The notes under the pieces are model-generated. The model ran no database searches. It was not told where the DNA came from and worked only from the letters and a program-made list of their open reading frames with translations. A stretch of 64,000 bases of DNA from Octopus vulgaris (lineage: Eukaryota). The position numbers and the translations under genes are program-made. Shown one piece after another: positions 1-64,000 of the stretch. Position 1 is the stretch's first letter; the number at the start of each line of letters is the position of its first letter. The stretch spans positions 26,040,001 through 26,104,000 of the forward strand of contig OX597818.1 in NCBI GenBank assembly GCA_951406725.2, in the 5' to 3' direction.

Positions 1-409
1 TTAAAGACATAAAACCTGGGGTGATTCATTTGACTAAAAAATTCTTCAAGGTGACGCCCTAGCATGGCTGCAGTCTAATGACTGAAACAAAAATAGATAA
101 AAGATTTCAATTTGGTATCAAAGCAGAGATTGTCATTACAATTTTATATCAGCTCATTGCAGTTTGTTATTCAGACAAAAACTGTAATGACAGTCTGAAA
201 TCAGGACAGTGTCTTGTCATTGCTCTCCAGCACCTCGTGTTTGCTTTTTATATTTTTAAATTGCCATCCATTAGTTACAGTTACAAAAAAAAAACTTGTT
301 TTCTATACTAAAGTACTTCATTACTACCATTTAAAAATTGTTCAAAAATGGTTTAGAATACAAATGAAATTTGTTTTTCCAATTATTTCCTGAAATAAAC
401 AGTATTCTG

Positions 410-638
410 TTAACCCTTTCGTTACCAACCCGGCTGAAACCGGCTCTGGCTCTTTAGTACAAATGTCTGGTTTTCAAATGTTCTGAATTAAAACCTTCCA
501 CCAAACCTTAGTCACAATTTATGTCCCTAACTCTAGCTTAATGATAACGATGTTATTTTACTTAATTCTTTGTTATATTTAACATAATTGGAAGAAACAC
601 TGAGCATCTCAAAATAAATTCAGTAATGAAAGGGTAAA
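410..638. mobile_element. TTAA-targeting (piggyBac-like) MITE
   Basis: Starts TTAA-CCCTTTCGTTAC and ends GTAATGAAAGGG-TAAA, giving short TIRs with a TTAA-like TSD. Related copies lie at ~25275-25501 and 38065-38279. Confidence 0.7.
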
Positions 639-737
639 CAAGTAAAATATCTGTTATACTTGGATCAAAACAATATCCTTATGAAACATTAGTGTGTGTG
701 TGTGTATTCAACTATGAATGCTGTTATTTAAAAAGAT

Positions 738-778
<41 letters not shown>

Positions 779-915
779 GTAATGGTATCATTGAGACCCA
801 AAGGTGTCAGGTAATGTTGAATAAGTGCTATAAACAGACCATAGTTAAGTTCCAGGTTTGGGGATTTTGCGAATAAGGGGTTCAATGTTGGTCATATGTC
901 AGCGTGTGTATATAT

Positions 916-1396
916 GAATTTTTTGCGTAATGAGATAAAAAAAACCAAGGCTGTGTAGATATTAGAACATTTATATATAGAAGGTCTTACAGCTGTTTCC
1001 AGGATATTTATTAATTATATCCCTTCATCAGAGACGGTGTGAGAGGATGGTTAAGTAATAATTAATTTAGATAGGATACAAAATAGAGAGTGAGGTGGAG
1101 GAAAGAAAAGAGATGTGAGATATGTAGGGATATTGAATTTGTAGATCCATTTAGGCAGAATGGTACATATGTAAGATTCCAATACCTTATGAGAAAAAAA
1201 CCAACAGTATTTAAAATTGTTCATTACAAGTATAGAGTTTATACACAATGTAAGATTCCAATACATTATGAGTAAGATCCAATGGTAATGACCAATTTTA
1301 AATACCGTAAGACCTACTATATATCAGACCTTCTATATATAAATGTTCTAATATCTACACAGCCTTGGTTTTTTTTATCTCATTAAGCAAAAAGTT

Positions 1397-1397
<1 letters not shown>
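916..1397 (-). mobile_element. Penelope-like element 3' fragment with inverted pseudo-LTR tail
   Basis: The minus strand carries a weak GIY-YIG C-terminus-like remnant (NNFKY..VLESYI..), then a hammerhead. Arms 916-987 and 1326-1397 are inverted repeats. Flanked by (TA)n. Confidence 0.6.
984..1035 (-). ncRNA. Type I minimal hammerhead ribozyme (intact core)
   Basis: Minus strand reads GUCU-CUGAUGA-AGGGAUAU(aauuaauaa)AUAUCCUG-GAAA-CAGCUG-UA^AGAC. Stem I is GUCU/AGAC, stem II has 7 bp, stem III is the palindrome CAGCUG, and the cleavage triplet is GUA. Confidence 0.85.
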
Positions 1398-1448
<51 letters not shown>

Positions 1449-2316
1449 ATCAATATTACTCGGATAATGAAGACAGCTTGCAGAATCATTAGTATACTGG
1501 GTAAAATGCCTAGCAACATTTCATCCATTTCATTCAAATTCCGCTGAGGTCAGTTTTTGCCTTTCATCCTTTTGGGGTCAATAAAATAAGCACCAGTTGA
1601 CCACTGGGGGTTGATGATGTAATCAACTTATCCACTCTCCCGAAATTGCTGGCCTTCTGCCATTAGTAGAAAGAATTATTACTCACATGAGTACTGTAAA
1701 TAAGCTCAGATTGAGTCATATGTACAACTTGGTTTTGTTTGTAATCATTTCATATCTCCTACAACTTTCAAGTAACGATGATTGTTACATATCCTCATAC
1801 CCTAAATACCCTCATACCCAAGGTTCCACATAGTGGGACTGAACTCAAAAGTATATGATTAGGAAGAGAACATCTTAATTACACAGCTATGCCTACACAC
1901 ACACACCATCTTTTAATACCTGTTTTCCATGCTGGCATGGGTTGGACATGTGTGTGCGCATGCAAAATAAGAAAACTGGGAGACTTCTGGGGGTTTTGCA
2001 ATTTATATCAGGTCTTCTATGATCAACTGTACACTATTTACAACTGATATATCAATGTGAAAATGTCCTTTACAAAATTTAAAAGAATAATAAAATCTTT
2101 GCCAAAATATCATTTATAAATTGTATGTAGTTTAATACAGAACAAAAGTATATATTGTTTGAAAAAACTATACCATCTAGCATTCTTCATACTTCATTTA
2201 AACATACATAGCAATATTTCTGTAAAACCCAATGCAATACATTTAATGTAATACTTCAATAGTATTAAGTAATGCTTAATGTATTTACTAGACATTTTCT
2301 CTTAGCTAGGTGGGGG

Positions 2317-2348
<32 letters not shown>

Positions 2349-3303
2349 TACATACATACGAAATGAGGAAGAGAAAAAGAAACATAAAAATCACTGCCAC
2401 CAACTCACATCATAGCAATTTTTAGAGTGGCATTGCCACTCTGTGCTGAACAGGATATCATTTAAAGTATAATCATCTCAAATCACCTTGTTTAGGAATT
2501 TCACCTCATGAAAGTTAACCAGAGGGAATTGACACAACTGTTTGGTAGCAAATAGTGGCAAAATTATCATTTGAGAACATCTGAGCTTCATAATGATTGG
2601 ATTTATGTGTTATTGCTCTTTAAAACTGCCTATGGCATGTTTTCATGCTGAAATATTAGGTGTGTCATGTATATAATTTATTACTGTAGAAGCTTAATGG
2701 TATCAATTGTAAAAAGTTGTATTTATGCCATTTAAACACTGATAGCAGTATTTCTACAATGCTCTAATATAGTACATTTACTGTAGGTGTGTGTGTAGAC
2801 ATGGCTCACTTTGCAACCATGTGGTTTTGGGTTATATTCACTGTGACACCATAGGTGGCTTCTACTATAATCTCAACCAATGCAATGTGAAATAAATTTA
2901 GAAAAAAGAAGTTGCTCAAATTCTATCATATATCTGGTGTGTGTGTGTAATTGTTTACATTTGCACTTTTCCAAAAATCACTGTCAATAAGGTGAGATTT
3001 GACAGAATTGATTTTAGAGTGCAAGTAGGAGTTCACCACTTAGAACACGTGGAGAATAGACTCTCTCAAATGCCCAGTTATTAAAGGGAATAGATAGTTT
3101 CTATTACCTAGGTAACCTAATTAACAGTGGAGGTTTATCTTCTAAAAGTGTGGTTGCTAGAATAATAATAGGATGGAAAAAGTACAGTGTGCTGTTACCT
3201 ATGTTAGTAACAAAACCTTTCTACAATGCCATTTATATTCTGATTCCTGTTCCTTGTGAGTATACCCTGGCACTTCACCACCATCTCTCTCTCCTGTTCC
3301 CTC

Positions 3304-3369
<66 letters not shown>

Positions 3370-3436
3370 GAGTAACCATGAATCTCCTCTACAGCAAAAC
3401 ATCTGTTTTGGTCCTCATTCTCAATCATTCTCTCCT

Positions 3437-3492
<56 letters not shown>

Positions 3493-3627
3493 TCTCTCTC
3501 CTCTACAGTAAGATACCTGTTTCTGTCTGTGTTACATTATAACCTTTCATCGTCTAGCACAAGATCACCTCATCCAATGCCCCCTCTCCTCTCAAAGGAT
3601 CTTTGTCTTGCAAGTTACTTGGTGATC

Positions 3628-4270
3628 CTACCAGCGTTGGTGCCATGTAAAAAGCATCCAGTCCACTCTGTAAAGTGTTTGGCATTTGGAAGGGTATCCA
3701 GCTGTAAAATCTATGCCAAAATTGACCTCACCTGTATTGGTGTCACATAAAAAGCACTTAACCCACTCTACAGAGTAGTCAGTGTTAGGAAGGACATCCA
3801 GCTGTGGAATCCATGCCAAAGCAGATACTGAAGTCTAGTGCAGTCTTCTGCCTGGCCAGCTCCTGTCAAACCATCTAACTCATGCCAGCATGGAAAGCAG
3901 ATGTTAAATGATGATGATGATGATGATGACTCATGTACAAACAGAGGTGCAGAGAACATGTGAAGATCGGAAAGAAATTAAGCTAGCATGATCCTCTGGG
4001 TGTGCAATATCATTATGCTTGTATGGCAAAGTGCAAATATAGTGAGAGAAAAATTGGGCATAAGAGGTGTCAAATGTAGTATGCAAGAGAGAAGACTGCA
4101 CTGGTGTGGTTATATGATGCAGATGGTTTAGAGTGGCTGCATGATGAAGTGTTGATTGCTAAATATGGTTGGAGCCTGTAGAAGAGGGAAACTCTGGAAG
4201 ACAAGGGATGAAGTAGTGTTGACTGACCTCAAAGATATGACTGGTGGTATGATGTGATCATGAAGATCTC
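3628..4270 (+). mobile_element. SINE body with (GAT)n tail followed by RTE-type LINE 3' remnant
   Basis: Recurrent motif ggaagggcatccagctgt...catgccagcatggaaa-(gat)n. 3930-4270 is homologous to the RTE 3' ends at 22670-22885 and 35460-35830. Confidence 0.6.
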
Positions 4271-7200
4271 TCCATATCAACAAAAATTAGGTCTAAATGT
4301 ATGTTTATACCCCCCACCACATTCAATCTATACCTGTCAAACCTTCCCTTACTACTCATCTTCCTAACACCTTTCCCGCCATCACTCTTCTTACTACAAC
4401 ACGTTCAGGTGCTGTAATTATATATAACTTCCATCTGTGCTACTAGTTATTCCTCTCCTTGGAACCACTTTTTGTCACCATCCTGTTTTCTCAATATCAT
4501 CCCTTACCACTTTATTTTCCACTGAACAGCTCATATCTACCTCTGATGCTTGGCTTACAGTTAAAAGAAAATAAGTGAAAATTATTGATAAATGGATTTA
4601 AATGTAGTTGATTTTTAAAGATAGAAGATGTAAACAAAATAATGTATATTATTTTTAGAAACAAACTGGAATATTTTGCATGAAGTGTTATTTTGATTTC
4701 AGTATTGTATGAGAGGCCAAACTGCAATAGATTACTGTCCTCTAAATTGATGGAACATATGAATAAGATATGAAATTTATAAACTAGTGCTATGGAAACA
4801 GCCTAACTCCTACCAAAATACCTTCGCAACCCCTTTCTTTTGACTTTTATCCAATAAAGACAATGTTTATGTCAAGCCGTAACAGTTCACTACCTTACCA
4901 CCTGTATTCAATGACTGAGGTCTCCTCATTCTCTACGTCCATGGAACACACAAAGATGTGATCTTTGCAAGTCACATTGCAAACTAGGATGGACTCTCTA
5001 CCAATAAAACACACTTGGTCCATATTGTAGGACATACACAGCATAAAAATTGCTGAGTTTTCTTTGTTGGTATATGTGTTCAAACTGGTGCAGAATTGAT
5101 GACCCAACTGACTGTTGCCAGTATGGGAAAACAGATGTAAAGTACTGCCAGTGATAATAGTGGCAATAATGGCAACTTTACTAGAATATCATTATTATTA
5201 AATTCTAATTAAATCATAAATCATCTCTCTCTATTATACATAGGGGTGAATTTTCTAATAGTTTTCTAAGTTTTTGTCTGGCTAAATGTAATTCAATTCC
5301 AGTGAAATGTCTTAATGATGCTCAGAACTCACTCTTCAGAAATAATATGGCTTTTGTAACAGCTGTAAAAACCTTCAATCACAAGTGAACAGACACTTAG
5401 CAATTGTAAATCCCCATGGAATATTATTTAAATCTATTCAGACAAACTTAATTAAAATTTTAATTAACTCAACCTAATTCTCTATAATTTTCCAAACTTA
5501 AGGTTACAATAAGAATAATGTACATTTTTCCAGGAAATTATTACTGCATATTTTTGATGAAAGCTTTTCTTTGGCAGTTATTGGTTGCTTTTCTTCTTTT
5601 TTTAGTTTTGTATTAAATCTTTTAAAGATTTTTTTTCTTCTCATGATATATCAATATTGCCAAGTTGTTATAGTTTTGTACTTTAGGAAACAGGAAAAGA
5701 AAAAAAAAAAGAAAGTTTTATTCAAATTCTTAACTAAAATTTCATCTGGTTTTATCATATGTGGTATTACTTATCTTGGGAAATATTTTGGTGAGTTGGG
5801 GAACTGAAGCTTAAATTCTTTTAATGTTAGAATCTTCCAAAAATTATAAACTGTCTTTATCAAATAAATAGAATTTATTCATTAATGAAATTTTTTATCG
5901 GTACCATTCTCATATTTCATATTATACATAAAATATTTTCTAACCAAAGTTTTATGTATTGTTGTGGTGGTGGGGGTTTTTTTTTTTTTTTTTCTGCGGT
6001 CTCATTGAAATTAAACACATAATTATTGATTCCCTGTTTAGATCTGCTGTTCATTTGTTCACTCATGTTACATCTGTTGTTCCCTGCTAGCATAGGTTGT
6101 GTGTGTGTATATTCTGATGAATAAGTTTGCTTCAGGATCGTATAGTTTGTGGCTTGCTCTTACTGCATGGACGCCATCAGCTGGTGTCACAGGTTGGCCA
6201 GTACCATTGTGAATAACATTTGGTAGGTAGAAACTGAAACTTGTCACACACACACACACACACTTACGTGAGTATGGATGTATGATTGAACATGCACTCT
6301 TGTTATCTTGCTCTTTGCATGCTGATTGTAAACAAAGAGTTTCCATTCTTACAACCTTCATTGTTTATAGTTCTCTGTGAAAGCATGCCCAGGCTATCCT
6401 TCATTTTGTGTTATGGGAAGTATTATCTTGCTTGGAATAGATTAGGGTTGGCGGTTCAAAGAGCATCTGTCCAAAGAAAATGCTACCTCAACAAAGTCTC
6501 ATCTAATGCATGCAAGCATGGAAAAGTAGATATTAAAATGATGATGCTGTATGTTCATCATCATGATCGTCATTTACCATCATCATCACTGTCACCATTT
6601 AACATCCCTTTTTCCATGATGGCATGGATTGGCTTAGATTCTTTGCAGTTGAAATTATTGAGGATATTTATTCTTCTGACAAAGAGTTTACACTTTTACT
6701 GACAATGAGAGTGATTCAGATAATCAAACTGGTGAAAGTGATGAGGAAAATAGTGATTTGGGTGAACAAATACAGTAGTTGAGAGAAAGGCCTATTATTG
6801 TTATTCTCCTGAATTTTTTGTGATTCTGTCCATTAGTTTACCTGCAATCATTACTCTTGAGCTGTATATTTAACTGTTTATTGTTTTGCTCTGGAGCCCA
6901 GGTTGAGGGTAAAGTTAGACAAGGGTTAATAGACAGGAAATTGAAATTGTCTAAAATATTATGGAAAGAATTTCAAAAATTCCTCCTTTTTCATCTGAAT
7001 CTTATCATTAGTAAAACAACGATAGAGTTAAGACATACTATTTTTTTAAAACTTTTCCATTGTCAAACCTTTTTGCTATCAGTTTAGTTCTGCATAATGA
7101 TTTCACTTGTGTAAGATAAATAGTATGATAAAATTTCACAGCAAACTGAATTTCTTACAACAGTAAATTGTAAATTTTGTAAAAATAAATGGCAAGGATT

Positions 7201-8154
7201 CTTCTTACAGTTCTATAATTAAATGATAACACTATTTAAATGTTTCAAACTTTGCATTTCAGAGGGAAAATGGGAATTCTTGTAGCAAATGCATAAGACC
7301 TGAAAAATTTATTAGCTGATAGTTTAATGGCATATAAGGCTAATTTAACATATTTTAATGCATATAGATTAATATATTTTTTCATAATTCTATAGAATTA
7401 TTGACAATATTATTCATAATGCCAGTACTATTTATTTGTGCACTTACTTAATCAGCCATGGTGTTTAAAGACTTCCAAGTCTTTAAAAATTCAATGAAAC
7501 CCTCTTTTTCCTATAGTAGGAAATTAACTATGCCATTGGTACTGATCTACTTATCTATAGAATTAGAGGAAAGATCTTTTAAAAATGTATCCTTTCTGTT
7601 TATAAGAAAATGAAATAGAAATGTTATTGATTAGAATCAAATCTCTTTACAACACAGTGCTAAAAGCAGTGAGCCATAAAATTACCTTACTAATAGTACT
7701 TAACAAGGATACTTACTATTGATATTTTCCACTAATAGCATATTTTTCATGCTTCAATTAATCTCACATTTTTTTAAAGCTTTTTTTCCATATTTCCTTC
7801 ATTCTGCATATATCTATTTTCAGCAATATAGTGCTACAAAAAACACACATTAAAACCAAAAAAATGAGCAAAATATATTCTAGTCAATATGTTATCTTCC
7901 AAACAGCAGCTTTATTCCTTCACAATATGTAAGCAGTAAAAGAAGGTTTCTCTAATTGAGACTAACTTGGAAAAGTTCTGAACATATTAATTTACTGAGT
8001 TATAGTTTATTCAGTTTCATACTGTGCAGTTGTTGTTAGTCGCTTTCACACTGACTTTAAATTGTTGTTGCTGAAGAAAGCAAATTGTTTTATCTGTGAG
8101 AAATGTAATTTTTTCTTGCCTTCATCTGTAGCTCCAGGAACTCATGCCAGACTA

Positions 8155-9020
8155 TTGATCATTTGCTTCTGATGCCATATTTTAAGAAGATTCCAACAGT
8201 ATTTTTGTATTTTGTTATATACTTTTCTATTAGTGGTGTTTTTGCATGAGAAAAATTATATAATAGTTAAGAAAAATACACCTTGTTTGTCAATTATAGA
8301 TTTTTAAAAAATTTTATCATTTTTCTCTAACCTCAAGTGAAAACATCATTTCCTTTTTTATTATTATTATAAGAAATTTGACCTTTTAAACAGAACAAAC
8401 CTATTGGATCTTACAAGTCACATACTTAATTCTTGCCTTTAGCTAAATATCTAAATTTTGATAGTTAATGTATTTCTGTTGTATTTCATGATCTAACAAA
8501 CATTACAGTATCAACTATTCAAGTGGAATTTCTTATAAACATTTTTTTTTTTTTTTATAGGAAATGCAAGTCATACATTTATAATTTATATGTAAGATAA
8601 GAAAATATATATTTTCTAATAAAATATTTAATGCACTGAAGTCATATACATTAGTAAATTTTACTTTTTAGTAAATTAATAAATTACAAGTTATTTCTTT
8701 AGCCAAAATCTAACAGAGTAAACAGCTTATTATGAGTGGATTGATCATTTTGCTTCTGATTCTATATTTTAAAATTCCAACAATATTTTTATATTTGGTC
8801 TTATATTTTTCTATTAGTGGTGTTTTTTATTTGGTTTTGTTTTGTTTTTTGTAAGAAAAAGTATATAATAGTTAAGAAAAATCATTTTGTTTGTCTGTTA
8901 TAAATATATTTTAAAATTTTAACTGTTAGTTGCATTTTGTCTCTCACCTGAAGTGAAAATATCACACTTTTCATAATTTAAAAATTTGACCTTTTAAACA
9001 GAACAATCCTATTGGACCTT
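8155..9020 (+). repeat. Diverged direct duplication (~270 bp x2)
   Basis: 8155-8413 and 8741-9021 are co-linear from ttgatcatt(t)tgcttctgat through cttttctattagtggtgttttt to gaccttttaaacagaacaa.cctattgga. Confidence 0.85.
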
Positions 9021-10092
9021 AGAGATTTTATAAGTCTTTGGGATTTTTCCACCTCCAGTTTTAAAACAATAGTTTGTTGGGAAAATTTAGTTGCTTCATA
9101 AACTGCATTGAAGCACTATATTGATGCTCCTTCACTGATTTATCAAAGGAATACATAAATACATTGTGGTTGTGTTTTTTTTCTATCATAATACAACCTA
9201 ATGATATTGTTTTTAACAAGCAACAAAAATAGCAGCCATATAGGTTAGAATTACTGGTATGCCGTCAAACATATTACTAAAAATCACAAATAGTAATAAG
9301 CTTAATGTAAAATAGTAAATAAATGTTTAATTCATGTCTAATTATCAAACAAGGCAATAAATTTTAATGCTTAACAACACCACAGCCGAACAACAATAAT
9401 AACAATAATCATAATAATAATGATGATGGCCTCTCCTGTAGAAGATGATGTGTGAGTGTTTAGCTTTTGCTAAACAACCTTCAAAAATGATTTGTTTATA
9501 GTGCTCAGATGTATAGCCTCAAATTAACATTGCCTGCACAAGTGTGCCACACATTAGTGTCAAAGTGATCATAGAGCAACATGAGATGAAGTGTTTTGTT
9601 CAAGAATACAATGTACCACCCAGTCTAGGAATTGAAACCATGATCTTGTGATCATGAGTGCAACACCCTAACTACTAGGCCATGCACCTGCATAATAATA
9701 ATGATGATAATAATAATAATACTAATAATAATATTAAGAGTAGAAAAGGAAAAAATACCAGGAGATGGCTCTGGCTAAAAAGTGGTGATCAGTGGGGTCA
9801 GACCAAGGTTTGATCAACCCTCATTGGGTCACCTGGATTAGATTGTATATTGCAAAATCCAGGGAGTCCAGGATGCAACATTGATGAAGTTTATAACAGG
9901 TATTTAAATACATAATTTACAAAAGCAAACAGTACAAAAATGGAAGGGAAAAAAAGTTAGAACAAGGAAATCAATAAATGAATAATTGAAATAGAGGCAT
10001 GCACACTCCCTCAGTGTGTATGCTAGCAAAAACTGGCGTTCTTTTAAAAATTTGAGACCCCCCACACACACTCACACACAACATGGTATGAA

Positions 10093-10483
10093 AGGTGTGA
10101 CTGTGTGGCAAGAAGCTTGCTTCCTGACCACATGGTTCCAGGTTCAGTCCCACTACATTGCACCTTGGGAAAGTGTCTTCTACTATAGATTTGGACTGAC
10201 CAAAGCCTTGAGAGTGGATTTGGCAGATGGAAACTGAATGAAGCTTATCATAGATGTGTGTGTGTGTGTGTCATTGTGTCTGTGTCCCCCATCACTACTT
10301 TACAACTGATGTTGGTGTGTTTATGTCCCTGTAACTTAGTGGTTCAGTAAAAGAAACTGATAGAATAAGTACTAAACTTTAAAAAAAGTCCTGGGGTTGA
10401 TTCATTCGACTAAAACCTTTCAAGGTAATACTCCAGTTTGACTGCAGTCAAATGACTAAAACAAGTAAAAGAATAAAAGAAAG
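10093..10483 (+). mobile_element. tRNA-derived SINE
   Basis: Head with B-box-like ggttcagtccc, a body shared with 42185-42560, 27457-27735, 61817-61950 and 1-103, and an (A3-4G)n tail. Confidence 0.75.
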
Positions 10484-11663
10484 AATATCAATGGATGATT
10501 TCAAGGTTGAGGCAGTGGAACAGCCAGGCTGTCTCCCAAGCATCAGCTGGTATTTCAGTGAGGCATAATACTAACAAAGCAAAATACTTTGTCAATAATC
10601 CAGCACCTTACCTACAAATTCAGCTATGGATGTAGTAATTCCTACCTTTGCCACAGCATTAAGGACATGTAATAGAGCATATGACTTGCAAATGGTGGCA
10701 TCTAATACAAAGCATTTGCTTCTAACTTTAGAACAATAGCTAAATCTACTAGACCTCTTCCCATCATCCCTGGACAGTTCCACTGATTCCAGAGTTGAGG
10801 GGATATTGACCATAGCTGGGGTTCATTTAATGTTTAGGTTTATCTTGTAGCAACTAATGTGACCCACATTCAGTTAACATGATAATTCATGAAGACTGCA
10901 GGGATCAAGGTGCTTATCACAGTAACACCTCATTCTCCCACACACACCAGCTTCGATCGACTCTGATGGTATTGAATTTATTCAGTCTAAGTAAGCCACT
11001 GATGTTTTTCTGAAGGCAAAATGTCATTTCAATCTTCAGAAAATTTAGCTCTCACAGAAATTTGGCAGCATCTCAAGTTTTGCTGAATACTGCTTTTCTT
11101 TGTTGAAATTTAGGGTACACTTTTAACTCTAAATACTCTTGTGTTTCAGTGAATACTGTTTTGTTTGTTTGTTTGTTTGTTTTTTAAGGTTTTCATGTTT
11201 TTTTTTTTATTTAAACCTTGACAAGTCAAATTGGCATAGAGATCAGAGCACCAGCAAGTTTACATTTTTATAATCCAAATCCTGCTTTGGTCGATATCGC
11301 TCTTTAATGTTCTGGAATCAAGACAATAAATCCTAGATCAGTTGAAAAGTGGTGGGGGCAAGTGCAATCTGAACATCCAATATGTCTAGGGGTTTCTTTT
11401 CTTTGCCAAGGAGCCCATTTATTTACATTAATTTTCCAATACCTCCATGCTTTTGAAAGGTCTGTCTGTTGAAGAAGCCAATTTTATTAACTAAGAACAA
11501 ACTCATCTTCTCAGTTTCATCTCTCAGCAGAAAGATATGTCACTGGATATGGTAGCTTTTTAAAATTTTGAACACAGCCATAGACTGCCAGTACTACTTA
11601 TGTAAAACCAGATTGGGAACAGTCAAGCTAATGGGATACTTGGTGTATAAAATACTGCTGAAT

Positions 11664-11877
11664 GATAATCTTCATCTCCAGCTTAACATGGATGTCTTGT
11701 TAGATCCTTTTATATAGGCATTTGGTGCATAAAAGCACACACACACAGATTGTTGCTACAATCTATGTGTGTGCTTTTATCCACCAAGTGCCTATATGAG
11801 AGGATCTCTCGAGGCTAGTAACACAGTATTCAGTGTTCTAACAATACGTCCATGTTAAGTTGGATATAAAGATTATC
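11664..11877. repeat. Foldback/palindromic MITE-like hairpin
   Basis: gataatcttcatctccagcttaacatgga... pairs with ...tccatgttaagttggatataaagattatc. Inner arms agatccttttatataggcatttggtgcataaaagcacac/gtgtgcttttatccaccaagtgcctatatgagaggatct. Apex near 11755. Confidence 0.85.
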
Positions 11878-12713
11878 TTTTGGTATTAATATTGCTTCCC
11901 TCATTAATAGTTATAATAATTACTGAATATATTAAAACATGGCAAACATTAGTATAGATCCAGCTCATTGTGAAAACTGTCTCTTCTTTATATATAAAAA
12001 AAAACTCTAAAATTAATTTACTAACATAATTACTACCATTTTCTTTTTTATCAAATCCCTTGATTAATTTCAATGTAAATTGAATAAGAATTTAAAATCT
12101 GAGTTTGAAATCAATCAGTTGATTGATCAGTCAGTAAAAAGAAGCAACATAATTGAAAGAAATACATTTATTACAAATGCTGTTTGTTCTAATGTATTTA
12201 TTTTAGTTTATTTTTTAAAAAATATCCTATGAGCATAGCAAGTCATTTCTCTATATGTTATCTCTTCTGATCATCAATGGCTAAGGCAAAAAATAGTCAT
12301 GATAAATTTCCTTCACACTTCAGACATTCATTTCAGTTTGTTTTTATTAAATCTTCTAAGTGTATCAACATGTATGTATGTGTGAGAAAGTGGGAGAGAG
12401 ATAGCACGCATTTTATGTGTGCATGTTTGTGCATCTACATATGTATATATTCTAAGTTTGGTACAAACCATTTATGTATGTTTATGTAAGAGTCGTTCAT
12501 AATCAATGTTTTTTTTTTAATCTTTTATTTGTTTCAGTCATTGCACTACAGCCATGCTGAGGCACCACCTTGAATGGGGTTTTAGTCAACAAATCAATCT
12601 CAGTATTTATTTTTTCAAGTGTGTTACTTATTTTATTGGTTTATGTTACTGACCCACTAATCTGTGGGGACAAAAGCAAACCAACACCAGTTGTCAAGCC
12701 GTGGTAAGGAGAA

Positions 12714-12755
<42 letters not shown>

Positions 12756-13614
12756 GATAAATAGATAGATATAAATATTTATGATGGGCTTCCATACAGT
12801 TTGTCTACCAAATTTCTTTACAAGGCATAAACCTAAAACTGTGGTTGCAAGGCAAGCTTCTTAATGGCACAGCCATGCCTATATATGTATATTTACATGC
12901 ATACACACACACACATACACACATACATTTATATAACTTACACATGCACACATATATTATATATATATATATATATACCTATAAGATTGTTGTTATTACA
13001 TCAATAAAAATTTGATGTGTACCATTGAATATATTTCTAAATAATAATTGATTATAATTTATGATCTGTTTCGAATTAATAATTTATGACTTACATAGTT
13101 CCAGTTATTAGTGAGAGAAATCACCTGCAATGTCCTCCCACTTTTCAACATTCATGAAAAGAGACTTCATAACTCCTTGTGGGGCAGGGTGTACAAACAC
13201 ACAGATATATATCCATTAACAGATGATAAAAGAACAGGAATTACATAACCACATTCATTACCTTACAACTGTTTCTGTTATAAGAAGCTTGCACTCAGAG
13301 CTGACTGTATGTGCAACTTCTTATATCTTCCCTAGAGCCATTTATATGAAGTGTATACTTATTGTAGAAAGCATTAAATTCATTGAGTTGGTGACATGCA
13401 CAATTATATATGTAATATAATACAGTTTGAGTCAGCAAAACCCTACCCAAATACTACTAATACATATATAAATATAATTTTTTTTAATTTTTAGAACTAG
13501 AATAAATTCATAGACTCTGTGTTTGTATGAAAGAGAGAGAATAAACAGACACCCACATATATATACATGTGTGTCCTTATATCCCATACATATGTACAGA
13601 AATACAGATACAGC

Positions 13615-13660
<46 letters not shown>

Positions 13661-14368
13661 CATGTGTGTTATCTGTGTAGAGACAGATAAACATTGATAT
13701 ACAGATGTACCTATACATATCTGTTTATACATCCACGTAATAAACACATATCTACACACAGATACACATACAAAAATACATCAATACCTATTTACAAATG
13801 CACACATAAGTACAAATTAGACAAGTAGACATAAACAAAACTAAATCAACTCAAAAAAGATACAAGAGAATAAAGACACAGATAGTTAATAGACATATGT
13901 CAAGGACAAATCCAACTATATATATCTATATATATTTACCACTTCTTGAAAAAGTTTATTTTTCTTGTGATGGCTTTTGTGTGAAACAGCTATTATTCTG
14001 TATGTAAACACCAAGAACATTCTCTATTTTCTCTCAATTCCTAAACTATTAACTTTCTATGAAAAAAATGCATGCACACATTCCCTGGATTTCCTCCAGA
14101 TTATAATTTATAAGTTACAGGTTATATCATGCAAGCAATTTCTAAAAAGAATGAAATATTTCTGTACATGTCTACCACCAACTAGAAATTGTAAGCACTC
14201 TATAATAAGTGAAAAGAGAATTTAGATATGTGAATTTTATGCATCTTTTTCCTCTTAATTTCTAATCTTGCTTCAAATCGTAAGAAGCTGACTATTTCCT
14301 TTGTAATAGCTGCTATCACTAGAGGGAACCATATGTATTTGAAAATTGAGATAAACTGAAAAGACCTA

Positions 14369-14438
<70 letters not shown>

Positions 14439-14457
14439 CACACTTATTTTTTTATCT

Positions 14458-14593
14458 ATTAATATTTAGCCAAAGTAACAGAGTGACTCAAGGATCAAGA
14501 GCTTCATGCATCAGCACTTATCAAGTTTGATAATTGCCAATGCATGAAACTCTCGGCCTCTGAGTCACTCTGTTACTTCTGTTAGATATTAAT
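14458..14593. repeat. Palindrome of two decayed hammerhead motifs pointing outward
   Basis: Plus strand: AGU-UUGAUAA-UUGC(caau)GCAU-GAAA-CUC..GAG-UC-ACU. Minus strand: UUGAUAA-GUGC(ugau)GCAU-GAAG-CUC..GAG-UC-ACUC. Confidence 0.65.
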
Positions 14594-14651
14594 TAAAATA
14601 TACATATACTCATATTTTGAGTTCTATTTTCCCTGTTTGCATCACCATACC

Positions 14652-14705
<54 letters not shown>

Positions 14706-14829
14706 CATCATCATTTAACATTTATGTTCCAAGCTGGCATGAGTGGGATGGGTTGACAGGATCTGATGAGCCCAAGGACTGCATTGTGCTCTATAGTGAT
14801 TTACTGTTGAAACTTGTTGAAATTTGTTA

Positions 14830-15900
14830 TCATGCGTGCTAAAATGTAGCTGTTCCAATATGGAAAGCTACACGAAGACTGCAGCGCAAAGACAGCTGTG
14901 GTGTTAAAAGCAAAAGAGATTGATATTGACTTGGAAGAAATTTTGAGGAGTGACAAGCTGATAAAGAAGGAGGGAGACACCATCAAGTTGGTCCCTCCGC
15001 AAGAGACTGTAAAAGAGAAAAGTGAGAAAATAGTGATTTATCACACTCAAGCAGTCGCCACTAACAAGATAGAGAGATTAACAGAAAAAGAAATTGAAGA
15101 ATGCTTAGGAGAAATTACAAAAAAAGCAAAGTGCATTGGCAGAGGAAAAAGATTCAGCACTGTGGAGGTGAGGTTTGCCACAAAGGAAGAGGATGCCTCA
15201 CATTCTACCACCATTCTGAGGACAGATAAGGTGGTGTTGTTACCCACATACAAGGGAAGGCGCAGTGGTAGAATTAGGATAGCAAGAGTGTCACCCGAGA
15301 TTAAAACTGAGTGGTTGGTGGCAGCTATCTGGCTGCAACCGAGGACAACCCAGAACTTGGACCAGTTGGAGAGACCAAAAGCTGAACTGGTGGGGATTCG
15401 GGGTTGAGATGTGGCTGTTTGCAACATTTCAGGACATCAAAGGGATCCCCTACCAGATTGAGATAGAGGAAGAAAAAACATTGAATGTAGTTGTGGAGGG
15501 ACGGAGACCAAATTGTTACATATGCGGTGTGAGGGGTCACGTGAAGACTCATTGCCCCTTGTTTGAGTGCACATATAGCGAGGTGGAGGAGAAGGAGTAG
15601 GGGAGGGAGATGGAGGAGAAATTACATACAAGGAAAGATAAAAATGAGGAGGATTGTACCCAGGAAGTTAAAGAGAAGGAAAAGAGTGAGGTGAAAGAAG
15701 CAAAGGAGAGTAGTGATGGGTTTGTCAGCCCCAAAAGAAGGAAAAGAACAAAGGCAAGGGAGCATTTAGCAGAACCCAAGAAGTCACAGAAAGGTAAGGA
15801 ATGACTTGAAGCCAAAAATACACAGGAGAGAGAGAGGAAAAAACAATAGAAGAAGAGTGCATATATAAGGGTTTCCTGGTAGTGTGTGGGAGAGTGCGGT
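14830..15900 (+). mobile_element. Degenerate retroelement ORF1 (gag-like, CCHC zinc knuckle), probably L1/Tx1-type
   Basis: ORFs 14898-15407 and 15409-15600 contain GRRPNCYICGVRGHVKTHC (CX2CX4HX4C), followed by a K/E-rich tail. Frameshifted, with no RT downstream. Confidence 0.7.
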
Positions 15901-16257
15901 TGCAGAGAGAAAATTGCAAACTGGAAGGGGCTAGTGAGAGTGAAGCCAAATACATGGTATAAATAACAGTGCCACAAGGAATGAATGAAGGACGACAACC
16001 GTTCTATTGTTTGAGAGAGAAGAAGACTTTATTTACAATGGGTACAAAGAGAGTGTGTATGAGTGCTAGCAAAGTGTTGTGTATGAATGCGTGTGCATAG
16101 TATTTGTGTCTGTGTGTTTGTGTGTGCAACAGAAGGTACAGATAAAGATGGATGTGTATAACAGAGAAAACAGAGCCTAAGATGAATCTCAGCATATTGA
16201 GTTAAGATGGAATGTTGTTTACCAGTTTGTAATTGAGGTACACGATAGCAAGAGTTC

Positions 16258-16947
16258 TATAACAAGATGTTGGGAGTCATGTGGCAGAGGCCGGTTACTA
16301 CACGTGTAGAAGTTGTGGCTATTATGCCGTGCCGAGTCTCTTGATACAGAAAGTTCTTCAGGTAGACTGTAACTGTTTTTCCTTGGTGAATATTCACAAA
16401 CATCGTGAGTTTAAACCTGGTCGATGTTGATGTGTACATATTTGAAGTTGACGGTGGGAATGACGACAATAGTGGAGATGACTTAAAGTTGAAGTACGAC
16501 GATGGTGATGAGAGTGGCGGAGATGGAGAACGTCCTGTCTGTCGCTGGTGTATAATAGCGTCTTCATGGCTGGAGCAGTAGCATGGCTGGCTGGCTGACT
16601 AGTAGTCTGTCACTCGAACTGGAACATGGCTGAGTAGTTCTGTGGTCAGTGACTAGACCTTAGAAGGTCTAAAGCCGAAAGACCTGGAATAGTGAATGCT
16701 GGCCTATATATAGGGTTAAAGTGGCTCAAACAGGGCATCTGAAACAGTGTCACAAGACCTTATCCAAAGGCCATGATTGGTTGGCTTAAACCCTGGTGCG
16801 AAATAAGTCGAAAGACAAACTGCGCCAAATGCCAACCAATCAGAGCAGTGGACACAACAGAGTCAAACTAGCCAAACATGGTTGTAATCTCAAATGAGAT
16901 CATTCCTAATGTGTCTCTCAAACAGTGAGGATATCAGATATGCTACA
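16258..16947 (-). mobile_element. Probable solo LTR (~690 bp)
   Basis: Minus strand runs TGTAGC...TGTTATA (decayed TG..CA). 4-bp TSD-like gttc/gttt, CCAAT boxes (ccaaccaatc), TATATATA at ~16705, CpG-rich relative to flanks. Confidence 0.6.
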
Positions 16948-19263
16948 GTTACTACTGCTGGGTGCCCTTACTAATGCCACCACCACTATTAAGGTTGCCA
17001 TGCAGGTAGCAAGACAGCAAGCCCCAAGGGTGGTAGGATCTTTATACTAAGGATTGAAGGGACACAGTATGATAGAAGGTAGGGTAAGAGCAGGTTCTTG
17101 AAGTAGAGTTGCATGATTACTCACATTTAGTGGGAAGAGGAGAGATTCATGAGTAGAAGCTAACAAGATTTGTGGTTTTTATTATAATACACACACCTCT
17201 TGTAGTAAATGGGTAGAGTTTAAGAATGATGACCAATGAATGGTGAGTTGAGGAAGGATAGTTGTTCAAACACTGTAGTAATGATAAAAGAGCTGAAAGA
17301 AGAAACAGTAAGTCTATGGGCCAGAGAGGTTGCAGTGTGTTGGTGAATAACTTGACGCTAATCATATGGTCTTCTTGTAGGTTGCATTCTAGGATGTGTG
17401 TGTGTGTGTGTGAGTGAGAGGTGGTAATAGAATGACCAAGCAACATAAATAGATGACTACAGTTTGAAGACTCCCTGGGCATTACTACTGAACTAGTCAC
17501 TTAAACAGTGTCCTATCTTGTCTATTCCAAAGTCTGTATTCAGGGAAGGTTGGAGGAAGTGCAATCAAAACAGTTGATCACATTGACCGTAGACTTAAGA
17601 CCTAGTAGGAGCATGGTATGGGAGATTAAAGGATAAGTGTAGCTTCTAAGCAGGAGTGAATGGAAGTTCTAGGTTGAATGTGAATCAGGGTGTATGCACT
17701 CCTGACCAGAATATCATATAGATATTTACAATTTTTTTAATAATAATAAAGGCTTGGAAATGATTGGAGCAATTATAGAAGTTTTATTTCAGATTATTAG
17801 TCTTATAAGTAAAGATCAATTTTTAAATGTTAATGTTCATTGGATTCTTATCTAAATTAAAGATAAGTAGCTGAATATATGTTATAGAAGAGTATGTTCA
17901 AATATTTTAGAGGATCCATGATATGGACTGCCATACTATTATTCTTCATGCCATGCCATAAAATAAGCAATGAGAATTTACCATTTGTACATATAAATTC
18001 AATCAGAGTACCTAAAGCTATCCTTATCCTCACATAAAACTGACAGACTGTGTATCTGGTTATTTTCTCAGTAATTTTTAAAAATCAAATTCCAAAAACA
18101 CTAATACTATTAAAAGTCAGTATTCAGGAATCTTGACAACTGGAACCATTGTATAATAAGTGCAGTACATATTTGATGATAATGATTATCTTGTCATCAT
18201 TTAGTAGATAGTTTCAACTACTATATTGATGTATATTCATTGATAATTTCAAACTAATTGAACAAAGAATGACTCTTGTAATGTAATCTGTTAGAGAACA
18301 ATATTCTTAATGCATAACTTGAGATGCTGCCATAAAAAGACATATTTGGGAAGTCTCGTTTTCAAAGCTCTAAGAAGCCATTGTCACTAAAAGGAAACAA
18401 TTAAATCCTGCAGCTGAGGTTTATTTTAAGAGATATCTAAAGTGGTCTGTAAGTGCTGAATATACAAAAAACTTGTTCTTTCTGGGGGTTTTTTGTTGGG
18501 GTTTTTTTGGGGGTTTTTTTTTGTCTTTCCATTTACCAATTATGTATTGGTAGAAAATATACCTGAGAAGTATCTCTGTATATCGGCTGGCCATGTTAAT
18601 GGCTTCCAAATTAATGTATATAGTTAATCAGTCTCTGATAACAATCTCCAGAATTGTTGGACACTTATTAACTACTTGGCTTTCTTGCAACTTAATTCTT
18701 TTTCTTTTTTATGAGAAATGTTTTGAATATTTAATCTCTTATAATGGAGACTAATTGTTTCCTGCCTGTAGTATTGATCTGGTTGGCACCATCTGATTTT
18801 TTTTTTTTTTTTTTCTTTTTTTGCTTGAGCTCGACAGTAATCTAATGATAGACATAAATAGATGTTTATCATATGTATTGACTCATTGTTGTCATCTTAT
18901 ATCAAAATTGACAGGCTGCTTTTAGTGATTTACTTTCTTTAAATTTCCAATTCTGTTTCTCATAGAGAATCATAGAGCTACTTTAAGATTGATACAGTGC
19001 AAGAGTAATGGAAATAATAAGCACCGAGAAATTGTAATCTTTGTACTCAAGCATTCAGTGTGTGTGTGTGTGTGTCCGCCCGTCCTTAAGAGTCGTCTGT
19101 TTGATTTAGTACTTCTCGAATTTCTCAAAGTGCATTTCTGAAGGAGTGCGAAAATTACAGAAATAAATTTCAAGGACTGTATACATACACACGAATACCA
19201 TTTTGTTTTGACACGCACAGAACAACAGCCAAAACTGAAATGGATGAGTATTAATTGTGTGCG

Positions 19264-19294
<31 letters not shown>

Positions 19295-19984
19295 GGGGTG
19301 GATTCTAGGTTTCAGTCAACTACGGAAAACCATTCTACAATCTTTCTGCTGAAACCCATGGACCGAGATTTGACAGCTCTAATCTCCGGGTACAAGTTTT
19401 CAACAGTGCAAGTTTACCAAGGGACATAACTCAGTATGGAAGTCATTCTGCGATACCAAGGGACGAAACTCTTGATTATGCGACATCTATTATATGAAAT
19501 GGTCATATAGTATATATAATTATGTATATACGTACTTGGTGTCTGTCGTCAGCATATAGGCATGGTAGCTTCTGTGCCGTTAATTATAATTGTATTCTAT
19601 ACAATTATATATCTCTATATATGAATTTTACATAAAAGGTTATTTATATGCTGGCCACTGATAAAATTCATTAATTTTAATGATTTTATCTTTTAATTAT
19701 GTTTATAGTGTGTGTGTATATATATAACGGGAAGGTTTACGAAAATAAACAAAATACGAAAGCAGGTGGAGTACAAACAAACAATTGTATTAGTATGGCG
19801 CTCATATATATATATATATATATATTTATTCACACACACAGCTTCACGCTCAAGCACATACACGTGTGTGTGATATACATGTATTGACATGGTGAAATAG
19901 ATGTTAAAATTAGTAGTGATGGAGGCCAAAAAGCATATTTTACTCAAACTGATAAAAACAAATACTATATTTTATTTATTACAG

Positions 19985-20008
19985 GGGTCTCAGATGAGTT
20001 TGCAATCA
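19985..20008 (+). CDS. Candidate 24-nt micro-exon of the membrane protein gene (xVSDEFAI-T)
   Basis: Acceptor ttttatttattacag and donor A|gtatgt. Phase 1-1, compatible with exon 20635. Confidence 0.4.
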
Positions 20009-20094
20009 GTATGTGGTGGTTACATAAAAAATGGAAGGAAAGGAAAGAATGGGGAAAATGAGATAAAATGTCTGCATAGCATTCAAAATATGTG

Positions 20095-20590
20095 AACACA
20101 TGGGTGCTATAGTCCTGATCCTCCAACTAGAGAGCACAAGCCTTCACCCAACTGTTGGCCACCAATGTACAGGTGCATGCTTAGAGGAAGTCCATATTCA
20201 CCCTAACCATTTTTGCCACTGTTACCCAACTTTTGACAAATTCACTGAGAAAGAGCACTTCACTCTCTATCTACATTTTCCCTTCTAAGTGGAACTTGAA
20301 AGAGTTGATGAGGACTTCACCACAGAAGAACATGTCTGTCCTCAATTCTTTCAGCCTCAACAACCACATAACCTCAAGCTGTAGTCCTGAACTGCTTCCC
20401 AGTCTTAGTTTTCCTTGCAGGTATGAACCAACAGATGTTGAAGCTCAACATTAACCACACCAATCTGAGAGGGTTTGTAAAAATGCATTGAAGCAACACT
20501 CCTTCTATTCAGTCATTGTCACCAATGTCTGATGATGATGTTAGCATGACATCATGTGCATAAGCAGCCCTGACTGTTTCATAACCCACC
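20095..20590 (-). mobile_element. Decayed Tc1/mariner fragment
   Basis: Mariner-like terminus (ccctgactgtttcataaccc) and a weak resemblance to a transposase N-terminus on the minus strand. Confidence 0.35.
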
Positions 20591-20634
20591 TTGACTTCTA
20601 CATTTCCTCATTACTTTATTTTATCTTATTTCAG

Positions 20635-20706
20635 CTTTAAAAGATAAAGGCTGGAAAGAAGCTTCTCCCCAGTCTGCTCCTGATGGTAACAATTCTGCTT
20701 TTGGAG
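20635..20706 (+). CDS. Single-pass membrane protein, juxtamembrane extracellular exon (LKDKGWKEASPQSAPDGNNSAFG)
   Basis: Acceptor ttattttatcttatttcag and donor GAG|gtaata. 72 nt, phase 1-1, open, and joins in frame to the TM exon. Confidence 0.75.
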
Positions 20707-21750
20707 GTAATATTCTCTTTTTTTATATATATTTTGTTTTTGTATTTTTCTTTATTTTCTGAAAACAACTATATTGTTTTACAGAATTATAAAAGAAAGA
20801 AGAAAATTATAAGTGAGAATGGCTGCATCAATAGGGTAGATCAGCTAAACATCACCACATGATCTTTCAGTGTCTCTAACAGAATATACACTACAGCAAA
20901 CATTCAGACAAGTTGAGACCCTTTGAAAGAGTCAGAGGAAAAAAAAACATGTACTGCTTTTCCTCTTCTTACTAAACAAAAAGGAATTTTCTTTTTTAAA
21001 TAAAAGCTACCAGCTTAAAGATTGGTAGTTCATATCCCATTGTTTGTATTGTGTCTAATGCTCAGATATTTAATTCTGAATTGTTGAGTATTTTGTTGAC
21101 TTCAACTATGTGTGAGTAATCTCACAACTGTTTGAAAATAACCTCACTTCCTTGGGAGTATCTAATAAAATACTCAAGCTAAGAGGTAAAAACTTTAACA
21201 TAAACTCCAAAGTGAATGCTTTTGTTCTGATTATTGCTGATAGCTCCCGTACCTAAACTGAACTAAATCTGTTTCCATACACTTTTAGACTGCACTACAT
21301 TGGTGAAAATGGGAGTGAGGTCTTGACTTGGATTAGATTATGATTTACATCTATAATGCTCAAGTTTTGAATGCCAATTCCACATTGTACAGTGCCTTAG
21401 GCTAAAAGAAACTTTTTTTTTTATTTACGAATTAAAAGAACAAAAGAAGACATTCAGCAAGGATTATAATGTTTATTTCAGGCATTCATGTTTAGAAACT
21501 TACATAAACATTATTGAATGTTTTGATTCCAAAGCTGAAAACAAAGTTGTTTTTTTTTTTTATCAATTTTTAAAAAATATTATAAGCTATAATTCTTTCA
21601 CCTACTTACAATATTTCATGTTGAGTATATTTATAGTTTGATGAGCACAGAATTAATTTCTTAATTATAAATAATATAAACTGCTTTCTCATATCTTAGG
21701 CAAAATGAAAGTATGTAAAATATACTTAAGTAAATTATATAAATTATATT

Positions 21751-22885
21751 GCAGTTTGGTTTTGTACCAGGCAGAAGCACCAATGATGCTATATTTCTGG
21801 TAAGGCAACTGCAGAAGAAATATCTAGCCAAAGATAAACCTCTGCACTTGGCTTTTGTTGACTTGGAGTAAGCCTTTGACAGGGTACTCCAATCCCTTAT
21901 CTGGTGGTCAATGCGGAAACTGGGGATAGATGAGTGGTTGGTAAGAGCTGTATGGGGATGCTATCAGTAAGATGAGGGTTGGCAATGAGTATAGTGAAGA
22001 ATTCTGAGTAGAAGTAGGGCTTCACCAAGGATCAGTCTTCAGCCCCCTTTTATTCATTATAGTCCTCCAGGCAATAACAGAGGAATTCAAGACAAGCTGC
22101 CCTTGGGAGCTCCTCTGTGCTGATGACCTTTCCCTAATAGCTGGGTCACTGCCAAAATTAGAGACGACGTTTAAGGTGTGGAAGCAAGAGCTAGAATCGA
22201 AGGACTTTAGGGTTAACCTAGCAAAAACCAAAGTCTTATTAAGTAGGAAGGCTGTCAAATCACAATCCCCTTCAGGTAGATAGCCCTGCTCGATATGTAG
22301 AAAAGGCATGGGTAGGAACTCCATATGATGTACACTGTGTAAGCTATGGACACATAAAAGGTGCAGCAATATCAAAGGAAGGTTAACAGGGAAAATAGTT
22401 TTTGTGTGTGACATGCACAGGGGCAATAAACACAGAAAATAGATTCCATCCCATGCCAGGGGAAGAAACTAGTAGTTAATAGTTTCTGCTACCTAGGCAA
22501 CCAAGTCTGTAGTGGGGGTGGTTGCTCTGAGAGTGTAGCGACTGGAGTAAGAATAGCCTGGGCAAAGTTCAGGGAGCTCCTACCTCTGCTGGTAACTAAG
22601 GGCCTCTCACTCAGGATGAAAAGTAGACTGTATGATGCATGTGTGTGAACATGGGCCATAACTGCTGAGGACATGCGTAGACTTAAAAGAAATGAAGCTA
22701 GTATGATCTGCTGGGTGTGTAATGTCAGTGTGCATACACGACAGAGTGTAAACGCCCTGAGAGAAAAGTTGAACATCAGAAACATCAAATGTAGTGTGCA
22801 GGAGAGATGACTGTGCTGGTATGGCCATGTGCTATGTATGGATGAGGATAGCAGTGTGAGGAAGTGACACTCTCTAACTGTAGAA
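21751..22885 (+). mobile_element. RTE-clade non-LTR retrotransposon RT remnant (5'-truncated)
   Basis: Translates QFGFVPGRSTNDAIFLVRQLQKKYL..LAFVDLE*AFDRV and GLHQGSVFSPLLFIIVL..PWELLCADDL, with stops and frameshifts. Confidence 0.9.
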
Positions 22886-23059
22886 GGACAGGAGACTGAG
22901 ACCTTTGGAGATATGTTGTAACTGAGAAGACCCGGTAACTAAAGTAAGATCTCAGCCACACATGTCCGGCCCAGTTAAGCGTACCCCTGATACGTCAGGC
23001 GATATGATGTGCTTGAGAAGACCTGTTGAGTTAAGTAAAACCAATATTGTAGCTGTGGC

Positions 23060-23400
23060 CAGTGCTCCCTGACTGGATCCTGTGCTGGTGGCACATAAAA
23101 AGCACCATCCAAACGTGGTTGATGCCAGGTCTGCCTGACTGGCTCCTGTGCTGGTGGCACATAAAAAGCACCATCTCAACATGATTGATGCTATGCCTGC
23201 CTGACCGACTTCTGTGCCAGTGGCATGTAAAAAGCACCCACTGCATTCTCAGAACTGTTGGTGTTAAGAAGGGCATCCAACTGTAGAAACATTGCCAGGT
23301 CAGATTGGAGCCTGGTGCAGCTGATGGCCCTCCAGACCGCAATCAAACCGTCCAACCTGTGCCAGCATGGAAAACAGACGTTAAGCGATGATGATAATGA
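23060..23400 (+). mobile_element. SINE-like repeat with internal ~58-bp tandem units
   Basis: Three copies of ctgtgctggtggcacataaaaagcacc, then the common SINE body and a (gat)n tail. Confidence 0.7.
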
Positions 23401-23649
23401 TTTCATAGAGAAAACAGCTTAGTACCCAAGGAAGAATATTTTAAATATAAATGTTTTGTAATGTATTTAAAATGTTCATTGAAGAGAAAATATATAAACC
23501 AATTGACATTTTTCCACAAAAATGTCTGATCTGTTCAATCATGTGAATGTTATCAGTGAGTAATTTCATTGAATGAATTTGGAGATATAAATCTGATGAT
23601 GATCTTATGCAGCAAAGTCTGTTGCATCTAAAAATACTTCACTATTTCC

Positions 23650-24290
23650 TTATGTTGACAGAAGTGAAGTGAAATTCTCAATTAAGAGAAGAAAAAAATA
23701 ACAGTTATTTTCTAAAAGATAGCTTTAACACTGTCTCAGTAGAGTAACATTTCTCAATAAATAAAGGGCATACACAGCAGTTTTTAGAAGTGAGTTCTGA
23801 ATTATCAAGTTGGTGGGTGATAGAGAAATTTTCACCTCGATTAAACACTAGTCTATCACTGGAAGTTCTTCCTGAATTACAAGAGTGATTGCAGTAAAGC
23901 ATGAACTTATCACATATGATCTGGTAGTATTTATTGATTTTGTATTGAAATTTGTGAACACCACAGCTGTTAGTTTCAAGTCTGCTATTGGCCAATCACT
24001 CTTTTGCTGCATTTCTGACAGTAGAAGTGACAAGGAAGTATCTGTATTTCAGTGGAGAACAAATATCACAAGAGACCTTGTTCGAAGAGAATCGGTTTTC
24101 TTGTTCCCATGCTGAGGCTTGCAAACAGCTTGCTTGTGCAAGTGTTGTTAACCGAAAGCTCTTCATACCAAATGCCAACAGGTTTCAGGGGTCATCAGGA
24201 GAGAATGTGTACTGTTTTAGGCCTTTACGGTGCACCGTCCCCACCCTCACTTCTTGATGTGAGGCCCTATCAACTGGGTTGACTAACTAG
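23650..24290 (+). mobile_element. Decayed Penelope-like GIY-YIG 3' end
   Basis: KSAIGQ(S/H)L-like and ..RDL..ESVFLF C-terminal motif, followed by a decayed hammerhead-like ctgagg...ccgaaagctcttc at ~24110-24168. Confidence 0.4.
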
Positions 24291-24765
24291 AGATTGATCT
24301 CGGTTCTTTCCTTGCTACTATTTACATTCTTCCTCAATATACATTGGTGACATACATATTTATTTACATGCATACATACATGCAATGATTGTTTCATCTT
24401 GTCCAATGATAGCTGCTTTGTTATTCTCTATTCAGTTAGATTATAAACATCCACGTGCTCCAAGGTAATTCTTAATATCAGCTGATGGCTTACGAGGGTG
24501 TACAACAAATGTGAATGACAAAACTCTGCATCTCTAGAGAAAGACTCAGGCATGTTGGTGGCATGACATTTCTGTGCAGCTGTCTTTGCTATCCAGTTTT
24601 GATTTGTGCATTTTATTGTGTGCTGCACAAGCAGTATAATTTGTTGTAATTTAAAATACTCTGAAAGGTACTTAATGATGCTAACCTGTAAACAGAATTA
24701 TTTCTATCTTTCTGTGTTTGATTTCTCATGAACATATACCTATAACTAACAAATAGACACATACA

Positions 24766-24848
<83 letters not shown>

Positions 24849-24916
24849 GTCTGTCTACAATTACCTATTTATCCCTGTCTTAGTGCATCTTTCAAATGCT
24901 TTTCTTTTTATTACAG

Positions 24917-24998
24917 GTAACATGGTTGGTCTGATAGTTGGTTTTGTGGTTGCGTTCATTATCATCATGATCATTTTCATTGTTTATTACAAACGCTG
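24917..24998 (+). CDS. Transmembrane exon (GNMVGLIVGFVVAFIIIMIIFIVYYKRW)
   Basis: Acceptor tttctttttattacag and donor TG|gtatgt. About 22 hydrophobic residues, then a YYKR stop-transfer. Phase 1-2. Confidence 0.9.
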
Positions 24999-25600
24999 GT
25001 ATGTATATGAAGCATAATTTGTGATAATTCTTCTATCTTGTGAAACATTCAATCACTGACATCAAGCATGTTTCAATATAGTAAAATCAGAACCTTTTGT
25101 GTTTCTTTGGCTTGACACAACAGAATTTTCAGAAACATTCAGAACATTTTACATATGTTGAACTAAAAAAACCAAATAAATAAATAAACATTTCAACTGG
25201 AAGCATCATTAATCATATTACAGCTAGAATTGCTAGCAAGTTATTTTAACTCAAGTTAAATATACTGAAAAGTGCCTTGATCTTTTTGCTGCCATATTTC
25301 AATTGAAATGCATTGCTTTTCAGTCAGTTTATTTTGAAAATAATGAATAGTTTAATAAAATAACCTTGTCATTAATTAACTGGTGTGTGGAATATAAATT
25401 AAGAAATTTTGATGGAATGTTTTAATTTAGGTTACTTTAAAACAGGAAGTTTATACCATGGAGTCAGGTGTAGTTTGAGGCATTGGTATCAAAAGGGCTA
25501 ATCTTTATCCTGGTTTACCAAACTGACATAAATATTACCTTCTCGAAAATCAGAGCCTGATATGTTTCTGATCGGTAAGAGAACTGCGTGTGTGTGTGTG

Positions 25601-25821
25601 TACAAGAGGATACTGAAAAGTTCTTGGCTTTGGGTGAAAGAAAACACAGGAGGATCAATTAATTATGATTTTATTCAACATATTCCTCTCTCAGATTCAC
25701 ACACGTATTGCAGTAGTCCTTCAGTTTTTCTAAGCCCTATAAAAGAACTTGGAAGGTTGTGCCTCCAACCAGGCCCTTCATGATACCCTTAAAGCCAGGA
25801 ACTTTTCAGCACCCCATCGTA
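25601..25821. mobile_element. Mariner-derived MITE
   Basis: TIRs tacaagaggatactgaaaagttcttggcttt / aaagccaggaacttttcagcaccccatcgta, with TA at both ends. Confidence 0.85.
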
Positions 25822-26774
25822 TATAAGTTTATTAAGGCAGATTTTCTACAGCTAGATGCCCTTCCTATCATCACCCCTCACCTGTTTTTGCAGGCTATTT
25901 CTCTATGACCAGACATATTCTTGTAGAATATTGGAAATAAATGACACTGCTTGTATGACAGTGACAATCATTTTACAAATATTATGCAATGTCAAGAAAA
26001 GGAGAGACACACACACACAAACAAGATGAGCTTCTTTCAGTCTCCATCTACCAAATTCACTCACAAGCTTTGGTTGACTTGGGGATATAGCAGACACTTG
26101 TCCAAGGTACCTTACAGTCACATTTGCACCTATACATTACCATTGTATGTGTGTACATATATATATATATATATATATTTATATGTATATACATGCACAG
26201 ATGCATGCACGCATGTGCACACACATTCTTATCAAGTCTAACATGCATAATGCATCTAGTTTATGAAACCATTCAAAGCTAAAACATACAAAAATTGTTA
26301 GACTTGTAAGCTATACCAAATGAAGGCGCTCTATGTAAGTCTCTTATTAATATCTTGAATACATGTTTCTGCTTTGAATGTTCATTTTGATAAAATAAAA
26401 TGTGGTTGTATATCTATGGTATACACACACACACACACACACATACAGCAATGCACCAGATATCTTGGTCCTTAGCTTTACAAAGGAGATAACAGAGGAC
26501 TGAGATATCTGGTGCCTTGCTGTACTCAAGAAGATCCATCTGCCACTACAGAATTGATACCACTGCCAGTGCTGCATGAAAAGCACCCAGTACACTGTGT
26601 GGAGTGGTTGGCATTAGGAAGGGCATCCAGCTATAGAAACCATGCCAGAATAGACAATTGAGCCTGGATGGCCCCTGGCCTTACCAACTCTGGTCAAACC
26701 ATCCAACCCAAGCCAGCATGGAAAACAGATGTTAAATGATGATGATGGTATATATATACATATATAAATATCAT

Positions 26775-27260
26775 CATCATCATTGTTTAATGTCCGTTTT
26801 CCATGCTAGCATGGGTTGGACGGTTCAACCAGGGCCTGGGAAGCCAGGTAGCTGCACCAGGCTCCAGTCTGATCTGGCAGTGTTTCTACAGCTAGATGCT
26901 CTTCCTAACGCCAGCCACTCCATGAGTGTAGTGAGTGCTTTTTACGTGTCAGAGGAGGCTGGCAATGGCCACAATCAGTTGGTGCTTTTTACATGCCACC
27001 AATACGCAAGCCAGTCAAGGCAGCGCTGACATCGGCCACATATGGATGGTGCTTTTTACGTGCCAGGGTAGGCTGGCAACAGCCACGATTGGTTGGTGCT
27101 TTTTACATGCCACCAGCACAGAAGCCAGTCAAGGTGGTGCTGGCATCGACCACGTACGGATGGTGTTTTTTAGGTGCCACCGGCACAGGTACCAGGGTAG
27201 GCTGGCAACGGCCACGAACGGTTGGTGCTTTTTATGTGCCACCAGCATGGAAGCCAGTCT
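26775..27260 (-). repeat. SINE with internal minisatellite (alternating ~45/67-bp units)
   Basis: About seven copies of ggtgctttttacgtgcca, separated by related spacers. Confidence 0.8.
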
Positions 27261-30029
27261 ATGTAAACTTACTGTTAACAAAAGTCGGGATGTGTGGCAT
27301 TCAGTTACTCAATAAATGAAAAGTGTATTAAATACTACAAAATGTGCACGTAGGACAGACACAGAAGGATTGTAATTCTTTATCAGATATCAACTGAAAA
27401 ATACTAATACTCAGTTTTGTGCCCGTAACGATGAGAACTTCATTTATCAGCAGCACTCAACCAAAGCCTTGTGAGTGGATTTGGTAGACAGAAACTGAAA
27501 AGAAGCCCACCCATCATATATGTGTGTGTATATGTTTGGGAGTCTGTGTTTGACCCCTACCATCACCTGACAACTGATGTTGGTGTGTTTACATCCCTGT
27601 AACTTAGCAGTTTGTCAAAAGAGACCGATAGAATAAGTACTAGGCTTACAAAGAACAAGTCTTGGGGCCAAATTGTTCGACTAAAGGCGGTGCTCCAGCA
27701 TGGCCATAGTCAAATGACTGAAACAAATAAAAGAAATATATAGGTTGGATGTCTGCATAGTTTTAATCTCATAAATTCTGCTCCAAAGATATTGCTTAAC
27801 CTGAGACTATATTAGAATTCATTGTCTAAGGGGCTGCACAGTAAGATTGAAACTGGAACTATGTAGTAGCAAAGAACTGCCCTCCTATACCTGTGATAGT
27901 TTGGAGATTTAATTTGTCACACAGATTATTACTATCTCCTGTGCTTTAGGCATCATTAGCAGAATCCACTGTTTTGCAACCATTGACACAGTTGCCATTC
28001 TGAAGATATCTCAAATACCATTTTTTTTCTCCTTTGTCAACTTTGGATCTCCTCCAAAAAGGTCATGGGTACTGCCTGCTACTATTTGTCCTCTAATCCA
28101 TTCACCCTTACATGCTACCTTAAAAATCCTTTTTAACTGCCAAATAGGATCACTGAGTTGAAGAAGGAAAATAATTGGAATGCCTGTTATTTTAATGAAA
28201 AATAACTTCTAAGGGAGTCACTTTTCACTATATATAAATGATATAATTTCTGACATTTAATATCAGACTTAGTCTAAATTACTAAATAATTAACCTAGAT
28301 AGTTCCTTTAAAGCTGATTTAGCAGTATATATATGGATATTATCACATTAATCATTTGTTAAGACTTTGAAGTATTAAGAATGGACAAATTGACCTGTAT
28401 AGACACATGATATTCCGGGTAAGAATATCTAAGTCAAAAGCTGAACATGTAAAGAATACAGATTAAACAAACAGTGTAATTTCGATACTGTTGTAATTTT
28501 GATACTGTTGTATCTGGCTCCTGTTCACTTATCTTAAAACCTCCCTTTGGAATGCAGATAATCAGTTGAAAAACTAGTCATGATCAACAAATCCATTGCT
28601 CTACCTATGTAACATATTCTTATTTCTTTATTGCCCACAAGGGGCTAAACATAGAGGGGACAAAGAAGGACAGACAAAAGGATTAAGTCAATTACATTGA
28701 CCCCAGTGCGTAACTGGTACTTAATTTATCGACCTCGTACAGGCAAGATTGAAATTGTGCTTGTGTACAATTTAAACTAACCACAGGGAATCTCTGTGCT
28801 TAATCAAACTATGTCATGAACAAATGCATAGATTAAACAGAAACCACCAGGATATTCTGGAGACTCTGCTAAAACTAACACAACTGCACATATAGCTATA
28901 TTTTTAATATAACACATGCAAATAAACACAGAAAATTCTGTGCCTTACAAAATGACTCGCCACAAAAAAAAAAAACTGTAATAAAATGTTCTTATTTTTC
29001 TGTCTCTGTGTTTCTATTTCTTCATGCGCATCTCTTTTATCTTGTTTTGAAATGTAGCAAAGTATTCTTGTCTATAAGGAGCCATATAAAATACATATGT
29101 ATCCTATTTGAATGTTTCTTATTCACATTCTTTTATTTGTCTACTCTTTACGCTTGCCACAGTTCACTGCAGAATGTTTATTTACATGTTCATGTATTTG
29201 CAAATCGAAACAGATAAAATTGCTGTATGTGGGGTTTATTTTATACAAAGTTATGTAGACATTTACGAATGAAATCTATTGAAAGCAATTTTATTACAAA
29301 TTTACTGATCATGGTCAGTACTGGGTAGACACTTATTTGCCATTCTTGTTTCAAAGCTGCTTTCTGTAGAGTGGTATAAGTGTTTTCAGTAGATTGGAAA
29401 TGATATCAAATAATATGTAGGAGTAGTATAAACACTGATGTGAGGACCTAGCTGTATAATGTTAGATCCTCATATCTCTGTTTAATTTCATACATTTATG
29501 TACAAGGCCTGTATTCATATTGGTTCAGTTGGTTATTCCTCTTATAAACTGGAGTTCATAAAAAGGAGAAAACAATTTTTTAATATAAAATACATAACTC
29601 TACAAATATTTAAGTCTTTTCACTCCAGGGATACTGTTGTTTTTTGTTGTTGTTTACCTTATAATTACTAAATAATGTTAGATGAAAATCAGCACCTGCT
29701 TTCAGTATTCATTGCATCTTCAGCTTTTACTGTCACAAAAACCCAGGAATCAATGCTCATAAGTTGCTCTACACTAAACATTTGATTTTCATTGAGAATC
29801 AGTCAAGGATCTACAAAGAAATTTTCAGCATCACCAAAGCTTATTTAAAATTAAGCAGCAGCAAAACAAGAAAACTCCAACAAGAAGTAAATGGATTTAT
29901 ATGTTTAATAATCATCAAAAGAAGAGAAAGATTCAGGCACTGTTCCAATGGTTTTCAAAAATTAAATGCATGAGATATTTGGCTGATATACTTATATATA
30001 TATGTAGGTATATATATGTGTGTGTGTGT

Positions 30030-30069
<40 letters not shown>

Positions 30070-30112
30070 ATATGTATATGTGTGTATATATATACATACA
30101 TATGTATATATA

Positions 30113-31262
30113 TCTGTATATATAAAAGGCAGGATGTGTGTGTACGTGAAAGTAATTTATGCACGTCCACAAATTAGCACGCATGTCACTCCAATTTTAG
30201 GAGGACATTCGTCCTAACCCTAGCTGTATTTTCGTCAACTTATTTTTCCCAGAGCACCAGTGAATAGCAGTAAAAATAAATTTTCAACCAAAACTTTTAA
30301 GTTTTCAAGTCGGTGAAATCACCATTGTTTACAAACAGGAGTTAAGTCCTCTTCTAGTGATGAGTAAGTTTCTGTTAAGACTTTTGTTGTTTTTTTTTTC
30401 CATCGAGGAAAAAGTGTTTCGTTGATATACAGGCCACGCAACCACACACAAACATGTATGCGTACAAAAAACAGGTATACAATAGGTGTACGTACGTATG
30501 TGTGTGTGTGTGTGTTGCCCATATATATATATACTTAAGACTTAGTTGTGATCTGAACATAACCTCTTCAGACACAGAGAATCGGGAGCCCTTTTGGGCA
30601 TTCTATTTTCCTTGCTGGAAAGGTTCCCAACACATGGGCAACTAGGGTTAGATGATATGGTTGGTGTTTTCAAAGGGCTGGCATGTGCAACCTGATCCCC
30701 TCTGCCAATCAAACTCCCAACCCATGCGCTCCCATCACGACACTGATTCTGCAGAACTGGGTTGGGTGTGAAAACCAACTTTAAAGTATAAATATAGATG
30801 TTTTTGAATCGGCAATATTGTGTTCGGTTAAGTCCTATTTGGGGTGAAAAATCAATAAACTGATTGCTTATGGGGTTTTCCATTTAATCAGGATAAAAAA
30901 AAAATCGATAAACCAATTCCTTACAGGATTTCCCAATAAAATTGGCTACACCCCATTTTCAACCATAACTTTTACTAATTTTGATGTATTTTGTTCAAAC
31001 TTGATGCCAGCATTACTTAGGACTCATGGGATCTTTGAATACTTTAAGTTCTCCAAAAACGAAAATAAAAATCGATAAACCTATTCCTTATAGGATTACC
31101 CAATCAAGTTGCCTGCAACTCATTTTCAGCCAAAAGTTTACCAATTTCAATGGATTTCGCCCAAATTTGACATCAATGTTACTTAATTTGGTTTGAAATA
31201 AAGAACTTCGTTAGCTTAATAATCCTAACTTAATCCCAGGCAAAGCCGGGCTATACTGCTAG
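30113..31262 (+). mobile_element. Non-autonomous Helitron
   Basis: 5' end A|TCTGTATATATAAAAGG. 3' hairpin cccaggc-aaa-gccggg about 8 nt before CTAG|T. Inserted between A and T with no TSD. Confidence 0.8.
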
Positions 31263-31289
31263 TATATATATATATATATATATATATAG

Positions 31290-31790
31290 CCTCTATGCAG
31301 CATATAAGCTACTGGGAAAGACTCAAGAGATTAAGACTCTATTCCTTACAGCGTAGGCAAGAAAGATATGCCATAATATACATCTGGAAGGACTTGTCCC
31401 AAACTTTGGCATCGAGAGTTACACAAATACTAGAACTGGGCACCACTGCATAGTGCCAAGGACTCCAAATTTGCCATCAAGATATAGGACAAGATACTGC
31501 AATAGCCTGGGCTTCAGAGGTCCACAGCTCTTCAATATCCTCCCGAAGGACCTGAGAGACCTGCATGGGGTGGATGTAGGTGTCTTCAAAATAAAGCTGG
31601 ACCTCTTATTGTCAAGTGTCCCAGATGAGCCAACTTCACGACAGGAGGTGCAATTAAGAGCAGTGGCATCAAACTCCCTCATGCAGCAAATGTCAATTCC
31701 TTAAAAGCATTCGTGAAGTAAAATTATGTGGCAATACCAAGTGGTGATGCCCCAGCATGGCCACAGCTCACGAGCTGAAGCTAGATATAA
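31290..31790 (+). mobile_element. CR1/L2/Jockey-group LINE 3' remnant
   Basis: SYWERLKRLRLYSLQRRQERYAIIYIWK and NSLGFRGPQLFNILPKDLR..FKIKLDLLLSSVPDEP, a typical post-RT C-terminus. Confidence 0.75.
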
Positions 31791-32379
31791 AAAAAAAATA
31801 TCTCCTAGCCGGCTGCCAACACTTTTTTCTGCAAAATAGGGGTAGCTTATCCTGTGATTTGATCCACAACTGTGAGTTGAAAGTTTGAAACTAAGACAAT
31901 TGCAGTATGGAAGGTACATCTTAGCTAGTAAAAAAGACACATATTGTTAACTTCTCTCAAACATTTATTAATTGTAATAGAATGTCAAAATTTTCATCAC
32001 ACAAACTGCAAACTGGTTGCCAACAAGATTACACTGCATCACTGAGATGTGTGTAAATTTATCAGTAACCAGGTCAATGTTTGTGCATTGAAAATTTTAA
32101 CATCTTATAATAAATGCTGAAGTGAAGTCAAGTCTTCATTTAATTTTGAATGGCTAAGAGTATTTAATTTGACATGAAAACAAATAGTGATATTTGTCTT
32201 CATGTCAAGTTATATATAAAAACAATTTAACATAAAAATTGAAGGATTACTCAATACTTTTTAGTAGAACACATATCTATCAATTTTTAAAACGAAAAGG
32301 TTAACAGTGCCTTTGAAGTTTCAGCTTACTTCATTTGCATATGAAAATTTTTGCTTATGTATGACTAATGGTTAGTGAC

Positions 32380-33410
32380 ATAGGAGTAAAAGTTAGATGG
32401 ACTCAGAGACAGGAGACATTCTAGAGGAAGGCAAGGAAGTTGAAAGGGCAGACAACCCATAGTAGGGTAAATGATCTATTTATAGATGCATGGGACAAGA
32501 CAGAAGTAGGAAGGTATAAAATTATAATGCAGAGGACATCTAGGAATTTCAACAGAATAACTTGCTGAGAGCAAGCTCCATAGACAGAGCTGTAAAGGCT
32601 AAGAGTTAGCCTTGGCTGAGACAGGACAGTAAAGAGCAATGCTCAGTTGCAAGAAGAGAACTTCGGGTATATTTAGCTGAGAATAAAAGGTTTGCCAATG
32701 TCTTAAGATTTGAAAATCAGTGGTATAAGGTATTCTGAATTGCAAGATAGTTTGTGAGACTAAATCAAGACATTGGGGAGAAGTGTGGATGGAATTACCT
32801 CATTCATTTTTTTAGTCAATGAAAAGAAAGAAACATGGAAGTACTATTATAAGAAGTTACTGAATGCAAAGAATATGTGAGGGAAAACAGGTCTATGCTA
32901 AGTTGACCTAACAAAAATCAGGGAAGTTACTTTTTGTCCATCAGGAATCCCAGCTGAGCTACTTAAAATATGTAGCAGAATGAGATATGACCTATCACAA
33001 ATATAGTAAATCAGATTGCACTGGAATTTGTCATACCTAATGACTAGCATGGCAGTATCATTGTCAACCGTAAAGACAAGAGGAAGGAAATTACAATACT
33101 GCAATTGATTAGGAAGAGAATTAACATAGATGCAATGCAGTATGGTTTAGTACCAAGAAGTACCATTCATACCATCCTTCAAGTGATACAGTTAAAAGAG
33201 AACTAGGAATAAGTCCCAAACCCTTTCACAGTGTTCCCCACTCTATCTGGTGTTCACTGAGGATGTTTGGAGTACACTAATGGCTTGTGAGAGCTGTACA
33301 AGGTCAACAAGGTGAGAAATAGTGATAAGGTCAATGTGAAGGTGAGCTGCACCTCTGATCAGCATATGTCCTTACATAGATTATTGTTCTTCAAGGCATA
33401 ACAAGTTTAA
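32380..33410 (+). mobile_element. Highly decayed RTE-type LINE
   Basis: GIPAELLK and MQYGLVPRST..AILQVIQLKE motifs, homologous to the 21751 element. Confidence 0.55.
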
Positions 33411-33439
33411 GATTGTGTGCTTGATTTTTTTTTTTTTTT

Positions 33440-34900
33440 TGTTCATTTTGCATCATTCCTGAGAGAATGTGGCATTTGGGCTATCTGAGATTGGGTAGGT
33501 TGAAGTTTCCCATAAGAGGTACACTGACCCATTTTGACTGCTTCTATTATTGTAAGGCAATCTTCAAACTTAACCATATGATTTGGGGCCTCTGCTGGAC
33601 AAAATGTAGTACTTATAACTATTTTAAGTTGTATGTACTATTGGTTTTTCACATATAGTGTGAATATGACAGCAGGATAAGAGCTGTGAGGTCTTCATGG
33701 AGGTACATTGCAATTCTACCATGACTCCTTTTCTATCAATTTACAATACAACATGCTTTCTTATGTTTATTTCTGCATCTGCTGTATCAGGTGTCAGATA
33801 TATGAGTGTGATTGATTGCAGCAAGATGTCTCTCAGGTAATGAATTTTGGTTTTGATTACTAAGTTATAATAAGCCTCTAACATTCAATAGAATAACTGG
33901 TGTGACATTTTCACAGGTGTCAGAAGTGCCCCACTTCCACCCCTGGACCTGTTGTTGGTCATGACTTTGTGTGTTGGTAGATATTCCTCTGATTTTAACT
34001 CCAATGTTGCCAGGTTAGCTACCACACAATCTTTTGTGTCATGCTCAAAAAATATTGCTGCTTAGCTCATACCTTTTTTTACTACATCTGAGTTGATTGA
34101 CATGATGAGTACTACATCTGTGTGTTCTTTTAGGAGGAGACAGTATGCCATCTGTTCCCTTTTGACAACTCTGTTTTTCTTGTGTTACTTGTTAGAAGAA
34201 GTTTGTCACCTTGTCGGGTACAGCTGTAACAAAGGTTTCAGGTGCTCAAAATGACAGTTTTGCACCATTTTTTCCATGCCAACAAGTGCCTTACAGGTAA
34301 AATTCACTGATTACCTGTGTGCATTTCCTTTTGTTTCTTCCTCTTCCCAAAAGTCTTTTTTTGACTTTTGTTTATATTTTGGGGTTATAGCTAGTGTTTC
34401 TTGATTTAGTTTGTTTCTGCTCATGATAGCTCTGTATGGCAGGAATTTTAGCTACTTTGTTTTAGTCCTCTACTTTCTTTTTATTTATTTTTTTTTGTGT
34501 GTGTGTGTGATTATTTCCATTAACAGATTCAGAGTTGGTTGCTCTAGTGTTGCCTTCTTTGTCGGACTTTTCATTTAGGACTTCAGCTTTGGTCTGAGGG
34601 TCTGCAGAATTAGGAGGACCCCTATTATTTTGCACCTATGTTTCTACCTTCATCTTCGCTTGCTTCATCATTTTTAAGGATAGTGTCTAGCAGCATGTGG
34701 TTTGATGATTGTGTAAAAATGGTTAAATTCATTTTTCTTCCTATCTATTTTCACTGTAAAACTGGAAAATCTATTGCTCTTCAAAGCTGCTGCTATTAGG
34801 TTGTTGGGTGGATTTCTGTCTGCTATGTTCCCTGCCTAAAGAAATATTACAGCACCTCATTTTTCCAGTTTCATAACATCTTTAATATATTGTTTACCAT
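33440..34900 (-). mobile_element. Decayed LINE 5' part (ORF1 plus APE endonuclease remnant)
   Basis: Minus strand LMGNFNLP (GDFN-like) near 33510, with a K-rich ORF1-like stretch upstream. Confidence 0.35.
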
Positions 34901-35444
34901 CATATCTTTCCTCATAGAATTTATGTATTCATGCATGTGATTTATGAATGCTGGAAGAGAACAAATGAAGGATGAGTTTCTGGTGAGAGAGAGAGGAGAG
35001 CAAGTGAGGGACAGCAGAGGGAGGAAAAGCAGCTAAGACAGTGAGGGGAAGGTAAGGGAAAGAAAGGGGAGACTGAGAAAACATGAAAATGCAAGAAAAG
35101 CAAAGAATATCATGAACAAGACACAGATGGCAAGACATATTTAAATAGGGAGAGAACGAGAAAAATTTGTGTGAAATATATAGTTATATAGAGAAATAAA
35201 CAGATTAGCACCCACTACACTCTCGGAGTGATTGGCATTAGGAAGGGCATCTATCTGTAGAAACATTGCCAGATCAGATTAGAGTCTGGTGCAGCCCTGG
35301 TTCCTATTGCAATTCCAGATTTTGGTGATAAACAGCGGTGTCAAACATGAAATGGTTGTTTGCATGTATATATATATTTATATATATGTGTGTGTGTGTA
35401 TATATATATATGTGTGTGTGTGTGTATAAATGTGTATGTGTATA

Positions 35445-36250
35445 CATGGCAGTGAAAGATGGTCTGTGACAGCCAGAAATGAGGCCAGTATGCTTCACTG
35501 GATGTGCAATATCAGTGTGCATATATGACAGAGTAAGCATCTTGAGAGGAAAATTGAGCATAAGAGGTATCAGATGTGGTGTACAAGAGAGGTGACTGAG
35601 CTTGTATGGTCATGTGATGCATATGGACTAGGACAGCTGTGTAAAGAAGTACTGATCATTAACTGTGGAGGGAGCCTATGGTAGAGGTAGACTCAGGAAG
35701 ACATGGGATGAGGTGGTGAAGCATGATCTTCAAAGTTTGGGCCTCACAGAGGCAATGACTAGTGACCAAGACCTTTTGCGATATGTTGTGCTTAAGAAGA
35801 CCCATCAAGGCAAGTGAAATGATAGTTTTGAGTGATGCTGGTGTCACATAAGTGGCACCCGTACCAGTAGTACATAAAAAGCACCTTTCAAGCATTGGGC
35901 CTCATGGAGGCAAAGTAGCTGCTAGTGGTACATCAAAAGATCCTTTCGAGTGTTGAACCTCATGGAGGCATTGGCTGAGAACTTTGGCATTATGTCATGC
36001 TTGAGAAGAAGACCCATCAAGCCAAGTGAAATTGCAGTCATGGCAAATACCAGTGTCCTGTAAATGGCATCTATGTCAGTGGCACATAAAAGCACCCATA
36101 ACACTTTTGGAGTGGTTGGCGTTAGGAAGGGCATCCAGGCATAGAAACCATGCCTAATCAAACTGGAGTCTGGTGCAACCTTCCAACTTGCCAGCTCTGG
36201 CCAGGCCATCCAACCCATGCCATCATAGGCAACAGACACTGAATAATGAT
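35445..36250 (+). mobile_element. RTE 3' end plus associated SINE-like tail
   Basis: LREKLSIRGIRCGVQER-like and GRGRLRKTWDEVVKHDL motifs. Same downstream repeat as 22890-23400. Confidence 0.7.
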
Positions 36251-36676
36251 ATGTTCATATACACACAAAAATCATACATATATATATATATATCCAACCC
36301 ATGCTAGTACGGAAAATAGATGTTAAAGAATGACAGTACATACATGCATTCGTTCATTCATTTTTGTATGAGTTGACTAAATTAGAAACTGAAAAAAGAA
36401 GTATGGTGAAGGGATAGAACTTACTACTAAAATGGTACATGAAACATTTTCTTGCTTTTAACATTATAAATATCTGGGTTTGTTAACAAACTGTTTTATG
36501 ATAATTCTTAATATAGTTTGATGTATTGTATTACCTTTGCATGCAGTGTAGTATGAGCTGCATAATAAAATCATATGCACATTTTAATTTTTTTTTATGT
36601 CTGATACTTTGATATATTTGTATCAAATTTCTTTGGCTGTTGGCTTAAATTTCTTTTTAAATTAATTTCTTTGCAG

Positions 36677-37073
36677 GCTTAAAAGGAAATATCAAGAGCC
36701 TGCTGTCCTCTTTCAGAATACATTCTATGCTCAGATGAAAAATGATAGTGAAACTGTACCTGCAGTTCCAATTACAGAAGCTGTTGCCAATAATACCTAC
36801 TGGAATACAAATGATATGAATGTCTTATATGAAGAAGTCAGCAAACCAACAAACCATGGGGTCAATGATATGGAAAATGCTCTCACGAATAACATCAACA
36901 AAGCATGCACAGCTGAGGCAGGTGCTGTGGCTTCTGGATATGACAGCAAACTAGACAAAGATGCTAATAAGCATCATACAGTGAAAGTTATGAACAACGA
37001 AATTCGTGTAGAATCAGAACAGAATGTTATCAATGAAAATTTATATGAAGATATGGCTGCACTAAAGAAGTGA
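36677..37073 (+). CDS. Terminal exon: cytoplasmic tail of the single-pass membrane protein
   Basis: Acceptor aatttctttgcag, phase 2 (TG|G=Trp). Reads LKRKYQEPAVLFQNTFYAQ directly into the listed ORF 36735-37073, ending ENLYEDMAALKK*. Confidence 0.88.
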
Positions 37074-39681
37074 CAATGTAGCTACTGTTAAGTTGTTAGT
37101 TAACAGTAAATGGTTGGTGCAATATTAATACTCATACAATGTGAAAAACAGAATGATTGAAAACAGAGCCATAAACAAAGCGTTTCACAAATTATGAAAC
37201 ACTTATTTTATTGGTTAATTTTATCAACCCCAGTACTTGTTTAGTACTTCATGTTTTAAAATATGAAGTTCAATCAAATGTCCACTTTAGAATATTGGTC
37301 ACAATTCAGTTACCTTGATTATACATTATTAGGAAATATTTCAGATGTTATTCTTTTGTAATATTTTCTGTTAAGTTTCTTAATTTTTGTTTTTTTAATC
37401 AATGAAGAAAGACCTTATTGCAGATGTTGATATTGTTATAGTTCTCAACTAGTTTGTACCATCATCATATCATGATCACATACTGGTATCCTTTCAAATT
37501 GTTTCAGCATTCCATTTGTACATCATGATTCTAATCAACTTATATATTCATTTTTGATATAAAAATTTATTACTCAAAGCAATTTTTTTTTTCTAGTGAA
37601 AAATCACTCACCTGCATCTATAGAAACAAACTAAATGAAACTTTGCAAGTCCTAGTCAATTGCTAATGTACTTTAGAATCATATTCTTTGTTTGAAACAA
37701 ACAAACAAACAAACACACACACACACATTACAGACTCACTCATACTCATGCACAAACACAATCTTCAGTCTGCTTCCTTCATGCATTGTTCTCTAAATTT
37801 TGTTTATCAACCTATATATTGATTGTCTGAAATGTCAGTATTATATATTCACTTGAGAACTGGATAGACTTTAAATATAAGGTAAAATATTTCTACTCTC
37901 TAAAAAGCAACAAAAAGAAAAAACTTCCACAAAACACTCATGCATAGTGTTGAAATTATTTTGTATTGTCACATTTGACATTGTTTGTATTTTTTTTTTT
38001 TTTTTTTCCTTTTCTCCTCAATTAAATTTTGATGCAATTAGAAACTGGACACAAAGCCATAGATTTAACACTTTTGTTACTATATTTCCATTGAAATACA
38101 CTGCCTTTTGTTTCAATTACTTTTGAAAATGGTGAAGAATTTAGTTAAGTTATTTTGTCATTATTTAAGCTGATGTTCAGAATATAAATTAACATGAAAT
38201 TCTGATGGGAGGTTTTAATAGTGAATTTGTATCATGGGACTAGAAGAGGTCTCAGGAAGGATGGTATCAAAAGGGTTAAACTAGATAAAGCAGTTGTAAC
38301 CATGCAGTTTTACATTTAAAGCCAGTCATTTCATAAATGAGGCTTGGTGACTGCTTGGTTTTGGTGATGACTTGCAAATCACCGAAAATCAGGTTGCCAC
38401 AGTCATATGTGTCTCTACTTGATTAAGGAAGAGGAAGTTCCAATCCATTTCTATAGCTCAGTGGTTAGCAATACAAAGTGTATCCAGCTGCACAAAATGT
38501 TGTTTTCAACAGCATTAACAAGCTAAAACAAACCCTTCCATTTTCATGCTTTCTTGGTAGTTTGAAAACTGCATAATAATAATAATAATAATAATGATAA
38601 TAATAATAATTCTTTCTACTGGAAGACAAGGCCTCAAATTTTGGAGAAGGGATTAAGTCAATTACATCGACCCCAGTGCATAACTGGTACTTATTTAATC
38701 AACTCTGAAAGGATGAAAGTCAACCTCGGTGGAATTTGAACTCAGAATGTAGCAGCAGACAAAATACTCCTGAGCATTTCAACCAAGTTTTAAAAATTTG
38801 ACATGAGGGCAGAGCATGCTCCCAAAAACAGCTCTATTGGGGACAGCTAGGATTTTCAGATTGGTACTTGGGTGTTGAGTATCTTCTGTGATACTTAACA
38901 GCTATGTACCAAGTCTTATAATTTGTGGAAAGGGACCTCGTGAGACTTTTGACAACAGGATGCTGCTCTCACAGGATTAACAAGAACAAATAAGATCAAG
39001 ATCTCTGAGAAATTATAAATATAATGATAATGGTGATGATGATGATGATGATGATGATGATGGTTTCTCATTTAACTACAACACCAGCTGTATTAATGAG
39101 AGTGTATTAGTCAGTTATATCAACCCCAGTACTCATTTAGTATATCATGTTATCAACCTCAAAGGGATGGAAGATGATGTTGACTTCAGTGAGATTTGAA
39201 CTCAGAATGTAAAGAACCAGAATAATTATAGTAAGGCATTCTTCTCCCCCCCCCATGCTCTAATGATGTTGTCAATCACTGCCTTTACTTGTTTCTAATT
39301 TTGGCACAAAGCCAGCAATTTTGGGGGGAAGTGTTAGTTTATTACATCATTTCCTTACGACCCCACTGCTTAACTAATAATGATAATAATGCAGACAGTG
39401 AAGAGAGTAACTGTCATCCCAGTTGTTGCAGGGGCACTCACAGCATTAACAACCAAGTTTGAGAAGTAGGTCAGAGAAACTGGAATTGACATGTGGGTAG
39501 AGTATGCCTCAAAAACTGCTCTGTTAGGGACAGCTAGGATTTTTATCAGCCTCAGAGAAAGGAAAAGCAAATTGAACCCTGGTGGGATTGAATCTCGAGA
39601 CAAAAAAAGAGCTAGAAAAAATACTGCAATGTATTGTCTCCAATGCTCTCATGATTCTGTCAATCCACTACAATAATAATA

Positions 39682-39721
<40 letters not shown>

Positions 39722-40958
39722 GTGATGACGGCAGTGGTGGTATGGGGGCATACACTGTAACAGCATGTCGCTGCATCACCATTTGTCGGTGATTTCCTAT
39801 TTCTGATGGATGATGCTTTTGCACCACTTGAGAACAACTCTTCAAGATTTGAGGAAACTTGTCACTAAATCTCAACATAAAATGCCTGCTAACTTAATTA
39901 GTATGCACTAACTTAATAATAATGATGATGATGATGATTACAATAATAATTGTTTCAAAATTTTTGCACTAGGCCAGCAATTTTAGGTGGAGGGGGCAAG
40001 TCAATCACATTGACCCTAATACTTAACTGGTAATTTATTCTATCAATCTCAAAAGAATGAAAGGTAAAGTTGGCTCTCAGTGGAATTTGGACTCAGAACA
40101 TGAAAAAGCCAGAAGAATGCCACAGGGCATGTTGTCCCACAGGTTCATGATTATGCTGGCTCAACCCCTTATTATTATTATTATTATTAAATAATAATAA
40201 TCCTTTCTACTATAGACACAAGACCTGAAATTTTGAGGGGATGCGGAATTCAGTTAAACCAATTTCAGTACTCAACTGGTACTTATTTTATCGGTCCTAA
40301 AAGGACAAAAGGCAATGTGGAGCTGGAAGAAATGCCACCAAGCATTTGTCCAGCATGCTAACAATTCTGTTGGCTCATTGTCTTCAAAATAATAATAACC
40401 TAGTCTTGCACATCAGCCTCTTATTAGCTTGGGAAACCCCAGAAATTATCTAAAAAGATCTCCATGCCACTTTTTTCACAGGTATTATCCTACTCCAACA
40501 TTGTATTGTGGTTAAAGAAGCATAGGGCTAAATAAATAATTGATTTTTGTTTGATGAAAATTCATATCGTACCTATAAAATTACTATATTCTATGCTTAT
40601 AAACACCAAAATTGTGAACTATAAATATCATAAATATCAAAGCAGACATTGAATATACTAGATGTTGTTTTACTAGTGTTTCATTATCATACTATCATTT
40701 GCTAGTAAAAGGAGGTCACCATGTATATCAGTGATAAGAATAACAATGCATACAAAGAAGTATTATAATATATGGTTACATCATCATCATCCCCAGCATT
40801 TAACATCCATGATGGCATGGGCTGGACAGCTTGACAGGAACTGGCAAGTCCAGGGGCCACCCCAAGTTTCATAGTCTGTTTTGACTTAGTTTCTTCAACT
40901 GGATGTCCTTCCTAATACCAACCATTTTACTGAGTGTACTAGGAGCTTTTTAAGTGGA

Positions 40959-41055
40959 ACTATCACAGTGCTTTTTACAGGGTACCATCACAGTGCTTTT
41001 TACAGAGTACCATCACAGTGCTTTTTACAGGATACCATCACAGTGCTTTTTATGT
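40959..41055. repeat. ~25-bp tandem repeat x4 inside a SINE
   Basis: (accatcacagtgctttttacagrgt)n. Confidence 0.85.
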
Positions 41056-41494
41056 AGAACCAGCATCAATACCGATGTTTTTATGTGACACCTTGGTTTT
41101 CGGATATCAATTCTGTTGTGGTGGGTAGGTCTTCTTGAGTACAGCTATGCACTGCATATCTCAGTCCTCTGTCACCTCCTTCATAAGGCTCAGCATTTTG
41201 AGATTGGCTTTCAATAATTCATGTTTTTTCAAATTTTCAAGTCAATACTACACATTACTTTAGTAAGTCATTCCTTTCAATTTACTATTACTTTGGAATT
41301 TAAATAACTTCATGACTATTCATGTTAAATTAGGAAGAAAAATTTAAGATACATAGTTATTTCAAGTTGTTACTTAGATGGAAATAGGGTTAGTATACTT
41401 ATGTTTTGGTACATTGATTAACTAAGCTTACAACTGAATAGATGCTGCTTATGATGAATGTATTTAGGTAAGTGTCTTATCAAAGGCTTCATAT

Positions 41495-41880
41495 AATAAT
41501 AATAATGAAATTATTGTATACAGTGCCCAGGTGCACCACAACTTGTCAAAAGTGCATGTAAAGCATAAGCAGTAGTGTACAAATGTCTGAAAAGTGAACA
41601 GTGTATGAGTCAGATACATGCTTGTGTGTGTATGGAGGGGAGAAAATCAGGTGTAATGTTGGTGAAAATCAGGAAGCATGGAAGTTTTGAAGGATGCAGT
41701 GCTCTGACAATTAACAACTGGTGCCAGCAGTTTGTTCCATACTTCAGCAACTCTCAGCGTAAAAAAATGTCTCCAAAAGTCATGGGAGCTGTGCTGTTTT
41801 CTGACTTTGTAAACATGTCCATGGTTGTTAGACAGGTGGAGTTTGAAAAGGTGCTCAGAGTTATTGTTTGTAAGATAGTT
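41495..41880 (-). mobile_element. CR1/L2-type 3' tail fragment
   Basis: Close copy of 53155-53525, ending in (ATT)n on the minus strand. Confidence 0.8.
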
Positions 41881-43595
41881 ACCTCTTTCTAAAAATGTTC
41901 TTTAATAAGAAAGAACTACTTTTTAGATGTCCCTGTTAGGAAAAAGCAATTCAAGAAAATTCATAGAAAAGTCTAATTACTCACAAATTGTCACAATGAG
42001 GAGTGTTTCTGTTTTCAATTTTTAATATTTTTTAAAATTACACTAATTTTGATTGTTAATTTTGAAATATATTGACTCTAGAATTATTTTGAATAAGGTT
42101 TTCTTTGCATCATAGTACTGATGTCAACTAATCAATAGTTCTTTTTTATAATTCACTGATATATTGCCAATTGATTAACAAATTGTGTGGTAAGCTGTTT
42201 GCTTTCTAAACACGTGGTTCCAGATTCAGTCCTATTGTGTGGCATCTTGGGCAAGTGTCTTCTAGTACTGCTCCAGGTCAACCAAAGCCATGTGAGTGGA
42301 TTTGATTGACAGAAACTGAAAGAAGCCAGTCATATATATGTGTGTGTGCCTTTGTTTTCACCACCACCCCCTCGTTACTGCTTGATAACTGGTGTTGGTT
42401 TGTTTACATCCCCATAACTTAAAGGCTTGACAAAAGAGACCAACAGGATAAGCACCAGACTTTAAAAAAATATAAAAATATGTACTGGGGTTGATTTGTT
42501 TGATTAAATTCTTCAGGGTGATGCTACATCTAATGGTTGAAATAATTAAAAAATAAGATAAGTCATATTATCAACTATGAAGTTTTCTTGTAGACATGTA
42601 GTGTAACCATTTAATAATGGTTGAAACCCCACAGTAGCTTTTGTGAAATTTCAATGCATTTTATAGTTCCTCATCCCTTTACTCTTAAAAGAAAATTGAA
42701 CTTTGATCAATTGAATATCATTTAAGAGATGTGGAGATGTACATACGGTTAAGATAACTAACCACAAGACTCATATATCATAAATTATATCTTATATCTA
42801 TCTCTGTTTTTGTCACTGAGATGAATCTGTTTGTTTAAAGCTTCATAACTAAGAAGCCAATATTATTTGAAAGATGATATGTCTTATTTTTCTGACATGT
42901 TATAAATTATTACTCTTACTTTATCTTTTGCAAAGTTCAGTTTCTGAATTTTTTAGTTCTTTCACATTCTATTGACAAATGATAATGGCAACAAATAATT
43001 TCTTTCAATGAAGCAGTGTAAAGAAATTCCAGATATGTCTCTACATCAAAATATATATACAATTAGGATTCCTCACAATCTCTTATCATTCAATATGAGA
43101 AACGTTTAAATGCCAAATTACGAAAGAAAACAAAAACAGTTACTTTCTGCTATAACCATCACTTACAATACAGTCCATTTAATATGAATGTGCCAAAAAT
43201 GTCAACATTACAAAGGTTATGAGAAAGGTGGAAAATATATTATGAATTTATTTTTTGACACGTTTTGTTTTAAATTTTGTCATTCAATTTTTTTAAGTAC
43301 TTTATAATACAATTTCAATCAAACATTACAAGTGTGAAAAATATAAATGAGTCTTATATTGCTAAATGTTCATTCATTAAGTTGAAAACAGACATCATTT
43401 TTCAGCTGTGACCACCAATTTTATATGTGAATTGCACATTATTTCACTCTTGTAAAGTAATTTAATATTTAAATAAATTTGTTTAAATTTTCCAGTTATC
43501 ATAAAGAAAGGCTTTTCTATGAATTAATAAAAACAATGTTGCAACAAAAATATGGCCTCAATTTAATAAAGGAAATAACTTGTCTGAAGAAACAA

Positions 43596-43671
<76 letters not shown>

Positions 43672-46288
43672 TACCATACACGAATGTATATTAGTACTCT
43701 CTAATAAGAGAAATGACTCAGTAATCACTGTCATGACAGTGAAATTGTATGTATACATATTTTTTATCAATTATCATATCTTTGCTTATTATTTTATTTC
43801 TGTTATTTAAATCTAGCTTATTGGCATAAAATATATAAATTGAGACTGGTAAAAGAAAATGAATACTAGAAACATTTAGAAATATCTTGTATCTAAGAAA
43901 GAGGGAACTTGTATAGATGGGAAAAAGTGCTAATCCAGTTCCTCTTTGCATCTAAATTCAACTTTTTACACTTTTGCTTTAGCATGACCTGTTCTATGTT
44001 TTGTTTTGGTTTTGGTTTTTTTTTTAAAGAAATATGAGTGACTTAATCTTATTTTATCTCAAGGAGACATTTTGTCAGGTATTTCCATTTTTCAAACATG
44101 TAGGAACATGTCATTCAATGTGTTCTTTTTTTAAAGATGGTGTGAATGTGATTTGAAGATTTAGCTGTTATTTCTAGTAGATAGAGTGACCATATAGAGG
44201 TTCTGTAGAGCAAAAGGAAAGAGTCAGTAAGCAAAACTGGCTAAATACAGGCTGAATCTTCAGTAAAACAAATTGCCACTATATTGTGTGTGTGTATGTG
44301 CATATGAAAATGTTTAGAGATACAGATATCTCTAGTTTTAGTTAGCTACCATAACAAGCACATAAACTGAATTTTCAATGTTTAATCAAAGTAGACTCTT
44401 CGTACTTTACAGTGGAAGTAAATTTTTTTCCTTTTACAAGAAAGTATTGCAGATATGTTGCAGCTTGTATCAACCTTCAAAGCATTTAAAGGAAGTTTCT
44501 CTCATTTTCTTCTTTTCCTTTCAACTTCCTTTCTCTTTATCGAAATGTTGTACCTGTTGCATTTTATGCTCATAAATTATAAAGAGGCACTGCTAATAAA
44601 ACTCATTTAATTACAGGATGTCTCCTTTTCACATGAGTAAACTTCCATTCACTATTACATATTCTACTGCAAAACAGATTGGGATATTTGACAATTAAGG
44701 TACATCACTATTCCATTGGCATAGATCATCAAGAAGTTTTTCAGTTAGTCTACTTTGCCAGAATGTACAGAAAAGATTGTAAAGTTTAAATATTTGCTAT
44801 AATTTAGTTGAATTATATTATACCACTTGCCAATATGACAATTTATTTCTTTTTGTTTTGCATTTTTTTTTTGTATGGATATTTTTACTTCATTATTTTC
44901 TTTATATCCTGATATTTGACATCTCAATAAGGCATCGTCATTTATAGATTTAACAAAATTCACCTTCCAAGAAATGTGCCAAGTATCAGAGTGAACACTT
45001 TGACACCATAATTGCACTTATTAATATATCAATGAAAAGGTCTTTAGTTCAGAATTTTTGAGGATTGTTTAATCAAAATGGACCTTTCATACTAAAGTCA
45101 CTTTTTTAAAAAATCATTTATGGCTTGCTCTTAAGTTTTCATTTATTTTATTTTGTTTTTCATAAAAAGATTTTGCTCTGACAATAACTTTCCTAACATG
45201 ACTTTACCACTGCTACACTATTACACTTACAAAATGTAGTTCATGAAAGAACTAAGATTATTAAAATATCAACACTGTTGTTTTTGATATTTGAACAATA
45301 TATCGAAATATTCAAATTCTAATTATTTCACATTTTACAAAGTATTGTGTAGTTTTAAATATATAAATATATACTTTATTTTTCAAAAAAAAAAAAATCT
45401 CCCCCTCATCATTTTTACAATAACCATAAATCACAGGTAAGAGGAGTAAACTGACATCACTCAATTGAAAATTAAATCTTTTTTTTTTGCAAATTCTGAT
45501 CATATAGACACAGATTTGCATGTGCATGTGTGCGTGCATGTGTTATCTGTGCATTTATGCAAGTGTATATGCATTCATGAGTGCATGTATGTATATATGT
45601 GTATGTACTCCTGACTATTCATCAGACACTCTCCTATGAGTGAACATCACCCTTCTATACTTCTAACTGCTACTACAACCCTCCCTCTCCCCCAGTTACT
45701 CATTAATTTCTGTCACACTCTCGCACCTTTGACCATTTCCACAACTATCACTTGCTCTCTCTTGTTAGCAAACATGGAGCTTCCATTAGTCTCTTTCTTA
45801 TTACCATCAGCTATTGCTATCTCTTATATTTCTCCATCCTTATCTCATTCCATTTCATTTTCTGCAATCATCTTTTCTACTCAGTCTGTTGGTCATTTTA
45901 CCCAGAATGAACAGTGAAGACCTTTTTCTCTTTGGGGGTACATGGCAATCTCACTATCACTGGTGCATTTCATGCACCAGTGCTTGCACAACGAGTAGGG
46001 AAAGGATGACTCTATAGGCTTGTCATATCAAAGACATAACAAGACCTCAAGTGCTGGTGTCATGGTAAAATGCACCCAGTACACTCAGTAACACCAGTGG
46101 TTGGTGTTAGGAAAAGCATCTGATTATAGAAACCAAGCCTAAACGAGACATGGTTCTCTGGCCCATCTACGAGTGTAGTAACTCCAAATGAGAACTGATT
46201 CATGTCTTGATGGCCCATACATATTATTCTAGCATGGAAAGCAAACATAAAATAATGATGATACATAAATATATATACATATACATAC

Positions 46289-46336
<48 letters not shown>

Positions 46337-46366
46337 CAAAATAAGTAACAAGGATATCCAAAGGTA

Positions 46367-46460
46367 ATACAGTACGATTGTTTCATGCGACTCCATTTAA
46401 TTGAACAATGCAATCATTTCATTACATCAATTTAAAATGTAGAGCAATCTTCAGCTGCAT
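46367..46460 (-). ncRNA. Type I hammerhead ribozyme with extended stem II (intact core)
   Basis: Minus strand reads AUGCAG-CUGAAGA-UUGC...(~55 nt)...GCAU-GAAA-C(aauc)G-UA^CUGUAU, with a 6-bp stem I and a GUA triplet. Confidence 0.75.
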
Positions 46461-46461
46461 A

Positions 46462-47415
46462 AAATATAGAATTTAGTTAAATTTGAAGAATTCATTTGTA
46501 TAGTTTCCTTTTTATCCAAAATCACAAAGAGGATTAGTAGATAGACAAAGAACATGTTTTATCAACAACATCACAGTTGTAATATATATATATATATATA
46601 TATAAATGAGAAGATGGATTTGGTATTAAACTTTATTCTGTACATTTGTTTTAAACCATCCTGCTATTGTCCTTCATGTGTGGGACTCTGTTCAACATGT
46701 GTTGCTTCAATTTTGCAGTCTAGGTCTCATCAGGTACATTAATAAAATTGTGTCTCGTTTAAGATCTTGAGTGTTGGTTGCCACGTTATAATGCCCATCT
46801 AGCTAGGGAAAACTAGGTGGGCATATAACAACATAGCAGCTGACACTCAAGATCTTTAGTGAGACACAACTTCGTTGATGTAACTGATGAGACCCAGACT
46901 GCAAAATCAATACAACACATGTTGAATGGAGTCCCGTACATAAAGGACAATAGCAGGACCAGTCAAAATGAACATTGTACAGAATAAAGATCACTACCAA
47001 ATTTCTCATCACTTAATATAATTACCCTAACTGACACTGTGGAGTTCCTGAAGTAGATACCATAACTGCAGATGACAACTGGTAGCCTAAACTGTGCCAG
47101 TGCTTTACTCAACATTTAAATACACTAATCGACTTATACCTACTAGTCCAAAATATTTATTATTTATTATACACACACACGCACGCACGCATACAGATAA
47201 AATATGCATATCTGTATACTTGTCACCATCTCTGCCTCTTCTGACTGTCATCTTATCCAGAAAACCTCAAAATTTTATTAATGTACCTGATGAGACCTAG
47301 ACTGCAAAATTGAAGCAACACATGTTGAACAGAGTCCCACACATGAAGGTCAATAGCAGGATGGTTTAAAACAAATGTACAGAATAAAGTTTAATACCAA
47401 ATCCATCTTCTCATT

Positions 47416-47452
<37 letters not shown>

Positions 47453-47578
47453 ATATATTACAACTGTGATGTTGTTGATAAAACATGTTCTTTGTCTATC
47501 TACTAATCCTCTTTGTGATTTTGGATAAAAAGGAAACTATACAAATGAATTCTTCAAATTTAACTAAATTCTATATTT
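46462..47578. repeat. Near-perfect ~290-bp inverted duplication enclosing an older 400-bp foldback
   Basis: 46462-46749 is the reverse complement of 47271-47578 (one substitution seen, plus a (TA)n length difference). 46607-47008 is a diverged hairpin with apex ctag-ggaaaa-ctag at 46803-46816. Confidence 0.9.
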
Positions 47579-49149
47579 CAAATCTAATGGTTGTTCCAAG
47601 TTGACAGCTTTTAGAAGCAAATGGATCATTTAAGATGGCTTCAAAACTACTTGATACAGTTAAAGTCCATACAAGTGGTTCAATTGTAGCTGTACTTAAG
47701 TTACAAAGATGACAAACACAACCTAGAAACATTTAGAAGTAGTTGCCCACTATCACCAACTTAGTTGTGTTTACACACTACCATAATGCCAGAAGTAAAA
47801 AAAAGGATGCCTTTTGTGCATCACACAGCCAGCAGGTTTTCCCTTCTTGTAAATTACAGCTATGTTTTTTTTTTAGTTTACTACCAAGGAGGTCTCTCAT
47901 ACATTACAGAATTTTTCTATTCATGATTGCTCAACCAAGCATGTCTTGATAAAGCCACCATATTCACTGCCTTTCAACTTCCTTACTTCACATCAAACCC
48001 TCAACAAAACTTTCTTCCACTTCATCTCTCTCATCACCACTCACAGTTACCAAATGTAGAAACTTTTTCAGCCCCAAAACTTATGTGATCTAGACAGTTG
48101 TCCTTCCATTCCTTTCCAACTGCCTGCCTGCACCAAACTCTTCAGTCTGCAGTCTGTTCAATTCCCCAAAAGTTAATCTCTCTTACCCTAACAATAGCTG
48201 CTGACTTTGATATTTGTAATGCATTCAGCTGATTTGGCAAGAAAACCTAAGAAAGAAATCATTGCAAATAAATAGATAAAATATATAGAAATAAAAAAAA
48301 CGAGGCTGGAGAAAGGAATCAAAGTAGGAGCAGGCTTGCATATGGGCAAGCATTAACTTAAGTGGAAAATGATATACAAAACAAGTGATTAGAGTCTATT
48401 AAAGTAACTGTAAAAGAGAATATAGCTCCATAGTGGGCAAATAATCAAGTTCTTATAAGTAAAAGCTTGTCAATCAGATGGATAAGATAACTTTTTTCAT
48501 AAGCTCCTTCTCACACTTAGATCAAAAGTTTCAGTCAAACCACTCCGTGATATTGAGCATTGATTAGGCTCCCTCCCTTCTGTAAATGGTGTAACTCAGA
48601 TCATGAATCTGTACATTAATGACTTTACTAATTTAAGGTGATTATTAATGTATAACACTTAAGACCATGATTGAAGACATGTCTAAGGTGCCACACAGTA
48701 GGATTGAACCCAATAACTCATTATTGCAATGCAAACTTCTAAAATATTTGTCACACATATGCACTGCTATGCAGGTCTCATGGCCACTCTTTTCTCTTAG
48801 ATATGTGTGCATGTATAAACCTGTGTAAAGACATGTAAGCCAAATAGAGTAGATTTTTTTTTTATTTATGAAACAGTTGTACTTTGGCTAATACAACAGA
48901 GTATTATTTCTTTACCTTCTCATTCAGGTTTCAGATATATTGGGAATGTGAAGTGGAGCTGTTTTTGCTTCTGAATCTGAGGAGAGGGTGTGCTGAGAGC
49001 ACATGCTCTTGAACATATTATTCATGTACCCAGTGTAGTTCTTCAGATTATAAATGATGCCTTATCTTTGTCAAGCTGAGAAATAAACATTTTCTTGAGA
49101 TAGGAGATTGTGTTGAAGTGTAGACATAAGAACAAACATCTAAAAACAT

Positions 49150-49550
49150 CTTACAATTGTACACAAAATATGGTATTAGGATCTGCCAAACTCCTCTTGA
49201 CAACAGCTATTGCATTACATTCCTTGTCAAACTGTCTCGTTGAGAAACACTCCCTACTACCAATGTAATACTCCTGCTGAAAATATGTCAACCACAAAAT
49301 TTTAAAATAGCTATAATTTTCACAAAGCTGCTGTTGGTTAGCAGTTAGTCTAAACCAATTGCTAACCAACTGAAAGAAATCAGGACAATAATTCTCTTGC
49401 CATTAGAAAGTAGTCTCCTTCTAATCACTGTGGAGAATGTTCTAGAAACAAGAAACTCAGAATAGCAACGTAATGAAGACTCGTCTTCAAACAAAAGAAT
49501 ATGTGAAAATACATACACATATATATATACATACATGTATACACACTTCA

Positions 49551-49596
<46 letters not shown>

Positions 49597-50240
49597 TACA
49601 TACATGTATACACACTTTTACATACATACAGACTTTTATACATACATAACTTCATCATCAGTCAAATGATGATAGTAAAGCATGATTTTAGCATTATATC
49701 AGTATTTTTTATTTTTTATATAGGCATAAAATGTGTATGTTTACACAGTCGCACGTATGTTTCCCGATATTTATTCATTATGAGAGAGCAAAACAGGTGT
49801 TTTCATTTCATTTTTGTATTAATTAGCCTGAGGAGGAGTAGCACTGCTCAGAGACTTTTCAGGCCCTTCTAGATTGTGAGTTAGTGATAACTAATTGAGT
49901 ACAGTTAATTTAGTTTTATGTTCAGTTTGAATTGTAGGTTAAGAGTTGTGAAATATGGGAGAGAAGAATATTTCAGAAGAATACAAGTTTTGCAAAAAAA
50001 AAACAAAAGTCTGGAAGAAAAGAATCAAAGTAAGAGTAGGCATGGAGATGGGTTGTTGTGAATTTAGGTAGTAGGTGATATACAGACAAGTTAAAATAAC
50101 TAATTTTTAAAAATGGATATAACTCCATAGTGAGCAAATTATCATTTCTGATGAGGAAAACCTTGTCTATGAAATACATGGGATGGCTTTTTTATAGATG
50201 ATTTAGGGTGTGCATAATTAGAGTAATATTGTGATGTGTA
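49150..50240 (-). mobile_element. Decayed Penelope-like fragments
   Basis: Minus strand AIG..L...CENYSYFKIL (GIY-YIG-like) at 49290-49370 and SIYKK-P-like RT-thumb remnant near 50190. Hammerhead-like cugagga-GAGUAG/CUGCUC-gaga..uc on + at 49825-49864. Confidence 0.4.
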
Positions 50241-51519
50241 AGAAGTACTTCATTGGAAGGTGTACTTCAGGTATTTACAGAGCACTGATAAAATGTTTTC
50301 TGCACACCTTGGGTCACTTGTTTTGGGACAGCACTATCATCAACCCTTTTACTAACAGCAACATCTTAGAGACTGAGGTCCACTCAATGAGTGCTGCTAT
50401 GAGAGTCAAGGATAGTAAGTGATGCTAGTATGCATCACTGCTTGATAAATATTTCTTTGAATTGTGGCATGGAACCCATCAGTATCATTAGTAAATCAAC
50501 ACTAATCAATGCCATCAAAGCAAAGACAGATAGCTGAAGCTGCTACAATGTCATGGCTGTGACAGTGAGTAGCCTAACAATCGTTTTTATTTAAAGCACT
50601 CAAATAGATATAATGGTATGGTATGAAAAGTATAATATAAATTAATGCAAAACTTTTAAGAATGCTCAAAAGAAACAAAATAGTAATATAACTTGCAAAC
50701 AAACCTCAAGTGCATTAGTAATTAAAGTGAAATAAGCTCATGGACAATATTTCATATACAAAAAATTTAGGTAGACTAGGCTACCAAAACTTTCTAACCA
50801 ACTTTTTGTAAAACCTTACTTTAAAATCTGTTATTAAGATTAAAAGAAATTCAGATAACGTCTGATACATTTCTACATTTGTCTTTCTTCTTTTCTTGTT
50901 TGTGTTTTCTAATAGATTCTATCATCACGAGAAAATTCTCTTGCAGATTGATGAGAACTGACAACATTCAGAAAAGATTTTATTCTTCTCTTTTTCGGCT
51001 ATCAAGAAAAAGCTGAAGTACTCACCATTTAATAATAATAATAATGTTGATACATGTTATTAACTGTAGAAATGTAACAATTTTGAACAAGATATGAGAA
51101 ACCTAGAGTAAATAAAATGTCTGTAAATATTAAATTTTTGTTGTTTTGTCTTTTTAAATCCAATTTCATTTCCCATCGCACTTTCCTGCATCATTTTTTA
51201 ACTATCTGCAACTTCTAATAAAGCTAGCAGCATTTGACTTCTTTAAGTAATGAAATGAAGTGTCAGAATATTATAAATACACTTCAAATGTAACTGTTGC
51301 TTTCTTAAGCAGTTTTATGAAATACATATCGCGTTTGTGCATATGTGTGTATGTTGGGTAGAGGTGAAAAATTTATTTCTCTTTGTATCTATGTTAAGCC
51401 CAATTTCTGTGATTTCAGGGTAATTTGATTGCTACTTTTGACAAGTCTATCGTATACAGGCCCACTTGTTGACTCTTGACTTTAATGTAGAAAGAAGGTA
51501 ATATAAAGTTAATCCAAAC

Positions 51520-51760
51520 AAGAAAGCACAAAGAAACACAACAACGCGAGGACATGGAACAAATTTAGTATTATTGGACGCTCGGGAAAAAAGGAGGGTT
51601 TAACGTTTTGAGCGGAGCTCTTCATCGGAAACATAGGAGAAGAGAAGACAGAGGGAAAAAAATCGCCAACGGTACACACGCGGTCACATTTTGAATGATC
51701 GGAAGGAAATGGGTGAAGAAAAGTTCTTTCAAAGACAGGAAAGTGCAAGAGGAGGTATGT
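51520..51760 (-). mobile_element. Penelope-like pseudo-LTR with decayed hammerhead (51598-51632)
   Basis: Minus strand GUUU-CCGAUGA-AGAGC(ucc)GCUC-AAAA-CG-UU-AAAC has two core substitutions. A related tail lies at 19726-19803. Confidence 0.65.
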
Positions 51761-52139
51761 GTGTGCGCGAAGGTCTGTGTGTGTGTGTATGTGTGCAATG
51801 GTAACATGTGTGTGTGTGTGGTTGTGGCTGTTAATCTTTACGTATTGTAGGGCTTAGTAGTGCAGCATATAACATCGTGTAGTTCTTAGCAGGATTCCAA
51901 TATTTTCATCAGGTAGCTATTAAGTTATATTTTAAGGCTTACACCTTTAAATAGTCTTTTCCCACATAAGTTGGGTTTTTTTCTTTCATGTCAAGTTGTT
52001 AACCAGTACATCCACCTGGCATAGAAAGCAGAACACTATCATGATTCTGCTGCTATCTTGTAATTTCACATCATGAGGTAGTGATATAAACTGTTGTTCC
52101 AGCTTTCTTAGACACCTATTGTACCGGGCTTATAAGATG

Positions 52140-52487
52140 CTGTCACCTCCCTCCAACAAGTCATCCTAACGAGACGTCTGCATTGGCTGGGTCATGGCCC
52201 TCCGTTGTCAGCCAGGAGAATTCACCCACAAAGCAATTGCTCCAGCTCCTCTTCAGGGTTGGCGAAAGCGATGTGGTGGACAACGAAACACCTGGCTGAT
52301 CTGGAACCCAACCTAGGCCCCCATATCTACGGCGCTCACCGCTGGAATAAGGAATGGTTGGAGATCACACGGTCGTTAGCCTCCAATCGCTAGGTCTGGT
52401 TGGTGTTTGTGAGAGATGCAGCATTGAGGATGAATGAAGCCAGCTCAACCCATCCTGGGTGAATGCTATCTCAAGACAAGACAAGAT
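52140..52487 (+). mobile_element. RTE/RTEX-like LINE 3' end
   Basis: RRLHWLGH motif, W..L...R..W-like C-terminus and a (CAAGA)n tail. Confidence 0.6.
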
Positions 52488-53117
52488 GCTGTCTCCTACT
52501 CAGCTTAATCTAATAATGGTGTAAATTGTTAGTACTACAAAAGTATGAGTGCTAACAGCTTAGCTATTTATGCACATAAAATGCCATGAACAGAAATAAA
52601 TAGATCAGAAATAGTATAATTAATATAAATTTTATGAGTTTTTTTCATGACTTTTGTGCCAATGCAACACACCTGACTGCCCATACTTTAAACCACAAAA
52701 CTAATAATAAAATAACATATAGAGGAATTAGCCACATCAACAACAGTTACACCATACATGTCCAGGTCACAATAATAATCTTAGATAATATATCCATGCT
52801 GTAACACCAAGCAAATGCCTATGCAAACCCTCAAAACTTCTAGAAAGGTAAATTCATAAGATCATTAGCCTACTCACTTTTTCCAAATTCCAACATATAT
52901 TCAGACCTCCACACTACTCCCAAATCTAACACTGAAAATGCATGATGACTTCAACACAAAATCTCCCATGTGCTCCATTTTACTAGCATGTTTTCAACTC
53001 CATTCCCTTTTGTCCATTTGCACAAAAAATACTTAACACCACCTTTCAAAACAGCATGAATCACTGACTAGCAAACTACTTGTCTGATCCTTAAACCTAT
53101 GGCACTCCGTTGGTTAC

Positions 53118-53125
53118 AATAATAA

Positions 53126-53166
<41 letters not shown>

Positions 53167-53893
53167 AATTATTGTATACAGTGCTCAGGTGCACCACAAC
53201 GTGCATATAAAGTATATGCAGTAATGTACAAATGTCTGGAAAGCGAACAATGTATGAGTCAGATACATGCTTGTGTGTGTATGGAGGGGAGAAAATCAGG
53301 TGGAGTGTTGGCGAATCTCAGGAAACATGGAAGTTTTGAAGGATGCAGTGCTCCGACAACTAACAACTGATGCCGGCAGTTTGTTCCATGCTTCAGCAAC
53401 TCTCAGCGTGAAAAAATGTTTCCTAAAGTCATGGGAGCTGTGCTGTTTTCTGACTTTGTAAATATGTCCACGGGTGTTAGATGGGTGGAGTTTGAAAAGG
53501 TGCTCAGAGTTATTGTTTGTAAGATGGTTAATAATTTTATGGGTGTCTGCCAAGTCAGCTGCTGTTCCAGTTGATCCAATCAATGGAACCGTCTGCTCAT
53601 GAAATTAACATGCAAGTGGCTGAGCACCCCACAGACACATGTACCCTTAACGTATTTCTCGGGGAGATTTAGCATGACACAGAGTGTGACAAGGCTAGTC
53701 CTTTGATGTACGGGTATTACAGAAACAGGGAAAGAATGAGAGAAAGTTGTGGTGAAAGAGTACAGCAGGGTTCGCCACCACCCCCTGCCAGAGCCTCATG
53801 GAGCTTTAGGTGTTTTTGCTCAATAAACAATGCCCAGTCTGGGAATCGAAACCGCGAGTCCGCTGCCCTAACCACTAGGCCATTGCACCTCCA
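53118..53893 (-). mobile_element. Composite SINE: tRNA-like head, conserved central domain, long CR1/L2-derived 3' tail
   Basis: Head gcaatggcctagtggttagggcagcggactcgcggtttcgattcc (A/B boxes). The tail translates SNTRGHIYKVRKQHSSHDFRKHFFTLRVAEAWNKLP and ends in (ATT)n. Confidence 0.75.
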
Positions 53894-54383
53894 CATTAAA
53901 CCTATACAATATACAAGAACAATACAATAACCTGCAATTTCCTGAATGGCATACAAGAATCCATCTTTGCAGCTATATTCTAACTCATACCTACTCAAGA
54001 TATTCACATCTCTACAAAACATGTCAACAGCCTCATATGCAGAGGACATCACATTTGCATCTTTGCACGATTCTCTAAACACTACAGCACTACACAACTA
54101 TTGTAAACTTATTTAATCACATAGTAACCTGACTTCATAATAACATAAAGTAGCAGATAGCAAATCCACTATCTCCGTTCTTAACAACAATATCAGAGAA
54201 CACCTATACAACCAACCATCGTAATCAACAACATAAACATATCTCATGCATACAAGCTGCTACAAAGCAACAACACCAATGACAATACTAAAAGAAATTA
54301 AATGAATATAGAAGATCAAAATATATATATACAAATAAAAAACAACTAAAGCATTTACAAACAAAGAAGTTTTTTGACTAAAA

Positions 54384-54801
54384 GATCTTTTCGGTTTGAA
54401 TGGCAGTTTTTTCTAGCAGTGTCAAATGAAATTATCACCCATAATTATGACCCTAGTATCGATCTATTGCATTTCAACCTGTTTTAGGATTAGGGTTAGC
54501 GGTGGGGGGGAAGGGTATCTTTTTTTTCTCCTCAGAAATGTAAATAAACCCAATCTGTTTCTTAAACGAGGGACATATTCATATGGCACAGAATGTTTTC
54601 ACCGCAATAGACGTCATTGATTGGTTGAAATTGCAGAAATTGAAGAAAAAAAACAACAAATATCTTACAAACTATAGAATTTTCTCAATAAAGTCAAGAG
54701 AAAAGATGTTTTATAAACACATTCTACCAGTATACGAAGTTTAAAAGTGTTTAGTTACGTGGAAATTATTTTAAAAAACTGCCGTTCAAACTGAAAAGAT
54801 C
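54384..54801. mobile_element. MITE with ~29-bp TIRs
   Basis: gatcttttcggtttgaatggcagtttttt / aaaaaactgccgttcaaactgaaaagatc. Confidence 0.85.
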
Positions 54802-55527
54802 CAAGAAGATTAATAAAGTATCTTTTCATAAATTGTAGTTGAGGTGTATTTCTAGTATTTTCAAACCCTACAAAATTCACATGTAGAAAACAGTAAAGAA
54901 AGCAAAATGACACATAAACATACTTAGAACATTCACAAGTAGTACAATGGGCCAACAGAAACAAACAACAATAGTGTAAAAGTAGTACGTGAAATTCGTC
55001 ACGAACTCTATTAGTCCTATCTGGGCACCAGTTCTCTCCACAATAAACTATGTAATATAACATAAAGTAACATATACCACACTCACAGACTATTTACACA
55101 ATGAAATTGAAATATTAAGTGCATGTCAACATAAAAAAAACACAGTTTGTTACTGCAGAAAGTTTCATCTATCATAATCCTTGACACAACAAAAACTCTT
55201 CTAAACACACAGGCATACAACTATTACAACATTCTAAAAATAAAAATAAAAATACAGAAAACGAAAATGATGAAAGAGTCCACTGTTGTTGTCATTGTCA
55301 AGTACTGTGAACCTGATGAACAACAAAGGAGCCTTTGTGTTGTCATTCAACCTGCTGGAAATAGCAACCAAACTTTCCTTAAATCACACTGATTATCTTA
55401 AAAAAAGAAGGAAGGATGTATTGGATACAAAGATGCATTATGTCTGAATGAAAGCTGGGATGGTCAAAATTGGAATCTCTTTGATCATATGTTTGCTCAA
55501 ACACGGCTGATCAGGGTCTTAACAACC

Positions 55528-57760
55528 AACAGAGTAAAGATTGTTTGCCAACATAACATGGTAGTCCTGTTTTAGGACGAATGTTGCTGTAATTTAACCT
55601 CAGGAGACATCGTCTCCAGCTGGCTATACGACACGGTCTGTGTCCTTATATTTTCGAATAAGGGAAATCTAGCACTCCAACTCAGCTCAAAAGAACATCT
55701 GTATATTGCAATTTCCAGGTTATTTCCCTTCATCAGCACAGAATAATTGTTCGGTTAGAGGTTTATTCTAGGCACAAGGCCTAAACACATAGAGAACATA
55801 CACAAATATGCAGGAACAAAAACACATAAAAGAATGAATGCAAAATGAATTAAATTACAAAGAAAATGAGATGGCCATCTCACTCCGAGATGAAACTGTG
55901 AATTCCTTTTTACTTTAAAACTTTACATTCTAAATAACAATTTCCAGCCCCGCTCTGAGGTGAAACCGCAATTCCCTTTTTGTTTTCACCTTACAATTTT
56001 AAAGGAAACGTTTTAAACTAATATTCATTCAATAGTTACAGGATTTACTTATTTTCCATTTTTTTTAAACAAAAACTTTAACCAAATGTTTTTCTGTCTT
56101 TCACAATCTTTAAAATAAATCACAACTTAGTACTTCATCTTCTCCTTTTCATCCACATCACCGAGGTGCAAGGTTGAACATCCACCTCCGGGCCCAGTGG
56201 ATTCACTTTTTCATAATGCCTTTCAATTTTGGAATTTTTAAAACTTTTAGGTGTCCTATTTCATTTAAAAATCTTGCTTCTGTTTGTGTTTTTTGCCTCT
56301 GTTTTTCTGTAATTCTTGGCTACCCTGTGATTGTGTGTATGTGTCCATGTTTTTGTGTGTCTGTGTTTAATTTGACTGTAATTCTGCATGTTTCATCTGT
56401 GTGTCTGTTTTTAGGTTTCCATAATTCTGAGTTATCTCGTTTCTGTTCGTCTATACTTCTGTGCTTTTGCATGTCTGTGTGTCTGAATGTTTCTGTACCT
56501 GTATGTCTTTACTGGTGATCCTACTGGTAAATCTTCCCCATTTCTCGTCATAGGTTGGGTTACTTCTTCCACTGCTTTGTACTTCGTCAATTCCACTATC
56601 ATTGGTGACTTCCTCCCATCTTTTTTCTTGCTTTCACCTCTAAAAAATTCCTTTCTTGTTCTGTTATCTGTTTTTGCTGTTTCTCCACCATTATATTCTC
56701 CTAAATACTCTCCTCTACAATTTCTACTGCTGCTCTAGGGCATTTCTTTCTCAAGTGCCCTGTTTCACCACATTCATAGTACTTGGGGGGGGGGAGTCTC
56801 CCCGTCAACATTATTTCCAGCTTTTCTTCATTTGATAGCTCTAAAGTTTCATGTCTTTCATTGATATTTTGGGCTCACTGCCCAAATTATCTCTAATCCG
56901 TAGCCCCATACTTCACTTGATGGGTTTGGCTTATCATGCCCATCTTCATGTTTTCATTTTCCTTCCTTATCTCCAAATAAAAAATTGCAGCTATTATCCA
57001 CTCTGGATCTATTCACGGTGGGATTCTTCCCACCATAATTCTTACAATTCTTTTGTCCAAACAGTTTGGTATCAAAGTTCATTTTTCTCCCTGTATCAGC
57101 CTGTTAGGTTTTTTCTGCCTCCTCTACAGATATAAAGGTTAACACTATAGACGCACATCTCTTCCTCTTGTAAAGAATGCTATGCTATCTCTTTCCTCTT
57201 GTAAAGAATGCTATGCTATCTCCTATAAGTTTTTCCAAAATTTCTTCTATTTCTTCCTGCGGCGCATGTTCAATTCTTCTATTTTTATTCACAATGTTCT
57301 AAATATGACTGTCTTCTTTTCTATTTTCACATTTTCCTCCTCTGGCAGGGTCATTTTTATATTTGACCCTTCCTTCTCTACCATACTACTATATTTCTTT
57401 ATCAGCTCTTTATTCCACTGTAACATCTGTTTCAACACACGTGGGTCTAAGGGAACTTGACCTCCAGTAGCTTCTGCATAACTTCTCATTTTTCTCAATT
57501 ATTCACTACCACCCAACAATGGTGGTTTTGTACAAAAAATTCTGCTAGATTTCTAAAAAAACAAAAAAAATTGTTCTGCCAAATTCCCGTTCAAAATATA
57601 TCATTTTCAAAGTGACAACTAGTCACTGATCTATAAATTAGAAAATTACTATTTTAAATATCACAACAAGAGATATTCAGCAACAGTACTTTGGAGTAAA
57701 GACTGTTTGCCAACATAACATGGCAGTCCTGGTTTAGGACGAATGTTGTTGTAATTTTCT
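55528..57760 (-). mobile_element. ORF1-only (CCHC) retroelement with terminal direct repeats, TSD and 3' hammerhead
   Basis: Direct repeats 55532-55594 and 57694-57756. taacaacca flanks both ends. Decayed ORF from 57498 (KEGSNIKMTLPEEE..KTVIFRT) to GRLP.KYYECGETGHLR..C near 56740-56805, homologous to the 14898 ORF. Confidence 0.7.
55699..55741 (-). ncRNA. Type I minimal hammerhead ribozyme (intact core)
   Basis: Minus strand reads CUGUG-CUGAUGA-AGGG(aaauaa)CCUG-GAAA-UUGCAA-UA^UACAG, with a 5-bp stem I, palindromic stem III and AUA triplet. Confidence 0.8.
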
Positions 57761-58145
57761 AACAACCACCAGATTCTGAATTTCTAACAAAACTTTTTAT
57801 TCATATTCCTTAAAATCTTTATTTCGATCTTTTTTTATAATTTATAATACCTAAAATTTGAAGGAAAAAATCAACAAAGTAAATATTTCATAAGCTTTAT
57901 TTCATTTTTGAAATAATATTCATTCATCTTTGTTACCCTCATAGTTTGAATAATATTATCCCTTTTCCACAGTAAAATTAACATTATAAAAATAATATAC
58001 TTTTCAAATAAGAAATATATTTATTGTAAGTTTTTAATGTAGTTCAATTCATAAAGTTCAAACAAATAATTAAATTTTGAAGTTCTACATTGAATTAAGA
58101 ACCAAAACAATATTATAACCAAAATTCTTAAGAAGCAAACACACA

Positions 58146-58600
58146 CTATGATGAAACAAAAGGACATAGAACATCTTTTATTCCATTTCTGAATGGTGTT
58201 TTGTCAACATTAATCCCAAGATTTTCAAGACGTTCAGAAGAAAGATGAGCATTATAGGGGCGCTTTGTGCCTGGGTTATTTTTATCATCAGCAACAATAT
58301 GTGACATGTCCAACCCAAAAATGTCAGCCATTGCAGTCATCATATCATATTTGGTCATGTTATCATTCCCACTCCAGTGGAACACACCAGATATTTTCTC
58401 TTGCTGGAAACACTTTTTTTCTGATATTAGCATAATCAGAGAAGCCAAGTCATCACAGTGGGTCGGGTAACGTCGTTCGTAATGAGAAGAGTGCGAAGTA
58501 ACACCAGAATTCAAAATACTTTTTAGTAAGATTGTTACAGCACTTTCTTCTAAGAATTCCACTTGACCATAAAGAATTGGAACTCTCAAGATAGCAAAGT
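58146..58600 (-). CDS. MAT2B: Methionine adenosyltransferase 2 subunit beta (RmlD-like SDR), terminal exon
   Basis: FAILRVPILYGQVEFLEESAVT...RYPTHCDDLA...GVFHWSGNDNMTKYDM...KRPYNAHLSSERLENLGI...TPFRNGIKDVL. Acceptor ttttccatttgcag, phase 1. AATAAA signals on the minus strand at 58020-58025 and ~57900. Confidence 0.93.
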
Positions 58601-59026
58601 CTGCAAATGGAAAATAATCATGAAAGTTGACTTTTAAACATAAGCAAAAAAAGATATGTATGGTCATACTTAACCAAAATCTGGCGTCTCATGTCTCTCC
58701 ACGAAGAGACATGAGATGCCAGAATTTTCTTTCGTGGCGTAAAGAGGTGGTAAGAGTACATGAAGTTAGGCACTTGCTTCTGGAAATAGTCCAGGCACAG
58801 TAGACGAGTTTGAGTTATTCTGTTTCAAATACCTAATGACCTAACAACAAAAAAGGCCAGCCATTGCCAATCGATAATTGAACCCATCCTAACAAAAATG
58901 TTTAGAATGTATAATGGCAGATTTTATATTTACTGTTTCTCTTCAGACACATTATTCTTGTGCACATTCTTTTTCAACTGCATGTATGTTAAACTAGATT
59001 ATTATCTAAGCTTTGGAAAAAGATTA

Positions 59027-61240
59027 CAGTAGATCCCGCTTAATGTATCCAAAATGGGTTGGGATGAAATTTTTACACATAAAATCTCTTGTTTAATAAA
59101 TCCAAACCATCACTTAGTAAATCCAATTGTTGCTACTTCTTTCTAAAGTGTCAACAAACAGCAGCAAATGAATGAAGTATTGTTTTTTTTTCATTCTTAA
59201 ATACTGACAGGTGGGCCACCAGCAGCCACAGCCAGCCAGCTGTCACATGGTACACTCCATCATCCCAAAATAGATCAATAAATATGTAGTAGCTGGTGGT
59301 GGCTGCTGGAGCCTACCACACAACCCTGTCATTCAAGTGAAAAAGTAGGCTCCTGGACCCCTCTTGTCAAAATTACTTGCCCTTCTCATTTATTGGATGA
59401 TGGAGTGTACCACTGACAGCTGGCTAGTTGTGGGCTGCTGGAGCCTACCTGTCAGTATCTAAGAATAAAAAAACACATCAGGCACACACATACAAGTTGT
59501 TCAAAATGAAAAGAGAGAGGCAGGACAAATCCATGGCAGAAAAGATTCAATTGTTAGAATGTTACAAAGCTCTTGGGAAAATAATTCAGTGGGAAACAGC
59601 ACAGAGTTTGGGAATTTCAAAAAGTCTGCCTCAGAATTTGCTAAAGAACGAGGATGACCTTCATGCCAAAGAATACGATGGCTGTTCATCAAAGAGAAAG
59701 CACCAATGAGAGGGAAAGGACCAACAAATACACTGTGCTCTCTATGATTGGTTTCAATCCTAATGCACAAAGCCAATACCATTGCTGAAGCTGCTGGATA
59801 CAATTTTAAGGCATCCAAAGGTTTGGTTTACCATTGGCAAAAAAGACATAGAATCACTTTTACGGTTCTAAAAGTTTTGTAGTTTGCTAGTCCACATTTT
59901 TCTCATTAAAGAACACAAACTAAACATTTCATATTTTGCAGGTGATGCAGTTGAAGCTGATGTCAATGGGGCCCATCAATTTCATGAGATGACCATGCAG
60001 CTTCTGTTGAAATTGTATCAGCCACAGGACAACTACAATGCTGATGAAACTGGGATCTACTTTTGTGCATTACCAGGGAATACATATGTCTACGAGAGTT
60101 GCAAAACTGTGAGGGGCTTTAAAATGGCAAAGGACTGTGTGACCTTGATGGTGACTTGCAACATGAATGGAGAGAAAGAAGACTTGCTCTTAATCAGAAA
60201 GGCTGGTTTGCCAAGATGCTTCAAAAATGTCAACACACTTCTGATTCAGAATGACTTTTCCACCAATGCTTGGATGACAGAAAATATCCATGGAAGATGG
60301 CTCAGATCTTGGGATCGTCATTTACAGGAATCTAGAAGACAAGTGGTGGTCCTACTTGACAATTGCTCTTCTCATAGTTGATGATGATGTCAAGAATATC
60401 ACTTTAAAATTCCTTCTTCCCAACACGTCAGTGTTGTAGCCCTGTGACATGGGGATAATGAAGACCTTGAAAGCCTACCTCAGGCATGAAATGCACGAGA
60501 TCATTGATGTTATGAAAGACATTAAACATGACATTTCTGCCCAAGAAGTTGCAAAGTGGATCACCATTTTGGATGCCATGTGTATGTTAAGCATAACCTA
60601 GAAGAAAGTCTCTAATCAGACAATCAAACATTGTTGGACCAAAGCTGATTCTGTATCAGCCAAAGAATCAAATGAAGCCATAGATGTTAACAAAGATTTG
60701 ATCCTGCTTTCACCGCCTACGGGACTGACCAAAAGGCAATTCGAGAACTGGTTGTCCATAAATGATGGTGCTATTGTTGCTCCAGAGATCATCACTGAAG
60801 AAGAAAAACTAGATGAGATCATTCGTGACATTCGGCAATCTGAGAAGGAAACCGAAGGAAATGAAGATGGTGATGCTAACATTGATGTTGATGAAAGAGT
60901 TCTGGAGCTTCCAACACCAGCTGAAATGAGACACTATCTGTTTTGATTAGAAAGTGACCTTGAAAGTTTTGATTTCAGTGATATGAATTTTTTTAGAACT
61001 CTTAAGGAAAAAAATCAATGCAGAGATGCGAACAAAGTGTCCAGCAAAGCAAACAGCACTCGACAAATTTTTCATTCAATGACATCGTTTATAATGTTTT
61101 TATTCATGTATTCGCATATGTATTTTAATAAATACACATGTTTAAACAATCAGTGAATTTTGTCCCCTCAGTTAATAAACCCCTCATTTAATAAATCCAA
61201 AACAGGCGGTCCAAAGATGGATTTGTAAAGTAGGGTCCTG
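59027..61240 (+). mobile_element. Tigger/pogo DNA transposon with decayed CENP-B-type DDE transposase, in MAT2B intron
   Basis: YNADETGIYF, NAWMT, VVVLLDNCSSH and LPNTSVL*PCDMGIMKTLKAY motifs. TA-CAGTAGATCCCGCTT left end and a degenerate matching right end. Confidence 0.88.
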
Positions 61241-61408
61241 TTTAAGGTTGTTAATCTTAATTCCACTAAAATAACTAACACACATCATCTACATGTCTAT
61301 AATTGTACACAATCTAGATAAAATAAACTGATTATAAGTAAACAAACTTCTGATGATGAAATTTTAGCTTATAAACACAATGCATTAATTTAAAAGAACA
61401 AAAGTTAC

Positions 61409-61561
61409 CTGAGCTAATGTTCTGTACAGCTTTTTCACCCTGCAGTTTAGAAAGGCCATATTTGTTCAGCGGATTTGGTGCATCAGTAACGTTGTATGGA
61501 GGACTGGTGCCATCAAATACATAGTCAGTGCTAATATACAAAAGCCAAGAAGAGGATTCCA
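61409..61561 (-). CDS. MAT2B: MAT2B internal exon
   Basis: [41 protein letters not shown] (ISTDYVFDG and YxxxK motifs). tttctgtag acceptor and G|gtaact donor, 153 nt, phase 1-1. Upstream exons were not found in this window. Confidence 0.93.
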
Positions 61562-61989
61562 CTACAGAAAATTTGAAAAAAAATCAGAAAGAAATATAAA
61601 ATTAAATACATTTTTTTGTTAAGCATTGATTTTATTACAATAGTTCTATATCCTTATGGTTATCATCATATAATAGTTGTTTCTATTGTCATCTTGTCAT
61701 GATTAGCAATAATGATACAGCAGTGTCTGTTAGCTGGTGAATACTTTTTAGTTAAAATGCATTCAGTGGAAGACTACAAACACACATAGTTCATCTACTT
61801 TTAAATAAACGTGTAGGCACAGGCATGGCTGTGTGGTTAGGAAGCTTGGTTTCAGCCCCATTGTATGGCACCTTGGGTAAGTGTCTTCTACTATAGCTTC
61901 AGGCCAACCAAAGCCTTGTGATTGACTTTGGTAGGTGAAAGTTTCTGTCATGTGTGTACATGTGTGTGTAAGTGTTTGTGCTTCCTAAC

Positions 61990-64000
61990 AGTGAGGCAGG
62001 GGATTCCTCTTCTTCTAAGTAAGGATCTTGAAGGGTGAACTTTCTTTATATAATGGGTGTTGCTCTGCACTGGTGGAGAAACTAAAGTAGCAGCAACTTA
62101 CAGTTCTGGCTTTCTGCAGTACAAGTATGAATGAATGTTTTCATTGTTCCCATAAAATACTTCATGTGGTGAAATCCAAACTAAATGGGAGACCTCATTA
62201 TGCAAATACAGAATTCAGACAAGAAATCACATGTCTTGCTGAGAGCCCCTCAACCTCTAGTCAATGACTGTATTCATAAATGATGTCCAGCATGCAACCA
62301 CTTGATATGAAAAGCTCTAAGAAATCCAGAGCAGCCTAAGATCACCGAGTAGAAGGAAGTATGGGTAAGATTAGTAAGTTCACATTGGATTGGAGTAGGA
62401 CTTGAAACTTGAATACAAGCCCCAAAAGTCTCTCCTACCATCTTAGCAATCCCTGATAATTAATTGTGAATCTATATAAACCATATCATCTTTATGATAC
62501 CCCAGTGTGCATGGTGAACAATATTGATGACATACTTTTGTAGTATTGGCAACTTCATCAAACAATGGTCATGAAGAATGATGCAACCTGAAACAGTTTG
62601 TCTTTAAATAGAGCAAAACTGGAAAAATTTCGAACTTGCCACTTGCATGAGCTTCAGTAGTTAAGTCTTGCTGTGTTGCTATTCTAACAAGCTTCTAAAG
62701 ACAATGTCTTGAGGAACTGCATTCTTTGCTGTGTTATTCTTCAAAGTTTGATGATGGGAATGTTGACTGACATTGTCTGCCAGATTCTTATCATTTTTTA
62801 CCAGAATGATACAGTAAACCGCACTCATTTGGTACAAGGCAAACTGTCCAACATTCTTTGTCATGGCTGGCCTCTGGCTTTTGATCATGCCTAGAAGTAG
62901 CTTGTGGTGACATGATGGTAAACTTTGACCAGAACAAGATGAAAATACTTGACAGCATGCACAACAATCAGTATTTATTTTCAGTTTGGGAGTAGTATTG
63001 TTCCATCCCTGTCAACACTCAGGTTATGTAACCAATGATCTTACCTTTTTGCATCAACAATGGCATGTTTTCTTCATGAAGATGAAATAGACTCTCAAAT
63101 TTGTTTTAGTTAGTATTTCCTTAAGTTTGTCAATAACCAGCTGCTACACCTCAGAGCATCTTCTAGAGGATGTTCTGTCTTGTGAGGTCTCAGAGGGGGA
63201 CACATGTGGCTCCAAAGTGGGGATGAAATCTAGAGACATATTGAGCCATACCCCTAATTGAGCATATTACTCCAAAAGTTTTTTGTAGTCTACATCTAAC
63301 AATGATCTGCAATTTTTAAGGATCAAATGAGACTCCCGTCTCACTGAAGACATGACCACAGAAAGTGAGCTTCTTGACAGCAATCAGGCATTTTTCATTG
63401 GATTTCATTGAGAATCCTAGAAACATTCCAAGGTTGCCTTCAAGCTTGCTTCATGTATAACCTGATTCTTCTCATGAATATTCTTGACAGAAGAAACCCG
63501 CAACTGCTTTTCAGAAAGATCTTGGATGCTACTGTAACACCAAATAGCTGCCCTTTATATAGATACAGCCCTCAGTGCAAGGTATACTTTGTTATGTACT
63601 GACATGATTCTGCCAGTTCAAGCTAATAATATGTATTTAACAGGTTCAACCTGCTTATGTCTGTAGATGAGTTGAGGTCAGCAATGAAACATTAACTAGC
63701 ATGGAATGTTTCTCCCTCTGATAATCTCATTCACATTTCACAAACTCTTACTCTTTATTTTCTTGGGGACCATTACCATCACAGGACTCACCAAGTGTGT
63801 GGGACCCATAATCTTTTCAATGTCATCTAGCTGTTTTAATTATGCACTTTCTGTTTCCACATCTTTCCAAAACATGGAAATATGTAATTTGACCATGATC
63901 ACAGAAAGTTTACCTATCTTACTTACTGAAAGGTTTACGGAAAGATGAAAAGGCAAAATGAACAATGTGAAATGTTGTTTGTACAGGACCGTCTTTGTAT
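61990..64000 (+). mobile_element. Highly decayed LINE (possibly L1/Tx1 endonuclease-RT)
   Basis: Weak motifs only: DH..V and GVG.WKLN.SL-like near 62340-62435, and a QGCPL-like trace. Heavily disrupted. Confidence 0.3.

What the first reader, a model, noticed from the sequence alone, without database searches (positions are those of the whole stretch)
55519..57770. RT-less zinc-knuckle-ORF element with terminal direct repeats and its own hammerhead ribozyme
Seen in sequence: a ~2.2-kb minus-strand unit bounded by taacaacca on both sides (TSD-like). It has ~63-bp direct repeats at both ends (55532-55594 and 57694-57756; the GUCCU/AGGAC hairpin stem is identical while the loop varies). It contains one decayed gag/ORF1-like CCHC frame, no RT or endonuclease, and an intact hammerhead about 105 nt upstream of the 3' repeat. 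Established: hammerheads occur in Penelope-like pLTRs and non-coding retrozymes, while CCHC ORF1s are typical of L1/Tx1-type LINEs. Inference: this combination may be a distinct non-autonomous retroelement class, i.e. a protein-coding retrozyme-like element whose RNA is ribozyme-processed.
Basis: partly seen in the sequence, partly recalled or inferred. Interest (0 to 1): 0.8.

Follow-up and report, generated by a model that had tools for sequence, protein, structure and literature searches.

The report
Octopus retrozyme with nested ORF1-only passenger
The 2.2-kb unit is real but looks like two known kinds of jumping DNA stacked together in an octopus genome: an abundant 350-base element that owns the self-cutting hammerhead RNA motif and the end repeats, and a decayed gene for an RNA-binding retrotransposon protein that probably jumped into one copy of it.

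Summary
Observation confirmed with corrections: 64-nt direct repeats (60/64), a 14-bp target duplication (13/14, not 9 bp), a type I hammerhead core with a non-standard 10.1/11.1 position, a decayed ORF, no RT. All 17 named homologues are Octopus proteins; a homologue folds as two RRM-like domains plus one CCHC knuckle, i.e. a type I LINE ORF1, not Gag. Public assemblies split the unit in two. The outer parts lie at hundreds to >10,000 times single-copy depth, the 1,813-bp interior at about 13-90 times, and 22 contigs in four runs join the outer parts directly. The joined 349-nt monomer has the size, GC content, fold and head-to-tail junction of an animal non-LTR retrozyme, and family majority bases repair hammerhead stem I to 12/12 Watson-Crick pairs. 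The interior ends in AATAAA exactly at the junction and paralogous contigs stop at both junctions, so it is most likely a separate ORF1-only (HAL1-like) L1/Tx1 derivative nested in one retrozyme copy (0.6). A propagating protein-coding retrozyme is not excluded (0.2); no assembly was available to test it.

The parts
55520..55533 (.). Left target-site duplication copy (14 bp; last 2 nt overlap the element's 3' end)
   Evidence: 13/14 match to 57760-57773
57760..57773 (.). Right target-site duplication copy
55532..55595 (-). 3' copy of the 64-nt terminal redundancy (pseudo-LTR), two adjacent hairpins
   Evidence: about 8,000-12,000x summed contig depth at 57703
57694..57757 (-). 5' copy of the 64-nt terminal redundancy
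55596..55762 (-). 3' outer part of the short hammerhead element (retrozyme-like)
   Evidence: 270-18,000x summed depth; joined directly to 57576 in contigs of 4 of 4 runs
55691..55751 (-). Type I hammerhead: stem I 55751-55737 with 55703-55691, CUGAUGA 55736-55730, short stem II, extra purine, GAAA 55715-55712, 6-nt palindromic loop III in this copy, predicted cleavage after 55704
   Evidence: majority bases of other copies turn 3 imperfect stem I pairs into Watson-Crick pairs
57576..57693 (-). 5' outer part of the short hammerhead element
   Evidence: 1,200-1,700x summed depth at 57602
55763..57575 (-). 1,813-bp interior: ORF1-only (HAL1-like) L1/Tx1-type passenger
   Evidence: 13-88x summed depth at five sampled positions; skipped by short-form contigs; paralogous contigs end at 55760-55762 and 57571-57575
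57490..57575 (-). T-run-rich 86-nt leader of the passenger
56135..57489 (-). Decayed ORF1: N-terminal segment, two RRM-like domains, one CCHC knuckle (about 56740-56780), charged linker, C-terminal segment
   Evidence: tblastn with intact homologues E down to 2.5e-31 over the first ~250 residues; model of homologue P0008; C-terminal likeness to P0008/P0025 seen by eye
57162..57222 (.). 31-nt tandem duplication inside the ORF
   Evidence: D3, 30 nt identical, spacing 31
55763..56134 (-). 3' UTR of the passenger, T/GT-rich towards its end, ending in AATAAA at 55767-55762
   Evidence: the only AATAAA on this strand between 57284 and 55500

Best explanation
Two elements, one inside the other. (1) Outer: a solo copy (one 349-353-nt monomer plus 64 nt of terminal redundancy) of an abundant octopus non-LTR retrozyme-like family. 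Inferred life cycle, from the published model: tandem copies are transcribed, the type I hammerheads cut (probably as dimers, loop III being minimal), the monomer may circularise, and a Penelope-like RT-endonuclease copies slightly more than one unit into a staggered cut, leaving the pseudo-LTR, a 14-bp duplication with 2-nt microhomology and no poly(A). (2) Inner: a complete ORF1-only L1/Tx1-type element (leader, RRM-RRM-CCHC ORF1, 3' UTR, AATAAA; some tens of copies), mobilised in trans by an L1/Tx1 ORF2, that inserted once into this retrozyme copy without duplicating the target. Both have since decayed; this copy has one hammerhead only and a broken ORF, so it is a fossil, roughly 9 My old (range 2-24). 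Shown: the anatomy, the ORF-less joined form, the depth contrast, the stem I repair, the ORF fold. Inferred: cleavage, circles, the mobilising enzymes, the order of events.
For: Short form: 5 of the 15 joints shown (of 222) join 55760-55763 to 57576-57594, in 8, 9, 3 and 2 contigs of runs X2, X4, X6, X9; 11 of these contigs join 55762 to 57576 with nothing between, and 28 X6 records run from 55762 into 5'-part sequence. Summed depth over single-copy flank: 268-17,997 at five outer positions against 13-88 at five interior positions (the tool warns this is no true copy number). Head-to-tail junction 57722->55571 with 71 and 64 letters on the shorter side in one contig each of X2 and X4. Monomer 349 nt, 37% GC, circular fold z=-4.3, against 19 of 20 control stretches above -1.8 (one at -7.2); mussel retrozymes are 350-390 bp and <45% GC (PMC7229834). 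Majority bases at 55693, 55696, 55703 repair stem I to 12/12. Passenger termini: AATAAA at the junction (0.0013 per position); contigs with the non-window base at 55795 (20, 19, 14 contigs) and 55828 (7, 11, 11) have from_end 34 and 68, i.e. a stop at 55760-55761 in all three DNA runs; at 57531 (12, 15, 13 contigs) from_end 40, 40, 44, i.e. 57571-57575; a 13%-diverged X4 contig stops aligning at 55762 with 2 letters left over, whereas this locus's own contigs cross to 55730 and 55734. A second ORF1 homologue at +14859 has no hammerhead or outer-part likeness within 13500-19500. ORF fold: tandem-RRM proteins fill the top Foldseek ranks, E 1e-4; two ferredoxin-like domains 60-142 and 142-225, Z 6.4-8.5; Atlas neighbours are ZCCHC3-, DUF4283- and CCHC-type clusters.
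Against: No target duplication and no poly(A) run flank the interior, which a standard L1/Tx1 insertion usually leaves (truncated or unaltered targets do occur, PMC4494074). A random insertion lands in the short element with probability only about 1e-4 to 2e-3, so a one-off nesting is a priori unlikely without targeting. The from_end values may come from one paralogue shared by the three species, the tool does not define them fully, and the 5' stop lies beside a homopolymer. One X6 contig has from_end 117 at 57543 and so may cross the 5' junction (possibly this locus's orthologue). The AATAAA clue was found after looking. 613 variant rows, 207 joints and 2,172 loose ends were not shown. The second ORF1 copy is a distant subfamily and is cut by another sequence at about 16130. 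Hammerhead activity is unproven: the 10.1/11.1 pair is broken, Rfam misses it, and the majority base at 55710 breaks the loop III palindrome unless a partner change is among the hidden rows. No autonomous Penelope-like or Tx1 partner was found.
Confidence: 0.6

Rival explanations
1. The 2.2-kb composite is itself a replicating unit: a protein-coding retrozyme (about 2,160-nt hammerhead-processed monomer carrying an ORF1 RNA chaperone), either after capturing the ORF1 element once or as the parent from which the 350-nt form arose by internal deletion.
For: Same orientation of all parts; low prior for random nesting; no TSD or poly(A) around the interior; interior depth of tens of copies would fit a small family; repeat divergence and ORF decay look of similar age; a CCHC ORF upstream of a hammerhead-bearing PLE has a precedent (Chlamys-2_cBra, PMC8557442).
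Against: Paralogous contigs stop at both junctions rather than about 30 nt beyond; AATAAA at the junction; no paralogous contig crossing the 3' junction among the rows shown; the other ORF1 homologue in the window has no hammerhead.
Confidence: 0.2
2. The passenger is a target-specific Tx1-type derivative that inserts repeatedly at this one site of the retrozyme. ORF, hammerhead and repeats would co-occur in many loci, but each time by a new insertion.
For: Removes the low prior of random nesting; Tx1-clade elements and their dependants target repeats, including other transposons (SINEU-3: 313 of 347 flanked by Mariner-N4_AMi; PMC4494074 passages); variable A tails would also break contigs at 55761.
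Against: No paralogous contig seen continuing into the hammerhead part; no TSD; no autonomous partner known.
Confidence: 0.12
3. The outer element is not a cleaving retrozyme but a SINE-like or truncated tail of a PLE/LINE whose hammerhead is an inactive relic; the 64-nt two-hairpin repeat is the RT-recognition tail.
For: Depth at the repeat and the adjacent 60 nt is 10-40 times that at the hammerhead, as for 5'-truncated copies; broken 10.1/11.1 pair; only one head-to-tail contig per run among the rows shown.
Against: Stem I is perfectly paired in the family majority; the same core variant occurs in the unrelated hammerhead at 1031, which argues for a lineage variant; monomer size and fold fit retrozymes.
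Confidence: 0.08

Closest known systems
Metazoan non-LTR retrozymes (Cervera and de la Pena 2020, PMC7229834, passages and sections 14, 17 read; Li, Clavereau and Pollet 2026, bioRxiv 10.64898/2026.07.22.740005, first fifth and passages read)
   Same: Type I hammerhead, ORF-less monomer of about 350 nt, low GC, self-paired circle, head-to-tail junction, solo copies, PLEs present in the host genus (PMC13282606).
   Different: Extra purine before GAAA; this copy is interrupted by a 1.8-kb ORF1 segment; no octopus or cephalopod retrozyme was found in print; cleavage and circles untested.
Hammerheads in PLE pseudo-LTRs (Cervera and de la Pena 2014, PMC4209133, parts 1-2 of 4 read)
   Same: Extra nucleotide after A9, minimal palindromic helix III, more-than-unit copies giving terminal direct repeats.
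   Different: The paper reports a highly conserved G10.1-C11.1 pair, absent here; no RT/GIY-YIG ORF; the upstream repeat is too short to hold a second hammerhead.
HAL1 (half-L1), ORF1-only non-autonomous L1 derivatives (Kojima 2018, PMC5753468, passages read)
   Same: Only ORF1, leader and 3' UTR ending at a polyadenylation signal.
   Different: Type I (RRM+CCHC) ORF1 as in Tx1/plant L1 (PMC5203782 passages), where mammalian L1 has type II; no poly(A) tail or TSD here; octopus host; parent LINE not identified.
Drosophila HeT-A (PMC5537684, passages read)
   Same: Non-autonomous, lacks pol, keeps the structural ORF; tandem copies give an LTR-like unit.
   Different: Telomere-restricted with oligo(A) end; no hammerhead mentioned in the passages read.
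Chlamys-2_cBra (Craig et al. 2021, PMC8557442, passages read)
   Same: PLE with a 3' hammerhead and an upstream zf-CCHC ORF: shows the combination is not unprecedented.
   Different: Autonomous, with RT; charophyte alga; homology of its CCHC ORF to this one not tested.

Membership tests
Non-LTR retrozyme (outer element) | Type I hammerhead core C3-A9, G12-A15, U16-H17 with stems I-III | tested here: met
   0 hits in 100 shuffles
Non-LTR retrozyme (outer element) | Paired 10.1-11.1 at the base of stem II | tested here: not met
   G precedes GAAA here and at 1031; family majority at 55716 is not among the rows shown. Lowers membership; natural mispairs here exist (PMC3088659, U-U)
Non-LTR retrozyme (outer element) | ORF-less monomer of about 170-400 nt, GC under 45% | tested here: met
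   joined form in 4 of 4 runs; 349 nt, 37% GC
Non-LTR retrozyme (outer element) | Tandem copies with a hammerhead in at least two consecutive units | tested here: inconclusive
   one head-to-tail junction contig each in X2 and X4; no contig with two hammerheads shown; this locus has one
Non-LTR retrozyme (outer element) | Self-cleavage and circular RNA in vivo | not testable with these tools
   only contigs, no raw RNA reads laid
Autonomous Penelope-like element | RT with or without GIY-YIG ORF between pLTRs | tested here: not met
   the unit is filled by ORF1 and short UTRs
HAL1-like ORF1-only L1/Tx1 derivative (interior) | LINE ORF1 of type I (RRM + CCHC) | tested here: met
   (zf-CCHC in 18 of 25 homologues at E<=5); fold shown on homologue P0008, not on the broken copy
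HAL1-like ORF1-only L1/Tx1 derivative (interior) | No ORF2 | tested here: met
   367 nt between ORF end and junction
HAL1-like ORF1-only L1/Tx1 derivative (interior) | Poly(A) tail and own TSD | tested here: not met
   AATAAA present, no A run, no fitting TSD; so 'HAL1-like', not filed as HAL1
HAL1-like ORF1-only L1/Tx1 derivative (interior) | 5' and 3' ends shared with an autonomous L1/Tx1 family | not testable with these tools
   no assembly, no Repbase/Dfam; no fused long homologue among 5,512 candidates of 1092-3115 aa (weak)
HAL1-like ORF1-only L1/Tx1 derivative (interior) | Multiple dispersed copies with own termini | tested here: inconclusive
   13-88x depth; contig stops at both junctions, indirect
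LTR element / TRIM / retroviral Gag | TG...CA LTRs, 4-6 bp TSD, capsid fold (criteria recalled) | tested here: not met
   repeat ends are not TG...CA, TSD 14 bp; model is RRM-like, only the knuckle matches nucleocapsids

The most novel reading that the evidence does not exclude
The 2.2-kb composite replicates as one unit: a hammerhead-processed, roughly 2.1-kb circular-RNA retroelement of octopuses that carries a LINE-type ORF1 RNA chaperone, is copied by a Penelope-like RT, and is the coding parent or sibling of a 350-nt retrozyme with thousands of copies. That would be a protein-coding retrozyme, joining LINE and PLE machinery.
Probability: 0.2. Interest if true: 0.75.

Novelty: new member of a known kind. 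Interest (0 to 1): 0.32.

Why it matters
On the likeliest reading the gain is modest: an apparently unreported, very abundant octopus retrozyme-like family with a variant hammerhead core (extra purine before GAAA, seen in two unrelated motifs here and missed by Rfam), and an ORF1-only LINE derivative in a mollusc. Both are testable and may sit among the 893 'unclassified SINE' families of the 2026 O. vulgaris annotation (PMC13282606; library not seen). If the composite proves to be a propagating unit, retrozymes would no longer be strictly non-coding, and a LINE ORF1 working with a PLE-type RT would be a new arrangement.

Tried and rejected
No whole genome is held, so the genome-wide copy test was not possible. 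Rfam: no hammerhead, twister, pistol or HDV hit; the 64-nt repeat was considered as a second ribozyme and dropped. Window self-BLAST: no second copy of the short element in 64 kb. A 20-nt pattern from the repeat: 0 hits in metagenome, viral and prokaryote contigs. The search for related loci: two alignments not usable; P0007 alone gave 105 pattern matches, none confirmed. Fusion to ORF2: none among long proteins, weak. Pfam on long stop-masked frames around both ORF copies: 0 of 12, insensitive. Atlas search of the C-terminal segment: no usable hit. RNA: no RNA holder listed; run X9 is only guessed to be RNA, covers the outer parts and shows the short junction in 2 contigs but is no evidence of expression. 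Interior as an intron: ends are not GT-AG. The 8-mer at 57576-57569 and 55752-55745 as the passenger's TSD: does not fit the empty-site joints shown. LTR/TRIM, DIRS/Ngaro and Helentron readings rejected on the 14-bp TSD and repeat ends (criteria recalled). CUGAUGA motifs at +14763, +50148, +55313 fail the stem test. Earlier scan notes: nothing for this genome or sequence. Literature: searches in the open-access library showed no octopus retrozyme and no ORF1-bearing retrozyme; Repbase, Dfam, the Zenodo library and the supplement of PMC13282606 (listed, not read), and bioRxiv supplements were not seen and may hold these families. PMC9115989 passages had no mention of Penelope, Tx1 or hammerheads.
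Full report
Observation. The described parts are present. Two 64-nt direct repeats lie at 55532-55595 and 57694-57757 with 60 of 64 bases identical. The flanking 9-mer is part of a 14-bp duplication with one mismatch (55520-55533 and 57760-57773); its last two bases overlap the element's 3' end, a microhomology, and such a match arises in 50 of 2,000,000 random pairs. There is no poly(A) at the 3' end. On the minus strand a type I hammerhead core starts at 55736, with a 6-bp stem I extended by 6 more pairs after a 3x1 loop, a 3-bp stem II, and a palindromic 6-nt loop III. My descriptor finds this motif and one at 1031 in the window and none in 100 shuffles. Rfam finds neither. The base before GAAA is G in both motifs, so the 10.1-11.1 pair that PMC4209133 (parts 1-2 read) calls highly conserved in PLE hammerheads is broken. 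Two unrelated motifs sharing it suggests a lineage variant, but activity is unshown.

Host and ORF. Of 21 homologues looked up, 17 carry a name and all 17 are from Octopus vulgaris, O. bimaculoides or O. sinensis; the window is therefore probably octopus DNA (inference). The profile search gave 40 proteins at E<=0.001, some only through the knuckle; the best full-length ones cover the query at 27-36% identity. They align to 57489-56700 by tblastn (E to 2.5e-31), and a C-terminal motif of P0008 and P0025 is recognisable by eye down to about 56135. An AlphaFold model of homologue P0008 (mean pLDDT 71, high over residues 30-260) matches tandem-RRM proteins (Foldseek E 1e-4 but low TM-scores) and two ferredoxin-like domains (best Z 8.5, rmsd 2.3, 79 aligned; middling Z values are common). 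The ESM Atlas neighbours are CCHC, ZCCHC3-RBD and DUF4283 clusters. Only the knuckle matches nucleocapsids. RRM plus CCHC defines type I LINE ORF1, consistent with Tx1 in non-mammalian animals (PMC5203782 passages). It is not a Gag. L1-Tx1 and Penelope families are recently active in O. vulgaris (PMC13282606, parts 1-2 read).

The unit splits in two. No assembly was held, so I laid public contigs from four runs (three species labels) on 55100-58200. Summed depth relative to single-copy flank is 268-17,997 at five positions of the outer parts and 13-88 at five interior positions; the tool warns that this is not a copy number, so only the contrast is used. Five of the 15 joints shown (of 222) connect 55760-55763 to 57576-57594, in 22 contigs over all four runs, 11 of them with nothing between 55762 and 57576. 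So an ORF-less short element exists and is far more common than the ORF. One contig each in X2 and X4 runs from the 5' part through a single repeat into the 3' part, a head-to-tail junction. The joined monomer is 349 nt, 37% GC, and folds as a circle at z=-4.3 (19 of 20 controls above -1.8, one at -7.2). Mussel retrozymes are 350-390 bp with about 5,000 hammerheads (PMC7229834). Majority bases of other copies convert two G-U pairs and one mismatch of stem I into Watson-Crick pairs, 12 of 12, which shows that the family keeps the fold and this copy has drifted. A fourth majority base (55710) breaks the loop III palindrome unless a partner change is among the 613 rows not shown. Flank-element junction contigs occur in X2, X4 and X6, so the insertion is shared by three species labels; 4/64 repeat divergence gives about 9 My (2-24) at the rate quoted in PMC13282606.

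Does the ORF travel with the hammerhead? The evidence is indirect. For separate origin: the interior reads as leader, ORF1, T/GT-rich 3' UTR and AATAAA, the last exactly at the junction (0.0013 per position, but noticed after looking). Contigs carrying the non-window base at 55795 (20, 19, 14 contigs) and 55828 (7, 11, 11) have from_end values of 34 and 68 in all three DNA runs, pointing to 55760-55761; at 57531 (12, 15, 13 contigs) the values point to 57571-57575. A paralogous X4 contig with 39 differences stops aligning at 55762 with two letters left, while this locus's own contigs cross to 55730 and 55734. A second ORF1 homologue at +14859, 54% identical to P0011, has no hammerhead and no likeness to the outer parts within 13500-19500. 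Against: no TSD or A tail around the interior; a random insertion would hit the short element with probability about 1e-4 to 2e-3; the from_end values may reflect one shared paralogue; one X6 contig may cross the 5' junction; most rows were hidden; the second ORF1 copy is distant and truncated. Tx1-related elements can target other transposons, and targets can be truncated or unaltered (PMC4494074 passages), which keeps a targeting model alive.

Mechanism. Best reading (0.6): a Penelope-like RT-endonuclease copied a little more than one unit of a hammerhead-processed tandem or circular RNA into this site, the model proposed in PMC4209133 and PMC7229834 and supported by bioRxiv 10.64898/2026.07.22.740005; later an ORF1-only L1/Tx1 derivative inserted about 11 nt upstream of stem I. 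The anatomy is shown; cleavage, circles, enzymes and order are inferred. Rivals: a propagating composite (0.2), repeated site-specific insertion (0.12), an inactive tail-type SINE (0.08).

Comparison and novelty. The outer element works like a non-LTR retrozyme but fails one core feature and lacks proof of arrays, so I call it retrozyme-like. The interior works like HAL1 (ORF1-only, PMC5753468 passages) but lacks the tail and TSD, so it is HAL1-like. RT-less ORF1 elements with LTR-like tandem ends (HeT-A, PMC5537684 passages) and a CCHC ORF with a 3' hammerhead (Chlamys-2_cBra, PMC8557442 passages) are known. My searches showed no octopus retrozyme and no coding retrozyme in the open library; Repbase, Dfam and supplements were not seen. 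Verdict: new members of two known kinds, interest 0.32; the novel case stands at 0.2 and one BLAST against an Octopus assembly would settle it.

Noticed in passing
window 909-1404 (hammerhead core at 1031, minus strand): A second, unrelated type I hammerhead with a 7-bp stem II, palindromic loop III and the same extra purine before GAAA; its 3' side is repeated in inverted orientation (79 nt, 96%; 909-987 and 1326-1404), like a PLE inverted pseudo-LTR remnant.
   Followed up: partly
window 14859-16080 (+): Second decayed RRM-RRM-CCHC ORF1 homologue, 54% identical to P0011, no hammerhead nearby, cut at about 16130 by another sequence.
   Followed up: partly
window 58146-58688 (-): Open 180-codon frame with RmlD_sub_bind (E=1.4e-14; MAT2B-like by recall) ending about 370 nt upstream of the element on the same strand; read-through could transcribe the element.
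   Followed up: no
window 57576-57569 and 55752-55745 (-): The same 8-mer lies near both interior junctions; it does not fit the empty-site joints shown as a TSD and is unexplained.
   Followed up: partly
window 55308-55390: Another high-depth repeat fragment 130 bp from the element (about 200-350x flank depth, loose ends into an A-rich tail).
   Followed up: no
run X2, joints 57621->55590 and 55666/57650: One contig has telomere-type repeats between two parts of the short element; two contigs join the parts on opposite strands, as in PLE inverted arrangements.
   Followed up: no
window 55870-55990 (-): Two imperfect copies of a roughly 45-nt motif in the passenger's 3' UTR, seen by eye.
   Followed up: no
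window 41493-41881 and 53151-53530; 46462-46752 and 47268-47578: A 389-bp inverted pair (90%) 11 kb apart and a 300-bp inverted pair (93%) 500 bp apart, from the self-BLAST.
   Followed up: no
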